Assembly (NCBI GenBank): GCA_963854625.1
Contig: CAWKZY010000005.1
Coordinates: forward strand, 10,028-74,027
DNA length: 64,000 nucleotides
DNA from: Gammaproteobacteria bacterium
GTDB taxonomy: Bacteria > Pseudomonadota > Gammaproteobacteria > Pseudomonadales > Pseudohongiellaceae
Reading direction: 5' to 3'
In this document: positions 1-64,000 of the stretch, one piece after another
Layout: every line of letters starts with the position of its first letter
How positions within the stretch are numbered: position 1 is the first letter of the stretch
Made by a program: the position numbers and the translations under genes
Notes under the pieces: generated by a model
Seen by the model: only the letters and a program-made list of their open reading frames with translations
Databases searched by the model: none
What the model was told of the DNA's origin: nothing

Positions 1-84
1 CTATCCAAGGCTGAAGAGCCAGTGGATGCGCATTGGTCTGTAACGGTTGTGTGGGCTGATTAAGACTTCGGTCCTAATGTGAGC

Positions 85-1734
85 CTAGCCAGAAACAACA
101 TACTCAACGCCTGTTTGTGCCAGCCCTACCAGATCAATCGATGTAGTATTCAAGCTATGATCAGCAGCAACTATGGCTAGACCGGCTGCAGTATAGGTAC
201 CATTATCAATGAGAGCCGAATACTGACTGATATTATCGGCTGGCGTAGGTGGTCCGATCAGATTACCCCAAATCATTTCAACCACTGATAATGAGCTTGC
301 ATTAGGCCCCAAAACCACGTCAAGTGCAGTCTGCATTAGCTGTTCATAGGTCATTCCGTCGTCAAGAAGCTTTAATCCTGCACCAACATATGTTTTATTT
401 GTCGCTTGATCTTTTCCAAGAAGTAGCCCTACCAGTTTAATTGTCTTCCCTGCGTTACCATCAAGGTCTAGAGCTATGTGCTTGTCATTAAACTTAAGGC
501 GTTCAATGTTACTGAGAGTATCTTTATCAGTTCCCGAAGCAATATTCCAAAAAGTACCCGACTTAACCAAAGAAACATCTGTAAAATTTTCCGTGTAAAC
601 AGCCTGATCAATACCCGCATCACCATCTATGGTATCTCCGCCTAACCCTCCCGTAATCACATTGTTAGAGGAATTCCCAATGATCACATCCGCACCAGAA
701 CCGGTGATTACATTCTCAATAACAGCACCAAAAGCAATGCTAAAGTTATTTTTTAAAAACCAGCCGTTAAAAGGAATAGTACTGTAAGAACCGTCTGTAA
801 GATTGATTGTGCTACTCTCTGAAAAGTTACTAAAGTTTAAAGTATCAGTGCCGCCTCCATCCCATATGAGTTTTATCTCAGGAATATTAGGATCAAAAGT
901 ATAAGTTGTATTTCCACTGTTGAATTTTGTATTTGGACCATACAGGTATTGCAATGCCGCTACATCATATGCCATTGGCGTGGAGGGTATTGCATACGAC
1001 TTTTCATCTATAATTTTTATAGAAGCGCCATCAACAGAAAACTCACCTGCCATAACTGTGTACTCTCGAGAATTTTTATCTTCAGGAAAAGGTATGTCAG
1101 GATTATCGTTAGGATGTTCAACACCAAGCGCATGAAATATCTCATGATACATAACGGTCAAATCTCCAATAGGAGTTTGAGAACCAATACTTTGTGAGTT
1201 TTCGGCGATAGCTACAAGCCCAGTTGAAAAATCTGATTTCGCATAACTTTTATTGAACCAAATGTCTCCTCCTCGCGGGTCACTAAACGGAGGATCTGCT
1301 GTTGCTACAACGCCTGGTATAAAGTTCCCCTGCTCATCAGTAATCGTATTTATAGCAAGCCTAATAGTTCCAACTTTTTCTTCAGTCTCAATAACTTCTA
1401 CAAAAGCTACATTGATGTATTTCTCAATTTCCTTAAACGCTGCACGAGTGTCTTCTTGTTGTTTCGAACTAAAGGGTATCGGGGAAATTTCACCGACGTC
1501 ATCCTGATAAGCATATCCTGCTAAAGAATTACTGCCCGTCGGAAAACTATATGAAATCACTGTTTTGGATTGATCCATTACTCCTTCCGAAAGAAACGAG
1601 TCGCTCATCCATTTGATAGGAGCGCCTTCTCTTTTATTGAGTAGTGAATCTATATATATTATTCCGGAAAGGTTTTTTAATTCAATTTCTTGCCCCGACT
1701 CCGAGTATGTTTGCTTGTTAATTTTTGAAGGCAC
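85..1734 (-). CDS. Serralysin-like (metzincin) zinc metalloprotease with RTX-type calcium-binding repeats
   Basis: 549-aa ORF. HEIFHALGVEHP matches the HExxHxxGxxH metzincin zinc site. Gly/Asp-rich repeat run GSGADVIIGNSSNNVITGGLGGDTIDGDAGID. No N-terminal signal peptide, as expected for type I secretion substrates. Confidence 0.75.
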   Translation of the reverse strand: MPSKINKQTYSESGQEIELKNLSGIIYIDSLLNKREGAPIKWMSDSFLSEGVMDQSKTVISYSFPTGSNSLAGYAYQDDVGEISPIPFSSKQQEDTRAAFKEIEKYINVAFVEVIETEEKVGTIRLAINTITDEQGNFIPGVVATADPPFSDPRGGDIWFNKSYAKSDFSTGLVAIAENSQSIGSQTPIGDLTVMYHEIFHALGVEHPNDNPDIPFPEDKNSREYTVMAGEFSVDGASIKIIDEKSYAIPSTPMAYDVAALQYLYGPNTKFNSGNTTYTFDPNIPEIKLIWDGGGTDTLNFSNFSESSTINLTDGSYSTIPFNGWFLKNNFSIAFGAVIENVITGSGADVIIGNSSNNVITGGLGGDTIDGDAGIDQAVYTENFTDVSLVKSGTFWNIASGTDKDTLSNIERLKFNDKHIALDLDGNAGKTIKLVGLLLGKDQATNKTYVGAGLKLLDDGMTYEQLMQTALDVVLGPNASSLSVVEMIWGNLIGPPTPADNISQYSALIDNGTYTAAGLAIVAADHSLNTTSIDLVGLAQTGVEYVVSG

Positions 1735-1824
1735 TTATTTCTCCAGCTTAAAGGTTCTGTATATTTCTGTTCATGTTCGACTAAAACTAAAAGAAAGCCA
1801 AAAAGCCAATCTAAGTTGACCTTT

Positions 1825-1870
1825 TAGTAGGTAGGTTAGTAGGTAGGTTAGTAGGTAGGTTAGTAGGTAG
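1825..1870. repeat. 12-bp tandem repeat (TAGTAGGTAGGT), about 3.8 copies
   Basis: Read directly: tagtaggtaggt repeated head to tail from 1825 to 1870, lying 90-135 nt upstream of the protease start codon at 1734 (minus strand). Confidence 0.9.
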
Positions 1871-2187
1871 AATTGATTATTTAACCTAAGTTCTTGATTT
1901 TATTACTTGTTCGATACCGCCCACTGGTACCATTGCAATAAACTAGCTATCCGACTGCTTTTTATAAACACCATTCTTCATATTATTGAACTAGTTCAGA
2001 ATGGCTCATGCTGTTTACCCGCTCAATTATCTTGGCATAGGCTTTTGTTGTAGCAGCAAGACTAGCCGCAGGGATCTCCTCAGTTGCTTCAATATTGGTA
2101 TGCAGTAATATGCCACATGCATCAACACAATTGAAGGCACAAGGTCGACGATAGTTCTAATAATAAAATCCTGTTTAGCGTAACGCA

Positions 2188-3213
2188 TTAGTTAGCTATG
2201 TTGATCTCGGTTCCGCCAGCAGGAAGCTCCAACGTCATGCCATCCTCGGCCAGATGCCAGTTGAGATTTCCGCTTTCCTCAATGCCCTCCTCAATGCCCT
2301 CGGTGAAGGTCTCTAGAAATTCCGGCATACCTGCCTGTGTAAGATGGCTCAGCACCAGCATCCCCACACCCGCCGATTGGGCCAATTCTGCGGCTTCTCT
2401 GGGTTCGGTATGATAGGTTACTGTGTCAGCCAGCATTGCAGCACCTCTTGGGTTTATTCTGCTCGCTCTTCGGGAAGCCGAAATCTGCATGGCATTGCTC
2501 TGCGCCTCATGGATGAGTACATCGGCGCCATTAGCGGCCGCACCCAGTGGCGGCCAGGCTATGGTGTCACCGCTAATCACCACAGAGCGGCCCTTGTAAT
2601 CAAACCGATAACCGAAAGCTGGGCTGACCGGATCATGGGCTACGCGGATTGCCGTGATGCTCAGTTCACCAACTTTTAAGGCCAGCGCCGTTCCAGCAGG
2701 GTCCGGAATTTCGACGACTTTCGACCGAATCTCTGCAGCATCCAGCGGGAACTTGTTATCTTCTTGTTCATGATGCGCTTTACGGAATACCCGGTCTCGT
2801 TCGTAGACGAGGTTGAATCCATCGGCCAGATTGTCCACACCATCCGGCCCGATCACCGTCAATGGCTCGACCCGCCCATTGATCCAGCTCTGTTCAGCCG
2901 CCTCACCCACACCAGCAATATGATCGCTGTGCAGGTGAGTGATGAAGATCGCCTTCAAACTAGTTACCGGTGCTCGCATTCCACGCAGAGTATTCCAACC
3001 GCCAACTCCATTATCGATCAGATAAAGTGAATCACCCGCCTGAATCGCCGTGCAAGGCTGGGCACGACCAGAACTCGCAAGGGGCCCGCCAGTGCCACAG
3101 AAGAAAACCTTGAGACCATCAAAGCTTTGCGCGTGAGCCGTAAATGGGCTGACAATAGACATCAGGGCCAAAATCAGAACTGAGCTAGCTAATTTACGTG
3201 CATTATTTTTCAT
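2188..3213 (-). CDS. Secreted MBL-fold metallo-hydrolase (RNase Z/beta-lactamase superfamily)
   Basis: 341-aa ORF. Signal-peptide-like N-terminus ending AHAQ. THLHSDHIAG matches the HxHxDH metallo-beta-lactamase motif. RBS AAGGAG lies upstream of the ATG. Confidence 0.8.
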   Translation of the reverse strand: MKNNARKLASSVLILALMSIVSPFTAHAQSFDGLKVFFCGTGGPLASSGRAQPCTAIQAGDSLYLIDNGVGGWNTLRGMRAPVTSLKAIFITHLHSDHIAGVGEAAEQSWINGRVEPLTVIGPDGVDNLADGFNLVYERDRVFRKAHHEQEDNKFPLDAAEIRSKVVEIPDPAGTALALKVGELSITAIRVAHDPVSPAFGYRFDYKGRSVVISGDTIAWPPLGAAANGADVLIHEAQSNAMQISASRRASRINPRGAAMLADTVTYHTEPREAAELAQSAGVGMLVLSHLTQAGMPEFLETFTEGIEEGIEESGNLNWHLAEDGMTLELPAGGTEINIAN

Positions 3214-3310
3214 TTATACTCCTTCGTAAGTAGGCGCCGCAAATGGCTGATTACCAGACCCGTTCCTGTAATATCCGCGACCACTGCTAAATCGCATCAC
3301 ATCCGAGATT

Positions 3311-3417
3311 GTAGCGAGGAATACGCCGAGACAATAACGACAAGTCCCGGACTTGTTTTAGGGATTCTAGCTAGAAACGTTTGTGGTCGACACGAGCAAA
3401 TTAAGCATCCCCTCCAA
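3311..3417. repeat. Copy 1 of a conserved intergenic element of about 110 nt (hairpin plus palindrome TTCTAGCTAGAA)
   Basis: About 83% identical over the first 70 nt to 10350..10419, in the same orientation. Hairpin ACAAGTC-ccg-GACTTGT at 3340-3356. Perfect 12-bp palindrome at 3365-3376. Shared 3' box TAAGCA(T)CCCCT. Confidence 0.7.
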
Positions 3418-3495
3418 TCTTACTGAATAATAAAGGGGACGGATTTATTTTCCTGATTTGATACAACCGCTAAATAAAATTTATTTATTCTCTTT

Positions 3496-4536
3496 TTACT
3501 TAGAGAGTGAATATTTTCGCAAAGCCATGCCTGCTGTGAGTGAGCCATAGATATTTCCATCACTGTCCGCAACCACACCCTCCTGACTCCCGCTCGCATC
3601 GGGGTCCTGAATAAACAACATCACACTGCCATCTCTCACATTCCCGACGCGAATACCTTCTTCAAAACCGGGATTAGATTGTGCTGTGTTTGAAGATGAG
3701 GAATCCGCGACATACAGCAGGTCATTGTCATCGATGAACATTCCGCTGGGTCGACCGAATTGTTTCCACTCGTCGAGAAAGTTACCCAACTCATCAAAAA
3801 TAAGTACTCGATCGTTACCACGATCACCAACAAATAATCTGCCAGCGGAGTCCATAGCTAGTGCATGAGGCGTATGGAACTGATTCGGCCCCTCGCCAAA
3901 TGATCCCCAAGTCATGAGATAGTCGCCATGAGAGTCAAACTTCACGATGCGAGCGTTTGATCTAGGCCCATGTCCGTCACCGACAAAGATGTCGCCACCC
4001 GGCGCTACGAGCACTGCCGATGGCATATTGAATGTGTCTGGACCGTCGCCAGGAATACCGGGACTACCCAGGGTCATGAGCAATTCGCCTTCAGGACTGA
4101 ACTTGAAGACCTGATGCCCCTTGGCCTCGCTAACAGTATCGATGTCACGTGAGCCAACATCATCTGTTACCCAAACATTGCCACCTCTGTCTACAGTCAA
4201 ACCATGAGGACGCTGAAACAGGTCTTCACCGAAACTGAGAAGGTGATTGCCCTGCCGGTCGAATTTCATAATTGGGGCAAGATCTGAACCTCGGCAATCT
4301 TGGGCACCGCAGCGATCAAAGACCCAGAATGCCGAACCATCCGGGTGAATTCCCAGGCCGGAGGTGGCACCGACTGACCTTCCCGGTGGCAGTTTGAAGA
4401 AAGCCTCGTCGATGCTGTAGTCATCGCTGGGGGTGAAACGGGCATCCGTGACCTGAGAGAATGCAATAACAGAAGAAAACAGCGAAAATATAACCGCTAC
4501 ACTCTGATGGACTTGGGAATTGTTCAGTTTTGGCAT
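3496..4536 (-). CDS. NHL-repeat beta-propeller protein, peptidyl-alpha-hydroxyglycine alpha-amidating lyase (PAL)-like
   Basis: ORF 3496..4584; the start was moved to the internal ATG at 4536 (MPKLNN...), which precedes a signal-like segment and avoids overlap with the upstream gene. Motifs PHGLTVDRGGNVWVTD, HQVFKF, IFVGDGHG..NARIVKF, QFHTPHALA and LFVGDRGNDRVLIF are colinear with my recollection of the animal PAL domain. Confidence 0.7.
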   Translation of the reverse strand: MPKLNNSQVHQSVAVIFSLFSSVIAFSQVTDARFTPSDDYSIDEAFFKLPPGRSVGATSGLGIHPDGSAFWVFDRCGAQDCRGSDLAPIMKFDRQGNHLLSFGEDLFQRPHGLTVDRGGNVWVTDDVGSRDIDTVSEAKGHQVFKFSPEGELLMTLGSPGIPGDGPDTFNMPSAVLVAPGGDIFVGDGHGPRSNARIVKFDSHGDYLMTWGSFGEGPNQFHTPHALAMDSAGRLFVGDRGNDRVLIFDELGNFLDEWKQFGRPSGMFIDDNDLLYVADSSSSNTAQSNPGFEEGIRVGNVRDGSVMLFIQDPDASGSQEGVVADSDGNIYGSLTAGMALRKYSLSK

Positions 4537-4573
4537 AATTGAAATGCTCGGTTCACGCTGATAAAAGGCTGTA

Positions 4574-6043
4574 TTATTGCACACGTACTACACCTACACT
4601 CCCTTCGACTTCGATTGTAGTTCCCCATTGATCTGACAGGCGTGCAACACGTTCCAAAATTAGTTGAGCATGACTCTCTTTGGCAATGCGCGGAATGCCA
4701 AGCTTTGAGTCAGGACCGTTTATTCCTAACTCTATTGGGTAAAGGCGCACCTCTTTTAGAACACCGTCTTCATAATGGCTGATTGCAACCACGCTTTCCA
4801 AAGACTGACTGGAACCGCCGAAATTTCGGGAAAACTGCTGCATTCTTCTTTGTGGGTCTACATCGGCAGCACCGACAACCAGCTCCAATTCCCACTGTGC
4901 TTCCCGAAAAAATTCACCCAGACCATAGAAGATTGGCTTACCTTCGTAAATTTCAATGCCGCGTAGTGTTTGCACTCCCGTGCCAACAAAGGCATCGGCC
5001 CCTGCATCAATAGCCTGATGGGCCAGGTCCACATAGAACTGCGGAGGGCGCGTGCTCAAATGCTGAAACTCCACGACCGACTCACTCTGATGAATGTGAG
5101 CGGCGGCAGTAACGAAATCCCCAAGCTGGCGGGCATTGCGGATATTCCTGAGCATGCGATCCACGTCATTGCCATTCAAGGTATACGCAACTGAGCCTGG
5201 AATTTCATCGCCCTGAGTTACTCGATACCTGGGGTCATTCCGTCCGGAACTCGAGGCAGGAATGCTTATACCCGTATCGGGCGAAGCACTGGCTACGGGG
5301 CGCGGATTGTCATAGTTGTCTCGGTGTTCCAGAAATCCCTGTCGAACTTGCAGCAGTGCATCGTACTGCTGCTGGGATACTAAAATAGTCTCTCTATAGT
5401 TGAGCATGTTGAGACCGGGTCTTCCTCCCAGATTTCCTTTGCGAGATGTTGCCGCGAGTCGATAGTGTTCTGGAAAGATGGGGGCATGGGCGCCAACTAA
5501 CGCTGCGCGCCCCTTTGCCAATTCGAGAAAAGCCGGTGCGGCCGCTTCTTGTAGGTTTCTACCGCTGCCCGCATGAATTATGCCTGCTTGGTCCAGCAAA
5601 GCGTTCGTTGAAAACATGCCCTCGAACTCAGAATCAAGGAGATGATTCTGAGCGCGATTGACCATGTCGAACCCCATCAATTTGAGATCTGCTGCGACCT
5701 TATGGCTACCGACAAAACCATTGAGGGGGCCATCGAATTCTCGCAGATTCGCCAACTCCCCCTCCATGTTTGCCACTGCAAGATCGGCACTTCTTATCAA
5801 TTCAAAAACTGCCTGTACTTCTGGGTCGGCGAGCCGGGATGCGGGACGGCGTATCATCAAGTCACCAACACTTGCGAGAACGAATTCTCCCGGCATGGTC
5901 ATTGCCCGATCCCTATCGGCAAGCGGCGGCAAATCAGTCTGGGCTGATAGGTTGACTGAAAGGCCACTCGATACTGCTAAAACAAGTGTAACTATATGCG
6001 ATGCGACTCGGCCTGGCCGTCTCTGTAATTTATTAGCTTTCAT
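4574..6043 (-). CDS. CapA/PGA_cap-like (metallophosphatase-fold) secreted protein
   Basis: ORF 4574..6061; likely start MKANKL at 6043. Colinear CapA-like pattern: SVGDLM..R, ADLAVANMEG, GFDMVNRAQNH, AGSGRN, GKPIFYGLGEF. Some canonical His positions appear substituted. Confidence 0.55.
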   Translation of the reverse strand: MKANKLQRRPGRVASHIVTLVLAVSSGLSVNLSAQTDLPPLADRDRAMTMPGEFVLASVGDLMIRRPASRLADPEVQAVFELIRSADLAVANMEGELANLREFDGPLNGFVGSHKVAADLKLMGFDMVNRAQNHLLDSEFEGMFSTNALLDQAGIIHAGSGRNLQEAAAPAFLELAKGRAALVGAHAPIFPEHYRLAATSRKGNLGGRPGLNMLNYRETILVSQQQYDALLQVRQGFLEHRDNYDNPRPVASASPDTGISIPASSSGRNDPRYRVTQGDEIPGSVAYTLNGNDVDRMLRNIRNARQLGDFVTAAAHIHQSESVVEFQHLSTRPPQFYVDLAHQAIDAGADAFVGTGVQTLRGIEIYEGKPIFYGLGEFFREAQWELELVVGAADVDPQRRMQQFSRNFGGSSQSLESVVAISHYEDGVLKEVRLYPIELGINGPDSKLGIPRIAKESHAQLILERVARLSDQWGTTIEVEGSVGVVRVQ

Positions 6044-6093
6044 AAAGTTCCCGGGGTGCAATTTCAGACACCTATTTATTGCTTTGTCTGGTC

Positions 6094-7158
6094 TTATCTC
6101 TGCCTAGTAGCAGTAGCGCAAGAAGAAAACAATTCGGTACGAACTTCCACCCCCTTTTCTGCCAGCCGCGCCTGATCTGTACATGACACATTAGTATGTC
6201 TCAGCTCGACGATATCTCCAGGCCCGATACCCGGGTTTTCAAACAGCGCTTGAATAGTAGTTAAATCAGGATTGAAGCGAAGATCAAGCTGCATCAGGTT
6301 CGTCAAGCCACTCAGTGGCGTTATATCGGTTATGTCATTGCCAGTAAGTTCTAGATACTCGAGAGTGATGAGTCCGCGCAATGAGCTGAGATCGGCGAAC
6401 GAGTTGGCCGCTAGTCGCAGTTCAATCAGTGATGTCAAACCACTCAACGGTGTCAGATCGCTTATATCCTGAGTATGAATATTAAGATCCACTAGCTTGG
6501 TTAGTTTCGCCAGAGGACTAATATCGGTAACGGCATTTGTAAAAAGCAATCCTGTCGCCCCCATATGCGTCCTAGGTTTTTGCCCACCTATGAAGTCGCC
6601 GTGACGATGCATGCGAAGTACTCGCAATTCTGTAAGCTTACTCAGAGCACTGATATCGCTTAAAGGGTTTTCGGCGATACGCAGATCAACCAGTTTGGTC
6701 AAATCCCGGAAGGGGCTGATGTCAGAAATCCAGTTTGTATGAAGGTTCAAATGCGTCAATTCGGTAAGTTCATCTAAAGGGCTAATGTCGGAGAGGCCTC
6801 GATTTGATAGATTGAGGTTAGTTAAACCTTTGAGGTTTTGTATTCCGGAAAGGTCATGAAATATGTGTTCCGGGTCAACCCATTCAGGAGATCCTGAAAC
6901 CGATCTTCTCGCTCCTCCACCGGGGGCACGCAACGTCGCTAATCGCGCGGCTCGACCGCAGCTTAAAGTTTCTTGTGGCCCAAGTGACAAAGCCTCGCGC
7001 ACCTCTTCCTCCAAAACTGCATCGGCAAAAGTCACAATGTCGGAGGAAGCATGATCTCGACAGTTATCAGTGGGCTGCAAAACTTGCTGAGCCCAAGCCC
7101 CGGAACAAAGAAGAACCGACAGTACAATTAAATACATTTGCTTAGAAAGCTGGCTCAT
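6094..7158 (-). CDS. Secreted leucine-rich repeat (internalin-like LRR) protein
   Basis: 354 aa with a signal peptide (…CSGAWAQ). At least 8 tandem repeats of about 22 aa of the form LTxLxxLxLxxNxIsDISPL. Confidence 0.8.
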   Translation of the reverse strand: MSQLSKQMYLIVLSVLLCSGAWAQQVLQPTDNCRDHASSDIVTFADAVLEEEVREALSLGPQETLSCGRAARLATLRAPGGGARRSVSGSPEWVDPEHIFHDLSGIQNLKGLTNLNLSNRGLSDISPLDELTELTHLNLHTNWISDISPFRDLTKLVDLRIAENPLSDISALSKLTELRVLRMHRHGDFIGGQKPRTHMGATGLLFTNAVTDISPLAKLTKLVDLNIHTQDISDLTPLSGLTSLIELRLAANSFADLSSLRGLITLEYLELTGNDITDITPLSGLTNLMQLDLRFNPDLTTIQALFENPGIGPGDIVELRHTNVSCTDQARLAEKGVEVRTELFSSCATATRQR

Positions 7159-7245
7159 ATTGCGGTTCCTTTCATAGATATAGTTAGTTCTTGTCTATAT
7201 TTCATATTTCAATTATATAAAGACATTGCAGCAACCTCGAAAAAA

Positions 7246-8052
7246 TTACTGATTCATTTTTGAAATCACCCCTATTCTGGTGTCGGGATTAGCATCATCA
7301 CCTGGGTCATGAAAGAAGCCCGCTGCTACGCTAACCGAAATTGCTGGACTGGTCTCAGCGACACAGGCAATGACATGATTATCCGGGTCATCATCAGCGA
7401 GGATGTGAGGATGCACGGAATTACCGTCACTAAGAAGAATCGATATAGCTGTTCGCTGAGCCTCGGCAAGATCAGCACCCTGTGGTCCAGAAACACCGCC
7501 TTCCCAAGTTAGCTGAACTGCTTGTGCGGTATCGATTGGACATTCCCCTTTAAGCCCTAAAGTATTGGGAGCAAAGCGCTCGGCAAGCACCAGGCTGGGT
7601 CCAAATGCGAGGGGCGTCACCTTTTCTATTTTCAAACCGACCAGTGAATTCCCATCGACATCTTCGAGTTGTTCCACAATCTCAACACTGAGCGGCAGTG
7701 AATCGTCGACACTAAAAGGTCCAATAAGAAGCACCGTGCGCTTCTCGAGCGTCTCTAAAGCAGGTCGCAAAGTCGCACATAGTGGAGTAACAATCTCACC
7801 GGAGGTGGTCTCAACTGCAAAGGCAGCTGCAGAAACTGATGCACTATTTATTTGAACAGAAAAGGTAACGGGCATTCCATCCTGACCACCAGCAGGCGGC
7901 ATTCCACATAGTCGAGTTGCTCGTGGCGGTAAGGGATCAAGCCCGTGATACGCTGATAGAATGCGCATCTCTTTCTCACTTTCCGCTATTTCCCCCTGCG
8001 CTTCAGCAGCAACGAAAAAGCAGAATAAGAATAGTGTTGTGGATAATTTCAT
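7246..8052 (-). CDS. Hypothetical secreted protein
   Basis: 268-aa ORF with a clear signal peptide (MKLSTTLFLFCFFVAAEAQ). No recognisable motif. Same strand and spacing as its neighbours. Confidence 0.5.
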   Translation of the reverse strand: MKLSTTLFLFCFFVAAEAQGEIAESEKEMRILSAYHGLDPLPPRATRLCGMPPAGGQDGMPVTFSVQINSASVSAAAFAVETTSGEIVTPLCATLRPALETLEKRTVLLIGPFSVDDSLPLSVEIVEQLEDVDGNSLVGLKIEKVTPLAFGPSLVLAERFAPNTLGLKGECPIDTAQAVQLTWEGGVSGPQGADLAEAQRTAISILLSDGNSVHPHILADDDPDNHVIACVAETSPAISVSVAAGFFHDPGDDANPDTRIGVISKMNQ

Positions 8053-8106
8053 TAGTTATCTCGTTACATTGTTCGGCTGTGGATGTGCACTTAAAAAACC
8101 AGTGAA

Positions 8107-10077
8107 TCAAGGCTCGTAACTGTAAATCCTTAATCGTCCCGGCACATCTGAACCGGAGATCGCCACCGCAAGATACTGTACGCCGTCGATAGCGTAGGTC
8201 ATTGGGCTTCCAGTCTGTTGCGCTGGCATGGATAGGCTGCCTAGTTGTCTGCCGGTAAGTTTGTCATAGGCTCGCAGCAAGGCTTCCTGCTCGCCATTAG
8301 CGTTTGTATAGCTGCCACCGTCGCCGGCTATAAGGAGTGTTTTGGTTACTAAAACACCTACACGCCCAGCTTGCCCGGTACGGGGAATATCTAGGCCGGC
8401 CAGTGCAGGATGATTGCGAATAGAATCCGGAGTCTCACCATGCACAACATCCCAAAGCTTTTCACCCTCGTTCAAGTCCAGTGCCACGATCTGTCCGTAA
8501 GGTGGTTTAATTAATGGCAAACCCTCCACATTCAATCGCGGCGCAGTTCTCAATTGCAGATTAATATAGTCCATGTCTGAGCGGTCCGGACGATTACTCA
8601 TAGACATTCGGCCCACATCAGACTTGCTAAAAATATACATGATGCCGGATTCAGGATCGACTGCGCCTCCAGGCCAGTTGGCCCCACCGGTTTGTGAGGG
8701 CATGAACAGTGTGCCGAACGTACCATCGTCGGCTTCCGCCAGAGACGGAGGCATATATATGTCGCCGTAGCGGTACCGAGACAGTATCTCTCGTGCCTTG
8801 GCTTTCAGCTGCGGTGTGAAATCAATTAACTCATCGTCGTTGAGCCCTTGGCGAGCGAACGGTGGAGGTCTCACAGGAATGGGCTGAGTGGGAGAAAGTC
8901 GCTCACCCGGTATATCGGATGCGGGTACTGGCACTTCTTCTATTTCAAACAGAGGCTTTCCGGTCCCTCGGTCGAAGACGAAGGTGAACCCCTGTTTAAC
9001 TGTTTGCACTAAGGCGGCTCTGATTTTTCCATTGATCGTCAAGTCAAGAAGCATTGGCGCAGACGGAATATCCCAATCCCACACGTCATGATGAGTAGTT
9101 TGAAAATGCCACTTTCGCTCACCCGTTGCGAGATCAAGCGCCACCACGCTGTTAGTAAAAAGATTGTCTCCATGTCGATGACCACCATAGGAATCCCCTG
9201 TGGCGGTTTCAGTAGGCAGATATACTGCATTAAGCACGGGATCGATAGTCATCTGAGCCCAGGCGCCACCATAACCCGTATAAGTCCAGGAATTATTCAG
9301 CCAGGTATCATTTCCATATTCACCACCCTGAGGAATACTGTGAAAAATCCAAAGCCTCTTGCCTGTTCGCGCATCGTAGCCACGCACATGGCCCTTCGGT
9401 TTTTCTCGGCTAGTTGGCATTCTGCCAGCTCGAAACGCCGATCCGATAACGACGACGCCATTGGCAACTATAGGAGCGGCATGCAACCCTACTTCACCTG
9501 TTTTGGGGTCCAACTCCTGATCGAACTCTTGTTTTAAATCTACAATACCATCGAGCCCAAAATCCTCAATGCGTTCTCCGCTTGCCGCATCCAGTGCTAT
9601 CATCTGGTAGCCAGGTGTCACATAAATGATTCGGCCCTTGTCACTGCCATCATTCCACCATGCCAGTCCTCTGCCTGACAATCGACGGGGAGCGTTAGAC
9701 GCGCGCTCTCCCTCATCAAGGCGAGACACCCAGAGAATCTCTCCGCTCTGCGCATCCAAAGCAACAATAGCTCGCCTGCTTCCAGCGGTGGTATAAATTG
9801 TTCGATTTACCATCAATGGTGTTGATTGAAAATTGAACTCAGGGCTAGACCCGAAATTACTCGTGTCGAATTCCCAAGCTATCTCTAGTTGGTTGAAATT
9901 TTCACCATTAATTATGTCCAACGGAGAATATCGGGTGCTCGCTAGGTCGCCTCCATAGGTGCGCCACTCCTGGTCCTGAGCTTGTGAGTGATTCATCGTG
10001 CTTATTGACAAGAAAATGAATAAGAACATTAGCAGAAGTGTATGTGCTTTCTTGTGGAGGCTGAGAGTGATAATCAT
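8107..10077 (-). CDS. Periplasmic PQQ-dependent dehydrogenase (quinoprotein beta-propeller)
   Basis: 656 aa with a signal peptide. The N-terminal signature WRTYGGDLASTRYSPLDIINGENFNQLEIAWEF is typical of PQQ dehydrogenases, and W-containing propeller repeats recur throughout. No vicinal Cys-Cys, so it is not of the methanol/ethanol-dehydrogenase subtype. Confidence 0.85.
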   Translation of the reverse strand: MIITLSLHKKAHTLLLMFLFIFLSISTMNHSQAQDQEWRTYGGDLASTRYSPLDIINGENFNQLEIAWEFDTSNFGSSPEFNFQSTPLMVNRTIYTTAGSRRAIVALDAQSGEILWVSRLDEGERASNAPRRLSGRGLAWWNDGSDKGRIIYVTPGYQMIALDAASGERIEDFGLDGIVDLKQEFDQELDPKTGEVGLHAAPIVANGVVVIGSAFRAGRMPTSREKPKGHVRGYDARTGKRLWIFHSIPQGGEYGNDTWLNNSWTYTGYGGAWAQMTIDPVLNAVYLPTETATGDSYGGHRHGDNLFTNSVVALDLATGERKWHFQTTHHDVWDWDIPSAPMLLDLTINGKIRAALVQTVKQGFTFVFDRGTGKPLFEIEEVPVPASDIPGERLSPTQPIPVRPPPFARQGLNDDELIDFTPQLKAKAREILSRYRYGDIYMPPSLAEADDGTFGTLFMPSQTGGANWPGGAVDPESGIMYIFSKSDVGRMSMSNRPDRSDMDYINLQLRTAPRLNVEGLPLIKPPYGQIVALDLNEGEKLWDVVHGETPDSIRNHPALAGLDIPRTGQAGRVGVLVTKTLLIAGDGGSYTNANGEQEALLRAYDKLTGRQLGSLSMPAQQTGSPMTYAIDGVQYLAVAISGSDVPGRLRIYSYEP

Positions 10078-10349
10078 GATTATTCTCGTCTAATAATTCT
10101 TTTTTATATTTTCAAATCAAATCATATCTGCTCGTTCATATAACGCAAACTACACCGGCTTGTTTCGGTGTTTGTGTCCATTCCATGGCCGCTGCGCCAA
10201 ATTCCATAACGCGTGAATCAGCGCTTCATCATGAAGCCTAATTTTAGGCATGCCAGTAGTAGCGCAAAAACCTGTGTCAAACGCTAAATTCCATTGTTTG
10301 TCTTTGTCAGTCTAGCGGATCATAGCCACTTCTTATTACATCAAGAACC

Positions 10350-10460
10350 GTAGCGAAGAAAACGGCGAGACAGTGACGACAAGTCGCTGACTTGTCTTAC
10401 AGATTCCAGCTAGAAAGAGTGTACTCTAGAAAAAAGAAGTAACCTAAGCACCCCTTACAA
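10350..10460. repeat. Copy 2 of the conserved intergenic element of about 110 nt
   Basis: Aligns with 3311..3417. Hairpin ACAAGTC-gct-GACTTGT has the stem conserved and the loop changed. Palindrome is degenerate (TTCCAGCTAGAA). 3' box TAAGCACCCCT. Ends about 30 nt before the start codon of the PHM-like gene. Confidence 0.7.
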
Positions 10461-10491
10461 GCACATTAGAGAACAAGCCCCTGGAGAGGTA

Positions 10492-11835
10492 ATGCAAATG
10501 AAACATACCAAATTATTAGTCGCGGCTGCTGCACTGCTTGGACTGCAGGGCGTATTCGCCCAGGAGCAGTTCACCTACAACGAGCACGTGGCCCAAATTA
10601 TCAATGAGAATTGTGTGGTATGTCACCAGGAAGGCGGCATCGGCCCTATGCAGCTCACCAATTTCGACCAAGTGCGCCCCTGGGCTCCGCTGATTCAGCT
10701 AAAGGTAGCCAATCGTGAAATGCCACCCTATGCCTATGATCACGGCATCGGCATTCAGGATCTGGTTGGCGACTGGCGTATGCAGCAGGATGAAATCGAT
10801 ACCATAGTGGCCTGGGTGAATGCTGGCTCTCCTCGTGGAAATATTGACACAACTGCAGCTTTTGCTCAGGTGAAAACCCCAAGCCAATGGAACTTCGAAG
10901 CCGAACTTGGCTCGCCGGACCTGGTCGTGCCTTCATCCTCCTATGATGTCCCCGCCAATGGTAATGACCTGTGGATAAGGGAGATTGTTGACCCCAGAGT
11001 AACAGCGGCAGTTGTAGGGCGCTGCATTAAGGCAGTTCAGGTGAAACCTCGCGGAGATGCAGCGGCGGTAGTGCACCACGCAAATTCCATCATCTTTATC
11101 GAAGACGAATACGGTGAGCTTCGCCGAAATGGCATGCTCACTGAATACGCCATGGGCAAATGGGGCGAGAAAGTGCCTGACGATGTTTGTCGTACCCTGC
11201 CCCCCGGCGCACAGATTCAATGGAATATTCATAATTTCCCAGGTGGCGTCGGTGCGACTGCCCGGGGCGAGATTATCGAGGACGTCGTGGTTGAAATCGG
11301 CCTGTGGTTCCACAACGAAGATTTCAGCGAACAGGAAGGCGTCTACCGACAGGACCTAACGAGCTATCAGATCGAGCAACAGGGCGATCTTGTGATTCCA
11401 CCCAACGGCTATCAAATGACCCAGGGATTTCACTCCTTTGACCATCCTGTGCGTATCGATAGTTATCAGCCCCACGGTCACCTGCGCATGAATGCCGCCT
11501 CGCTAGAAATTTTCTATCCGGAAACCGGCCGTACGGAGCCGGTCAGTCAGATCTCCAAATGGTCCGCCACCTGGCATCACAACCATATCTACGATCCCGA
11601 AGCGGCACCGCTGCTGCCAGCCGGCGCGGTTCTGGTACTAAAGCAGTGGTATGACAACACCGCTAACAACCCCTACAACCCGGATCCTGATATGTGGGTG
11701 GTGGGTGGTAGCCGCACCGGCGATGAAATGACTCACGCCTGGATCGCCATTACGCACCTAGACGATAAAGGCTATGACAAACTGGTAACCGAAAGAGAAG
11801 CCAAACAGAAACGCTCTCTAGCAGGCAGTGACTGA
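10492..11835 (+). CDS. PHM/DBH-like type II copper monooxygenase with an N-terminal CxxCH (heme-c type) module
   Basis: 447 aa with a signal peptide. CVVCH at nt 10612-10626. VKPRGDAAAVVHH (His-His at 11074-11079), IHNF, LVIPP, YQPHGHLRM (HxH at 11473-11481) and GGSRTGDEMTH (Met at 11728-11730) are colinear with the CuH (HH..H) and CuM (HxH..M) ligands of peptidylglycine alpha-hydroxylating monooxygenase as I recall them. An alternative start at ATG 10498 has better RBS spacing. Confidence 0.65.
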   Translation: MQMKHTKLLVAAAALLGLQGVFAQEQFTYNEHVAQIINENCVVCHQEGGIGPMQLTNFDQVRPWAPLIQLKVANREMPPYAYDHGIGIQDLVGDWRMQQDEIDTIVAWVNAGSPRGNIDTTAAFAQVKTPSQWNFEAELGSPDLVVPSSSYDVPANGNDLWIREIVDPRVTAAVVGRCIKAVQVKPRGDAAAVVHHANSIIFIEDEYGELRRNGMLTEYAMGKWGEKVPDDVCRTLPPGAQIQWNIHNFPGGVGATARGEIIEDVVVEIGLWFHNEDFSEQEGVYRQDLTSYQIEQQGDLVIPPNGYQMTQGFHSFDHPVRIDSYQPHGHLRMNAASLEIFYPETGRTEPVSQISKWSATWHHNHIYDPEAAPLLPAGAVLVLKQWYDNTANNPYNPDPDMWVVGGSRTGDEMTHAWIAITHLDDKGYDKLVTEREAKQKRSLAGSD

Positions 11836-11927
11836 TAAAGAAAGCTAAGCAATAATTGCGAAAGAAACACTGGTAATAAAAGTCACCGGGGAAGTTCGTG
11901 CACTACATAAAATTTTAGAATCATCGA

Positions 11928-12263
11928 TTAATAGCCAATCGAAGTAATGTAGGTATTGTCGAAGTATGGAATGTGATATTTGCGCAACACAGAAATGTAG
12001 TCCCAGTAGATGCTTTTCCCGGAGCCCTCCTCCAGATAATCCTCCATTCGCTCTGTTGCTAATTTGGCGACATGTTTAGAACGCTTACTTGGTATGGGAA
12101 TATTATGAAGAGCAGCATACTCATATTGAGCACTTATCTGAGTCGCTTTTACTATAGCCTTGTCTTTATCGGCTTTTTAGGTGGATTTAGATATCCATTT
12201 TTCGCTGATAACAAGCTGCGCATGCCAGCGTTTACTGCTGTCTTGTTTACAGATGTATAGTTG
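11928..12263 (-). pseudogene. Tyrosine-recombinase (phage-type integrase) N-terminal remnant
   Basis: Minus-strand frame is open from 12263 to 11931, with no start codon, one in-frame TAA (12177-12179) and no catalytic domain. Translation …SKRWHAQLVISEKWISKST*KADKDKAIVKATQISAQYE…ERMEDYLEEGSGKSIYWDYISVLRKYHIPYFDNTYITSI fits the arm-binding/SAM-like N-terminus of island integrases (W.A.V..G....SKSF.TK.EA..WA…). Confidence 0.45.
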
Positions 12264-12376
12264 CTAAGTAATGTCGTGCCGATTCACTTGTTGTGGCATA
12301 ACATGCAAGGTCGGTATTTGGCGTGTTCCGAAGCTGGTAAAGAAGAGCACAATATACTGATTATTAACAAGTATTA

Positions 12377-12443
12377 TAGACACACTGAATCCAAAATCCG
12401 GTTCCTTCACAGGAGTGGCGGCTCAAGTCCGCTCACCGGGGCC
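12377..12443 (+). pseudogene. 5'-truncated tRNA-Leu(CAA)-like fragment (D-arm 3' half to acceptor 3' strand); not an intact tRNA
   Basis: TAGACAC, then an anticodon region ..TCCAAAA.., a long variable-arm hairpin TCCT-tcac-AGGA, a T-arm GGCGG-CTCAAGT-CCGCT, and the acceptor strand CACCGGG-G-CC. It resembles the class II tRNA-Leu 3' two-thirds (E. coli leuZ …TAGACAC…GGTTCAAGTCCCGCTCCGGGTACCA). No complementary 5' acceptor strand lies upstream. C33 and C54 deviate from the universal U/T. Confidence 0.55.
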
Positions 12444-12592
12444 TTTTTAGGCTTTTTTAATTACAAATAGCTTAAGTTCTTAACATAATAGCCAATATTG
12501 ATTAAGTAAGGTTACGAAACTTAACAATCTAGACTTTGTGATTAGCAGATCCTTGGTCGGACAATTTAAACAGCCACAGGAGATGCTAATTC

Positions 12593-12760
12593 ATGAGTTT
12601 TGACGAAGAAGACAGCAAATACACAAGTGATAAAAATGACGACGATAAAGCTAAGACATTTTTCGGGTTTGAAGTTGGTGATTCGGTAACCTACGGTGTT
12701 GTTATAGTGCTGACGATCATATTTATTTATCAGGTTTCTGGAGCGACAGCGGTTCTTTAG
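12593..12760 (+). CDS. Possible small membrane protein (55 aa)
   Basis: An ATG lies downstream of an AGGAG-type RBS. Acidic N-terminus followed by one hydrophobic segment (YGVVIVLTIIFIYQV). Below the ORF-track size cutoff, so found by eye. Confidence 0.3.
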   Translation: MSFDEEDSKYTSDKNDDDKAKTFFGFEVGDSVTYGVVIVLTIIFIYQVSGATAVL

Positions 12761-12960
12761 CTAAGGCTCAAGCTTTCTTTATAGATAGCGCCTCATAAAA
12801 TTTTTCCCCACTTTTCCACATTAACGGCATTGCAAATGATTCTTTTGCGAGAGGTCTTCTCTGTGCCTGTTCAGTTTTTGCCTAGCGTGTTAGATTACGC
12901 CTCCTAAAATTTACTCTGAAAACTCACTCAAAGAGTGAGCCCAACCCCGAAGGAATCGGT

Positions 12961-14058
12961 ATGCCCAAATACAAAATAGCTCTTTTAGACGGTGATGGTA
13001 TCGGTCCGGAAATCATGGCCGAAGCAGTCAAGGTATTAGATTTAGTCGCCGAACGTAATGACTTAGAATTTGAGCTAGTCCATGGATCCTTTGGCGCTAG
13101 TGCCTATTTTGAACATGGCCATGCATTCCCTGACGCTACAAAAGCACTCTGCGATGAGGCTGATGCCATTTTAAAAGGGCCCATTGGTCTTAGCCATGAA
13201 GAGTCAAAGAAAATACCTATCGATATGCAGCCTGAGCGTGGCGCCCTGCTACCTCTCCGCCGGCGCTACAACACCTTCGCCAACATCCGGCCGGTATTTT
13301 TACCCAAAGAATTGGCCCATTTCTCTCCCTTGAAGTCCGAAATAATAGGAGATGGAGTCGATTTCATCATTATTCGTGAACTAGTGGGCGGCCTTTACTT
13401 CGGCAAGAAAGAAAGCGGCATCAACGCTGATGGCAAACGCTACGTAAGCGAAGCACTTGAATACGATGAAGATCAAATCGCCAACATCGCCAAGGTTGCC
13501 TTTGAAACTGCGCAGAAGCGTAAGAAGATCTTACATAACATTCACAAAAGTAATGTACTGAAGTCCAGCGTGCTTTGGAATGAAGTGATGAGTGAGGTGG
13601 GAGCTAATTATCCGGATGTGCAAGTCATACCAATTTTGGTCGACGCAGCAGCCACCTATTTATGCTTAAACCCAGGTCAGTTCGATGTCATGGTAATGGA
13701 AAACATGTTTGGAGACATCCTAAGCGACCAGTGTGGCGGCATCTTAGGCTCGCTAGGACTTATGCCATCAGCCTGTTTAGGCCCAGAAAAAGCTTACTAT
13801 GAACCTTCTCATGGCTCTGCACCTGATATAGCTGGCCAGCGCATTGCAAACCCATACTCAATGATTGGCTCTGTCGCTATGATGCTTGAAATGAGTTTCA
13901 ACATGGAACAAGAAGCTCGAAACGTATGGCAGGCTATGCAAAGTGTCTTTGGCCAGGGGTTTTCGACTCCTGACCTCTCTAAGCCAGGCAAAAATGTGAA
14001 GATGATCAGCACCGATGGCTTTGGTGACTTGGTTGTTGAAGAGCTAGCCAAACTTTAG
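12961..14058 (+). CDS. leuB: 3-isopropylmalate dehydrogenase
   Basis: 365 aa. IALLDGDGIGPEIM and NMFGDILSDQCGGILGSLGLMPSA are signatures of the isocitrate/isopropylmalate dehydrogenase family. Confidence 0.85.
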   Translation: MPKYKIALLDGDGIGPEIMAEAVKVLDLVAERNDLEFELVHGSFGASAYFEHGHAFPDATKALCDEADAILKGPIGLSHEESKKIPIDMQPERGALLPLRRRYNTFANIRPVFLPKELAHFSPLKSEIIGDGVDFIIIRELVGGLYFGKKESGINADGKRYVSEALEYDEDQIANIAKVAFETAQKRKKILHNIHKSNVLKSSVLWNEVMSEVGANYPDVQVIPILVDAAATYLCLNPGQFDVMVMENMFGDILSDQCGGILGSLGLMPSACLGPEKAYYEPSHGSAPDIAGQRIANPYSMIGSVAMMLEMSFNMEQEARNVWQAMQSVFGQGFSTPDLSKPGKNVKMISTDGFGDLVVEELAKL

Positions 14059-14070
14059 ATTGGCTAAGCT

Positions 14071-14104
14071 AAATCGGCTTTTGCGCGAAGCGCAGAGCCG
14101 ATTT
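14071..14104. terminator. Long hairpin between convergent leuB and cimA (candidate bidirectional terminator)
   Basis: AAATCGGCTTTTGCGC-gaa-GCGCAGAGCCGATTT gives a stem of about 15 bp with one bulge and A/T-rich ends on both sides. Confidence 0.6.
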
Positions 14105-14128
14105 AAACTGACTTATACCTCAGCTAAA

Positions 14129-15676
14129 CTAATCTGCCGTCTCGGCGACTTGATGAAGCAAAATATTAATCATCCGCATAGTCGACTTAACTGCCGCAAG
14201 GACTTGGTTAGCGTCCACGCCCCGAGTTTTGAACTCGTGCCCATTATCATTCCAACTGATTACACATTCAGTCAAGGCATCGGTTTTGCCTCCACGAGGG
14301 ATATGCACTTCAAAATCCGTTAGGGTTGGCATTACAAAATCTTTTTCATGAAGTAATGTCGAAATAGCTGCCATAAACGCGTCGAACCCGCCATTTCCAG
14401 AGCCTGAGCTTTGCAATTGCTTCCCTTCTAATTCCACTCGAATACTAGCGGTACTATCAACATTGAGACCACTGTTAATGTAGCAGTTGAGCAAGGTGAT
14501 ATAGTGAATATCCTTGCTCTGCATCACATCCGCTATGATAAACGGCAAATCTTCTGCGGTGATGTTTTGCTTTGAATCCCCCAGCTGAACCACTCTTTTG
14601 AGAACCTTCGCCTGATCCTCTTCTGAAAGACTTATGCCTAACTCATCCAGATTATTAATCAGCGATGCTTTACCGCTCATTTTGCCAAGAGCATAGGTGC
14701 GCTTTCGAGCAAAACGCTCTGGGCCTAGATTGGTGACGTACAAGTCCCCTTTCATATCGCCATCAGCGTGGATACCCGCTGTTTGAGTAAAAACGTCCGC
14801 ACCCACAATCGGAGTATTCGCTGCAATCCATTTGTCTGAAAAATTCTCTACCATTCGACTAAGAACAGTTATCCGTGACTCATCGATACTGAGAGTCATA
14901 TCTAACTTATCGCGCAATGCCACCGCCACTTCGGCCAAAGATGCGTTACCCGCCCGCTCACCCAGACAATTGACAGTGCAATGAATCGTATCGATTCCAG
15001 CGGTGACTGCTGCGAGGGCATTTGCGGTAGCAAGGCCATAGTCATTATGGGGATGAAAATCGAACACCTGCTCAGGGAAACTACACATCATGTCAGTTAA
15101 GGCTGTGGTAACTTCTTGAGGTGACATCAACCCTAATGTGTCGGGCAGCAAATAGTGTCCTATACCTAAGTGCTTTGTCGCATTAACCAAACCGAACACA
15201 TAATCCTTGCTGTCTTTATAACCATTAGACCAATCCTCTAAATACATATTGGCTCTTAGCCCTTGGGATTGCGCGTACTCAACAGTCCTAGCGATATCCG
15301 CAGAATGACTTTCTAGTGTTTTTCCTAATTGCTGCCGGCAATGCTTTTCACTGCCCTTCGCCAACAAATTAATTACTTTCCCACCGGCCTTCACAATCCA
15401 ATCAACGCTTCGTTTGTAGTCCACAAAACCGAGCACTTCAATTCGATCAACGAATCCAACTTCAGATGCCCATGCGGTAATCTGCGCTACCGCCTTCTGC
15501 TCTCCTTCGGAAACGCAAGCCGATGCCACCTCAATACGGTCAACTTTAAGGGACTGCAACAACGCCCGAGCAATATTCACTTTTTCATTAGCTGAAAAAG
15601 AGACGCCCTGTGTTTGCTCACCATCTCTAAGAGTGGTGTCCAGTAAAGATATATGCCGCGGCTTTGCCGTACTCAT
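14129..15676 (-). CDS. cimA: (R)-citramalate synthase / 2-isopropylmalate synthase family, closest by recollection to Leptospira-type CimA
   Basis: 515 aa. LLDTTLRDGEQTQGVSFS, VDRIEVASA, LPDTLGLMSP, HPHNDYGLATANALAAV, FTQTAGIHADGD and a C-terminal LeuA-dimer-like regulatory domain. Long colinear similarity to the L. interrogans CimA sequence as I remember it. Confidence 0.75.
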   Translation of the reverse strand: MSTAKPRHISLLDTTLRDGEQTQGVSFSANEKVNIARALLQSLKVDRIEVASACVSEGEQKAVAQITAWASEVGFVDRIEVLGFVDYKRSVDWIVKAGGKVINLLAKGSEKHCRQQLGKTLESHSADIARTVEYAQSQGLRANMYLEDWSNGYKDSKDYVFGLVNATKHLGIGHYLLPDTLGLMSPQEVTTALTDMMCSFPEQVFDFHPHNDYGLATANALAAVTAGIDTIHCTVNCLGERAGNASLAEVAVALRDKLDMTLSIDESRITVLSRMVENFSDKWIAANTPIVGADVFTQTAGIHADGDMKGDLYVTNLGPERFARKRTYALGKMSGKASLINNLDELGISLSEEDQAKVLKRVVQLGDSKQNITAEDLPFIIADVMQSKDIHYITLLNCYINSGLNVDSTASIRVELEGKQLQSSGSGNGGFDAFMAAISTLLHEKDFVMPTLTDFEVHIPRGGKTDALTECVISWNDNGHEFKTRGVDANQVLAAVKSTMRMINILLHQVAETAD

Positions 15677-15982
15677 TGCTCATCCTTTTAATATTGAATA
15701 TGACGTCTAAAAAAATCTTAAAATCGTAAACGAGATCGCATTCTAACAAAATCTTTGCTGCTACGGATAGCCATAGGCCAGCCATCTCAACTAGGGCAGC
15801 TAGTTAAACTCCATTTGATGTGAATTCAGCATTCAACGGGCCAGTCTTCAAAGCCCAGAACTAGCTCCCAGATTACGGACCGTGGTGAACAACAGGGCCA
15901 TTACAAAAAGCCATCAGGATGGTTAAAAGCATTAAGATACCCTACAATTGCGACCTCACAATTCGAACAATGACGATATATA

Positions 15983-16465
15983 ATGGAAACTCTACACTAC
16001 GCCGACTTACCTCGCGCCAAGCTAATGCGTCGGCTTGCGGCATTGCTTTATGATGGCTTTTTGGTTTTCGCAATATGGATGTTAATTGGATTTATTTTGC
16101 AATTAGTAGTGGGGCCTGACACCAACGAACTAGTCGACGGTGTTGTCAAGACTGACCCTGTTACCAGCGCTCTCCTTTTCACACTGATGGTGATTAGCGC
16201 CTCAGGTTTTTACTTGTGGTTTTGGCAAAAAAATGGTCAGACTCTTGGGATGATGTCATGGCGTCTAAAGCTCGTGACAACAGACAATCAGTTAGTGGAT
16301 TTGAAATATGGGCTGGTGAGATATTTCTTGGCTTGGCCATCATTCTTTTGCGCTGGTATCGGTTACTTTTGGCTTTACCTAGACAACGAAGGTGATGCCC
16401 TACATGACAAACTTTCGCACACCAAGGTTGTTGTTGTGCCCAAATCTCACCGGCCTTTAAAATAG
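15983..16465 (+). CDS. RDD-family membrane protein
   Basis: 160 aa. RRLAALLYDGFLVFAIWM (RDD-like N-terminus) and three hydrophobic segments. Confidence 0.7.
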   Translation: METLHYADLPRAKLMRRLAALLYDGFLVFAIWMLIGFILQLVVGPDTNELVDGVVKTDPVTSALLFTLMVISASGFYLWFWQKNGQTLGMMSWRLKLVTTDNQLVDLKYGLVRYFLAWPSFFCAGIGYFWLYLDNEGDALHDKLSHTKVVVVPKSHRPLK

Positions 16466-16536
16466 AACCTCACTGGCCGTTGAACGGGAGCCTCAGCCTA
16501 TCTGGTTAGCGTCATGCTAAGTGCCGCACTAATCAA

Positions 16537-16953
16537 CTACTTCAAAATCGGCTTTAAAAAGCTCCTTTCAAATCTCAGTATGCATCCGCTTTCGTCCGCA
16601 TAAGCGAACGCCGCTTTACATTTTTCATCTTTGAAAGACTTTTTCCGATAGACCTCATAATCAGCAAGACTAGCAAAACTAAAAAGTGCTAGCGCGATAT
16701 CATTCGCTCCTTCCGACGGCAAAAAATATCCATGATGCTGGCCCCCAAATTGCTCAACTAAAGGAATCCAAAGCTTGGCATATGTCTCAAATTCCTTTGT
16801 TTTCTTTGGGTCTATTGTATATTTCAGGTAACAGGTGATCACAATTTTATCCTGAGAACTAGCTTCGCTTGACTCATATTTAACGGTAGGCACGCCGCCC
16901 ATGGAGTTTACTTGCGCTAACAAAGCATTGTTAGTTAGGCGTATTTTCAACAA
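16537..16953 (-). CDS. NIPSNAP-family protein
   Basis: An alpha+beta domain of about 100 aa with the NIPSNAP-like pattern (…YLKYTIDP…F..Y…W.PLVEQFGGQHHGYF…ALFSFASLADYEVYRKK). The start is uncertain: TTG at 16953 or ATG at 16902. Confidence 0.5.
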   Translation of the reverse strand: MLKIRLTNNALLAQVNSMGGVPTVKYESSEASSQDKIVITCYLKYTIDPKKTKEFETYAKLWIPLVEQFGGQHHGYFLPSEGANDIALALFSFASLADYEVYRKKSFKDEKCKAAFAYADESGCILRFERSFLKPILK

Positions 16954-16973
16954 CTGAGACTATAATACCGATG

Positions 16974-18050
16974 TCAACGCACGCGCCGAATAAGAACAAT
17001 GCCAAGTATCCCACACAGCAAGATCGGAAAAAGCACTGCAAGCAATGGATTGAGACCGTATATCAAACTTGCAGGCTCCATCATTCGTTGAACAATAGTG
17101 AACACTAAGCCGATAGACAACGATATAAAGACTCGAAATCCCGTAGTCGATTCTCGTAATGGCCCAAACACGAACGAGATGGCTAACACCACCAGCGCCA
17201 ACGTCGCGATAGGCTGAGTGAGCTTTTTCCAAAAGGCTAAATTATATGTGGCACTATCAAGCCCTTCGGATTCGAAATATTTTGCTAGTCGATAAAGCCC
17301 GGTTATGGATTGCTCGTCAGGCTCAACCAACAAAACACTGAGTAATTCGGGAGTGAGGTCCACGACCCAGTCTTCTTGTATATAATGATTGCTGGAAATA
17401 GTTCGGCCTCCCAAAACCGACTCGTCTATATTCTCAAGAAGCCAGTAATTACCGCTGCTTGATTCTATATATTGCGCGGTTTCAGCAAAACTCGCCGAAA
17501 TCATGCGGCGATCCTCACTTACAGTATACCGGGTAACCCCAAACAGGCGAGCGCCGCTAGGGGCGATAGCATTAATGTGAATAAAGTCGTTTCCTATTCG
17601 CTGCCAGTTACCCTGTTCTGAGCCTATGGATGCATTGGCACTTTGTTGCACCGCACGATTACTTTTCGCGGTTTGCTCTAAAGGCGGTGAAACATATTCG
17701 CCAATCAGCAAGCTCAACCCCATGACAAGGAGTGTTGGTTTGAGCACTGCGAGAATTATTCGGCCGGTTCTAATTCCAGCTGCCTGCATCACTACCAACT
17801 CATTATTTGATGCAAGAATACCCAAACCGATCAACGCACCTCCCAGAGCTGTGAAAGGTAACATTTCATACAAACTGGTGGGGGTTGTAAGCAGCACATA
17901 GCTTATGGCATTGAGCAGACTATAATTTTCATCGGTGTTGGCTATCTGATCAAGCAGACTAAAAATTAGATCCAGTGTCCCCATCAGCCCAATAACCACC
18001 GCCATGGAAAGGAGCACTGTCCGGCTTATATGTTGGTCAAGGATTTTCAT
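16974..18050 (-). CDS. lptG: LPS export ABC transporter permease LptG
   Basis: The MKILDQHISRTVLL… start at 18050 overlaps the lptF stop (ATGA). YjgP/YjgQ-type topology. Canonical position after lptF and divergent from pepA. Confidence 0.85.
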   Translation of the reverse strand: MKILDQHISRTVLLSMAVVIGLMGTLDLIFSLLDQIANTDENYSLLNAISYVLLTTPTSLYEMLPFTALGGALIGLGILASNNELVVMQAAGIRTGRIILAVLKPTLLVMGLSLLIGEYVSPPLEQTAKSNRAVQQSANASIGSEQGNWQRIGNDFIHINAIAPSGARLFGVTRYTVSEDRRMISASFAETAQYIESSSGNYWLLENIDESVLGGRTISSNHYIQEDWVVDLTPELLSVLLVEPDEQSITGLYRLAKYFESEGLDSATYNLAFWKKLTQPIATLALVVLAISFVFGPLRESTTGFRVFISLSIGLVFTIVQRMMEPASLIYGLNPLLAVLFPILLCGILGIVLIRRVR

Positions 18051-19159
18051 GAAGTAGCCTTTTTCAACAACAGCAACAAGCCATGGGGCTGATAAATGAT
18101 GACTCCTAGCATGATAAACAGAGTATGCACCCACCATAAGCCAAGCATTGGATTGATCTCCCCCTCAGCCACACCATCACGAGAGAATTGCAAAAGGAAA
18201 AAATAAAGCGCGTAAATCAGCGCCGCAGGGATTAGCTTGCTATAGCGCCCCGCCCGCGGATTCACTTTAGACATTGGTACTGCGATCAGCGTTATAATCG
18301 GAATAAGCAAAATGATCGAGAACCGCCACTGCAATTCGGCCTGCCGTTCCAGTGAACTAGAGCCGAACAGCTCCGTTGTTCTTAAGGCGGCCTCCTCAAC
18401 GAATTCTTCAAACTCGGCCGCATCGGGCAGCAAAATTGATTGGACATCAAACTGACCAACCGAAAAGTCTTTCTGACCGGGGCGCCCTTCGTATTGCAAC
18501 ACATTTTCCAAGCGCATAAAACGCGCTCCGGAATCTGGATCTATCTCTGGAATCGCTGATTCAGCGATCACTATTCTGGGAGCCATGCTGGTACCAGGCC
18601 CGGTATCTGCGGAGCCTCCAGCTGCGACAAAAACCCTCTCCAAACGCCTACCTTCGTCTCTCGCCGACAAGCGCTCCGCATAGGTAACACGCTTACCGTC
18701 TGCAAAAGACTGGAACTGACCCGCGACAATAAGGTCGATTTCGGTCAATTGCGCCTGATTCAGCTTTAACAGCTCAGTATTACGAACCCCCCAAGGCGCC
18801 AGTGACAAACTGACAAAAGACATGACTACAAACACCAACAGAGTAGCCCCTTGAGTCAGCGCTAAAAGCCTTAGCTGACTCATCCCTGAGCCAAGTAAAA
18901 CGACCATTTCATTGTCCGCATACATGCGGCCATAGGCCAACAGAATCCCTAAAAAGAGGGCCAAAGGCACGATAACTAAAAGAAAGTCTGGCAAGCGGTA
19001 AAGCATTAGAAGAAGCAGAACATCAGACGCCAACTCCCCGGCAACCGCCTGACCCAGATACTGAATAAAACGGCTGGTGAGAGCCACCACCATAAGAATT
19101 AGTGAGACCGCAACCATTATTTGCAGAATTTGTTTACTAAGATAGCGAAAAATTATCAC
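18047..19159 (-). CDS. lptF: LPS export ABC transporter permease LptF
   Basis: 370 aa. MIIFRYLSKQILQ… is the typical LptF N-terminus. Sits in the lptF-lptG / pepA-holC-valS synteny. Confidence 0.85.
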   Translation of the reverse strand: MIIFRYLSKQILQIMVAVSLILMVVALTSRFIQYLGQAVAGELASDVLLLLMLYRLPDFLLVIVPLALFLGILLAYGRMYADNEMVVLLGSGMSQLRLLALTQGATLLVFVVMSFVSLSLAPWGVRNTELLKLNQAQLTEIDLIVAGQFQSFADGKRVTYAERLSARDEGRRLERVFVAAGGSADTGPGTSMAPRIVIAESAIPEIDPDSGARFMRLENVLQYEGRPGQKDFSVGQFDVQSILLPDAAEFEEFVEEAALRTTELFGSSSLERQAELQWRFSIILLIPIITLIAVPMSKVNPRAGRYSKLIPAALIYALYFFLLQFSRDGVAEGEINPMLGLWWVHTLFIMLGVIIYQPHGLLLLLKKATS

Positions 19160-19328
19160 GCCTGAAGTTCACCCTTTTGTTGCCGCACCCCAAATACAAA
19201 GACAAAGCTTTGTAGGTGATACGAAACTTGAGCTGCAGTGTACTAGAAGCGAGAAGCAGAATCAGCCAATGCTGGAGGTTGTGCCGTAGATTGCGCTTTT
19301 CAGCTAAACCAATCCAAACTAGGCTTAG

Positions 19329-19772
19329 CTAAGCAACCTTAGCGTCGCCATGACCGAGCATAGACTTAAAAAGTGCCGGAATCTGGCTTATCTGATGACG
19401 ATCGAAATCAAAAAGGACGATGCCGAATTTAGCCCTGCACACAACAGACTCCAACGCACTATTGGAAACCTGCAAACCGATATCAAAGCCATAGCGATTA
19501 AAATCACTCACACCAACATCGATGATTAGCTTATCGTCCGCGAACGATTCAGATCGGTAATCAATTGCCAGATCAGTTACCACCATACCCAAGCCATAAA
19601 TATTGCCTTCGGTGAAACCTAAGCTAGCTAGAAGCTGAAGCCTTGCCTCGTGAAGTATATTCACCATCGCCACACTGTCTAAGTGCTTTGCGTAGTTAAC
19701 ATCGCTTATACCAACGGTGCGCTCCATACTAAAAAGGAACTGTGGCGGGGACTCGACTTTTACTCTAGGCAT
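19329..19772 (-). CDS. Hotdog-fold acyl-CoA thioesterase (4HBT/YbgC-like)
   Basis: ORF 19329..19835; likely start MPRVKV at 19772. Its length of about 147 aa and the pattern V.ISDVNYAKHL…IDYRSE fit 4HBT-type thioesterases. Confidence 0.55.
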   Translation of the reverse strand: MPRVKVESPPQFLFSMERTVGISDVNYAKHLDSVAMVNILHEARLQLLASLGFTEGNIYGLGMVVTDLAIDYRSESFADDKLIIDVGVSDFNRYGFDIGLQVSNSALESVVCRAKFGIVLFDFDRHQISQIPALFKSMLGHGDAKVA

Positions 19773-20043
19773 GACGTCTCCAAAACAAAGCTTTAAATAT
19801 TTATTTTGAGACAGCAACGGTCTCATTTGGTTCAAATACGAATGACTTTAAAATCTTTAACGCACGCTCATTCTGAAGCAATCTCTCTGAAAAATGAATA
19901 GCCAAATAGGAAAACCTAACTCATATTTAGTATCTATTGCTTAAGCTATTGAATAACTTTAGGATTGTCATCCTCTTCAATTTACATTCTAAATCGACGC
20001 AGCCATATACATGCGATCGAGATCAAAGGAGTTATCGAATCTG

Positions 20044-21531
20044 ATGAAGTATTCAATCAAAGCTGGGGTCGCCGACAAGATCAATACAGAGTGCGAGATC
20101 GTATTCGTTTGGGCTAAGGGCATTCTGTCAGATGAAGCTAGGCTGCTGGACGCCGCTGCAAATAAGGTAATCAGCAAAGTCATCAAGACCGGAGATTTCA
20201 ACGGCAACCTTGCCGAAACCACTCTTCTCCACCAGCCTCAAGGACTAAGCGCCAAGCGCGTTCTATTAATAGGTGCGGGACTGAAAACAAAATTCAATGG
20301 CAAAAACGCAATCAAAGCGATTCGAGCAGCCTACCAGGTTACTCAAAGTTTACCGGCAACTAGCTTGCACTTCGCCATTGCCAGCGTGACCGTGACCGAT
20401 AGAGACAGCAGCTGGCTCACCGCCAGAGTGGCCGAAGAAGGAGAAAGCAGCTACTACCGATACACAGCAACAAAAAGCAAAAATGCCAAAGCCCCAACCA
20501 CAAAAACAGTCTCCATCTCACCAATTAATGGAGGCCAGAGAAAATCATTAGATAGCGCCTTAAAGCGTGGCTTTGCGCTCGGCAAAGCGATCAATGTAGC
20601 CAAAGAACTAGGTAATTTGCCAGGCAATGTATGCACCCCTAGCTATCTGGCCGAACAAGCCAAACAGTTAGGGGCTAAGAATAAAAGCATCACCACACAA
20701 ATTCTGGGTGAGAAACAAATGCAACGATTGGGCATGGGGTCACTGCTGTCGGTATCAGCAGGGTCCGCAGAAGAAGCTAAACTCATCGTTATGCAGTATA
20801 AAGGCGCAAAAGCGGACAGTCGTCCCTATGCCATCGTAGGCAAAGGCGTCACCTTTGATACCGGCGGAATAAGCCTAAAAGGTGGCAACGGCATGGATGA
20901 GATGAAATACGATATGTGTGGCGCTGCAAGCGTAATAGCAACCATGGGATGTGTTGCCGAACTCAAATTACCAATTAACATCGTTGGTATTGTCGGTGCT
21001 GTTGAAAACATGCCCGGCAGCAAAGCCACAAAGCCTGGAGACATAGTCACCAGCATGTCCGGATTGACCATCGAAATACTCAATACCGATGCTGAGGGAC
21101 GGCTAGTGCTTTGCGATGCACTCACTTATACAGAGCGATTCAATCCTCGGAGTGTTATCGACATTGCTACGTTGACTGGCGCCGCCGTGGCCACTTTCGG
21201 CTCTCATGTCACCGCACTGCTTAGCAACAATGATGACCTTGCCAGCGAGATAATCGGATACGGCACGGACTGCGCTGATCCTGCTTGGCAGTTGCCAATG
21301 TGGGACGAGTATCAGAGTCTGTTAAACAGTAATTTTGCGGACATTGCCAATATTGGCGGACCTCGCGCTGGCACCATAACGGCAGCCTGTTTTCTGTCCC
21401 GCTTCACTAAAAAATTCAATTGGGCCCATTTAGACATCGCTGGTAGTGCTTGGGTTTCAGGAGCAAAAAAAGGGGCTACAGGCAGGCCAGTGCCGCTGCT
21501 TGTTGAATACCTCAGCAATCAAAAAGCCTAA
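20044..21531 (+). CDS. pepA: Leucyl aminopeptidase (M17)
   Basis: VGKGVTFDTGGISLK and NTDAEGRLVLCDALTY are M17 signatures. Likely start MKYSIK at 20044. Confidence 0.9.
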   Translation: MKYSIKAGVADKINTECEIVFVWAKGILSDEARLLDAAANKVISKVIKTGDFNGNLAETTLLHQPQGLSAKRVLLIGAGLKTKFNGKNAIKAIRAAYQVTQSLPATSLHFAIASVTVTDRDSSWLTARVAEEGESSYYRYTATKSKNAKAPTTKTVSISPINGGQRKSLDSALKRGFALGKAINVAKELGNLPGNVCTPSYLAEQAKQLGAKNKSITTQILGEKQMQRLGMGSLLSVSAGSAEEAKLIVMQYKGAKADSRPYAIVGKGVTFDTGGISLKGGNGMDEMKYDMCGAASVIATMGCVAELKLPINIVGIVGAVENMPGSKATKPGDIVTSMSGLTIEILNTDAEGRLVLCDALTYTERFNPRSVIDIATLTGAAVATFGSHVTALLSNNDDLASEIIGYGTDCADPAWQLPMWDEYQSLLNSNFADIANIGGPRAGTITAACFLSRFTKKFNWAHLDIAGSAWVSGAKKGATGRPVPLLVEYLSNQKA

Positions 21532-21543
21532 AGCGCTAATCTG

Positions 21544-21978
21544 ATGGCTAATGTTCACTTTTATACGTTGAGTTCCCAGCGCTACGAAAGCGCTGGCGAC
21601 GTTCTGAATGTGGTGTGCCGACTGACCGAGAAAGCAGTCGGTCATCAGCATGAAGTCTATATTCATACCTCCTCGCCAACCCAGTCACAGCAACTAGATG
21701 ACTTGCTATGGCAGTTTCGTAATTCGTCGTTTGTGCCTCATAGCCAAATGGCTGACTCTGGCAGTCACCATGACCAAGTCATATTAGGCGACTCACCTCC
21801 CCCCAAAAGCTTTAGTGGCATGCTCATTAACTTATCCAGCGCTCCGGTATCCTCGGTGGCTCAGTTCAGCCGTGTTAATGAATTTGTAGGCCCCGATGAA
21901 GCAAGCCTGATTACCGGTCGAGAACGCTACCGTCACTATAAAGCTCAAGGCATTGAGATTGTCACCAACAAAATCTAG
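21544..21978 (+). CDS. holC: DNA polymerase III chi subunit
   Basis: 144 aa. MANVHFYTL… N-terminus. Conserved pepA-holC-valS order. Confidence 0.8.
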   Translation: MANVHFYTLSSQRYESAGDVLNVVCRLTEKAVGHQHEVYIHTSSPTQSQQLDDLLWQFRNSSFVPHSQMADSGSHHDQVILGDSPPPKSFSGMLINLSSAPVSSVAQFSRVNEFVGPDEASLITGRERYRHYKAQGIEIVTNKI

Positions 21979-22121
21979 AAGAACCCTTCGTTAATCAATC
22001 CCCGCAGTGTACTGCTAACTTTAAAATCAATGCGCCTTGAGCTGCTGAAGTCCGGTAAAACCGCGTTTCATCATGTATAATCACGCCTTCAATTTAGACA
22101 GCCGAGCCAAGCCGCAACATT

Positions 22122-24893
22122 ATGGAAAAGACATACCAACCACAGCAGCTAGAAAACCATTGGTACAAGACCTGGGAAGAAAGAGGATATTTCGAACCTC
22201 AAGGTGACGGCGATCCTTATTGCATCGTAATTCCACCTCCCAACGTCACTGGCCGTCTGCACATGGGCCACGGCTTTCAAAATGCCATCATGGATGCGTT
22301 GATTCGCTACCATCGCATGCTCGGCAGACAGACTCTCTGGCAGGTAGGTACCGACCATGCCGGCATAGCCACTCAAATGGTTGTAGAGCGCAAACTTAAT
22401 GCTGCTGGCACAAACCGTGAAGAAATAGGCCGAGAGGCTTTTCTTGACAAAGTCTGGGACTGGAAAGAAGAATCAGGCGGAATTATAACGCAACAGATTA
22501 GACGTCTGGGGTCATCGATAGATTGGTCTCGCGAACGCTTCACAATGGACGACCAGATGTCTGCTGTGGTGGAAAAAGCTTTTATCCAACTTTATGATGA
22601 AGGACTTATTTACCGTGGCAATCGACTGGTAAATTGGGACCCCAAGCTACTGACTGCAATTTCCGACCTGGAAGTCGTGGCCGAAGAAGAAAACGGCTTC
22701 ATGTGGCATTTTCGTTATCCTATTGAAGGCAGTGACGACTGCGTTGTCATAGCAACAACCCGCCCAGAAACACTTTTAGGCGACTCCGCCATTGCCGTGC
22801 ACCCAGAAGACGAGCGCTATAGCGCCTTAGTTGGCAAAATGGTCAACCTCCCCCTGTGTGACAGAAAAATTCCGATCATTGCAGATGAATATGTCGACCC
22901 TGCTTTTGGAACTGGCTGTGTGAAAATCACTCCAGCCCATGATTTCAATGACTATGAAGTTGGCAAACGCCACGACCTTCCTGTCATCAATATTTTCACA
23001 AAAAATGCCAGCATCAATGATGAAGCCCCCGCGGATTACCGCGGATTAGACCGGTTCGAAGCTAGAAAGAAAATCGTGGCGGATCTAGAAGCCCTCGAGC
23101 TCGTTGAAAAAATTGAGCCTCACACCCTTAAAGTGCCGCGCGGGGACCGCAGTGGTGCTGTTATCGAGCCGTACCTTACACACCAATGGTATGTTGCCAT
23201 TCAGTCTCTTGCCGACCCTGCCATTAAAGCTGTCGAGAATGGCGACATTGAATTCGTACCAAAAAATTGGGAAAACACCTACTTTGCCTGGATGCGCAAC
23301 ATTCAAGACTGGTGTATTAGTCGTCAACTTTGGTGGGGACATAGAATTCCTGCATGGTACGACGACGAAGGCAAAATCTACGTAGCCCCAACACAAAGCG
23401 AAGCTCGGGTGAAATACGGTTTGGCTGACGATTTAAATCTTCAACAAGACCCAGACGTATTAGACACTTGGTTTTCCTCAGGCCTTTGGACCTTCTCAAC
23501 GTTAGGCTGGCCAGATGACCGTGAGTTTTTTGATAAGTTTCACCCTACCGACGTCCTCGTTACCGGTTTTGACATCATTTTCTTTTGGGTTGCTCGAATG
23601 ATTATGATGACCTTAAAATTTACCGGTGAAATACCATTCAAAAAAGTCTATATCACTGGCTTGGTCCGCGATGAGCAAGGCCAGAAAATGTCTAAGTCCA
23701 AGGGCAATATACTTGACCCTATCGATTTAATTGACGGCATCGAACTTGAAGAGCTGGTTAAAAAACGTACCGCTGACATGATGCAGCCCCAGCTAAAGCA
23801 AAAAATTGATAAAGCGACGCGCGAGGCTTTCCCAGATGGCATCGCAGGTTATGGCACCGACGCACTTCGCTTTACCTTTTATTCATTAGCCACCACAGGT
23901 CGGGACATTAAATTCGATTTAGGCCGCACCGAAGGCTTCAGAAATTTTTGCAATAAAATTTGGAATGCCGCTCGCTATGTATTAATGAATACAGAAGAAA
24001 AAGACGTCGCAAGCAGCCTTGATAGCGCGAAGCTGTCGGTTGCCGATCGCTGGATCATTAGCCGTTTTGACAAAGCTAACGTAGCCGTGCAGGCAGCAAT
24101 GAATGACTTTCGATTTGACCTTGCCTCTCAGACTCTTCACGAATTTATTTGGAATGAATACTGTGACTGGACTGTAGAGCTTTCCAAGCCTGTGCTCTGG
24201 GACGAAGACGCAAACCCGGAAAGTGCAAAGATTACCCGTTTAGTTTTACTATCCATATTGGAAAAGAGCCTGCGCCTTTTGCACCCATTTATGCCATTTA
24301 TTACCGAAGAAATTTGGCAGAAAATAGCTCCGCTCACAGGTCAGGCTCACAGCAGCGAAGCGAGTATTATGCTAGCGCCGTACCCTGAGCTTAATGAAAT
24401 CAAAGACGAAGAAGCAGAGCAACATGTTGAGTGGATAAAAGGTGTAATCATCGCCATCAGGAATATTCGAGGCGAGATGAATATCTCACCTGCGAAGAAT
24501 ATCAACGTCTTTTTAGCAAGCCAATCTGAAGCTGACCAACTGAGACTGGAAAGTTATCGCCCTTATCTCGAAAAGCTAGCCAAACTCGAAAGCATTAATT
24601 GGCTTGACGATAAAGCCAACGCGCCTAAAGCGGCAACCGGCATTTATAAAGATTTAGAGATATTAGTGCCGCTAGCTGGCCTTATCGATGTGGATGCCGA
24701 GCAAGCACGGTTAAGCAAAGAAATCGAAAAGCTAACAAACGGGCTTAAATCTGTGAGTGGCAAACTCAACAACGCTAAGTTTGTGGTCAACGCACCTGAT
24801 GCGGTTGTTGCTAAAGAGCGCGGGAAAGCAGAGCAGATGACCGGCACCTTAGAAGCACTGAAGGGAAAGCTGAAGGAGTTAGACGAACTCTAA
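22122..24893 (+). CDS. valS: Valine--tRNA ligase
   Basis: 923 aa. [13 protein letters not shown] (HIGH region), KMSKS, and a C-terminal coiled coil. Confidence 0.95.
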
Positions 24894-24924
24894 AACCCAT
24901 TGCGCTAGTGAGTGGAAACTCAAC

Positions 24925-25878
24925 CTAGCGCAGTTCTTTAGGCATACTGAAGACAATATCTTCTTTTACACCACCTAACTCAGCCGCATTAACACCGGCC
25001 AAATTCTCTAGTTTAGCAATTACCTGTTGTACAAGTACCTCAGGGGCAGATGCTCCAGCAGTAACACCGAAGCGATGCTTTCCTGCCAGCCATTGCTCGT
25101 CGATATCTTGAACGCTGTCGATTAAGTAAGACTCGCAGCCTAGCCTCTCTGCAAGCTCTTTGAGTCTGTTCGAATTTGAACTATTGGGCGAACCCACCAC
25201 AAGAAGCAGATCGCATTCCAGAGCTAACTGCTTAACGGCGTCCTGTCGGTTTTGCGTGGCGTAGCAAATATCTTTTTTACGGGGGCCTTCAAGGCCAGGA
25301 AATCTTTCCCTTAAAGCATCAATCACTTTCGATGTATCATCCATCGATAGCGTAGTTTGCGTTACATAAGACAGCTTTTCTGGATTATCTACAGTCAGAT
25401 TTAACACGTCTTCCACAGATTCAACAAGGTATATCTTCCCTCCTAGGGAATCATCATACTGCCCCATAGTGCCATCTACTTCAGGGTGATTCTGATGGCC
25501 TATTAGGATGCATTCTCGCCCTCCTTGACCAAACTTAATCACTTCCAGATGAACCTTTGTGACCAAGGGACAAGTGGCATCAAACACTTGAAACCCTTTT
25601 ACGCGAGCATCATCTTTAACAGATTGAGCGACACCATGAGCACTAAACACGACAACTGAATTTCTGCCGGTACGATCAATTAAAGGAATATCGCATAGCT
25701 CTTCCACAAACACCGCGCCACGGGAACGTAGCCTCTCAACGACGAATTTATTGTGTACAACCTCATGCCGAACATAGATTGGTTCGCCAAAAATATCCAG
25801 CGCCCGATTGACGATATCAATCGCTCTATCAACTCCAGCACAAAACCCTCGCGGGTTAGCAAGCAGGATAGTTTTCAT
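24925..25878 (-). CDS. ispH: 4-hydroxy-3-methylbut-2-enyl diphosphate reductase
   Basis: [20 protein letters not shown] at the internal start 25878. Conserved Cys residues. Position downstream of fkpB. Confidence 0.9.
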
Positions 25879-25956
25879 TGCATTGGAAGCTTCTTCTTTG
25901 CAAGTGTCTGACATATTGACCCAAGTAGTGAGCTGAACGGTGACTTAGATATTAAC

Positions 25957-26451
25957 CTAAAGTCTTACCTGAAGGGTTTCGACGTTCGCAGGCATGACTG
26001 CTAGGATATTGGCTTTAAATACAATAGATTTTCCGGCAAGCGGGTGATTAAAATCTATAGAAATAGTATCTTTATTTATCCCGGCTACAATCCCTGGCAA
26101 GTCAAATCCGCCAGGGTCTTTAAATGAAACAACACTTCCGACTTCCGTTGGAACAAGGTCATCTTCAAATAAGTGCTGAAATCTTGCTATGGGAAAGGAT
26201 TGTTTATTTTTAGGATTTTTCTCCCCAAAAGCCTCTGCTGGAGCTAAAGTCACAGTAAGCTCATTACCGGGCTTAAGTCCGATCAAAGCCTCTTCGAACC
26301 CCGGCAGCATGCTGCCGTCGCCTAGGCGAAAGCTAGCTGCAGGTCCTTCGTAGTTACTGTCTATTGTTTCCCCGGATACAAGCGCCAAAGAAAAATGCAA
26401 GCTTACCAGCGAGCCCTCCTCAATAGTGTTTTCGATTTCTGCTTGCGTCAT
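25957..26451 (-). CDS. fkpB: FKBP-type peptidyl-prolyl cis-trans isomerase
   Basis: 164 aa. FKBP core plus insert-in-flap pattern (…LIGLKPGNELTVTLAPAEAFGE…NHPLAGK…). Lies in the ileS-fkpB-ispH context. Confidence 0.8.
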   Translation of the reverse strand: MTQAEIENTIEEGSLVSLHFSLALVSGETIDSNYEGPAASFRLGDGSMLPGFEEALIGLKPGNELTVTLAPAEAFGEKNPKNKQSFPIARFQHLFEDDLVPTEVGSVVSFKDPGGFDLPGIVAGINKDTISIDFNHPLAGKSIVFKANILAVMPANVETLQVRL

Positions 26452-26498
26452 TTTTAAACCTTGTTTTCTGTGTTCGCACTCACGACGCCTTAAATAGT

Positions 26499-36883: not shown

Positions 36884-37567
36884 ATGCAAAACCTTAAAAT
36901 CTTCTTATTTCTCCTACTATTGCCTCTGTTTGCCACTAGCCAAGCCGCGGAAGAAACGGTGTTCCTCAATGATGATGTCGCCATCAAACTCTATTATTTT
37001 GCCCCTGCAGCAGAATTTGAAACCCCACGACTGGCAATCCTGCTCTCCGGAGGCTCAAATGACGAATACATGGCTCAAGCTCAATATTGGATCGGCAAGG
37101 AGATGGTCAACAGAGGTTGGGCTATAGCGGTGCCAATTTCTCCGAAAGGAAGAAAGTATTTCGTTGAGAATACCGCTGCCCTTCCCAAACTTGTTGATTT
37201 CATCCATGCCAGTCATGACCTCGATCCTAGCAAGCCACTCTTAGTGGGGGTGTCTGGTGGCGGCAGTGCTGCTTTAGCGATCGCAGCCCAATCTCCGTCT
37301 CTTTATGCGGGAGTGATTGCGACACCTGGGCGCATCTGGAACCCATCAAAGTTCAAAGACCTCGATGGACTCCCCGTTTACCTAAGAATTGGTGAAAATG
37401 ACAGCTTCCGATGGAATAAGCAGCTTCCTAGCATGGTGGATGTGCTTCATAGCGCCGGCGCCAACGTTGATGCAGCACTGATGGCTGGCGAAAAACACAT
37501 ATTTGAGCTGGATTGGGAAAACTTTGATGCCTGGCTGGAAAAGTTGCAACAGCCCTTAACTCAGTGA
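36884..37567 (+). CDS. Secreted alpha/beta hydrolase (carboxylesterase/dienelactone-hydrolase-like)
   Basis: Start taken at MQNLKIFLFLLLLPLFATSQA (signal peptide). GVSGGGS matches the GxSxG nucleophile elbow. Confidence 0.7.
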   Translation: MQNLKIFLFLLLLPLFATSQAAEETVFLNDDVAIKLYYFAPAAEFETPRLAILLSGGSNDEYMAQAQYWIGKEMVNRGWAIAVPISPKGRKYFVENTAALPKLVDFIHASHDLDPSKPLLVGVSGGGSAALAIAAQSPSLYAGVIATPGRIWNPSKFKDLDGLPVYLRIGENDSFRWNKQLPSMVDVLHSAGANVDAALMAGEKHIFELDWENFDAWLEKLQQPLTQ

Positions 37568-37597
37568 CGACTGCTGCGGCTTGAAAAACGTTTTACG

Positions 37598-37957
37598 CTA
37601 GTAACGATCTTTCTCAACCCAGTAATTGCTTACCACCCCGTCCACAAACTCGATTGACAAGGTTTCAACTCGTTCTGATTCAATATCCACTGAGAAGACG
37701 AGGAAAAGACTAACTTCTGTGTCTTTTTCGGATCGATTTCGGTATTTCCAAATTTCAGACCCATCAGCATAGTTCAACTTGGACACTGGCTCTCCAAAAG
37801 AATTTCGCACCCATTCTTGGCCACTGCTGCCTAACTCAATCCTAGTAACGTCGCCGTCATCCCAAACCGTATGGATTGGTTTTGAATCTGAATCGACTGT
37901 AACCAAACACCCAGTGAGCGCTAAACCCACCGCCATTGCTATTATGCTTTTAATCAT
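37598..37957 (-). CDS. Small lipoprotein (BamE/SmpA_OmlA-like fold possible)
   Basis: 119 aa with lipobox LTGC. G.S…V…FGEP……DGSEIWKY resembles the SmpA/OmlA domain pattern. Confidence 0.45.
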   Translation of the reverse strand: MIKSIIAMAVGLALTGCLVTVDSDSKPIHTVWDDGDVTRIELGSSGQEWVRNSFGEPVSKLNYADGSEIWKYRNRSEKDTEVSLFLVFSVDIESERVETLSIEFVDGVVSNYWVEKDRY

Positions 37958-38183
37958 TCCTTTTATCCTTCGTTGACCTTATCAAGTAGCAAACTAAAAG
38001 CTGGATCTACCAGCCTATCTCTATAGAGACGCTGCACCGCATAAATAGTTACAGTTCAGATGCGGCACTATAACCAAGTTTTTCTGAATCAAAGATTAAC
38101 GAAAGCCGCTTATTGTCGAAAACATCATATAATATAAACGAAGGCGTCCTTATAGCCGACCAAAAAACATCAAATGGAATTAC

Positions 38184-39137
38184 ATGCTCTCTAAATTCAA
38201 CCAACTTTTCCCACTTATGGCAGCCTTGCTTTCAGTCATGGCATTCTTCTCAAGCGGATTCTTCTCAGCTTTTGAATCCAGCATTATTCCTTTGTTAGGG
38301 CTGGTTATGTTTCTAATGGGATTAAATCTCAAAACAAATGACTTTCTACAAATCATTAAAGAACCCAAACCAGTATTGGTTGGGGTGGCCCTGCAGTTTG
38401 TATTAATGCCAGTACTCGCTCTGACTTTGTCCGCTATGCTCCAGCTCTCAAATCAGTTGACCGTGGGCATGGTATTGGTTGGCTGCTGCGCCGGCGGCAC
38501 CGCCTCTAATGTGATTTGCTATTTGGCCAAAGGTGAGCTCGCCCTATCCATAAGCATGACCTTAGCATCTACCTTGGTTGGCGTTATCCTCACCCCTGCG
38601 CTAGCGACCTTTTATCTCTCTGAGTCGGTCAGCGTAGATATTCTTGGCATGTTATTAACGATGCTTAAGATAGTCCTACTCCCTCTGATCATAGGAGGTG
38701 CTCTCAATCACTTTGCCCCAGCCAAAGTAGCGAGCATTGAATTCCTTCTCCCTTCGATTGCCATCACCTTAATACTAATGATTATTTCGATCATAGTTGC
38801 ACTCAACGCCCAGCGGCTAACCGACATCGGAATGGTGACTATGTTGGCGGTAGTTTTACATAACTTAGGCGGCCTGATGGGCGGCTTTTATATTAGTCGG
38901 TTGTTCGGATTCGACGTAAGAAGAAGCCAAACCATTGCCATAGAAGTTGGTATGCAAAACTCAGGGCTGGGGGTAGCATTAGCTCTTCAGTATTTCTCTG
39001 CCACGGCAGCCTTCCCTGGTGCTCTTTTCAGCGTTTGGCATAATATTAGCGGCTCGTTATTGGCATCACATTGGAGTAAGAAAAGAAGCTCCCTGGAATA
39101 TGTTTTGCAAGATGAGCTCGCCCCAATTGAACGGTAA
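38184..39137 (+). CDS. Bile acid:sodium symporter (BASS/SBF-like) family transporter
   Basis: 317 aa with about 9-10 TM segments. GCCAGGTASNVICYLAKG and EVGMQNSGLG are characteristic BASS blocks. Confidence 0.8.
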   Translation: MLSKFNQLFPLMAALLSVMAFFSSGFFSAFESSIIPLLGLVMFLMGLNLKTNDFLQIIKEPKPVLVGVALQFVLMPVLALTLSAMLQLSNQLTVGMVLVGCCAGGTASNVICYLAKGELALSISMTLASTLVGVILTPALATFYLSESVSVDILGMLLTMLKIVLLPLIIGGALNHFAPAKVASIEFLLPSIAITLILMIISIIVALNAQRLTDIGMVTMLAVVLHNLGGLMGGFYISRLFGFDVRRSQTIAIEVGMQNSGLGVALALQYFSATAAFPGALFSVWHNISGSLLASHWSKKRSSLEYVLQDELAPIER

Positions 39138-39680
39138 AATCAATCTTTAGGCGAGTTAGCCCACTACCCGCCTGACCTGACAAATCCCAACCCGCCCATG
39201 TCTAAAAAAGTTAAATCTCTGTTGGTGGCGGCTGTGCGGAAGCCTGCTAAGGAAATGTGGTGAAAAAGTCACAGGTGACCTTTTCCTCTCGTCTATCTCA
39301 TAACTTCTTCATTAATTTGCAGCTTATTCTCTCCCAGCCTCTCTCTTTACTCCTTTTCTTTCTTTTCTGCTTTTGTTGCCAAAAGTAATAGCGGCACTAG
39401 CAATCCCCTTTGTTTCTGTTCAATACAGCGCAAACAGATCAATAAAGGCAGATCATGGCCCAACAACCCTTCCTTTTTAAGTGCAAAAAATCAACCTCCC
39501 TTCCTTGCATGACAGCCCTTTTGTTCAACCGCTAAGTGCGCTCACAGACCTTTCCAATCGATGAGCCACATAGCGATTTCAATGGTGACGTGCTAAAATT
39601 TTTAGGCCTTAAACTGATCTCAACAAGTGGCTTAAAAGTCACGAGGACAGCGATTATCCGCTAGCTAAGCTTTTTGCTAG

Positions 39681-40043
<363 letters not shown>

Positions 40044-40059
40044 AAGAGTAGTATAATCG

Positions 40060-41358
40060 ATGAATAATAAAACCAAAGTATTTACGCTTTTCGCTTTAAC
40101 ACTGCTGCCTTCACTGGCATTGGCTCAAGATGAGCTATCCGGAGCAAACACCGCCTGGATCCTCACCTCAACCGCGCTCGTTCTTTTCATGACGCTCCCT
40201 GGCCTATCACTTTTTTACGCAGGCTTGGTAAGAACTAAAAACGTACTATCCGTATTGATGCAATGTTTCTCCGTAGCGGTTGTCATTTCACTGCTGTGGC
40301 TAGTTGTTGGTTATAGTATTGCGTTTGGCCCATCCGAATCCGCTTATTGGGGCGGCCTAAGTAAAATGTTTTTCAACGGCGTAGTCGTCGAATCGATGAC
40401 GGGTGATATTCCAGAAACGGTATTCGCCTCTTTTCAAATGACGTTCGCCATTATTACTCCGGCATTAGTCGTGGGTGCCTTTGTTGAACGTATAAAATTT
40501 TCTTCAATGCTTATTTTTAGCGTGCTGTGGACTTTAATCGTTTATTTCCCAGTTGCTAATTGGGTGTGGGGCGGCGGCTGGCTAGGACAACTTGGCTTAA
40601 TTGATTTTGCCGGCGGCACAGTAGTCCATATCACCGCTGGAGTCGCAGCGTTGGTATTCGCGATTGTCTTAGGGCCTCGAGATGGCTTCTTGAAAACGCC
40701 TATGATGCCTCACAATCTGACCATGAGCTTTACCGGCGCGGGCATGTTGTGGGTCGGTTGGTTTGGCTTTAACGCAGGCAGCGCACTTGCAGCTGACGGC
40801 GCTGCTGGAATGGCGATGCTTGTCACTCACCTTTCAGCGGCCACAGGCGCACTGACCTGGATGGTTATTGAATGGCGCAAATACGGCAAAGCAAGTGGTC
40901 TCGGTGCTATCACCGGCATGGTTGCCGGCTTAGCGACAATTACTCCAGCCTCTGGCTCAGTTGGGCCCGCCGGCGCCTTAATTATTGGCCTTACTGGCGG
41001 CGTTATTTGTTATATCTGCACTAACTACATAAAACAAAAGTTACGTGTTGATGATTCGTTGGATGTTTTCCCGGTACATGGAGTCGGCGGGATTGTCGGC
41101 ACCTTTCTCGCTGCTATTTTAGTCTCTGATAGCCTTGGCATATTTAGCGGAAATGGCTATGCACAGGGCATGACTATGGGATCTCAACTTGGCGTCCAAA
41201 TTCTTGGGATTGTCGTCGTAGCAGTTTATACAGCCGTGCTTACCTATTGGCTGATTAAGTTAGTAGGCATAATGACTAACGGCATACGTGTCACTAAAGA
41301 TGAAGAGCAGATTGGTTTGGACATCACCGACCATGATGAACAAGGCTACTCTATGTAA
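40060..41358 (+). CDS. amtB: Ammonium transporter
   Basis: 432 aa. DFAGGTVVHITAG and VHGVGGIVG are Amt signatures. Confidence 0.9.
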   Translation: MNNKTKVFTLFALTLLPSLALAQDELSGANTAWILTSTALVLFMTLPGLSLFYAGLVRTKNVLSVLMQCFSVAVVISLLWLVVGYSIAFGPSESAYWGGLSKMFFNGVVVESMTGDIPETVFASFQMTFAIITPALVVGAFVERIKFSSMLIFSVLWTLIVYFPVANWVWGGGWLGQLGLIDFAGGTVVHITAGVAALVFAIVLGPRDGFLKTPMMPHNLTMSFTGAGMLWVGWFGFNAGSALAADGAAGMAMLVTHLSAATGALTWMVIEWRKYGKASGLGAITGMVAGLATITPASGSVGPAGALIIGLTGGVICYICTNYIKQKLRVDDSLDVFPVHGVGGIVGTFLAAILVSDSLGIFSGNGYAQGMTMGSQLGVQILGIVVVAVYTAVLTYWLIKLVGIMTNGIRVTKDEEQIGLDITDHDEQGYSM

Positions 41359-41390
41359 CTTTTATTTAGCCTCTAAAGCAGTTAAAAAAA

Positions 41391-41414
41391 GGCCGGGGGT
41401 TCCCGGCCTTTTTT
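41391..41414 (+). terminator. Rho-independent terminator after amtB
   Basis: GGCCGGG-ggtt-CCCGGCC followed by TTTTTT, and preceded by an A-run so possibly bidirectional. Confidence 0.8.
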
Positions 41415-41529
41415 ATGCCCGCAACAAAAAATCTAAACAAACTTCTGCCGCCACATAAGGGTAAATGGTGTCTGCAGTTAATTTTCCACCAGCTGCGTTT
41501 TTGTTCTTCGTCCAACCTCATTACATCGA

Positions 41530-41964
41530 CTATAGCGCTTTCTTAAGAGTCGTAATTGCATAGACCAATTTGTTTCCCGCCATATCCGTAAAATGTGTCG
41601 CAACTAAGCAGGTGCTTCGACCCTCTTTGATGAGTTCACCTTTGAGGAGAAAACGCGGACCTAGAACCGGGGCAAAATAGTCGATTCGCATATTCACAGT
41701 CGAAGACCATTTGAATTCCGACTCCTCCGTGAAAAGCGTGCGAACCGTATAGATTGAAATCATATCTACATAGGTACCAGTAAACCCGCCAAAAAGTTGA
41801 TCCCTGGGATTAAGTAAGTGATCTGGCAGATGCACATCAACTTCCACTAACCCTCGCTCTTCAGTTAATATTTTCCATTTATATGATTCGACTAGGTCAC
41901 CCGCACTGTGACCTGGCTTCATAAATATAGGCGTCTCTTTATCTACCTTAACTTCTCCCGACAT
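41530..41964 (-). CDS. PaaI/hotdog-fold thioesterase family protein
   Basis: 144 aa. …NPRDQLFGGFTGTYVDM… and the overall length fit PaaI-type thioesterases. Confidence 0.55.
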   Translation of the reverse strand: MSGEVKVDKETPIFMKPGHSAGDLVESYKWKILTEERGLVEVDVHLPDHLLNPRDQLFGGFTGTYVDMISIYTVRTLFTEESEFKWSSTVNMRIDYFAPVLGPRFLLKGELIKEGRSTCLVATHFTDMAGNKLVYAITTLKKAL

Positions 41965-42235
41965 TTCAGCTCCTTTGAGGGATAAAATAGTTTAGAGAAG
42001 CTTAACACGGCGGAAGTTTAAACTGCTGCATCCAATGCCGTGCTTAATTTTAATGCTGCAATGTGGACAGCTGAACTAACCGCTCAATTGCTAATCAGTC
42101 ACATCAAAATTTTCAGACTAAAAACCCAAAATTTTCGTGGTTTCAACCAACAACAGTGGCGAGAAGCTTCAGTTTGCCTTCAAGAATCACCTCAATCATT
42201 AAATTAACCTATTGATAAATATCAGCAATATTAGT

Positions 42236-42251
42236 TGGCAAGCTTATTGCT
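42236..42251 (+). promoter_or_regulatory. Candidate sigma-54 (-24/-12) promoter
   Basis: TGGCAA-gctta-TTGCT matches TGGCAC-N5-TTGCW with exact spacing, 70 nt upstream of the ATG at 42321. Confidence 0.55.
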
Positions 42252-42320
42252 AACATCTAATAAGAAGCAAGATTATCTAGGGCTAAAACCCAAAACTGAC
42301 AAAAAATAAAAGGGAGCATC

Positions 42321-42827
42321 ATGCGCACAACGAATCACACCTTCCGGCTTGGGGCCGCATTAGTACTAGCAATATTACTGAGCAGCTATTTATTGGACGT
42401 AAATGCCGACGCGACTGAAATTCAAGACATTTCAAAAATCAGCAGCTGTATTCATGTTGAAGAAAACAAGCGCGTCGTGAATGGTGGAATCAGAATTCAA
42501 TGTGGGGCCATCGCGTCTCAAATTGGCACAGTGAATGGCGGTATTGATATCGAAGATGACGCTGAAATAGATTCAGCTGAAACTTTGAACGGAGGTATTG
42601 ATGTTGGCGGAAATGTGACTATCAATGGCTCACTGAGAACAGTGAGTGGCGGAATTAAAACCAATTCGGGCACAGTCATTCGCGACGACGTGGTAACGGT
42701 CAATGGCAAGACACGCCTGCGAAACACGCTGGTAAATACGGTAGTTCAAACCTCTAATGATGATATTGAAGTCCACTCTGGTAGCACCCTCGAGGGCGAC
42801 ATCATTGTTAGATCGCGATCTTCCTAG
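42321..42827 (+). CDS. Secreted NGGI-repeat (beta-helix-like) protein, apparently truncated by in-frame stops
   Basis: 168 aa with a signal peptide. Repeated VNGGIRI / VNGGIDI / LNGGIDV / VSGGIKT / VNGKTRL units. The same frame continues with coding-like sequence to 42977 after TAG (42825) and TGA (42855). Confidence 0.6.
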   Translation: MRTTNHTFRLGAALVLAILLSSYLLDVNADATEIQDISKISSCIHVEENKRVVNGGIRIQCGAIASQIGTVNGGIDIEDDAEIDSAETLNGGIDVGGNVTINGSLRTVSGGIKTNSGTVIRDDVVTVNGKTRLRNTLVNTVVQTSNDDIEVHSGSTLEGDIIVRSRSS

Positions 42828-43142
42828 CTTGGACGGCTATTTAACAGCATCCGTTGACCTAACGATCTTATTATTAATCCAGACTCAATTGCCGGTTGGG
42901 ATATTCACCTCTACAAAACAGTAAATCTTAGGATAGATTCAGGTACGCAAGTGGGCCATATCATCGAGCACTTTTAGTAAACTCAGCGTAGGCACTAGGA
43001 GAACATAAGGTGAGATGAAATAAGCGATATAAAAAATGAAGCAAGAGAAGAACAAAAAATTTAAAGTTAGATGCCAGCGCCAACAAATACAAGCCGGCAC
43101 CTAACCTTTGCTACTGCAAACGCAGTAAAGACAAAGCGCTGC

Positions 43143-43745
43143 TCAATCTTCTTTTTGGTAATGACCCATAAGCATGCCCGTTGCAAGAACATGACCGTCT
43201 ATAGCTCCTAGCATCTCCTCTTTATTTAGGCCCTCTGGTAGAGCTAGCGCAGCGTCCAAAGCATACAATCTAAAGTGGTAGGCGTGAAGCTTTCCGTCAG
43301 CAGGTGGGCGGGGACCAAAATAACCTGCCCGGCGTAAACCATTGAGACCATTTATCATCCCGTCTAGTCCATCAACATCAGTTACTACAGCATCTTTAGT
43401 CAAATTGCCTGGCAGACCGTCGGCATCCGCAGGGATATTGTAAGCAACCCAATGAACAAACGGCTGAGGCATCGGCACTACCGGGTCATCTGCTACTAAT
43501 GCCAATTGAACTGTACCCTCTGGCAAATTAGACCAAGCTAGGTCAATTGAATGATTGTCCCCATAAGCACTGTAACGTTCGGGGACAGTGCCATGATGAT
43601 CAAATGCGCTACTATTTATAACTATAGTATCTTCCATTTCAGCTGCATTTAGAGTTATCGCCGTTAAGCAAGTCGCTAAATATAGCGATGCTGTAAGCAA
43701 TATTTTTGATCTTTTAAAAATGGCACTCTGACTTATGATATTCAT
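43143..43745 (-). CDS. YbhB/YbcL-family PEBP (Raf kinase inhibitor-like) periplasmic protein
   Basis: 200 aa with a signal peptide. GPRPPADGKLHAYHFRLYALD is the PEBP signature. Confidence 0.8.
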   Translation of the reverse strand: MNIISQSAIFKRSKILLTASLYLATCLTAITLNAAEMEDTIVINSSAFDHHGTVPERYSAYGDNHSIDLAWSNLPEGTVQLALVADDPVVPMPQPFVHWVAYNIPADADGLPGNLTKDAVVTDVDGLDGMINGLNGLRRAGYFGPRPPADGKLHAYHFRLYALDAALALPEGLNKEEMLGAIDGHVLATGMLMGHYQKED

Positions 43746-43785
43746 ATGTAACTCTCTTTTTGTCGTTAATAATTTTTAAAATGAG

Positions 43786-45441
43786 TTAACTTTCCGCCTT
43801 GCCGCTTACGTAGTCCGCAAGCTCTGCTCGCTCACGCAGCAGGAATTTTTGTACTTTACCGGTAGAAGTTTTATCAATAGGACCAAACACGAATTTTTTG
43901 GGTATTTTAAACCCTGCCAACTCTTCTCTGCAATAAGCCACTAGTTCACTGGCATCAAGCTCCTCACCGCTTTTCAGGCTAACAAATGCACAAGGCACCT
44001 CCCCCCATTTTTCATCCGTACTGGCGACCACTGCTGCCTCCAGAACTTTTGGATGTTTGAACAATACTGACTCCACTTCCAACGAAGAAATATTCTCTCC
44101 ACCAGAAATTATAATGTCCTTAGAACGATCCTTTATCTGAACATAGCCATCAGCATGCCATACCGCCAAATCGCCAGAATGAAACCAACCACCTGCAAAA
44201 GATGCCGCTGTAGTCTTGGAATTTTTCAGATAACCTTTCATTACCAAATTGCCCCGCATGAAAATCTCTCCCATTGTAGTGCCATCTTTTGGCACCGGCT
44301 TCAGCGATTCAGGGTCCGCTACCATAAGCTCATCTTGCAGCGGTGCTCTCACTCCCTGCCTAGCCAATAGCTCAGAACGATCATCGATACTGAGATCTGA
44401 CCAACTATCCTGCGGCGCACAAACTACACAAGGCCCATAGGTTTCAGTTAGACCATAAACATGAGAAACACCAAAGCCCATCTTTTCCATACCAGCAATT
44501 ACTGCAGCCGGCGGCGCTGCCCCTGCAGTCATGGCTGACACATGGTGTTCAATACCCGATTTTAATTCGTCAGCTGCATTGATCAAAGTATTTAATACAA
44601 CCGGCGCCCCACAAAAATGAGTGACCCGATGCTTTTTAATCGAATCAAAAATAGCCTTGTCTCTTACATGCCTTAGGCATACGCTTGTGCCAACCATAGC
44701 GGCCAAACCCCAAGGAAAGCACCAGCCATTGCAATGAAACATCGGCAATGTCCAAAGGTAAGTGGGATGAGCTACCATATTCCAGCACAATGCATTTGAA
44801 ATAGCGTTTAGGTAGGCACCCCGATGGTGAAACACCACACCTTTTGGGTCACCAGTTGTACCTGACGTGTAGTTCAACGAGATAGCCTGCCACTCATCTT
44901 TGATTTGAAAGCAGCGATAGTCCGGATCACCATTGCTGATGAACTGCTCATAATTTTTATCCGCTAACAATTCACCGCCCTCAAAATATGGATCATCAAT
45001 ATCGATCACCAATATTTCATGCCCAACTAGCGGTAACGCAGCTTTTACAGTGTCGCTATATTCCCGATCCGTGAACAGTACTTTGGTTTCAGCATGCTCC
45101 AAGATAAAAGCGATTGCCTTGGCATCCAAACGTACATTAAGGGCATTAAGTATTGCACCAGTCATCGGCACGCCAAAGTGGGCTTCGAATGTTTCGGGCG
45201 TATTCGCACCCATAAACGAGACAGTATCCCCCTCCCCAATACCGACTTTCATCAAGGCTGAGGCAAGCAAACAGCAGCGCTTATAGGTTTCTCCCCACGT
45301 GAATTGAGTATCACCGTGGATCAAGGAAAGCCTGTCAGGATAAACACTTGCAGCACGCTCAAGGAAACTTAGCGGAGTCAAAGCAGCAAAATTTGCATTG
45401 TTTTTATCTAATGATTGCTCATAAATATTATTGTCACTCAT
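43786..45441 (-). CDS. AMP-forming acyl-CoA synthetase (medium/short-chain type)
   Basis: LNYTSGTTGDPKGV (AMP-binding motif), YGLTET and GWFHSGD. Start taken at ATG 45441 (MSDNN), not the TTG four codons upstream. Confidence 0.85.
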   Translation of the reverse strand: MSDNNIYEQSLDKNNANFAALTPLSFLERAASVYPDRLSLIHGDTQFTWGETYKRCCLLASALMKVGIGEGDTVSFMGANTPETFEAHFGVPMTGAILNALNVRLDAKAIAFILEHAETKVLFTDREYSDTVKAALPLVGHEILVIDIDDPYFEGGELLADKNYEQFISNGDPDYRCFQIKDEWQAISLNYTSGTTGDPKGVVFHHRGAYLNAISNALCWNMVAHPTYLWTLPMFHCNGWCFPWGLAAMVGTSVCLRHVRDKAIFDSIKKHRVTHFCGAPVVLNTLINAADELKSGIEHHVSAMTAGAAPPAAVIAGMEKMGFGVSHVYGLTETYGPCVVCAPQDSWSDLSIDDRSELLARQGVRAPLQDELMVADPESLKPVPKDGTTMGEIFMRGNLVMKGYLKNSKTTAASFAGGWFHSGDLAVWHADGYVQIKDRSKDIIISGGENISSLEVESVLFKHPKVLEAAVVASTDEKWGEVPCAFVSLKSGEELDASELVAYCREELAGFKIPKKFVFGPIDKTSTGKVQKFLLRERAELADYVSGKAES

Positions 45442-45937
45442 AACTTCGTTCAATCCTTTTATGTTTCCTAAAGTCTATTGCCAGAATACTAGCATTATAA
45501 AGAGGGTTCACACTGCGCGTCAGGGGCTTTTTCGGTTCAACAATGGCACGCATCTGACTCCATTACTGTCGGTTGGTTGTTTTTTAACGGCAAACTTGAA
45601 CATTGCTGCAGGATATATCATTAGCGCTTTAATCCTCAACTAGCTCGGTTATTTCAGTTTAGGCTCTAACATGAGCGACGGAAGGAAAGGATGGGAGAGT
45701 GAGGGAGAAGGAAATAGAAAGATAAACAAAGAGATAGAAACCAATCCAGATTATTCATCAAGAACAACCCTTATATAGAGCCAATTGAACGGCCCAACCT
45801 AGCAACCACCGCCAAGGCTGGCCATGACGCCTGTTATTATCGCCCCGTGCCTACCGCAACTCATCTTAGCTGCGGCAAATTGACTCATCATCATTCAAAA
45901 CCAATCACTCCGACTAGGTTTGCGGTAGAATATCAAG

Positions 45938-47275
45938 ATGACAAAGATACGAGACGTATTGGGCTTCTTCAGCGACCTCACGTTGGACAACCTTGATGAG
46001 CGCAGCTCTATGCGACAGGGCTTGCAGCGGCTTCTGCTGCTGCGCTCCTTTGTAGCCGCCAGCGGCCTTGTTAGTTTCTTACTGTTTCAAACCCTTACTA
46101 CGCTGCAGGGCCCCGTGACTTTCATTTTGGGCATTGTGCTGACTAGTTTTGCATCAGTGATGTTTGGCCTTTGGAGACTCCGTGCCGCCAGCCTGATTAG
46201 TAATACCGAAGTTTTTGGACATCTGCTATTTGATGGTTTCTTCTTGGTTGTACTACTGCTCAACACTGGCGGGGCTAGTAACCCACTTATCTCATATTTG
46301 TTAGTGCTATTGGCTGTTACCGCCACCTTGCTTCCAAAACCTTATGTAAATAGTTTCGCAATTAGCAGCATCGCGATTTACACGTTTTTCATTTTTCTCG
46401 ATTTTCGAGGTGATCATCAGCCGGATATGAGCGCAGAAGGTCAGGAAATGAGCTTCCAGTTGCACTTAATTGGAATGTGGGTGATTTTCGTAGTAAGCGC
46501 AATTCTCATCAGCGTTTTTATCACTCGCATGGCGAGCACGATTAAAGTCAGAGAAGCGACTTTAGCAACCGCTAGAGAAAATGAAATACGCAACGAGCAG
46601 CTGGTTGCCATTGGCACATTAGCCGCAGGCACCGCACACGCCTTGGGTACTCCATTATCAACCATGGCCGTGCTCCTTACGGATCTGGACCGCAGCGATC
46701 TAAGCGAAATGAACATTGAGGACGTGAAAGAAGATATCTCTTTGTTAAAACAGCAAGTGACACGCTGCAAGAATTCCTTAGGGGAACTTACCCGTTACTA
46801 TAATAGGGACAGCAACGAATCTAACCTTCCGGTATTACTGTCGGCATTTAGCGCTGAGATCAAAGATTACATTACCAATATCCACCCTACCTCAGATATT
46901 AATTTTGGTACTAGCTGTGCACCCAACATAAAAATCGCATCAGATTTAAGCTTAAAACACGCCGTTATTAATATAATTGAAAACAGCATAAAGGCTGCTA
47001 ACAAAGAGGTTCAGGTGAAATTTAGCATACCAGAACCTATACGCGGCCAGCTCGAAATAGCCATCAGCGACGACGGCCCAGGGATCCCGCCTGAAGTATT
47101 AGAAAAAGTAGGCGAGCCGTTTATATCCATGCGAAAGGAAACCATGGGCATTGGTATTTTTCTTGCTAATGCTGCAGTTCAAAAACTCAGCGGCACCATA
47201 GAGCTATTCAACCTCAAGCAAGGCGGCGCTAAAACGTTGATTAAGCTTCCGCTTCCAGACGCGACAACAACATGA
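45938..47275 (+). CDS. regB: Redox-sensing histidine kinase of the RegB/PrrB/RoxS family
   Basis: 445 aa. Six N-terminal TM helices, H-box GTLAAGTAHALGTPLST, the conserved Cys-containing box QQVTRCKNSL, and an ATPase domain. Overlaps the regA start (ATGA). Confidence 0.75.
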   Translation: MTKIRDVLGFFSDLTLDNLDERSSMRQGLQRLLLLRSFVAASGLVSFLLFQTLTTLQGPVTFILGIVLTSFASVMFGLWRLRAASLISNTEVFGHLLFDGFFLVVLLLNTGGASNPLISYLLVLLAVTATLLPKPYVNSFAISSIAIYTFFIFLDFRGDHQPDMSAEGQEMSFQLHLIGMWVIFVVSAILISVFITRMASTIKVREATLATARENEIRNEQLVAIGTLAAGTAHALGTPLSTMAVLLTDLDRSDLSEMNIEDVKEDISLLKQQVTRCKNSLGELTRYYNRDSNESNLPVLLSAFSAEIKDYITNIHPTSDINFGTSCAPNIKIASDLSLKHAVINIIENSIKAANKEVQVKFSIPEPIRGQLEIAISDDGPGIPPEVLEKVGEPFISMRKETMGIGIFLANAAVQKLSGTIELFNLKQGGAKTLIKLPLPDATTT

Positions 47276-47823
47276 ACAAAGAGCAAAAGAAGATCTTACT
47301 AGTGGAAGACGACGATGTGTTTTCTCGTGTAATCTCTCGCGCTTTGGTTAATCGCGGTTATGAGTTGTTCCATGCGGCGGAGGTGGACTCTGCAATAGTC
47401 CTTATCGAGACTGATGCCTTGGACTATGCGATTTTAGATTTAAACTTGGGAGGACATACCTCCCTTAAGCTAATCCCGGTCTTAAAAGGGAGAAATCCAA
47501 TGATTAGGATTTTAATCCTCACCGGCTACGCAAGCATAGCAACCGCCGTTGAGGCCATCAAATTAGGTGCAGATAACTATCTTGCCAAACCCGCTAATGC
47601 CGATGAAATTGTCTCAGCGCTGGTTGAGAAACCAGCAGGCGAAGCACCCTCATACGATTCAAACCTCGCCATGGAATCCATGTCAGTGCGTCGTTTAGAA
47701 TGGGAGCACATACAAAAAATCCTGATGGAAAACGACGGCAACATTTCAGCCACAGCGCGGCAGTTAAGAATGCACCGCCGCACCCTACAGCGAAAACTCC
47801 AAAAGCGACCTGTCGCCAAATAA
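47272..47823 (+). CDS. regA: Response regulator of the RegA/PrrA/ActR/RoxR family
   Basis: 183 aa. Receiver domain (ILLVEDDD…DLNLGG…) and a C-terminal Fis-type HTH (NISATARQLRMHRRTLQRKLQKRP) highly characteristic of RegA. Confidence 0.85.
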   Translation: MNKEQKKILLVEDDDVFSRVISRALVNRGYELFHAAEVDSAIVLIETDALDYAILDLNLGGHTSLKLIPVLKGRNPMIRILILTGYASIATAVEAIKLGADNYLAKPANADEIVSALVEKPAGEAPSYDSNLAMESMSVRRLEWEHIQKILMENDGNISATARQLRMHRRTLQRKLQKRPVAK

Positions 47824-47866
47824 AAGTTTATTATATTGGCGTAGTGGGGCTGCTATTGTGAATCAG

Positions 47867-48670
47867 CTAGCGGCGAGTCAAAGGCGCCATCGTAAGATGA
47901 CGACCGCCATCTAGCATCATTGTCTCCCCAGTAACTATCTGTGGACCGGTAATGAAGCTCAGAATACCGTCGGCTACGCTTTCTGGGGTAGCTGTAGCAC
48001 CGAGGGGTGCATTGCTGATATTGAAGTCCATGACTTTTTTATACTGCTCCTCTCCCAAGCCTTCCAGCAGCCAATCTCCAGCTATAAAACCGGGACAAAC
48101 TGCGTTAACGCGCATTGAGGGACCCAGGGCTCTAGCCAGTGACAGTGTCATAGTTACCATAGCGCCCTTAGACGCAGCATAAGCTACTGAACTGCCAATA
48201 CCCGTCACACCCGCAGTAGATGCCACGTTGACTACCGCGCCAGCGCAATCGAGCTCTTTCATCGCAGGGGCAACAGCGCGAATCATTTGAAAGGCACCCA
48301 CCACATTGACTCCGTAAATATGCTGAAAATCAGCTGCGTCTAGCCCGTCAAGATCACTATGCTCAACAAACTTAGTGGTTCCCGCGTTATTAACCAGAAT
48401 GTCGATACGCCCCCACTGACTCAAAGCCGCTTCTGCCATTGCAAGACAATCAGCATCCTCAGCCACATTACCTTTGACAACGATGGTCTCCCCACCGGCA
48501 GCGGCACAAGCGGCGGCGGTCTTTTGGGCACCGGCTTCATTGGAATTGTAATTTATGAGCACACGGCAGCCTTTAGATGCCAGCAGCTCAGCGGTTGCGG
48601 CACCTACACCGCTGCTGGAACCTGTCACAATAGCGACTCTATCCTGTAAATTTTTCACTCTATGCTCCAT
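47867..48670 (-). CDS. SDR-family oxidoreductase
   Basis: 267 aa. TGSSSGVGAA (TGxxxGxG), NNAG and YAASK (YxxxK). Confidence 0.85.
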   Translation of the reverse strand: MEHRVKNLQDRVAIVTGSSSGVGAATAELLASKGCRVLINYNSNEAGAQKTAAACAAAGGETIVVKGNVAEDADCLAMAEAALSQWGRIDILVNNAGTTKFVEHSDLDGLDAADFQHIYGVNVVGAFQMIRAVAPAMKELDCAGAVVNVASTAGVTGIGSSVAYAASKGAMVTMTLSLARALGPSMRVNAVCPGFIAGDWLLEGLGEEQYKKVMDFNISNAPLGATATPESVADGILSFITGPQIVTGETMMLDGGRHLTMAPLTRR

Positions 48671-49042
48671 CTATTAAGAAATCAGTAACTTATAAAAGTG
48701 GCTTATAAAATTGGCCTATGAACGTACCATAGTTTAGCTGAAAACCCTGCCAAGAGGGATCACCATAGGCTGCGATGAGTCGATTCGATAAAACCGTGAT
48801 ATTCATTGCATTCACCCCTTGAGTGGTTACAATACGTAACACTTTTAAGGGAGCACTATCCCCTTAGTAGCACTACAATCTTCATCGGCTCAGTTCATGT
48901 AGGCCGTTTCAATAATTGAAGCAAAATAGCCAATACGTACTAAAATCTGACTTATGGAAGATATCGTATTGGTAAGTACTTATTTAATAAAAGCACCCTA
49001 CATCTGGTGATTTTGAAGAATAAGTACTATAAGGAGATTCGA

Positions 49043-50158
49043 GTGAAAAAGCAGCAATTGGTAGCAATAGCCATCTTCGCAGTGGTTGTTCTTTGGATGA
49101 TAGTGCCTAGAGACATTGACCGCAGCAATGCAGATTTGAACGGGCCAACACGCACTGTTCAAGCGATCTCAGGAGGGCAAGCGGCCAGCGAAAGTCCAGA
49201 TATTATTACAGTCAGGGCAATCCGTGTTTCTCCTCAAAGTTACAATGACAAAATTCGCGTGCGCGGTCGAACACAAGCTTATCGTCAGGTAGAAGTGCGC
49301 GCGGAAGTTGCTGGACGCTTAGTCGGCGAGCCTATTCCCAGAGGGGCAAGGGTTAAAACAGGCGACACTCTCTGCGAAATCGCGGTCGATAATCGCGGTG
49401 CTGATCTCTTAGAAAACCAAAGTCGCTTAGAACAAGCTCAGTTCGAATATGACGCCTCGACCGACTTACAGAGCAGAAACCTTCAATCGGAAGTGGCTGT
49501 TGCCCAGTTTAAGGCAGCTCTTGATTCAGCCAAAGCTGGCGTCGCTCGGGCTGAACTCGCATTACGTAATACCAAGGTTGTCGCACCATTTGATGGAGTG
49601 GTGGAAATGAGAGCTGCAGAAATGGGCGATCTGTTAAACATTGGCGCTGTCTGCGCTACTGTTTTAGACGATAGCCCTATGTTACTCGTCGGACTTGTAC
49701 CAGAGCAAGATATAGCCCCACTCACAATAGGCTCACAGGTTAATGCCCAACTCCTGACAGGCGAGATAATAAGCGGCGAGATTACCTATATCGCACGGAA
49801 CGCAAATGACATTTCTAGGAGCTATCGCATCGAAGCAGAAATAGATGCGAATGAATACAATCTCCGGGCTGGGGTGACTACTGAAATTCTTATCCAAGCT
49901 GCAAATATTCAAGCCCACCTTATACCTGCTTCTGCATTGACCCTCGATGATAACGGAGCTATTGGCGTTAAACTGATCGATGACAAAGGCAATGTGAGGT
50001 TTAGCAACGTCAGCATCGTTGGCGATAATACTGGCCTACTCAACCCAGGTATTTGGGTTACCGGTCTCGACGGCAATGTCAATTTAGTGACTGTAGGTCA
50101 GGAAATTGTATTTCCAGGACAGCAGGTTGAAAGCAATTTTGAGTGGTCTACTAATTAA
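49043..50158 (+). CDS. RND efflux periplasmic adaptor (MFP/HlyD family)
   Basis: GTG start at 49043, preceded by AAGGAG. TM anchor, coiled-coil segment and beta-barrel pattern. Immediately upstream of the RND permease. Confidence 0.8.
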   Translation: MKKQQLVAIAIFAVVVLWMIVPRDIDRSNADLNGPTRTVQAISGGQAASESPDIITVRAIRVSPQSYNDKIRVRGRTQAYRQVEVRAEVAGRLVGEPIPRGARVKTGDTLCEIAVDNRGADLLENQSRLEQAQFEYDASTDLQSRNLQSEVAVAQFKAALDSAKAGVARAELALRNTKVVAPFDGVVEMRAAEMGDLLNIGAVCATVLDDSPMLLVGLVPEQDIAPLTIGSQVNAQLLTGEIISGEITYIARNANDISRSYRIEAEIDANEYNLRAGVTTEILIQAANIQAHLIPASALTLDDNGAIGVKLIDDKGNVRFSNVSIVGDNTGLLNPGIWVTGLDGNVNLVTVGQEIVFPGQQVESNFEWSTN

Positions 50159-50190
50159 GCACAATATCTGAATTAGGAGTTATTTACGCA

Positions 50191-53100
50191 ATGACAAGTT
50201 ATATAGATGCGGCTATATCGCGCTCAAGAACGACACTCAGTATTTTTGTAGCGATAATGCTGACAGGGTTTGTCTCCTACTTATCCATTCCAGTAGAGCT
50301 AAATCCTGACGTTGAAGTTCCCATTATAGTCACGTCCATTATTCATAGCGGTATATCACCTGAGGATGCTGAGAGGTTGCTGGCAAAACCCGCCGAACTC
50401 GAACTCAAGACCTTGGACGGGATCACCTCTATCAGCTCGTTTTCCAGTGAAAATGCAGCAACTATCATCACCGAGTTTGATATCGATTTTGACTCTCAGT
50501 TTGCTCTTTCCGAAGTTCGTGAAGCCGTTAACAGAGCAAAAGCCCGATTCCCTCAAGAAACCGAAGAACCTATTTTTCAAGAAGTATCGGCCGCCTCAGT
50601 TCCTGTGGTCACAATCGCAATAAGCGGCGAAGGCGTATCGGAACGCACCCTGCTTCGTATTGCCGAGAATCTACAGCGAGAAATAGAAATACTCCCCCCT
50701 GTTTTAGAAGCCAACATGGTTGGCAACAGAGAAGAACTTTTAGAAGCGGTGATAGATCCTGCCAAACTTGAAACCTACGGCATTCCTAACAGCGCTATCA
50801 TTCAAGCGGTAACCAATAACAACCGCTTAATCCCAGCCGGTCAAGTTGACACCGGCCAAGGCAGCTTCTCCGTTAAGGTTCCAGGTTTAATTGAAGACGC
50901 CGACGACCTCTTTAATTTACCACTTGCCTCAACAAGTCTCGGGGTAATTACCGTGGCTAACATCGCGGATGTGCGACGTACATTTAAAGATGCCACTCGC
51001 TACTCCTACGCCAACGGCTCAGCCTCAATCTCTCTTAATGTGCAAAAGCGCAAGGGAGCAAATTTGGTTGAGACAATGGAGCAGATAGATGCGATAGTTC
51101 AGGAAATTCGTCCTAGCTTGCCCCCGGCAGTGACTTTGTCCTACATTAATAATACCGCGCCTTTGGTGCTTGAACAAAATCTTGGGCTGCAAGGTAACAT
51201 GGCCACCGCGATGATTTTAGTTCTCATTGTAGTGATTGCTTCTGTGGGTGTTCGCTCCGGTTTAATTGTTACCCTCGCTGTGCCCTTTTCCTTTTTCTTT
51301 GCCTTCATTATTATCAGCTTGCTAGGCTTTACCTATAACTTTATGGTGATCTTTGGATTGCTGCTAGGGCTGGGTATGCTGATTGATGGCGCCATTGTGA
51401 TGGTCGAGTATGCGGATCGCAAAATGGCTGAAGGCTTGGGTGCACATGCCGCTTACCGCGAAGCGGTGAGAAGAATGTTCTGGCCTATCATGGCCTCAAC
51501 GGCGACGACTTTAGCCGCATTCCTACCCATCATGTTCTGGCCTGGTGTCGCCGGCCAATTCATGAGCTATTTGCCTATTACTGTATTTGCGGTATTGATC
51601 GGTTCGCTGTTCTACGCTCTTTTATTTGCGCCAACTATTGGCGCACTGATCGGTCGCTCCACTGATGCCAGCAATTCTCATTCACGTCAATTAGAGAAAG
51701 ACCATACCGAAGAAATCACAGGCATTACCGGAGTCTATGCCAAGGTGCTTGGGGTTGCTGTACGCATGCCAATCATCGTGTTCTTTGGAAGCATTTTCAC
51801 ACTCGTCTCAATCGTATGGGCCTATGGGCAATTCGGTAAAGGGGTTGAGTTCTTCACCAGCGTTGAACCAAGCCAAACGCAGATTCAGGTTTTTGCGCGG
51901 GGTAATTTTTCACCCAGCGAAGTACGGGATATAGTACTGGATGTCGAAAGTAGAATTACCGAAGTAGGTTATTACAAAGCCATCGTGACTCAATCCGGCG
52001 CTGGCCAACAACTTGGCGGTGACCAGCAAACCGCGCCAGATCTCATTGGCAGCATCTTTATTGAAATGACTGACAGACGCGATAGAGACCTCGATGGCTT
52101 TGAAGTTGAAAACAGCTATCGAGATGCGATTACCAATATCCCAGGCGCTCGCGCTGAAGTCGCCTCTATTGAGCAAGGCCCTCCGGTCGGTAAAGAGATT
52201 CAAATAGAGCTATCCGGTGACGACCTCGATGCCCTTTTCGCTGAAGCAACTAGAATTCGAAATCATATGGAGACTGAAATGGGCGGCGACCTCATCGATA
52301 TCGATGACACCGCTCCAGTACCTGGAATCGAATGGGAGATGGTTGTTGATCGCGCACGAGCGGCCATGCTTGGCGCCAGCATGGCTGAAATTGGAACGGC
52401 GATTCAGTTGATGACCAATGGTATCTTTATGGGCGACTATCGTCCCGACGACAGCGAAGAAGAAGTTGAGATTCGAGTGCGCTACCCCGCACAGTACCGT
52501 GGCCTTTCGCAGATGGACACGATACGAATAAGTACCTCAAACGGCCCAGTGCCTATTAGCAGTTTTGTGACTAGAGTTGCCAAGCCTAAAGTAAGCTCTA
52601 TTCAACGAGTTGATGGCAACCGAGTTGTGTACGTTAGGGCGAATCCAGCACCTGGCATAGTTGCAGATAATAAGCTGCAAGAACTAGCTGTTTACATGGA
52701 AGAGAATCCTACTCGTAAGGGTGTGGCTTATAATTTCCGCGGTGCTAACGAAGAACAGGCTGAATCGGCTGCATTTTTAGGACAAGCATTTTCGCTTGCG
52801 CTGGTCTTGATGGCGATTCTTTTGGTGACGCAGTTCAACAGCTACTATCAAGCACTGCTCATCTTATCTTCAGTATTGCTTTCCACGGCCGGAGTATTGC
52901 TTGGTCTACTGACCACAGGGCAAACATTCAGTGTGATTTTGACCGGCATAGGGATTGTGGCGTTAGCGGGAATTATCGTTAACAACAATATTGTACTGAT
53001 CGATACCTTCAATGTGCTTAAGGCAGACAACCCAGATTGGACAATCCAAAAAGTAATCGTGACCACCGGGGTACAGCGGCTACGCCCAGTATTCTTAACC

Positions 53101-53361
53101 ACCTTCACAACTGGCTTTGGATTGCTGCCATTGGCGATGCATGTATCCGTAGATTTGATCGGCGCAGAAATTGAAGTCGGTGGGCCGATTACATCCCAGT
53201 GGGTGAGCTTAGCCTCGGCAATCGTGTTTGGACTGTCTTTTGGCACTATCCTTACGCTCATAGTCACACCTGCCATGCTAGCTTTACCTGACAGACTGAG
53301 AGAGCTTATTGGTAAGCTACCCAAGCTGCCCACGCGAAATAAGCCTCAGCTTAATACTTAA
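50191..53361 (+). CDS. RND efflux transporter permease (AcrB/AcrD/AcrF family)
   Basis: 1056 aa with 12 TM segments and two large periplasmic loops. Typical N-terminus …RSRTTLSIFVAIMLTG…. Confidence 0.9.
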   Translation: MTSYIDAAISRSRTTLSIFVAIMLTGFVSYLSIPVELNPDVEVPIIVTSIIHSGISPEDAERLLAKPAELELKTLDGITSISSFSSENAATIITEFDIDFDSQFALSEVREAVNRAKARFPQETEEPIFQEVSAASVPVVTIAISGEGVSERTLLRIAENLQREIEILPPVLEANMVGNREELLEAVIDPAKLETYGIPNSAIIQAVTNNNRLIPAGQVDTGQGSFSVKVPGLIEDADDLFNLPLASTSLGVITVANIADVRRTFKDATRYSYANGSASISLNVQKRKGANLVETMEQIDAIVQEIRPSLPPAVTLSYINNTAPLVLEQNLGLQGNMATAMILVLIVVIASVGVRSGLIVTLAVPFSFFFAFIIISLLGFTYNFMVIFGLLLGLGMLIDGAIVMVEYADRKMAEGLGAHAAYREAVRRMFWPIMASTATTLAAFLPIMFWPGVAGQFMSYLPITVFAVLIGSLFYALLFAPTIGALIGRSTDASNSHSRQLEKDHTEEITGITGVYAKVLGVAVRMPIIVFFGSIFTLVSIVWAYGQFGKGVEFFTSVEPSQTQIQVFARGNFSPSEVRDIVLDVESRITEVGYYKAIVTQSGAGQQLGGDQQTAPDLIGSIFIEMTDRRDRDLDGFEVENSYRDAITNIPGARAEVASIEQGPPVGKEIQIELSGDDLDALFAEATRIRNHMETEMGGDLIDIDDTAPVPGIEWEMVVDRARAAMLGASMAEIGTAIQLMTNGIFMGDYRPDDSEEEVEIRVRYPAQYRGLSQMDTIRISTSNGPVPISSFVTRVAKPKVSSIQRVDGNRVVYVRANPAPGIVADNKLQELAVYMEENPTRKGVAYNFRGANEEQAESAAFLGQAFSLALVLMAILLVTQFNSYYQALLILSSVLLSTAGVLLGLLTTGQTFSVILTGIGIVALAGIIVNNNIVLIDTFNVLKADNPDWTIQKVIVTTGVQRLRPVFLTTFTTGFGLLPLAMHVSVDLIGAEIEVGGPITSQWVSLASAIVFGLSFGTILTLIVTPAMLALPDRLRELIGKLPKLPTRNKPQLNT

Positions 53362-53375
53362 ATAACGCCCTAGCT

Positions 53376-53410
53376 GCGGCTTACTACTTCGCTTAAGCCG
53401 CGGCTTTTTT
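53376..53410 (+). terminator. Rho-independent terminator after the RND operon
   Basis: GCGGCTTA-ctacttcgct-TAAGCCGC followed by GGCTTTTTT. Confidence 0.75.
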
Positions 53411-53737
53411 AATCCCCACACAGCGAGCGCAAGCCTAAGTCGTAGCGAGGCAGTAACGCCAGCAGGGCTATAATAGGTACAGATCTCGGTCCGGCGCACC
53501 GGGATTTAATTATGCTATTGAGCATTCAGGATTGTGCCAATATATTTGGTGAAAACCACAGCGATCAAGATAGGCAATTATCTATGATCTGCCATCAAGC
53601 GCTAACGTCCTAAGCTTATTAATTCACGGGCGAAGTTTATGCCCGTGGTTCACAAACCTCATTGGCCATTTCTGACTTAGGAGACCATCGCCCTTCCCCG
53701 CCTCAGACAATTTACTTAATAAGCCCACGGAGAATAA

Positions 53738-55477
53738 TTAGCTCGACTGAAAGAGCTTGAGAAATTCAGATTCTCCTGACGGTGTACCTACCATTACAAG
53801 ATCACCATCTAAAGGAAGAACAGTGTCCGGCGAAGGGTTAGTCACGGTTCCTTCATGGTTATCGATGCCGATGATGCTACATTTTGTACGCTGGCGAATA
53901 TTCGCCTCTGCAATGGTTTTGCCAGCCAATTCCTTAGGAACCGGAGTCTTAAAAACATCAAGTCCCTCGGCGATCATTAATAGATCGCTGCGTTGAAGAA
54001 GATTGAACAAAGAATTAGAACCCATTGACGAATAGGACATCACGATATCGCAGCCAGCCCGGTGAAGCGACGCGACGCTTTCCTCAAAAGTAGAACGACA
54101 AATAATTTGAATATCAGGCCTAAGCAGGCGACACAGAATTGTCAGGTAGATATTAGTCTCATCATCACGCGGGGTTATAATGACAGTTGGCGCATGGTCG
54201 ATTCCTGCACGCTGCAGCACCCCCCTATCCGATGCAGAACCGTGAATAACCTTATCAGAACCTCTAGCTCGCTTTTCTAGCTGTTCGACAATAACGTAGT
54301 CAATGCCACGCCGCTGAAGTGAAACCGCAGTTGCGCGGCCAACCCGGCCACCGCCGATTATCAACACAGAAGTCGTTACTGGCGCTTCTCCTGAGCATTT
54401 GAAATTAGTGTCAAATTCACGCAGCTGAGCAGTCGAGCCGGCCAGCAAAAGGACGGTATTGGGTTCCACAACGCTTTCCTGCTGGCCTATTTCAAAATTC
54501 CCGCGGGCCCAAAACCCAACAATGCTGACGCTAGTCGCACGTTGCGCCTCGTTGTAGCCTTGGCCAACTAATGAAGTCCGCGCCGCATCAACCTCCGCAA
54601 TCACCAGGTCATCAATGCGGCCCACAATATGAGTAAGTTTGTCTCCACCGATAGCTCGCCTAGCAAGCGCCTCGGCGATTAAATGGGTCAGATCCAGAAC
54701 TCGATTACAGCCAGCCAACTTGAGAACATCAGTTGATGTTTCTTCTCTGGCAGTGGCGATTATTAGAGTCTTATCTGTCACCCCTCTTGCTGTAAAAACT
54801 ACCGATGTATTAATAATGTCAGAGCGGGTGGTCGCCACCATCGCAGCTCGCGCAACACCTGCTCGAATAAAAGTGTCTGGGTCATTTAGCTCGCCGTGAA
54901 TAGCGTTAATACCTTTATCGTTAAGACGCAAAACATCATCGAGCTCGGGCAGAACTAAAATATAAGCGTAATCAAATTGAACTAGCTTAGGAATCAAAGC
55001 CCTTATCACTGGGTCGTAAAACGTCAAAATCACATGATCATGTATTTCATCAGCGATCGTCCGACGGACACGACTCGCCGCACGGGACTCCATCCAAGGT
55101 TCATAAAAAAGCTCTATAAAAGTAAAAGGCAGCAGAATCAGCATGTAGATGATTCCAGAAAGGAGAACCAATATTGAATACAGTCGCCCGAGGTCCGTGA
55201 CAAAAGAAATGTCACCGTATCCCAAAGTAGACATGGTTGAGAGGGTCCAGTAAAACCCGGAGATAAAAGAATACTTCTGACCTTCGTAGGCCATTAGTAA
55301 TTGAAAAATAATGGAGAAGCTCGTCACCAGAATACCAAGCGTGACAATAAATCTTAACAGCGCACGAGAGTTACGATCTATTAGCTTTGCAGAAGCCCGT
55401 TTCAATAACTGCAAAAAGTACTTCTGAAAAGACAACGCCCAGGGTGGTTTATTGCCGTTACTTTCTTGGGAATTCAA
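53738..55477 (-). CDS. Two-TM potassium channel with tandem RCK (TrkA-N) domains
   Basis: Selectivity filter TLGYGD, followed by two Rossmann-like RCK domains (IIGGGRVGRA…). TTG start. Confidence 0.85.
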   Translation of the reverse strand: MNSQESNGNKPPWALSFQKYFLQLLKRASAKLIDRNSRALLRFIVTLGILVTSFSIIFQLLMAYEGQKYSFISGFYWTLSTMSTLGYGDISFVTDLGRLYSILVLLSGIIYMLILLPFTFIELFYEPWMESRAASRVRRTIADEIHDHVILTFYDPVIRALIPKLVQFDYAYILVLPELDDVLRLNDKGINAIHGELNDPDTFIRAGVARAAMVATTRSDIINTSVVFTARGVTDKTLIIATAREETSTDVLKLAGCNRVLDLTHLIAEALARRAIGGDKLTHIVGRIDDLVIAEVDAARTSLVGQGYNEAQRATSVSIVGFWARGNFEIGQQESVVEPNTVLLLAGSTAQLREFDTNFKCSGEAPVTTSVLIIGGGRVGRATAVSLQRRGIDYVIVEQLEKRARGSDKVIHGSASDRGVLQRAGIDHAPTVIITPRDDETNIYLTILCRLLRPDIQIICRSTFEESVASLHRAGCDIVMSYSSMGSNSLFNLLQRSDLLMIAEGLDVFKTPVPKELAGKTIAEANIRQRTKCSIIGIDNHEGTVTNPSPDTVLPLDGDLVMVGTPSGESEFLKLFQSS

Positions 55478-55717
55478 AATATTCTATCCAAATAAAGAGA
55501 CCTAAGAAATTGAGACTACCTCGTTATTACTCTCTTGCATACTTCAGGAGTTGAAGTTCATAAGTTCAGTTCTTGCGCAATAGAATGGATAAGGAAAGTG
55601 ACGACCGCGCAAATCAGCAGGAATCTCACAGATGCGATTGGCAGCGCGCTAACACTAGGGTAAATTGAGATTGATCGTGGACGATACAGGGAATACAACC
55701 CTTACGGCTGCGGGAAT

Positions 55718-56443
55718 CTAAAACGAATCGGCTAGTAATGAGCCGCCTGCTCCCTGCTGCTGCAGAACGTTGGCCTTGCTCATCTGAGAATTTAAACGCA
55801 ACTGCTGTTCAGTAATCCTGATGCTTTCATGGAGATAACCGAACTTAGGGTCGCTTTGATCTAGATTTTGTTCCGCCATTGCTAAACGGTCTTTAAACAA
55901 GTGATAGGCTTCACGTAAATGATGAACCCGATCCTTGCCGGAGGTGAGACTAAGCGCATTGACATGCCAAGCGGATACTTTTTGCAGCCCCAACTCTAGT
56001 CGCGGGTCACTCTCATCGAACACACGACGATGGAGGAGTTCGAGGTAAGCATAATGATCATCCACCGCCTGCCAATTCCCAAGCTCCATCTCACTGTAAA
56101 TTATGAGCTCTAGCGTTGAAATCTGCGAGGCGCTATAAAAACCATCGTTAACACGAGAAAGCCGCCAAGATTTCGCAAGCAGGACAAGTGCCGACTGATG
56201 ATCGCCTGCTTCTTGAAATTGCCGGCCCGTCGCTCTGAGTGCTTCTGGGAGCTTGGCATTGTAGGCTCCAAATTTTTGTTTAAGTGTCGCTAGTAATTTT
56301 TCGGGGGACTGTGACCACTCGAGAACGAGATCAGTGCTCGGCTCAGAAACGGTCGATGTGGTTGCCGCCAATTGTTGGCCAAAACAGAATATAGGAACGA
56401 GTAAGAAGCTGAGAGCAAGCGCGAAATCTCTACCCGCTTTCAT
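55718..56443 (-). CDS. Hypothetical secreted, helical (TPR-like?) protein
   Basis: ORF 55718..56509; the probable start MKAGRDF at 56443 precedes a signal-like segment. No diagnostic motif. Confidence 0.4.
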   Translation of the reverse strand: MKAGRDFALALSFLLVPIFCFGQQLAATTSTVSEPSTDLVLEWSQSPEKLLATLKQKFGAYNAKLPEALRATGRQFQEAGDHQSALVLLAKSWRLSRVNDGFYSASQISTLELIIYSEMELGNWQAVDDHYAYLELLHRRVFDESDPRLELGLQKVSAWHVNALSLTSGKDRVHHLREAYHLFKDRLAMAEQNLDQSDPKFGYLHESIRITEQQLRLNSQMSKANVLQQQGAGGSLLADSF

Positions 56444-56748
56444 CAATAGTTTGGGGAACTGTTGTGTTTTTTGCTCGATAAACATCATTAAAATACGCTC
56501 TATTTGCAATAACTATGGCGTATTAGTTCAGTTTTATCAATGGATTATGTGACTTATTTTTCAGTAATATGACAGTACCGTTACATTATATTTTTTATTA
56601 TTGTTACTTATCAATGACTTGGTTTTCTGCGCTTTCTTTTGGTGCACTTAATATGACTATTCCCGACCATGCCAGTGACACACAAAAACCAACTAAAAAG
56701 CCTCTCGATAGGCAGTAGTGTAGTAAAGTTCTTCTCATTAATCCCGTT

Positions 56749-58773
56749 TTATCTGTAGGTTCGGTTCGCGATTATCGACTCAACAAGGATCAGTATTGCA
56801 GCCAAACAAAGAATCCACCACCAAATTCTCTGAGGCCGCTCTAGCTCTGCCACTAGTTGTTCAGTCTGAACTTGTCTTGATTGCACCGGACTAGTATCCG
56901 GATTAATAATGCGGTCGTAGAGGTTTGAGACTGGCGCCTTAGCCAGATTGGACTCCCCTGCCAATACATTAATCGAGTAGTTAAGTGAATTACCGTTAAT
57001 AGTCGCCTTGATAAACCCTGGTTGGCGCGCGGTGATCGAATAGCCGTCGCCGGCAAACTCAAGCGGCTCACCATTTACATCAGTAGCCGAAATATTAATG
57101 CCGGCAGGCGCATTGCCACCTAAGTTAAAACTAGTGCCGACCTCAAAGTCGCGCTTAATGTTTTCGGCCTGCGCTAAGTGACGGAGGGTTTCATGGACAA
57201 AGGGGAGGAAAAGCCCTTGTAGGGCAAGATTATTCCATTCTAAATCTAGCGAGGATGCGAATAACAGTGTTCTACCTGCGCCCACCGTTCGCTCAACCAA
57301 TGCAGGCTCAGCAGAATCAAACTGCATTAAAACATCGGCTCCTTCAACTGGCGCTAGGCTCCAATGATTCTCAAACCTAGCTGACCATTCATTGCCTAGA
57401 GGTCGCAATATAGGATGGCGGCGATCGAAGTCTGCAATGACCAAATAATCATCTCTGCTTGATCCCTGTCGCTGGATAAGGGCAGGAGTTATATCAGCGA
57501 AAAGTGAATTAAAAGTTTCAGCTTGAACGCGATCGGCGGGCGCAAATAGAACACTTCCCCCGCGCCTTACATAGTTAGTCAGCGCTTGAGCTTGGCCACT
57601 ATTTAAGCTTCCCACGTTCAATAATACCGCCACATCTGTTTGTCTTAATGCCGCAGCACTTAGCACCCTCGGCTCAATAGATTCCAACTCAAAAGGCGAT
57701 TGAAGTGCTGCGCTAACAGCCAGCCCAAACCAATGCCCCTCATCATCAAACCAATTATCAGACGCCTCACCATTCACTACGAGCACACGAATCTTTGGTA
57801 ATACATCCACAGTAAAATAGCTCACGTTATCCACAGCAAAGCTGTCTCCAGATACGCGCACCTCGCCAGTATAGGACCCTTGCCCTTCAAAGTCGGCATC
57901 AAAGGTCACTACCGCCTCGGATTGGTCACTGAGATCGACAGTCTGGCGATCGATAATTTGATCGTTGATCACCAAGGTGACATCACCTGTGGCTAGATAG
58001 GAAGTACCTGTCGATCTAACTCGAGCAAGTATTTTTTGACCTGCCGCATCTTCCAGAAGCTGCTCTGGGGCACGCAAATCAGTCAGCGCTAGATTCTCAG
58101 ATGATTCTTTACCAACATCCAACCCGCTAAAAGTCACACCTGGAGACAGTTTCCAGCCATCATTGGTTTCATCACTAGCAGATGCTTGAAAGTCTGACAC
58201 CAGATAAACCGCTCGATTCTCAAAGCGAGACGTCTCCAACAGCTGATCCGCCAGTCTCAGGTTAGGCATATACGCGGTGGCCCCGAAACCGGCCTGCTCC
58301 AAGCCTTCAACAAAAGAACTGAGACCATCAATATCCGTAGTGAACTCTCGAACTATTTCAGCCCTATCAGAAAATGCAATCAGGGCTACTTCGTCACCAG
58401 AGGTCATAGAGGAAAGTATGTCCAACACTGATTTTTTCGCAACGGCGAAGGTATCCGCATATTGCATACTCATAGAAACATCCAATAAAATCACGGCAGA
58501 TTGAGGGTCTGCATCCAACAGCCTGGCCACAGCTTGATTGACAAGCGGCCTAGCAAAAGCAACAACGAGTAAGATGATCAACGCAGAACGTAGCAGCAAT
58601 AACAGAATTTGTTGTAACTGCTGAAACAAGACAAGCTTTTTTGATGTCTTCTTCAAAAACCGGATAGTACTAAACATCATCTTCGGCGGCTTTTCTTTAC
58701 GAATCAAATGAATAGCAATAGGGATAAGAGCTGCCAGCAAACCCAATAGGAAAAGAGGAGTCAAAAATACCAT
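56749..58773 (-). CDS. BatA-type membrane protein: N-terminal double-TM domain plus VWA domain plus C-terminal TM
   Basis: The start MVFLTPLFLLGLLAALIPIAIHLIRKEK (N-terminal double-transmembrane signature) at 58773 overlaps the DUF58 stop (TAATG). VWA MIDAS DVSMS. C-terminal anchor IWWWILCLAAILILV. Confidence 0.7.
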   Translation of the reverse strand: MVFLTPLFLLGLLAALIPIAIHLIRKEKPPKMMFSTIRFLKKTSKKLVLFQQLQQILLLLLRSALIILLVVAFARPLVNQAVARLLDADPQSAVILLDVSMSMQYADTFAVAKKSVLDILSSMTSGDEVALIAFSDRAEIVREFTTDIDGLSSFVEGLEQAGFGATAYMPNLRLADQLLETSRFENRAVYLVSDFQASASDETNDGWKLSPGVTFSGLDVGKESSENLALTDLRAPEQLLEDAAGQKILARVRSTGTSYLATGDVTLVINDQIIDRQTVDLSDQSEAVVTFDADFEGQGSYTGEVRVSGDSFAVDNVSYFTVDVLPKIRVLVVNGEASDNWFDDEGHWFGLAVSAALQSPFELESIEPRVLSAAALRQTDVAVLLNVGSLNSGQAQALTNYVRRGGSVLFAPADRVQAETFNSLFADITPALIQRQGSSRDDYLVIADFDRRHPILRPLGNEWSARFENHWSLAPVEGADVLMQFDSAEPALVERTVGAGRTLLFASSLDLEWNNLALQGLFLPFVHETLRHLAQAENIKRDFEVGTSFNLGGNAPAGINISATDVNGEPLEFAGDGYSITARQPGFIKATINGNSLNYSINVLAGESNLAKAPVSNLYDRIINPDTSPVQSRQVQTEQLVAELERPQRIWWWILCLAAILILVESIIANRTYR

Positions 58774-59666
58774 TAGAAGCTCTTTGCTCGCTTGGCCATA
58801 TACGCAGATAAGGCGGAATCTAGGGGCTGAGATGTATTCATTAGACAATAATCTACGCCACTGCTTTGGCATTTCTTTTTACAATAGTTTAAAAATTCAT
58901 TTAAGTTTTCCAAATAAGCGTCTCGAATGGCCGCAGGAGAAGTGATATAGGATTCGTTGTTCTCCATGTCAACAAATTCGGAAGCTTCGTTAAACGGGAA
59001 GTTAATTTCGGCATCGTCGAGCAAGTGAAAAGCAATGACATCATTGCCCATGGCTCTTAAATTCTGCAGGGTTGCTATCACTTTTTCCTCATCTTCAAGC
59101 ATGTCTGATATGAGGATAACCATACTTTTCTTGTTTAGCGTGGCAGCCAGATCCGTTAACGGTTTGACCGCATTGGTCTTCTTGCCCGTCTCGACACGGG
59201 CCAATGTTCGCAGTATGTGCATCAAATGAGGCTTCCGACATTTCGCCGGCAGATAGTCATTCATCTGCTCATCAAAAGTAATCAGTCCGACAGCGTCTCG
59301 CTGCTGCATAATAAAATAGGCAAGCGCAGAGGCCAAGGTAATCCCATAATTGAGCTTACTGACACCCCCAGAGGTGTAGGACATAGACGCGCTGGTGTCC
59401 AACACTATCATGCAACGAACATTGGTCTCGTCTTCATACTGCTTTATGTAAAGTTTCTCACTGCGTGCGTAAAGCTTCCAATCCACATGACGCATATCAT
59501 CACCGGTGTGATAATGGCGATAGTCATTAAATTCGACACTGAATCCTCTGTGGGGGCTTTTATGCAAACCAGAAACAAAACCTTCAACCGCGACACGTGC
59601 ACGTAGCTCAAGATTATCCAATCCTGCGAGAACAGTAGGGTCTAAAAAATTAGCCGAGTCAGACAT
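58773..59666 (-). CDS. DUF58 (VWA-like) protein, MoxR partner
   Basis: 297 aa. HRGFSVEFNDYRHYHTGDDMRHVDWKLYARSEKLYIKQYEDE is the DUF58 signature, followed by VLDTSASM. Confidence 0.85.
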   Translation of the reverse strand: MSDSANFLDPTVLAGLDNLELRARVAVEGFVSGLHKSPHRGFSVEFNDYRHYHTGDDMRHVDWKLYARSEKLYIKQYEDETNVRCMIVLDTSASMSYTSGGVSKLNYGITLASALAYFIMQQRDAVGLITFDEQMNDYLPAKCRKPHLMHILRTLARVETGKKTNAVKPLTDLAATLNKKSMVILISDMLEDEEKVIATLQNLRAMGNDVIAFHLLDDAEINFPFNEASEFVDMENNESYITSPAAIRDAYLENLNEFLNYCKKKCQSSGVDYCLMNTSQPLDSALSAYMAKRAKSF

Positions 59667-59682
59667 GGATTAGCGGCAGCCT

Positions 59683-60711
59683 CTACAGTTCAGACTTAGG
59701 TTCAGGAACAGCTTCTAACAGCCTGCGAACAACTTCATCTGTGGTAATTCTTTCGGCCTCAGCGTGGAAGTTCAACAACACTCTGTGGCGTAACACAGAA
59801 GGCGCTAGCGCTCTTATATCACCGAAGGAAACGTTATACCGGCCTCTTAGCAGCGCCCTGACCTTGCCTCCTAAAACTAGATTCTGAGACGCTCGAATTC
59901 CCGCACCCCAACTAACCCAGTCTTTAATAAAGCCCGGTGCATTAGGGCTTTGTGGGCGCGAGGCATGAACCAACTGAACAGCATATTTAATAACCGCTTC
60001 TGCAGCTGGCACTTGGCGCGCTATGCGCTGAAATTCTAAAATGTCTTCTCCGCTTAGGGGGTGGGACAACTGCGCCTCATTGGTTTGAGTTGTGTTGGCC
60101 ACCACCGTGATTTCATCTTCCTCGGAGAGATAACCAAGTTCTATCTTGAACATGAAACGGTCGAGTTGAGCTTCAGGCAGCGGGTAGGTGCCCTCTAACT
60201 CGATAGGGTTCTGTGTCGCTAAGACAAAAAATGGCTTGGACATTGGGTAAGTCACACCGGCTGCTGTCACCTGACGCTCTTCCATAGCTTCTAAAAGCGA
60301 AGACTGAGTCTTTGGCGGAGTACGGTTAATTTCATCTGCTAATAAGATATTAGTAAAAATCGGCCCTTTGACAAATTTCAAGGTACGCCGCCCGTCTTGC
60401 TCCTCAACTATTTCTGAGCCAACAACATCCGACGGCATAAGGTCAGGAGTAAACTGAATACGACTAAAATCAACCTGCAATATGTCCGCTACCGTTTTGA
60501 TAAGCAGGGTTTTAGCCAGACCGGGGACACCCGTTATCAAACAATGTCCGCCAGCGAACAGTGCAATCAACAGTTCATCAATGATTTCATCTTGACCGAT
60601 AATAACTTTTTTAATTTCCGCCACGATCTGGTCACGACCATCCTGCATACGTTTGACTAAAGCCAAATCATCCTGATCATCGATCGCTAAGATTTCTTCT
60701 GTTTCTTCCAT
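59683..60711 (-). CDS. MoxR-family AAA+ ATPase
   Basis: 342 aa. Walker A GVPGLAKT, Walker B LLADEINR, and the typical MoxR length and C-terminal helical domain. Confidence 0.9.
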   Translation of the reverse strand: MEETEEILAIDDQDDLALVKRMQDGRDQIVAEIKKVIIGQDEIIDELLIALFAGGHCLITGVPGLAKTLLIKTVADILQVDFSRIQFTPDLMPSDVVGSEIVEEQDGRRTLKFVKGPIFTNILLADEINRTPPKTQSSLLEAMEERQVTAAGVTYPMSKPFFVLATQNPIELEGTYPLPEAQLDRFMFKIELGYLSEEDEITVVANTTQTNEAQLSHPLSGEDILEFQRIARQVPAAEAVIKYAVQLVHASRPQSPNAPGFIKDWVSWGAGIRASQNLVLGGKVRALLRGRYNVSFGDIRALAPSVLRHRVLLNFHAEAERITTDEVVRRLLEAVPEPKSEL

Positions 60712-60728
60712 TGTTTGTTTCCCGTCTT

Positions 60729-61547
60729 CTAGTGACTAAAAGCGTAAATTAAAAAGTTAATGCCTATCTTGTAAGCCTCGTTGGTATATTTCGTTGGGTA
60801 GCCTTCATAAAAAGTATGCTCCCAACCATCACCGAGGTCGGTGTTATAATTTGCAACCATCATGACTCGGCCGTCGTCATCTAAAACCGCATAAACCTCC
60901 GGCGGATAACTGGGATCATTAAGATTCATGAATCCCCCATAATCCCAGGTCACCATCCGCCCTGGCACCTGCGCCAGTTCGTTTATATCAAAAAAAGTAT
61001 GAAAAATTTCATGGGTAGTATCGAGCTTTATAATTTCTCGATCTGGGAATATCTTCCCCATTTCCACAAACATATCATCAAGATGTGGCTCCCCCCAAAA
61101 ATCATCAACCAGAACGAAACCGCCTCTGAACATAAATTCTCGTAACGCTTCAATTTCATCCGGCTGAAAATCAGGACCACTAAGAGACGACCCTATAGGT
61201 ACTCGCTTCCAATTCATATAAAGAAATATATTTTCAAATAATTTCGGGTCGGTAAGTGCTATGTATTCATGATTGGCCGGATTTGTATCTACGTTGGTAT
61301 ATCGCTGCACACCTCGCAGAAAATTTTGATCTGAATCTGGATAGTCCGTATCCCACCAGCCACCGCGTCTGCGATAGCTAAACGAACCACTGTGATTACT
61401 GTAAACACCTCTTACCCAGCGGAAGTCGGTTAAGTCTGTCCCGTATATAGAAACATCCTCATCACTGCCTAACTGCATCACCTGCCCGTGCCCGAAGCCA
61501 CTTAGCAAGAAAAGAGTTAACGGCAAAAAGAAGAAACGTTGCTTCAT
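60729..61547 (-). CDS. DUF4159-like secreted protein
   Basis: 272 aa with a signal peptide. WWDTDYPDSDQNFLRGVQRYTN… and GGFVLVDDFWG match the DUF4159 pattern. The start overlaps the upstream gene's stop (TGATG). Confidence 0.65.
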   Translation of the reverse strand: MKQRFFFLPLTLFLLSGFGHGQVMQLGSDEDVSIYGTDLTDFRWVRGVYSNHSGSFSYRRRGGWWDTDYPDSDQNFLRGVQRYTNVDTNPANHEYIALTDPKLFENIFLYMNWKRVPIGSSLSGPDFQPDEIEALREFMFRGGFVLVDDFWGEPHLDDMFVEMGKIFPDREIIKLDTTHEIFHTFFDINELAQVPGRMVTWDYGGFMNLNDPSYPPEVYAVLDDDGRVMMVANYNTDLGDGWEHTFYEGYPTKYTNEAYKIGINFLIYAFSH

Positions 61548-64000
61548 CAGTCGCTGCCTTCACCGATAGTTTGCAGCAAAATTTGCTGCGCACGCTGAAA
61601 AGAAGGCGCTATTTCCAAGGCTCGGAGGATACTTTGCTTCGCCTCGCTAAGCTGACCGTTGGATAGATAGGCCTCTGCCAGATTAGTCTGAGCTTCTACC
61701 GGGTCATTTACTTCAAGGCTCATCAGTACTTCGTATTCGGTGACAGCCAAAGCATTATTGCCCGTTTCTTTGGCGAATTGCGCCTTAAGCTCATGCACAT
61801 CATTGCGATAAGGGTCAACTTGGAGTGCCCTGTCTAGGTAGTAGTTAGCTCGTTCAAAATCAGACTCATCAAGTGCCGCTTGGGCCAAGATCATTGCAGA
61901 GCCGAAGTCATGCTGCAGATTTTCCAAAAGTACCTCTAGCCATTGCAGCTGAGACTCTTTATCGCCTTCTTGCTCATAAATTTGCGAAAGAACCAAAGCC
62001 GGACTTGGGTAACCTGTGTAACCTGGCAATAAATTATACGCAAATTCCAGCGACTCTTTTGCTTCAATAAAATTCTCGTCTTTGAACAAAACAATTCCTA
62101 GCTGAAGATGCGCTTGAAAATCCCGAACGTTTTCCTGAATCCGGTTGCTCATGTGTTGCTTAAGGGATACGTTGTTATACAACTCCGCTAGAATCGCACT
62201 TGAATTTTCTCGCACTCCGTGGCCGTGGCCATCGCCCTCGTCAGGCGTGTCTTCTTTATGGACATGGACGTTTATTTCACTAACCCTGCGCTCAACCCAG
62301 CTTCTAAAACCAACATCGAACTCGTCAATTGAGGTTTCAAACACTTCGGCAAAGCGCTCTGAATCCTCTTTAATCAATCCGTACTGATAGACAAGATCAA
62401 CCAACTTTTCGAAACCATATTCACTGGCGATATAGTCGACAACTAAATAGGACTGAAAATAGGCAAAACCGAGATCAGCGCTGGATTGCGCCCCGGAAAA
62501 GCCCGCATTTAAATTCTTAACATGGAGAAGCTTATCTTGCTCAGCAGCCCTCACCAAATCCAAACCTTGGCTGCGCCCCCAGTAAGAACGACCTTCTCTT
62601 TCTTCCCAGACCGAGATACCTTCTGACAGCCAGCGGGGCATTCGATTACCTGTCATTTGCAATGTCACCACATGGGCAAACTCATGCCAGACTATTTCTT
62701 GCCAGTTAGCAGAGAGCGTATCTGGGGAAATAAGAGTGATGACCTTGCCAAAACAAATTCCAACAAGGGGACCTATATCTGGAAGACCCACTGAGCGCAC
62801 AGCAAAGTCCTCGGTCTTCTCGAATACTTCAATAAGTATTGGCCCTTCAGGTTCAAAGCCATACTTTGCCGTCAATGTGTCCCAGCCTTCTTCTAGAAGC
62901 GGCTCAAGGTAAGGCCATAATATTTTTGCATCACGCTGACTCATGTGAACTTTAAAGTGCTCACTCTCGAGGGTTGCGTAAGTTTCCAACGTGTCAAAAA
63001 CCTTTAACATGTTAGAGGTCAAAATATTAAAAGGGTCATTTTCATAGCCAATTTCTAAATTCGCCTTACCTTCTTCCTCCTCACCTAATCGAATCAGATT
63101 ACTACCGAGCACGGTATAGCCCTGCCAATACTCCGGATCAGCTTCTATAGCTGCCCTGGCAAAGCCTACCGCCTCGGTAAATAAATAATTATTACCAAAC
63201 GTATCCGCCACATCACCAAGAAACTTAGGATTATTGGGGCTGAAAGCATCAACCTGTCTTTTAAAGCGCTGAAAATCCTCATCGCGTTTCTCCAGGGCTG
63301 CTTTTGCACCGAGGACGCTCAAGGTCTTCAGCGATTCAGAATTCATCGCTAAAGCCCTGTCAAAATAACTCATCGCCTCGTCTTCACGACTATTCAACAG
63401 CAACAGCTGACCGTAAGTTTCCAGCGCTGGTATCGAATTGGGGTTGATGCTTAATGCTCGCTCAAGAGCACGCTCATCTCCAACTACTCGAGCGATACCT
63501 ATCAAGGCAGGTGTATAACGACTATTAATGTCTAACGCGGCCTGAAAAGAGCGCTCGGCATCGGTGGCATTGTATTTTTCGAGGAATAAATCGCCCCACA
63601 GGACATGTGCCTCTAGATTGTTAGGATTGGCTCTAGTTGCTTCGCTAAAAAGACTATTTGCATCATGAAAATTGTCCGTTAGCCAGCTCGCTAGTGCGAC
63701 CATAGCAACATCTTCTGAACTGAAGACAAGTCCGTCATTATAGCGTTGAATAGATTGGTCCAAATACTCATAAGCCTGAGCTTTGCGCCCCACAAACTGC
63801 AGCAAGCTGCCGTATTGAACAAGTGTGCGCACTGGCGCCTCAAAGGATTCATCAATTAGCTGTTTGAGTATCGCTATAGCAGCTTCGGAATTACCCGTGA
63901 GACGTTTAAGCTCGGCCAGTTGCGTACTTATTAAGGGAAATTCCGCGTAGCCCTCATCACCAATCGCATCTTCACATATTTTGATTGCTTCTTGATAGTT
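61547..64000 (-). CDS. TPR-repeat protein with an embedded HExxH (Peptidase_MA_2-like) metallopeptidase domain; 5' end outside the window
   Basis: The frame stays open to the window edge upstream of the track's GTG start at 63832. TPR-like repeats lie on both sides of VWHEFAHVV…PRWLSEGISVWEE (HExxH at nt 62672-62686 plus a downstream Glu, the gluzincin pattern). Confidence 0.7.
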   Translation of the reverse strand, partial: NYQEAIKICEDAIGDEGYAEFPLISTQLAELKRLTGNSEAAIAILKQLIDESFEAPVRTLVQYGSLLQFVGRKAQAYEYLDQSIQRYNDGLVFSSEDVAMVALASWLTDNFHDANSLFSEATRANPNNLEAHVLWGDLFLEKYNATDAERSFQAALDINSRYTPALIGIARVVGDERALERALSINPNSIPALETYGQLLLLNSREDEAMSYFDRALAMNSESLKTLSVLGAKAALEKRDEDFQRFKRQVDAFSPNNPKFLGDVADTFGNNYLFTEAVGFARAAIEADPEYWQGYTVLGSNLIRLGEEEEGKANLEIGYENDPFNILTSNMLKVFDTLETYATLESEHFKVHMSQRDAKILWPYLEPLLEEGWDTLTAKYGFEPEGPILIEVFEKTEDFAVRSVGLPDIGPLVGICFGKVITLISPDTLSANWQEIVWHEFAHVVTLQMTGNRMPRWLSEGISVWEEREGRSYWGRSQGLDLVRAAEQDKLLHVKNLNAGFSGAQSSADLGFAYFQSYLVVDYIASEYGFEKLVDLVYQYGLIKEDSERFAEVFETSIDEFDVGFRSWVERRVSEINVHVHKEDTPDEGDGHGHGVRENSSAILAELYNNVSLKQHMSNRIQENVRDFQAHLQLGIVLFKDENFIEAKESLEFAYNLLPGYTGYPSPALVLSQIYEQEGDKESQLQWLEVLLENLQHDFGSAMILAQAALDESDFERANYYLDRALQVDPYRNDVHELKAQFAKETGNNALAVTEYEVLMSLEVNDPVEAQTNLAEAYLSNGQLSEAKQSILRALEIAPSFQRAQQILLQTIGEGSD

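What the first reader, a model, noticed from the sequence alone, without database searches (positions are those of the whole stretch)
2188..11835. GC-rich block of secreted enzymes pairing a split PHM-like/PAL-like couple with a PQQ dehydrogenase: candidate undescribed periplasmic glycine-terminus oxidation system
Seven consecutive genes all start with signal-peptide-like N-termini: an MBL hydrolase, a PAL-like NHL propeller, a CapA-like protein, an LRR protein, a 268-aa unknown, a PQQ dehydrogenase and a PHM-like copper monooxygenase. They lie in a stretch that looks GC-richer than its flanks. Spot counts on single 60-nt lines gave about 57% here, about 42% in the serralysin gene and about 45% in valS. 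In animals, PHM and PAL are the two catalytic halves of peptidylglycine alpha-amidating monooxygenase. Here separate homologues of both lie about 6 kb apart. The PHM-like protein carries a CxxCH heme-c-type motif and is divergently transcribed from a PQQ dehydrogenase, an enzyme class that normally donates electrons to c-type cytochromes. That suggests a two-step C-terminal glycine hydroxylation and cleavage pathway driven by PQQ/cytochrome electrons rather than ascorbate. Its role could be peptide amidation, or catabolism of N-acylglycines or peptides. I know of no characterised bacterial system of this kind. No pqqABCDE genes and no obvious Gly-terminated precursor ORF occur in the window.
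Basis: partly seen in the sequence, partly recalled or inferred. Interest (0 to 1): 0.8.

Follow-up and report, generated by a model that had tools for sequence, protein, structure and literature searches.

The report
Haem-fused PHM-like copper monooxygenase with PQQ dehydrogenase
A marine bacterium encodes a secreted copper monooxygenase of the animal peptide-amidating (PHM) type fused to a cytochrome c. It sits beside a PQQ dehydrogenase and a PAL-like enzyme, and it belongs to a very large bacterial enzyme family that has not been characterised and whose substrate is unknown and probably not glycine-ended peptides.

Summary
The seven ORFs are real, and all have signal-peptide-like N-termini. 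The GC rise is real but small: 50.2% against 45.8%, not 57%.

**Protein 7 (10492-11835).** No Pfam or PDB sequence search recognises the PHM part. It is nevertheless a PHM/DBH-superfamily protein:
- The top 29 Foldseek hits are all PHM or DBH.
- A deep profile against rat PHM gives 95.3% probability.
- 19 of 61 distant relatives hit Cu2_monoox_C.
- All six copper ligands are conserved (H195/H196/H247 and H328/H330/M413), behind a CxxCH/Met haem c domain.
- PHM's glycine-carboxylate binding residues are not conserved.

**The NHL protein.** It is 39% identical to rat PAL over 165 residues. The catalytic Tyr is His and one Zn-ligand His is Glu in the whole family.

**Gene context.**
- In close relatives the order cytPHM, PQQ-DH, unk268, (LRR, PGA_cap), NHL is co-directional. 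In the window, protein 7 is inverted.
- A natural NHL-PQQ-DH fusion exists.
- The wider family (about 11,000 representative clusters) usually forms tandem arrays. These often sit next to a GMC flavoprotein dehydrogenase and have no NHL gene.

**Best reading.** A dehydrogenase feeds electrons through haem c to a copper monooxygenase acting on an unknown substrate.

The parts
10492..11835 (+). Secreted cytochrome c - PHM/DBH-like binuclear copper monooxygenase (447 aa; 'cytPHM', protein 7).
   Evidence: Top 29 Foldseek PDB hits are all PHM or DBH, prob 1.00. hhalign of the 61-sequence profile against rat PHMcc gives 95.3%, E=2.2e-8, 230 columns. 19/61 relatives hit PF03712 and 4/61 hit PF01082. 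No direct Pfam or PDB sequence hit for the PHM part.
10492..10563 (+). Signal peptide of protein 7 (residues 1-24, ending VFAQ).
   Evidence: Hydrophobic 12-mer with Kyte-Doolittle mean 2.21, K/R upstream. By inspection only.
10612..10626 (+). CxxCH haem c attachment motif (C41, C44, H45). The likely distal ligand M77 is at 10720-10722.
   Evidence: C41, C44, H45 and M77-P78-P79 are invariant in 61 members sharing 23-57% identity. 39/61 relatives hit Cytochrome_CBB3.
11074..11232 (+). Predicted CuH site: H195 and H196 (11074-11079) and H247 (11230-11232).
   Evidence: Aligned to PHM H107, H108 and H172 by hhalign. His in 61/61, 60/61 and 61/61 family members.
11473..11730 (+). Predicted CuM site: H328 (11473-11475), H330 (11479-11481) and M413 (11728-11730).
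   Evidence: Aligned to PHM H242, H244 and M314. Conserved in 61/61, 61/61 and 59/61.
10027..10491 (.). Divergent intergenic region holding one inversion breakpoint (between about 10027 and 10371). Bases 10372-10491 travel with protein 7.
   Evidence: blastn against 11 related loci: window 3499-10026 aligns in reverse and 10372-11835 aligns forward to the same locus. At least six independent assemblies carry the window arrangement.
8107..10077 (-). Secreted eight-bladed PQQ quinoprotein dehydrogenase (656 aa) with no cytochrome domain of its own.
   Evidence: PF01011 E=4e-179, full length. Best PDB hits are quinohaemoprotein ADHs, aligned only to their propeller. Lies directly downstream of protein 7 orthologues in 11/17 loci.
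7246..8052 (-). Secreted 268-aa protein of unknown family (unk268).
   Evidence: No Pfam or NCBIfam hit. Found in 11/17 orthologous loci. AF2 pLDDT 60. The C-terminal half is an Ig-like sandwich. Foldseek gives nothing below 1e-3 and only weak CopC hits.
6094..7158 (-). Secreted leucine-rich-repeat protein (354 aa). Optional member of the block.
   Evidence: LRR_4 E=1e-25. Present between unk268 and PGA_cap in some relatives and absent in others.
4574..6043 (-). Secreted PGA_cap (CapA) / MslH-like metallophosphatase-fold protein (489 aa). Optional member.
   Evidence: PF09587 E=1e-39. NCBIfam MslH E=1e-50, below cutoff. Only solved relatives are 8GQ9/8ITH, E=7e-42, full length. Also lies next to a 72%-identical PQQ-DH in L087.
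3496..4536 (-). Secreted PAL-like NHL beta-propeller (346 aa from ATG 4536; 362 aa from GTG 4584) with a variant His/His/Glu + His active site.
   Evidence: NHL E=1e-20. 39% identity over 165 aa to rat PAL. Active-site columns in 20 homologues. Fused to the PQQ-DH in P0523. The same variant lies next to a PQQ-DH in L092.
2188..3213 (-). Secreted MBL-fold hydrolase (341 aa). Peripheral member with a weak link to the rest.
   Evidence: Lactamase_B_2 E=4e-17. Best PDB hits are an MBL-fold 'arylsulfatase' and PNGM-1. An orthologue is near protein 7 only in L017.

Best explanation
The block is a periplasmic oxidative module. Its centre is a new architectural variant of the PHM/DBH copper monooxygenases.

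Shown:
- Protein 7 is exported.
- It carries one c-type haem (CxxCH, with Met77 as the likely distal ligand).
- It has a two-domain PHM fold with complete CuH (3 His) and CuM (2 His + Met) ligand sets.

Inferred mechanism:
- The fused haem takes the role that ascorbate plays for animal PHM and passes single electrons to CuH and CuM.
- CuM activates O2 and hydroxylates a C-H bond.
- The neighbouring soluble PQQ dehydrogenase has no cytochrome domain of its own. It is the likely dedicated electron donor to that haem.
- It may also oxidise a product of the pathway.
- The PAL-like NHL propeller has a conserved His/His/Glu metal site plus a His where PAL has its catalytic Tyr. It works together with the PQQ dehydrogenase, since the two are fused in one natural protein.
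- It most plausibly cleaves or hydrolyses a labile hydroxylated or oxidised intermediate.

The substrate is unknown. The pocket lacks PHM's glycine-carboxylate binding residues, so it is probably not a glycine-extended peptide. unk268, LRR, PGA_cap and MBL are accessory proteins of unknown role. In the window genome, protein 7 has been inverted, so it is now transcribed divergently from its partners.
For: PHM identity.

Haem domain.

Export.

Operon-like order in relatives: cytPHM, then 95-154 bp, PQQ-DH, 11-107 bp, unk268, 53-100 bp, (LRR, PGA_cap), NHL. The PQQ-DH follows protein 7 orthologues in 11/17 loci.

A second, unrelated periplasmic dehydrogenase takes the same position. In 16 loci of the wider family, a Gluconate_2-dh3 small subunit plus a GMC flavoprotein lies directly downstream of cytPHM genes, with no cytochrome subunit gene adjacent to the pair in those gene maps.

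A PQQ-DH orthologue (63% identity) lies 3.3 kb from a 36%-identical cytPHM in a distant genome.

The PQQ-DH has no cytochrome domain, unlike its closest solved relatives.

Precedent: GMC oxidoreductases and PQQ pyranose dehydrogenases are demonstrated electron donors for LPMO copper monooxygenases, and a bacterial c-type cytochrome domain can reduce an LPMO (PMC10916295).

NHL to PQQ-DH link: in-frame fusion P0523, and the L092 neighbour with the same variant site.

NHL active site conserved in 20/20 homologues.
Against: - No biochemical data exist. No paper on such proteins was found in seven searches.
- The AF2 model is only moderate (pLDDT 66, TM 0.31-0.54 to PHM), so ligand geometry could not be checked.
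- Only about a third of the family loci sampled have an adjacent dehydrogenase.
- Of the seven distant PQQ-DH loci with usable flanks (L087, L088, L090-L094), only one has a cytPHM nearby. The pairing is therefore not obligatory, and the haem could be fed from the general periplasmic cytochrome pool.
- The PQQ-linked synteny comes from fairly close relatives (76-91% identity), so shared ancestry may inflate it.
- In the window itself the genes are no longer co-transcribed.
- Public pipelines read the PQQ-DH and NHL pair as glucose dehydrogenase plus lactonase. That reading explains the fusion without involving protein 7.
Confidence: 0.5

Rival explanations
1. Protein 7 hydroxylates the alpha-carbon of a C-terminal glycine (peptide or N-acylglycine). 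The NHL protein then cleaves the carbinolamide to an amide plus glyoxylate. Electrons come from the PQQ-DH through the haem.
For: PHM fold with all copper ligands. The NHL protein is 39% identical to PAL, with H585, H690 and R706 kept. The orthologous NHL lies in the same gene string in 8/17 loci, and an NHL paralogue sits directly upstream of cytPHM in L006-L009, L014, L059 and L078. The PGA_cap protein's only solved relative acts on a peptide C-terminus, going by the NCBIfam MslH name.
Against: PHM R240, N316 and Y318 are Gln, His and Trp, and Arg is not among the six commonest residues at the R240 position. PAL Tyr654 is His, H786 is Glu and D787 is Gly in the whole NHL family. Most cytPHM loci have no NHL gene. 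H585, H690 and R706 sit at positions that generic NHL repeats also often fill this way (alignments). No Gly-terminated ORF was found.
Confidence: 0.12
2. Ordinary periplasmic sugar oxidation. The PQQ-DH is an aldose dehydrogenase and the NHL protein is the lactonase for its product. Protein 7 serves only as the cytochrome c that carries electrons to the respiratory chain. Its PHM-like domain is unrelated to this pathway.
For: JGI names are 'quinoprotein glucose dehydrogenase' and 'sugar lactone lactonase YvrE'. The NHL-PQQ-DH fusion and the L092 pair fit a dehydrogenase plus lactonase. The NHL protein has a weak SGL hit of 28.7 bits against a cutoff of 26.3. The PQQ-DH is closest to the glucose/quinate/shikimate NCBIfam model, though below its cutoff.
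Against: The NHL protein has no SMP30, gluconolactonase, Drp35 or PON hit in the PDB at E<=1e-3, whereas it matches PAL at 3e-20. Its conserved His/His/Glu + His site resembles PAL's Zn site; from my own knowledge, propeller lactonases use carboxylate/Asn Ca sites instead. All six copper ligands of protein 7 are under strict conservation, so the domain is functional and not vestigial. A plain electron carrier would not need a 330-residue copper domain.
Confidence: 0.2
3. There is no system. The block is a rearrangement-prone stretch of unrelated secreted proteins, and their adjacency in a few related genomes reflects recent common ancestry.
For: Protein 7 is inverted in the window. LRR, PGA_cap and MBL come and go between relatives. 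The block lies in a different genomic context from the relatives, with no leuB, leuA or serralysin near them. Five of the seven distant PQQ-DH loci with usable flanks show neither an NHL gene nor a cytPHM gene.
Against: The fusion of orthologues of two block genes. NHL is retained next to PQQ-DH/unk268 even where LRR and PGA_cap are lost, as in L013 and L018. PQQ-DH/NHL and PQQ-DH/cytPHM proximity recurs in distant genomes. Gaps in relatives are short and co-directional.
Confidence: 0.1

Closest known systems
Peptidylglycine alpha-hydroxylating monooxygenase (PHM) and dopamine beta-hydroxylase: the non-coupled binuclear copper monooxygenases (Pfam PF01082 + PF03712)
   Same: Two beta-sandwich domains. 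CuH is His-His...His and CuM is His-x-His...Met, with matching local motifs (KPR...VHH, HY/HN, PHxH, GDEM) and similar spacing. Extracytoplasmic location.
   Different: Only 12-14% identity. Invisible to the Pfam models and to PDB sequence searches. Has an N-terminal c-type cytochrome domain in place of dependence on ascorbate or the DOMON domain of DBH. The substrate-carboxylate residues R240, N316 and Y318 are replaced. The window's subfamily has seven extra invariant His residues. Bacterial, and often present as 2-5 tandem paralogues.
Peptidyl-alpha-hydroxyglycine alpha-amidating lyase (PAL; PDB 3FVZ)
   Same: NHL six-blade-type propeller. 39% identity over 165 collinear residues. Equivalents of H585, H690 and R706 are present in all 20 homologues.
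   Different: Catalytic Tyr654 is His. Zn ligand H786 is Glu. Ca-site D787 is Gly. It is a separate protein whose proven partner, by fusion, is a PQQ dehydrogenase and not a PHM domain.
LPMO redox-partner systems: CDH or other GMC (AA3) oxidoreductases, PQQ pyranose dehydrogenase (AA12) and the CjX183 cytochrome c domain donating electrons to a copper monooxygenase
   Same: A secreted dehydrogenase of the PQQ or GMC class, a cytochrome and a copper monooxygenase acting outside the cytoplasm. The precedent is as summarised in PMC10916295. The same two dehydrogenase classes lie next to cytPHM genes.
   Different: The copper enzyme here has the PHM fold with two copper sites, not an LPMO histidine brace. 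The cytochrome is fused to the monooxygenase and not to the dehydrogenase. The PQQ enzyme is the eight-bladed type (PF01011); AA12 enzymes, from my own knowledge, belong to a different PQQ-enzyme family. There is no CBM and no evidence of a polysaccharide substrate.
Type I quinoprotein dehydrogenases with a dedicated soluble cytochrome c (methanol dehydrogenase with cytochrome cL; ethanol dehydrogenase ExaA with cytochrome c550 ExaB). This comparison rests on my own knowledge.
   Same: A soluble periplasmic eight-bladed PQQ enzyme with no haem domain of its own, encoded next to the gene for a c-type cytochrome.
   Different: Here the adjacent cytochrome carries a 330-residue copper monooxygenase domain. 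The electrons are therefore predicted to end in O2 activation and not in the respiratory chain.

Membership tests
PHM/DBH copper type II monooxygenases | Two-domain beta-sandwich (PHM/PNGase F-like) fold | tested here: met
   Foldseek against the PDB: the top 29 hits are all PHM or DBH, prob 1.00, E 1.7e-7 to 1.6e-5, about 320 aligned columns. TM is only 0.31-0.54 because the model is moderate.
PHM/DBH copper type II monooxygenases | CuH site: three His (PHM H107, H108, H172) | tested here: met
   H195, H196 and H247 are aligned by hhalign. His in 61/61, 60/61 and 61/61 family members.
PHM/DBH copper type II monooxygenases | CuM site: two His + Met (PHM H242, H244, M314) | tested here: met
   H328, H330 and M413 are aligned by hhalign. 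Conserved in 61/61, 61/61 and 59/61.
PHM/DBH copper type II monooxygenases | Scores above threshold against Pfam PF01082 / PF03712 | tested here: not met
   No hit even at E=10 for the window protein. Among relatives, 19/61 hit PF03712 and 4/61 hit PF01082 at E<=0.01. Profile-profile comparison against rat PHM gives 95.3%.
PHM sensu stricto (peptidylglycine specificity) | Glycine-carboxylate and backbone binding residues R240, Y318, N316 | tested here: not met
   They are Q326, W417 and H415. Arg is not among the six commonest residues at the R240 column in A1 or A2.
PHM/DBH copper type II monooxygenases | Binds two Cu and hydroxylates C-H with O2 and an external reductant | not testable with these tools
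   Needs purified protein.
PAL (peptidyl-alpha-hydroxyglycine lyase) | NHL beta-propeller collinear with PAL | tested here: met
   NHL E=1e-20. PAL 3FVZ E=3e-20 in one collinear stretch. 39% identity over 165 aa.
PAL (peptidyl-alpha-hydroxyglycine lyase) | Zn site of three His (H585, H690, H786) | tested here: not met
   H585 and H690 are kept in 20/20. H786 is Glu in 19/20. A His/His/Glu metal site remains plausible.
PAL (peptidyl-alpha-hydroxyglycine lyase) | Catalytic Tyr654 | tested here: not met
   His in 20/20 homologues; 'DGY' becomes 'DGH'.
PAL (peptidyl-alpha-hydroxyglycine lyase) | Arg706 (binds the substrate carboxylate) | tested here: inconclusive
   Arg in 20/20. The same 'DR' also occurs in a non-catalytic TRIM-type NHL repeat (alignment), so it does not discriminate.
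PQQ quinoprotein dehydrogenases (PF01011) | Full-length eight-bladed PQQ propeller | tested here: met
   PF01011 E=3.6e-179, residues 38-635 matching model positions 1-594 of 595. PDB quinoprotein ADH, MDH and GDH hits. PQQ binding itself is not testable here.
Class I c-type cytochromes | CxxCH haem attachment plus a distal Met | tested here: met
   C41, C44, H45 and M77 are invariant in 61 sequences. Pfam Cytochrome_CBB3 is sub-threshold for the window protein (19.4 bits against 27), but 39/61 relatives hit it, best E=4e-9.
SMP30 / gluconolactonase-type (SGL) propeller lactonases | Match to the SGL family and to solved lactonases | tested here: inconclusive
   Pfam SGL 28.7 bits (cutoff 26.3) with no stretch passing on its own. 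No lactonase among 45 PDB hits at E<=1e-3. JGI names it 'sugar lactone lactonase YvrE'.

The most novel reading that the evidence does not exclude
The cytochrome c-PHM proteins are a very large, unrecognised family of periplasmic copper monooxygenases. They run on dehydrogenase-derived electrons in a closed loop. The monooxygenase hydroxylates a carbon next to a heteroatom. The PAL-like metallo-propeller splits the unstable product and releases an aldehyde or lactone. The PQQ (or GMC) dehydrogenase oxidises that product and returns the two electrons to the fused haem. Net O2-dependent C-N or C-O bond cleavage would then need no external reductant. With 2-5 tandem paralogues per genome in abundant marine Gammaproteobacteria (Pseudohongiellaceae, OM182, SAR86), this would be a previously unseen route for oxidising dissolved organic matter.
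Probability: 0.2. Interest if true: 0.85.

Novelty: new variant of a known kind. Interest (0 to 1): 0.62.

Why it matters
To my knowledge, PHM/DBH-type copper monooxygenases have been characterised only in eukaryotes, where they depend on ascorbate. Here the same two-copper catalytic core sits in a bacterial family of about 11,000 representative clusters at 50% identity. It is fused to a c-type cytochrome. Standard domain models do not detect it, and public records call it 'cytochrome c family protein', 'redoxin' or 'hypothetical'.

If the family is active, three things follow:
- It extends this enzyme class to bacteria.
- It shows a protein-based replacement for ascorbate.
- It points to unknown O2-dependent chemistry in the periplasm of abundant marine heterotrophs.

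It also gives enzymologists a self-contained haem-to-CuH-to-CuM electron-transfer system. That system could be used to study the long-debated inter-copper electron transfer of PHM.

Tried and rejected
- Direct Pfam and NCBIfam scans of protein 7, including at E=10, gave only weak cytochrome c hits.
- phmmer and hmmsearch of protein 7, and of its shallow 50-sequence alignment, against PDB sequences gave nothing or spurious SMC3 hits.
- hhalign of the shallow alignment (Neff 1.7) against PHM gave 0.8% probability. Only the diverse 61-sequence profile worked.
- A global pairwise alignment pointed to H274 as the H172 equivalent, with z of only 2. I rejected this in favour of H247, because H274 is not conserved in the superfamily while H247 is invariant and hhalign aligns it.
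- The PQQ_2 domain fused to one superfamily member (P0266) is a generic BamB-like propeller match. I did not count it as Rosetta-stone evidence.
- unk268: the AF2 model is poor in the N-terminal half, and Foldseek gives nothing below 1e-3. I did not build on the weak CopC hits. hhalign shows unk268 is unrelated to the 317-aa partner (c1) or to other recurrent neighbours of the main family locus.
- Inverted repeats at the inversion boundaries are only short, chance-level matches. The promoter and terminator scan found no more than the shuffled sequences did.
- Rfam and tRNA scans of 1-16000 found nothing.
- Small-ORF scans of both gaps flanking protein 7 found no Gly-terminated ORF.
- Seven literature searches found no paper describing bacterial cytochrome c-PHM proteins. 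The library lacks most subscription journals, so this is weak evidence of absence.
- One Pfam call failed because of wrong coordinates.
- I rejected horizontal-transfer 'island' as an explanation for the GC rise, because GC3 does not differ significantly.

Full report
**Observation**

The seven ORFs are present as described. Pfam and NCBIfam confirm:
- an MBL-fold hydrolase (2188-3213);
- an NHL propeller (3496-4536/4584);
- a PGA_cap protein (4574-6043);
- an LRR protein (6094-7158);
- an unassignable 268-aa protein (7246-8052);
- a full-length PQQ quinoprotein dehydrogenase (8107-10077; PF01011, E=4e-179).

All seven have a strongly hydrophobic N-terminal segment after K/R, followed by a short Q-terminated motif. 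The cytoplasmic neighbours leuB and leuA and the serralysin-like protein do not.

The block is GC-richer than the rest of the window: 0.502 against 0.458. All seven genes lie above the mean of the other 39 (Mann-Whitney p=5e-6). It sits mainly in codon positions 1 and 2, and GC3 does not differ significantly (p=0.16). It therefore reflects protein composition more than foreign origin.

The window comes from an uncultured marine Pseudomonadales / Pseudohongiellaceae-type gammaproteobacterium. Identical gene strings occur in several ocean metagenome assemblies.

**Protein 7 is a PHM/DBH-type copper protein fused to cytochrome c**

Direct searches fail. Pfam gives no hit to the PHM part even at E=10, only sub-threshold cytochrome c matches, and PDB sequence searches give no hit.

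Four independent lines establish the relationship:
1. An AlphaFold2 model (pLDDT 66) searched with Foldseek returns PHM or dopamine beta-hydroxylase as all of the top 29 hits, at probability 1.00 over about 320 columns.
2. An exhaustive profile search finds 11,023 representative clusters. Among 61 diverse full-length members, 19 hit Pfam Cu2_monoox_C and 4 hit Cu2_monooxygen.
3. The 61-sequence profile matches rat PHMcc by hhalign with 95.3% probability (E=2.2e-8, 230 columns). I had first verified that PHM sequence as identical to PDB 4E4Z/1SDW.
4. That alignment places H195/H196/H247 on the CuH ligands H107/H108/H172, and H328/H330/M413 on the CuM ligands H242/H244/M314. These six residues are essentially the only invariant or near-invariant side chains across members sharing 23-57% identity, together with C41, C44, H45 and M77 of the haem domain and a few structural Pro and Trp residues.

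The residues that bind the glycine carboxylate and backbone in PHM are not conserved. R240, N316 and Y318 are Gln, His and Trp here, and Arg is not among the six commonest residues at the R240 column. The window's subfamily also has seven additional invariant histidines that the wider family lacks. Both points suggest a different substrate.

**The NHL protein is PAL-like with a systematically altered active site**

Its best natural, collinear solved relative is PAL. BLASTP against the verified rat PAL sequence gives 39% identity over 165 residues.

In an alignment of 20 homologues:
- the equivalents of H585, H690 and R706 are invariant;
- the catalytic Tyr654 is His in all 20;
- Zn ligand H786 is Glu in 19;
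- Ca-site D787 is Gly in 19.

This is a conserved variant metal site. It is not a decayed one, but it is not canonical PAL either.

**Genomic context**

A scan of 185,579 species genomes returned 80 loci. I compared them by tblastn and by clustering their ORFs. Two contexts emerge.

*Orthologues of protein 7 (76-91% identity, 17 loci).* The order is co-directional and tightly spaced: cytPHM, PQQ-DH, unk268, (LRR, PGA_cap), NHL. The PQQ-DH is directly downstream in 11 loci, unk268 is present in 11, and the orthologous NHL in 8. These are lower bounds because several contigs end early. Where LRR and PGA_cap are missing (L013, L018), NHL still follows unk268.

*The rest of the family.* It forms arrays of 2-5 tandem paralogues behind a conserved secreted 317-aa protein. 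In 16 loci a Gluconate_2-dh3 small subunit plus a GMC flavoprotein dehydrogenase follows. No cytochrome subunit gene lies adjacent to the pair in those gene maps, although enzymes of this type normally have one (my own knowledge). These arrays have no adjacent NHL gene. Six MAGs carry both kinds of locus.

*The window.* Protein 7 plus about 120 bp of its upstream DNA (10372-11840) is inverted relative to all 11 relatives compared. At least six independent assemblies show the same arrangement.

**Links among the partners**

- Homologue search with the PQQ-DH found P0523. This 981-aa protein is a signal peptide plus a full-length orthologue of the window NHL protein (63% identity), fused in frame to the mature PQQ-DH (69% identity).
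- In a distant genome (L092), a 61%-identical PQQ-DH is followed two genes later by an NHL protein with the same His/His/Glu + His variant.
- In another (L090), a 63%-identical PQQ-DH lies 3.3 kb from a 36%-identical cytPHM and its 317-aa partner.
- In L087, a 72%-identical PQQ-DH lies beside PGA_cap and an MBL protein, with no cytPHM.
- Four other distant PQQ-DH loci show none of these links.

The PQQ-DH/NHL pair is therefore the best-supported functional unit. The PQQ-DH/cytPHM link recurs but is not obligatory.

**Mechanism**

The PQQ-DH is soluble and has no haem domain, unlike the quinohaemoprotein ADHs that are its best solved matches. From my own knowledge, such enzymes normally hand electrons to a dedicated c-type cytochrome encoded nearby. 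Here the only adjacent cytochrome is the N-terminal domain of protein 7.

Two unrelated periplasmic dehydrogenase classes (PQQ and GMC-FAD) occupy the position directly downstream of cytPHM genes. Both classes are demonstrated electron donors for another kind of secreted copper monooxygenase, the LPMOs, and a bacterial c-type cytochrome domain can reduce an LPMO (PMC10916295).

I therefore favour a chain from dehydrogenase to haem c to CuH and CuM to O2. The fused haem replaces ascorbate. The PAL-like propeller acts on a labile intermediate together with the PQQ-DH. This is inference; no step has been tested.

The ordinary rival is glucose dehydrogenase plus lactonase plus electron-carrier cytochrome, which is what the JGI names imply. 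It explains the fusion. It does not explain the strictly conserved copper sites or the PAL-type metal site.

It is weakened by the missing substrate-binding and catalytic residues and by the absence of NHL genes from most family loci.

**Other members**

- unk268 is a conserved partner of unknown fold class. It has an Ig-like C-terminal half and no significant structural match.
- The only solved relatives of the PGA_cap protein are 8GQ9/8ITH (E=7e-42, full length). This matches the NCBIfam model for the lasso-peptide C-terminal epimerase MslH, although below its cutoff.
- The MBL protein resembles MBL-fold sulfatase and PNGM-1-type enzymes more than RNase Z.
- Their roles are unknown.

**Novelty**

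Public records name family members 'mono/diheme cytochrome c family protein', 'redoxin domain-containing protein', 'peroxiredoxin' or 'hypothetical'. Seven literature searches found no description of such proteins. I classify the finding as a new variant of a known kind: a haem-c-fused, probably dehydrogenase-driven, bacterial PHM/DBH-type monooxygenase of unknown substrate.

Noticed in passing
L023-L085 (e.g. L040 1-21323, L049, L061): The main locus of the cyt c-PHM family in Pseudohongiellaceae, OM182 and SAR86 MAGs. An MFS gene and one cytPHM lie on the minus strand. A secreted 317-aa protein with no Pfam hit follows on the plus strand, then 2-5 tandem cytPHM paralogues. In 16 loci Gluconate_2-dh3 plus a GMC flavoprotein follow. 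A Met/His-rich 392-aa protein and a cupin lie on the opposite strand.
   Followed up: partly
window 10027-11840: Protein 7 and about 120 bp of its upstream DNA are inverted relative to 11 related genomes. No flanking inverted repeats or mobile-element genes were found. The block also sits in a different chromosomal context (next to leuB/leuA) from its context in the relatives.
   Followed up: partly
L086 815-3760 (protein P0523): A natural in-frame fusion of an NHL (PAL-like variant) domain and a PQQ dehydrogenase. Each part is orthologous to a window gene (63% and 69% identity). The cluster has 17 member sequences, but only one short contig was read.
   Followed up: yes
window 10492-11835 (residues H274, H318, H362, H363, H365, H415, H422): Seven histidines are invariant in the 50-sequence subfamily alignment but not conserved in the wider superfamily. 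They could form an extra metal site or a distinctive substrate pocket.
   Followed up: no
proteins P0145, P0199, P0215, P0222, P0244, P0266, P0166: Distant superfamily members carry N-terminal AhpC-TSA/Redoxin domains (14 of 61), EF-hands (5 of 61) or a second haem-binding domain. These are other built-in redox or regulatory modules in front of the same copper core.
   Followed up: partly
window 85-1734 (-): A serralysin-like metalloprotease, identified by inspection from the HExxHxxGxxH motif and GGxGxD RTX repeats. It has the lowest GC among the first 16 genes listed (0.40; GC3 0.31), in sharp contrast with the adjacent block. It has no signal peptide, which fits type I secretion.
   Followed up: no
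window 11836-12960: A 1.1-kb low-GC gap (about 0.41) between protein 7 and leuB. It holds only a 55-aa ORF (12593-12760) with a hydrophobic C-terminus, which is called as a gene in several assemblies. No Rfam family or tRNA was found.
   Followed up: partly
L087 3201-8971; L092 10001-13775: Distant PQQ-DH orthologues repeat parts of the block without a cytPHM. L087 has PGA_cap (66% identity) plus a Lactamase_B protein plus PQQ-DH. L092 has PQQ-DH, then an HbpS-like protein, then an NHL protein with the same active-site variant.
   Followed up: partly
window 4536-4584: The longest NHL ORF starts at GTG 4584 and overlaps the PGA_cap stop by 11 nt. The same overlap is seen in relatives. Most public gene calls use ATG 4536 (346 aa), which places the signal peptide at the N-terminus.
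   Followed up: partly
L006-L015 upstream of the protein 7 orthologue: Relatives carry, upstream and divergent from cytPHM, a second NHL paralogue (about 44% identity), a secreted 331-aa protein with no Pfam hit and one or two further LRR paralogues. None of these is in the window.
   Followed up: no

What the first reader, a model, noticed from the sequence alone, without database searches (positions are those of the whole stretch)
10492..11835. PHM-like copper monooxygenase with all six copper-ligand positions apparently conserved and a fused CxxCH module
The order VKPR…VHH (11074-11079) … IHNF … LVIPP … YQPHGH (11473-11481) … GGSRTGDEM (Met at 11728-11730) mirrors the CuH site (His-His plus His) and the CuM site (His-x-His plus Met) of peptidylglycine alpha-hydroxylating monooxygenase. 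After the signal peptide, about 90 residues contain a single CVVCH (10612-10626), reminiscent of planctomycete-type cytochrome c modules. A covalently linked heme next to a PHM fold would be an unusual built-in electron-delivery solution.
Basis: partly seen in the sequence, partly recalled or inferred. Interest (0 to 1): 0.7.

Follow-up and report, generated by a model that had tools for sequence, protein, structure and literature searches.

The report
Heme-tethered bacterial PHM-like copper monooxygenase
This gene encodes a secreted bacterial protein that joins a cytochrome c heme module to a two-copper oxygenase core like that of the animal hormone-amidating enzyme PHM, and it belongs to a very large, unnamed and unstudied family in which the heme probably feeds electrons to the coppers in place of vitamin C.

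Summary
The ORF at 10492-11835 (+) is real, and every motif sits at the stated coordinates. The protein itself misses both Pfam copper-monooxygenase models. A profile of 56 divergent relatives hits DBH and PHM in the PDB (E 2e-8). hhalign against rat PHM gives 95.7% probability, and one alignment places H195/H196, H247, H328/H330 and M413 on PHM H107/H108, H172, H242/H244 and M314. A confident AlphaFold model (pLDDT 89) returns only DBH and PHM as its top 31 Foldseek hits. Across relatives of 24-57% identity, only 38 of 447 positions are 90% or more conserved. These include all six copper ligands, CxxCH and a candidate axial Met77.

It is not a PHM orthologue, because PHM's peptide-binding Arg240/Asn316/Tyr318 are Gln/His/Trp here. 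The family is large (about 11,000 50%-identity clusters) and carries no functional name in the sources searched. Its genes usually sit beside an unknown 310-aa partner, which is absent from this window. They are often beside a heme-less PQQ dehydrogenase, as in this window.

Best model: periplasmic dehydrogenase, then heme c, then CuH, then CuM/O2, hydroxylating an unknown substrate. Metal binding, geometry and substrate remain untested. I rate it a new variant of a known kind.

The parts
10492..11835 (+). Whole gene (447 aa plus stop): signal peptide, cytochrome c domain, linker, CuH beta-sandwich, CuM beta-sandwich, C-terminal helix
   Evidence: ORF list and translation. More than 2,784 homologues at 90% clustering. 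AF2 model with pLDDT 89.4.
10492..10563 (+). Sec-type signal peptide (residues 1-24, MQMKHTKLLVAAAALLGLQGVFA|QE), implying periplasmic export
   Evidence: Read directly from the sequence: basic N-terminus, hydrophobic core, VFA-Q cleavage-like site. This segment has low pLDDT. No signal-peptide predictor was available.
10564..10836 (+). Class I-like c-type cytochrome domain (about residues 25-115)
   Evidence: Weak Pfam hits on residues 33-110 to Cytochrome_CBB3 and Cytochrom_C. 36 of 56 relatives hit Cytochrome_CBB3, best E 4e-9. Model helices at 29-40, 58-73 and 99-110. The family profile also touches the heme site of the hydrazine synthase alpha subunit and a monoheme cytochrome c in the PDB.
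10612..10626 (+). CVVCH heme c attachment motif (C41, C44, H45)
   Evidence: Invariant in 56 divergent relatives and in all 182 locus paralogues.
10720..10722 (+). Met77 of the invariant M-P-P motif, the candidate distal (sixth) heme ligand
   Evidence: M77, P78 and P79 are invariant. Its role as axial ligand is inferred.
10909..11346 (+). N-terminal beta-sandwich, equivalent to the CuH (electron-transfer copper) domain of PHM (about residues 140-285)
   Evidence: HMM and hhalign alignments to PHM and DBH. Foldseek.
11074..11079 (+). H195-H196, equivalent to PHM H107/H108 (CuH ligands)
   Evidence: Family vvHHvlvf aligned to PHM TVHHMLLF. H195 is invariant and H196 at least 90% conserved.
11230..11232 (+). 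H247, equivalent to PHM H172 (third CuH ligand)
   Evidence: Family fqlHy aligned to PHM LQVHY. Invariant.
11347..11763 (+). C-terminal beta-sandwich, equivalent to the CuM (O2-binding, catalytic copper) domain (about residues 286-424). It includes the family-specific loop DNTANNPYNPDPD (residues 388-400).
   Evidence: 19 of 56 relatives hit Pfam Cu2_monoox_C. The DN..NP.NPDP loop is conserved in the family and lies opposite a gap in PHM in the hhalign alignment.
11473..11481 (+). H328-G-H330, equivalent to PHM H242-T-H244 (CuM ligands)
   Evidence: Family PHmHlrGk aligned to PHM VHTHHLGK. Both His are invariant.
11728..11730 (+). M413 of GDEM, equivalent to PHM M314 of SDEMC (CuM ligand)
   Evidence: At least 90% conserved and 100% conserved in 143 short paralogues.
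11764..11832 (+). C-terminal helix with a conserved ...SLAG(S/N)D tail, role unknown
   Evidence: Model helix at 425-445. A444, G445 and D447 are at least 90% conserved in close homologues.
8107..10077 (-). Neighbouring gene, divergently oriented: a soluble, heme-less PQQ-dependent dehydrogenase (656 aa, signal peptide). It is the candidate electron donor to the heme domain.
   Evidence: Pfam PQQ E 4e-179. Its closest NCBIfam model is the catalytic part of the glucose/quinate/shikimate PQQ-DH family, below the cutoff. It has no CxxCH. It sits next to orthologues of the gene in 13 further loci. Homologues 40-54% identical sit within 500 bp of distant family members in 19 of 52 metagenome loci. 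The link is not obligate: 5 of 6 PQQ-DH homologues examined have no family member within 6 kb.

Best explanation
The gene encodes a periplasmic enzyme of three modules: a monoheme c-type cytochrome domain, a PHM/DBH-type CuH beta-sandwich (His195, His196, His247) and a CuM beta-sandwich (His328, His330, Met413).

**Proposed mechanism.**
1. Electrons enter one at a time through the covalently bound heme. This takes the place of the ascorbate used by the animal enzymes.
2. They pass to CuH and then to CuM.
3. At CuM, O2 is activated and a C-H bond of a still unknown, non-peptidylglycine substrate is hydroxylated.

The likely upstream donor is a periplasmic dehydrogenase that needs a cytochrome c acceptor. 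In this window that would be the adjacent heme-less PQQ dehydrogenase.

**Shown here:** homology to PHM/DBH, the fold, complete and strictly conserved ligand sets for one heme and two coppers, an export signal, and a recurrent but non-obligate genomic association with PQQ dehydrogenases.

**Inferred:** that heme and copper are actually bound, the direction of electron flow, the identity of the donor (my estimate is about 0.4 for the PQQ-DH), that the chemistry is a monooxygenation, and the substrate.
For: **Homology to PHM/DBH**
- The profile of 56 relatives hits DBH (E 2.1e-8) and PHM (E 2.5e-8) in the PDB, aligning HH, H and HxH. The Met falls in a separate, individually insignificant second stretch (2.3 bits).
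- hhalign against the rat PHM core gives probability 95.7% and E 1e-8. One 230-column alignment places all six ligands on H107/H108/H172/H242/H244/M314. The ligand identities are confirmed in PMC12164859.
- The AF2 model (pLDDT 89.4, pTM 0.86) returns only DBH and PHM as its top 31 Foldseek hits (E 5e-13 to 2e-7, TM up to 0.63).
- 19 of 56 relatives hit Pfam Cu2_monoox_C and 4 hit Cu2_monooxygen.

**Conservation**
- The only invariant or near-invariant His, Cys and Met across 24-57% identity are the heme and copper ligands.
- They are 100% conserved in 143 paralogues.

**Heme as electron entry**
- The cytochrome domain is fused directly upstream of the CuH (electron-accepting) domain.
- A signal peptide places the protein in the periplasm.

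**Dehydrogenase link**
- The gene sits next to the same heme-less PQQ-DH in the window and 13 related loci, although its orientation differs between them.
- In 52 distant metagenome loci of at least 5 kb, 23 carry PQQ-DH homologues. 19 have one within 500 bp, and most of those are 40-54% identical to the window's enzyme.
- L087, whose family member is 39% identical, has two such pairs followed by two PQQ-DH genes.
- In 13-15 Pseudohongiellaceae loci, tandem paralogues are followed by a GMC flavoprotein dehydrogenase plus a gluconate-2-DH small subunit, with no cytochrome subunit seen among the clustered flanking genes.
- No other CxxCH gene lies in the 64-kb window.
Against: - No metal content, spectra or activity were measured.
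- The protein itself does not hit either Pfam Cu2 model at E <= 10, and its cytochrome hits are below the gathering score.
- The PQQ-DH link is not reciprocal. Of six PQQ-DH homologues (58-72% identity) on long contigs, only one has a family member within 6 kb. Most family loci (29 of 52) have no PQQ-DH nearby.
- The usual 310-aa partner of the family is absent from this window, so this copy may work differently from the typical member.
- The substrate is unknown. PHM's substrate-binding residues are not conserved.
- Whether ascorbate is available in this periplasm is not known to me.
Confidence: 0.55

Rival explanations
1. A periplasmic oxidase or electron sink. The heme accepts electrons from dehydrogenases and the copper pair simply reduces O2 to H2O2 or H2O, with no organic substrate hydroxylated. 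It could also use H2O2 as a peroxygenase or peroxidase.
For: - It has the same cofactor set and the same dehydrogenase neighbourhood.
- 14 of 56 superfamily members carry an N-terminal AhpC/TSA-Redoxin (peroxiredoxin or ResA-like) domain, which could handle peroxide.
- PHM-type enzymes are discussed as capable of releasing H2O2 from the CuM-OOH state (PMC12164859).
Against: - The full His2Met CuM site typical of C-H hydroxylases is strictly retained.
- The family-specific conserved loop next to the CuM Met, the near-universal 310-aa partner and the tandem arrays of 2-6 paralogues look like substrate diversification, not a generic oxidase.
- The AhpC-like domains score best as ResA-type thiol-disulfide oxidoreductases. 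That could equally serve heme or copper maturation.
Confidence: 0.15
2. Reverse electron flow. The copper domain oxidises a substrate as a dehydrogenase or oxidase, and the heme c passes the electrons on to the respiratory chain, as in quinohemoprotein dehydrogenases.
For: Heme c domains fused to periplasmic dehydrogenases normally act as electron exits. Quinohemoprotein PQQ-DHs with a C-terminal cytochrome domain occur in the same loci.
Against: - To my knowledge, no PHM/DBH-fold enzyme works this way.
- The neighbouring heme-less PQQ-DH and GMC dehydrogenases are themselves electron sources in need of an acceptor. That fits the heme as an entry point.
- The CuH/CuM ligand sets are those of the O2-activating enzymes.
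Confidence: 0.07
3. A true bacterial peptidylglycine alpha-hydroxylating monooxygenase, that is, a peptide C-terminal amidation enzyme.
For: The fold and copper ligands are those of PHM. A PGA_cap protein with weak similarity to the lasso-peptide C-terminal epimerase MslH lies 4 kb away (E 1e-50 but 172 bits against a cutoff of 700).
Against: - PHM's carboxylate anchor Arg240 and the secondary contacts Asn316 and Tyr318 (PMC12164859) align to Gln326, His415 and Trp417, which are invariant in the 143 short paralogues.
- Overall identity to PHM is 11-14%.
- I found no lyase (PAL) partner and no precursor-peptide gene near the gene.
Confidence: 0.05
4. A non-catalytic protein, or a chance resemblance: a cytochrome c with a beta-sandwich binding domain that no longer binds copper.
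For: No direct Pfam hit to the copper domains on this protein. Long redoxin-fused paralogues in the same genomes have lost the CuM HxH, which is RxN in 34 of 39, so degenerate members do exist.
Against: All six ligand positions are invariant or near-invariant over deep divergence, and are among very few conserved columns. Homology statistics are significant at three levels.
Confidence: 0.03

Closest known systems
Peptidylglycine alpha-hydroxylating monooxygenase (PHM, catalytic core of PAM)
   Same: Two consecutive beta-sandwich domains. CuH is bound by His-His plus His, and CuM by His-x-His plus Met, in the same order with comparable spacing. The motifs HH, HY, HxHxxGK and DEM are shared.
   Different: - About 12% identity, and not recognised by Pfam PF01082 or PF03712.
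- Bacterial and periplasmic.
- An N-terminal c-type heme domain is present.
- The peptide-binding Arg240/Asn316/Tyr318 are replaced by Gln/His/Trp.
- An extra conserved DN..NP.NPDP loop is present.
- The electron donor is presumably not ascorbate.
Dopamine beta-hydroxylase, tyramine beta-monooxygenase and MOXD1
   Same: Best Foldseek and HMM hits (4zel: E 5e-13, E 2e-8). These are multi-domain enzymes in which the copper core is preceded by an accessory domain.
   Different: DBH carries a DOMON domain and a dimerisation domain, not a cytochrome c. They are eukaryotic, vesicular and ascorbate-dependent. DOMON domains elsewhere bind heme b (my own knowledge), so the idea of a heme domain in front of the copper core is analogous but not homologous.
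Cytochrome c-tethered copper nitrite reductase, e.g. from Ralstonia pickettii (my own knowledge, not tested here)
   Same: A c-type cytochrome domain fused to a periplasmic copper enzyme acts as a built-in donor to an electron-transfer copper, which relays the electron to a catalytic copper.
   Different: Cupredoxin fold with type 1 and type 2 copper, nitrite as substrate, and the heme domain at the C-terminus. Unrelated in sequence.
Heme or PQQ redox partners of lytic polysaccharide monooxygenases (cellobiose dehydrogenase cytochrome domain, AA12 PQQ pyranose dehydrogenase) and the proposed direct coupling of pMMO with methanol dehydrogenase (my own knowledge)
   Same: A dehydrogenase passes substrate-derived electrons through a cytochrome to a copper monooxygenase. 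A PQQ dehydrogenase is genetically or physically associated with a copper monooxygenase.
   Different: Different folds and copper sites (histidine brace; PmoB/PmoC). In those systems the heme sits on the dehydrogenase or on a free cytochrome. Here it is fused to the monooxygenase.
AhpC/TSA-cytochrome c-Cu2_monoox_C multidomain proteins of the same superfamily (named 'peroxiredoxin' by at least one source and unnamed by most; uncharacterised)
   Same: They share the cytochrome c plus PHM-like core with the same invariant residues.
   Different: They carry an extra N-terminal ResA- or peroxiredoxin-like thioredoxin-fold domain, and sometimes EF-hand, TPR, GAF or beta-propeller domains. The window protein is the minimal two-module form.

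Membership tests
Copper type II ascorbate-dependent monooxygenases (PHM/DBH/TBM; Pfam PF01082 + PF03712) | Two consecutive beta-sandwich domains superposable on the PHM catalytic core | tested here: met
   AF2 model with pLDDT 89.4. The top 31 Foldseek PDB hits are all DBH or PHM, about 300 aligned columns, probability 1.00, TM (target) 0.47-0.63 for PHM (0.36-0.40 for the longer DBH chains). The next hits have target-normalised TM of about 0.2 or less.
Copper type II ascorbate-dependent monooxygenases (PHM/DBH/TBM; Pfam PF01082 + PF03712) | CuH ligand set: adjacent His-His plus a third His in the N-terminal domain | tested here: met
   H195/H196/H247 align to H107/H108/H172. They are invariant or at least 90% conserved and 100% conserved in 182 paralogues.
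Copper type II ascorbate-dependent monooxygenases (PHM/DBH/TBM; Pfam PF01082 + PF03712) | CuM ligand set: His-x-His plus Met in the C-terminal domain | tested here: met
   H328/H330/M413 align to H242/H244/M314. They are invariant or at least 90% conserved.
Copper type II ascorbate-dependent monooxygenases (PHM/DBH/TBM; Pfam PF01082 + PF03712) | Sequence matches the curated Pfam models | tested here: not met
   No hit to PF01082 or PF03712 for the window protein even at E <= 10. Among 56 relatives, 19 hit Cu2_monoox_C (best E 5e-6) and 4 hit Cu2_monooxygen. The protein is a superfamily-level relative only.
Copper type II ascorbate-dependent monooxygenases (PHM/DBH/TBM; Pfam PF01082 + PF03712) | Two bound copper ions with the ligands converging on two sites | not testable with these tools
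   Model coordinates are not exposed and no metals are modelled. This needs a structure or ICP-MS/EPR.
Copper type II ascorbate-dependent monooxygenases (PHM/DBH/TBM; Pfam PF01082 + PF03712) | Ascorbate as the physiological reductant | not testable with these tools
   The fused heme c and the dehydrogenase neighbours suggest a different donor. This is inference only.
PHM proper (peptidylglycine-specific) | Substrate carboxylate anchor Arg240 with Asn316 and Tyr318 (PMC12164859) | tested here: not met
   These align to Gln326, His415 and Trp417, which are invariant in 143 paralogues.
DBH/MOXD1 architecture | N-terminal DOMON domain | tested here: not met
   No DOMON hit. The N-terminal module is a cytochrome c domain.
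Class I c-type cytochrome domain | CxxCH heme attachment motif | tested here: met
   C41-V-V-C-H45 is invariant.
Class I c-type cytochrome domain | Distal Met ligand and a three-helix core | tested here: inconclusive
   Met77 in the MPP motif is invariant, and the model has helices at 29-40, 58-73 and 99-110. The ligand role was not verified.
Class I c-type cytochrome domain | Passes the Pfam gathering score | tested here: not met
   Cytochrome_CBB3 scores 19.4 bits against 27, and Cytochrom_C 19.1 against 21.3. Relatives do pass, for example 37.1 bits.
Class I c-type cytochrome domain | Export to the periplasm and covalent heme attachment by a maturation system | not testable with these tools
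   A signal peptide is visible by eye. No ccm genes lie in the window apart from a weak TPR_CcmH_CycH match inside a TPR protein. Heme staining is needed.
Planctomycete cytochrome c modules (PSCyt1/PSCyt2) | Match to the PSCyt Pfam models | tested here: not met
   No such hit at E <= 10, and none among the 25 families listed (of 30) for the 56 relatives.
Unnamed two-gene module: cytochrome c-PHM-like gene plus 310-aa partner ('c2') | A c2-like gene adjacent to, or fused with, the family gene | tested here: not met
   The partner is present in 49 of 82 Pseudohongiellaceae-type loci and 47 of 52 distant loci, and is fused in P0141 and L150. It is absent from the whole 64-kb window, and the neighbouring 268-aa protein is unrelated to it.

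The most novel reading that the evidence does not exclude
A self-priming periplasmic hydroxylase-dehydrogenase loop. The copper monooxygenase hydroxylates a C-H bond. The neighbouring heme-less PQQ dehydrogenase then oxidises the alcohol product and returns its two electrons through the tethered heme c to re-reduce the coppers. The net reaction R-H + O2 -> R=O + H2O would need no external reductant. This would be a soluble counterpart of the long-debated direct coupling between pMMO and methanol dehydrogenase. The conserved 310-aa partner would act as a substrate-binding or docking subunit.
Probability: 0.12. Interest if true: 0.9.

Novelty: new variant of a known kind. Interest (0 to 1): 0.7.

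Why it matters
PHM and DBH are the textbook non-coupled binuclear copper monooxygenases. How electrons get from CuH to CuM is still debated: long-range transfer across an 11 A cleft, or an open-to-closed binuclear mechanism (PMC12164859).

- **A new experimental system.** A soluble bacterial homologue with a built-in heme would give an optically visible entry point for electrons. Single electrons could be injected and timed with flash photolysis, pulse radiolysis or a partner dehydrogenase. The enzyme could be made in bacteria.
- **Scale.** About 11,000 50%-identity clusters with E <= 1e-3 (582 at E <= 1e-30) carry this core, in marine, soil and sediment bacteria. The names I saw were 'hypothetical', 'cytochrome c family' or 'peroxiredoxin'.
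- **Ecology.** The copies expanded in tandem in Pseudohongiellaceae (OM182-type) marine heterotrophs may represent an unrecognised route for O2-dependent C-H oxidation of dissolved organic matter in the periplasm.

Tried and rejected
- **Direct annotation of the protein.** Pfam, NCBIfam and PDB phmmer gave only sub-threshold cytochrome hits. Homology emerged only after I built a divergent family profile.
- **First AlphaFold run.** An alignment of 67-89% identical homologues gave a poor model (pLDDT 64). Its Foldseek hits to PHM had TM of only 0.2-0.28. I replaced it with the model from the divergent alignment.
- **PSCyt reading of the heme domain.** No support.
- **Is the neighbouring 268-aa protein (7246-8052) a divergent c2 partner?** No: hmmsearch gave no hit and hhalign probability was 0.2%.
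- **Identity of c2.** No Pfam hit and no PDB sequence relative. Sources name it 'hypothetical', apart from one 'DUF4198' label.
- **Regulatory or RNA elements at 10000-13000.** No Rfam hit and no tRNA. Promoter- and terminator-like matches were not above the shuffled expectation.
- **Metagenome scan with a 20-sequence alignment.** It failed because no conserved stretch was found. I redid it with 7 sequences.
- **Contexts of P0135, P0138 and P0140.** The contigs were too short to be informative beyond showing c2-like or paralogous neighbours.
- **Reciprocal test of the PQQ-DH link.** Only 1 of 6 PQQ-DH homologues has a family member within 6 kb. I rejected the idea that this PQQ-DH subfamily is dedicated to the copper enzyme and kept only 'frequent partner'.
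- **Literature.** Seven full-text searches found no description of a bacterial cytochrome c-PHM fusion. Absence from this library is not proof of absence.
- **PHM sequence caveat.** The PHM sequence used was taken from the HMMER output. The exception is a 52-residue stretch with no ligands (chain positions 206-257), which I supplied from memory.
Full report
**Observation**

The ORF at 10492-11835 (+) is real: 447 aa with an ATG start.
- CVVCH = 10612-10626
- H195-H196 = 11074-11079
- H247 (IHNF) = 11230-11232
- H328-G-H330 = 11473-11481
- M413 = 11728-11730

The N-terminus (MQMKHTKLLVAAAALLGLQGVFA|QE) reads as a Sec signal peptide. The ORF has one CxxCH, which is the only one in a credible gene anywhere in the 64-kb window.

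**Is it PHM-like?**

Taken alone, the protein is almost invisible to curated libraries:
- Pfam gives only sub-threshold cytochrome c hits (Cytochrome_CBB3 19.4 bits, Cytochrom_C 19.1 bits) and nothing for the copper-monooxygenase models even at E <= 10.
- NCBIfam gives nothing.
- phmmer against PDB sequences gives nothing.

The protein nevertheless has thousands of homologues (more than 2,784 clusters at 90% identity). A profile search of 1.84 billion cluster representatives found 11,059 with E <= 1e-3 and 582 with E <= 1e-30, in proteins of 400-1,250 aa. I aligned 56 full-length representatives that are 24-57% identical to the window protein (A2).
- The A2 profile hits human DBH (E 2.1e-8) and rat PHM (E 2.5e-8) in the PDB. 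The HMM alignment pairs family vvHHvlvf with PHM TVHHMLLF, fqlHy with LQVHY, PHmHlrGk with VHTHHLGK and, in a second individually insignificant stretch (2.3 bits), tvdEM with SSDEM.
- hhalign of A2 against the PHM core gives 95.7% probability and E 1e-8. A single 230-column alignment puts H195/H196, H247, H328/H330 and M413 on PHM H107/H108, H172, H242/H244 and M314. These PHM ligands are confirmed in the review PMC12164859.
- 19 of the 56 relatives reach Pfam Cu2_monoox_C and 4 reach Cu2_monooxygen.

**Fold**

AlphaFold2 with a shallow alignment gave a poor model (pLDDT 64). With A2 it gave pLDDT 89.4 and pTM 0.86. The model has a helical N-terminal domain (helices at 29-40, 58-73 and 99-110), two beta-sandwiches and a C-terminal helix.

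In Foldseek against the PDB, the first 31 hits are all DBH or PHM chains. E ranges from 5e-13 to 2e-7, probability is 1.00, about 300 columns align, and target-normalised TM is 0.47-0.63 for PHM (0.36-0.40 for the longer DBH chains). From hit 32 onwards the target-normalised TM is about 0.2 or less.

I could not measure ligand geometry because model coordinates are not exposed.

**Conservation**

Mean column identity in A2 is 13%. Only 14 columns are invariant: C41, C44, H45, M77, P78, P79, W108, P142, H195, H247, H328, H330, D388 and G406. A further 24 are at least 90% conserved, including H196 and M413. Every residue proposed as a heme or copper ligand is therefore in a set of 38 of 447 positions. 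By my arithmetic the chance of that for nine named residues is about 1e-10. In 143 paralogues of about 450 aa drawn from 81 genomic loci, these positions are 100% conserved. This is the strongest evidence available here that the sites are functional.

**What it is not**

- It is not a PHM orthologue. PHM binds the peptide C-terminus through Arg240, with Asn316 and Tyr318 (PMC12164859). These align to Gln326, His415 and Trp417, which are invariant in the short paralogues.
- It has no DOMON domain, unlike DBH.
- The 'planctomycete cytochrome' flavour has no support.

**Family and organism**

A scan of one genome per species returned 400 loci for the close family. The best 80 are all from MAGs labelled Pseudohongiella, Pseudohongiellaceae, Pseudomonadales, OM182 or 'SAR86', with orthologues up to 91% identical. 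The rest of the window is ordinary chromosome: LptFG, PepA, ValRS, IspH, IleRS, RibF, AmtB, an RND pump and a BatA/MoxR cluster. Source names for family members are 'hypothetical protein', 'mono/diheme cytochrome c family protein' or, for members with an N-terminal AhpC/TSA domain, 'peroxiredoxin'. Fourteen of the 56 relatives have such a ResA- or peroxiredoxin-like domain in front of the core. Others add EF-hand, TPR, GAF or propeller domains.

**Genomic context**

I clustered all ORFs from 82 loci. Two contexts emerged.

- **Context A.** This covers the window and 13 further loci. The gene lies next to a soluble, heme-less PQQ dehydrogenase (window 8107-10077, Pfam PQQ E 4e-179). That gene is followed by a 268-aa unknown, an LRR protein, a PGA_cap protein and an NHL protein. 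In the window the copper gene is inverted relative to its orientation in L008, L010, L011 and L016, yet the adjacency is kept.
- **Context B.** This covers 49 loci. A 312-aa secreted protein with no Pfam or PDB relative ('c2') directly precedes 2-6 tandem paralogues, often with a longer redoxin-fused paralogue upstream. In 13-15 loci the array is followed by a GMC flavoprotein dehydrogenase plus a gluconate-2-DH small subunit, with no cytochrome subunit seen among the clustered flanking genes.

To test generality, I scanned metagenomes with a distant branch of the family (41-53% identical to P0124, itself 39% identical to the window protein). Among the 52 loci of at least 5 kb:
- 47 have a c2-like gene next to the family gene, and one carries a fusion.
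- 23 have homologues of the window's PQQ-DH within 8 kb.
- 19 have one within 500 bp, and most of those lack heme and are 40-54% identical over about 650-690 aa to the window's enzyme.

P0141 is a natural fusion of the family protein with c2.

The reciprocal test was much weaker. Of six PQQ-DH homologues (58-72% identity) on long contigs, only one has a c0+c2 pair within 6 kb. The dehydrogenase is therefore a frequent partner, not a dedicated one. The window has no c2 gene and no second paralogue.

**Mechanism**

I commit to the following model. The protein is exported and receives one covalent heme and two coppers. The heme accepts single electrons from a periplasmic dehydrogenase or cytochrome and reduces CuH. 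CuH then reduces CuM, where O2 is activated and a C-H bond of an unknown substrate is hydroxylated.

The cofactor inventory and the fold rest on tool results. The direction of electron flow rests on three points:
- The cytochrome domain sits directly in front of the electron-accepting CuH domain.
- The recurrent neighbours are dehydrogenases that need a cytochrome c acceptor.
- In PHM and DBH, the established chemistry requires two external electrons per turnover.

The donor (the PQQ-DH here, about 0.4) and the monooxygenation itself are inferences. The rivals, in order, are an O2-reducing oxidase or peroxide-linked enzyme, reverse electron flow, true peptide amidation, and a non-catalytic protein.

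**Novelty**

Seven full-text searches found no description of a bacterial PHM/DBH homologue with a fused c-type cytochrome. The 2025 PHM review does not mention one. Since the fold, both copper sites and the idea of a tethered heme donor all have precedents, I rate this a new variant of a known kind. It is widespread and uncharacterised, and none of the Pfam or NCBIfam models searched matches its copper core.

Noticed in passing
L001 5177-6115; L087 760-1710 and 6911-7882; L088 about 9150-10142 (fused); absent from the window: A conserved secreted partner protein of about 310 aa ('c2'). Its motif is PVxEGW..N.DG..FGY.NRN...GQPT.F, often ending in QCCWTN. It has no Pfam or PDB relative. It sits next to cytochrome c-PHM-like genes in 49 of 82 and 47 of 52 loci, and is fused to them in P0141 and L150. 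It has no conserved His, Cys or Met set, so it is probably a structural or substrate-binding subunit.
   Followed up: partly
L001 3063-4886 (-) and equivalents in about 35 Pseudohongiellaceae loci: Longer (500-610 aa) paralogues with an N-terminal AhpC/TSA-like domain keep the heme ligands, the CuH histidines and the Met. Their CuM His-x-His is replaced by Arg-x-Asn in 34 of 39. This is a degenerate or re-purposed catalytic site encoded right next to intact paralogues.
   Followed up: partly
window 11797-11832 (C-terminal residues 436-447): The C-terminal tail ...R-S-L-A-G-(S/N)-D after a long helix is conserved in the 450-aa family: A444, G445 and D447 are at least 90% conserved. Its role is unknown. 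It could be a docking, sorting or autoinhibitory tail.
   Followed up: no
AF2 model of window 10492-11832: The best global superposition is with PHM H108A-citrate, 6ALA (TM 0.63 against about 0.5-0.57 for open PHM structures). 6ALA is the 'closed' conformer described in PMC12164859. This hints that the model has its two copper domains closed up. I could not verify it without coordinates.
   Followed up: no
window 11836-12960: A 1.1-kb stretch with no ORF of 120 aa or more (only 62- and 69-aa ORFs) lies between the gene and leuB. It has no Rfam hit and no tRNA, and one terminator-like hairpin at 12438-12455. The gene's orientation is inverted relative to orthologous loci, so this may be a rearrangement scar.
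   Followed up: partly
window 2188-7158 (-): The PQQ-DH is followed by secreted proteins of unclear role: a 268-aa unknown, an LRR protein, a PGA_cap protein, an NHL/ScyF-like protein and an MBL-fold hydrolase. The PGA_cap protein has weak similarity to the lasso-peptide C-terminal Trp epimerase MslH (E 1e-50, far below the cutoff). NHL plus MBL genes also flank the distant fused member P0141 (L088). PGA_cap plus MBL flank a PQQ-DH homologue that has no copper-enzyme gene nearby (L173).
   Followed up: partly
L045, L081, L032, L042, L067 and others (downstream of tandem paralogues): A GMC flavoprotein dehydrogenase (554 aa) plus a Tat-signal gluconate-2-DH small subunit (172 aa) follow the paralogue arrays. 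No third, cytochrome c subunit (normal for such enzymes, by my own knowledge) was seen among the clustered flanking genes. They are a possible second class of electron donors to the fused heme.
   Followed up: partly
L087 4405-5373: A 322-aa protein with two CxxCH motifs (CVACH, CVECH) and no Pfam hit lies between two c2+c0 pairs. It is next to a YncE/lactonase-like beta-propeller and an amidohydrolase.
   Followed up: no
window 85-1734 (-): A serralysin-like metalloprotease with RTX calcium-binding repeats (Peptidase_M10_C, HemolysinCabind) sits at the edge of the window.
   Followed up: no
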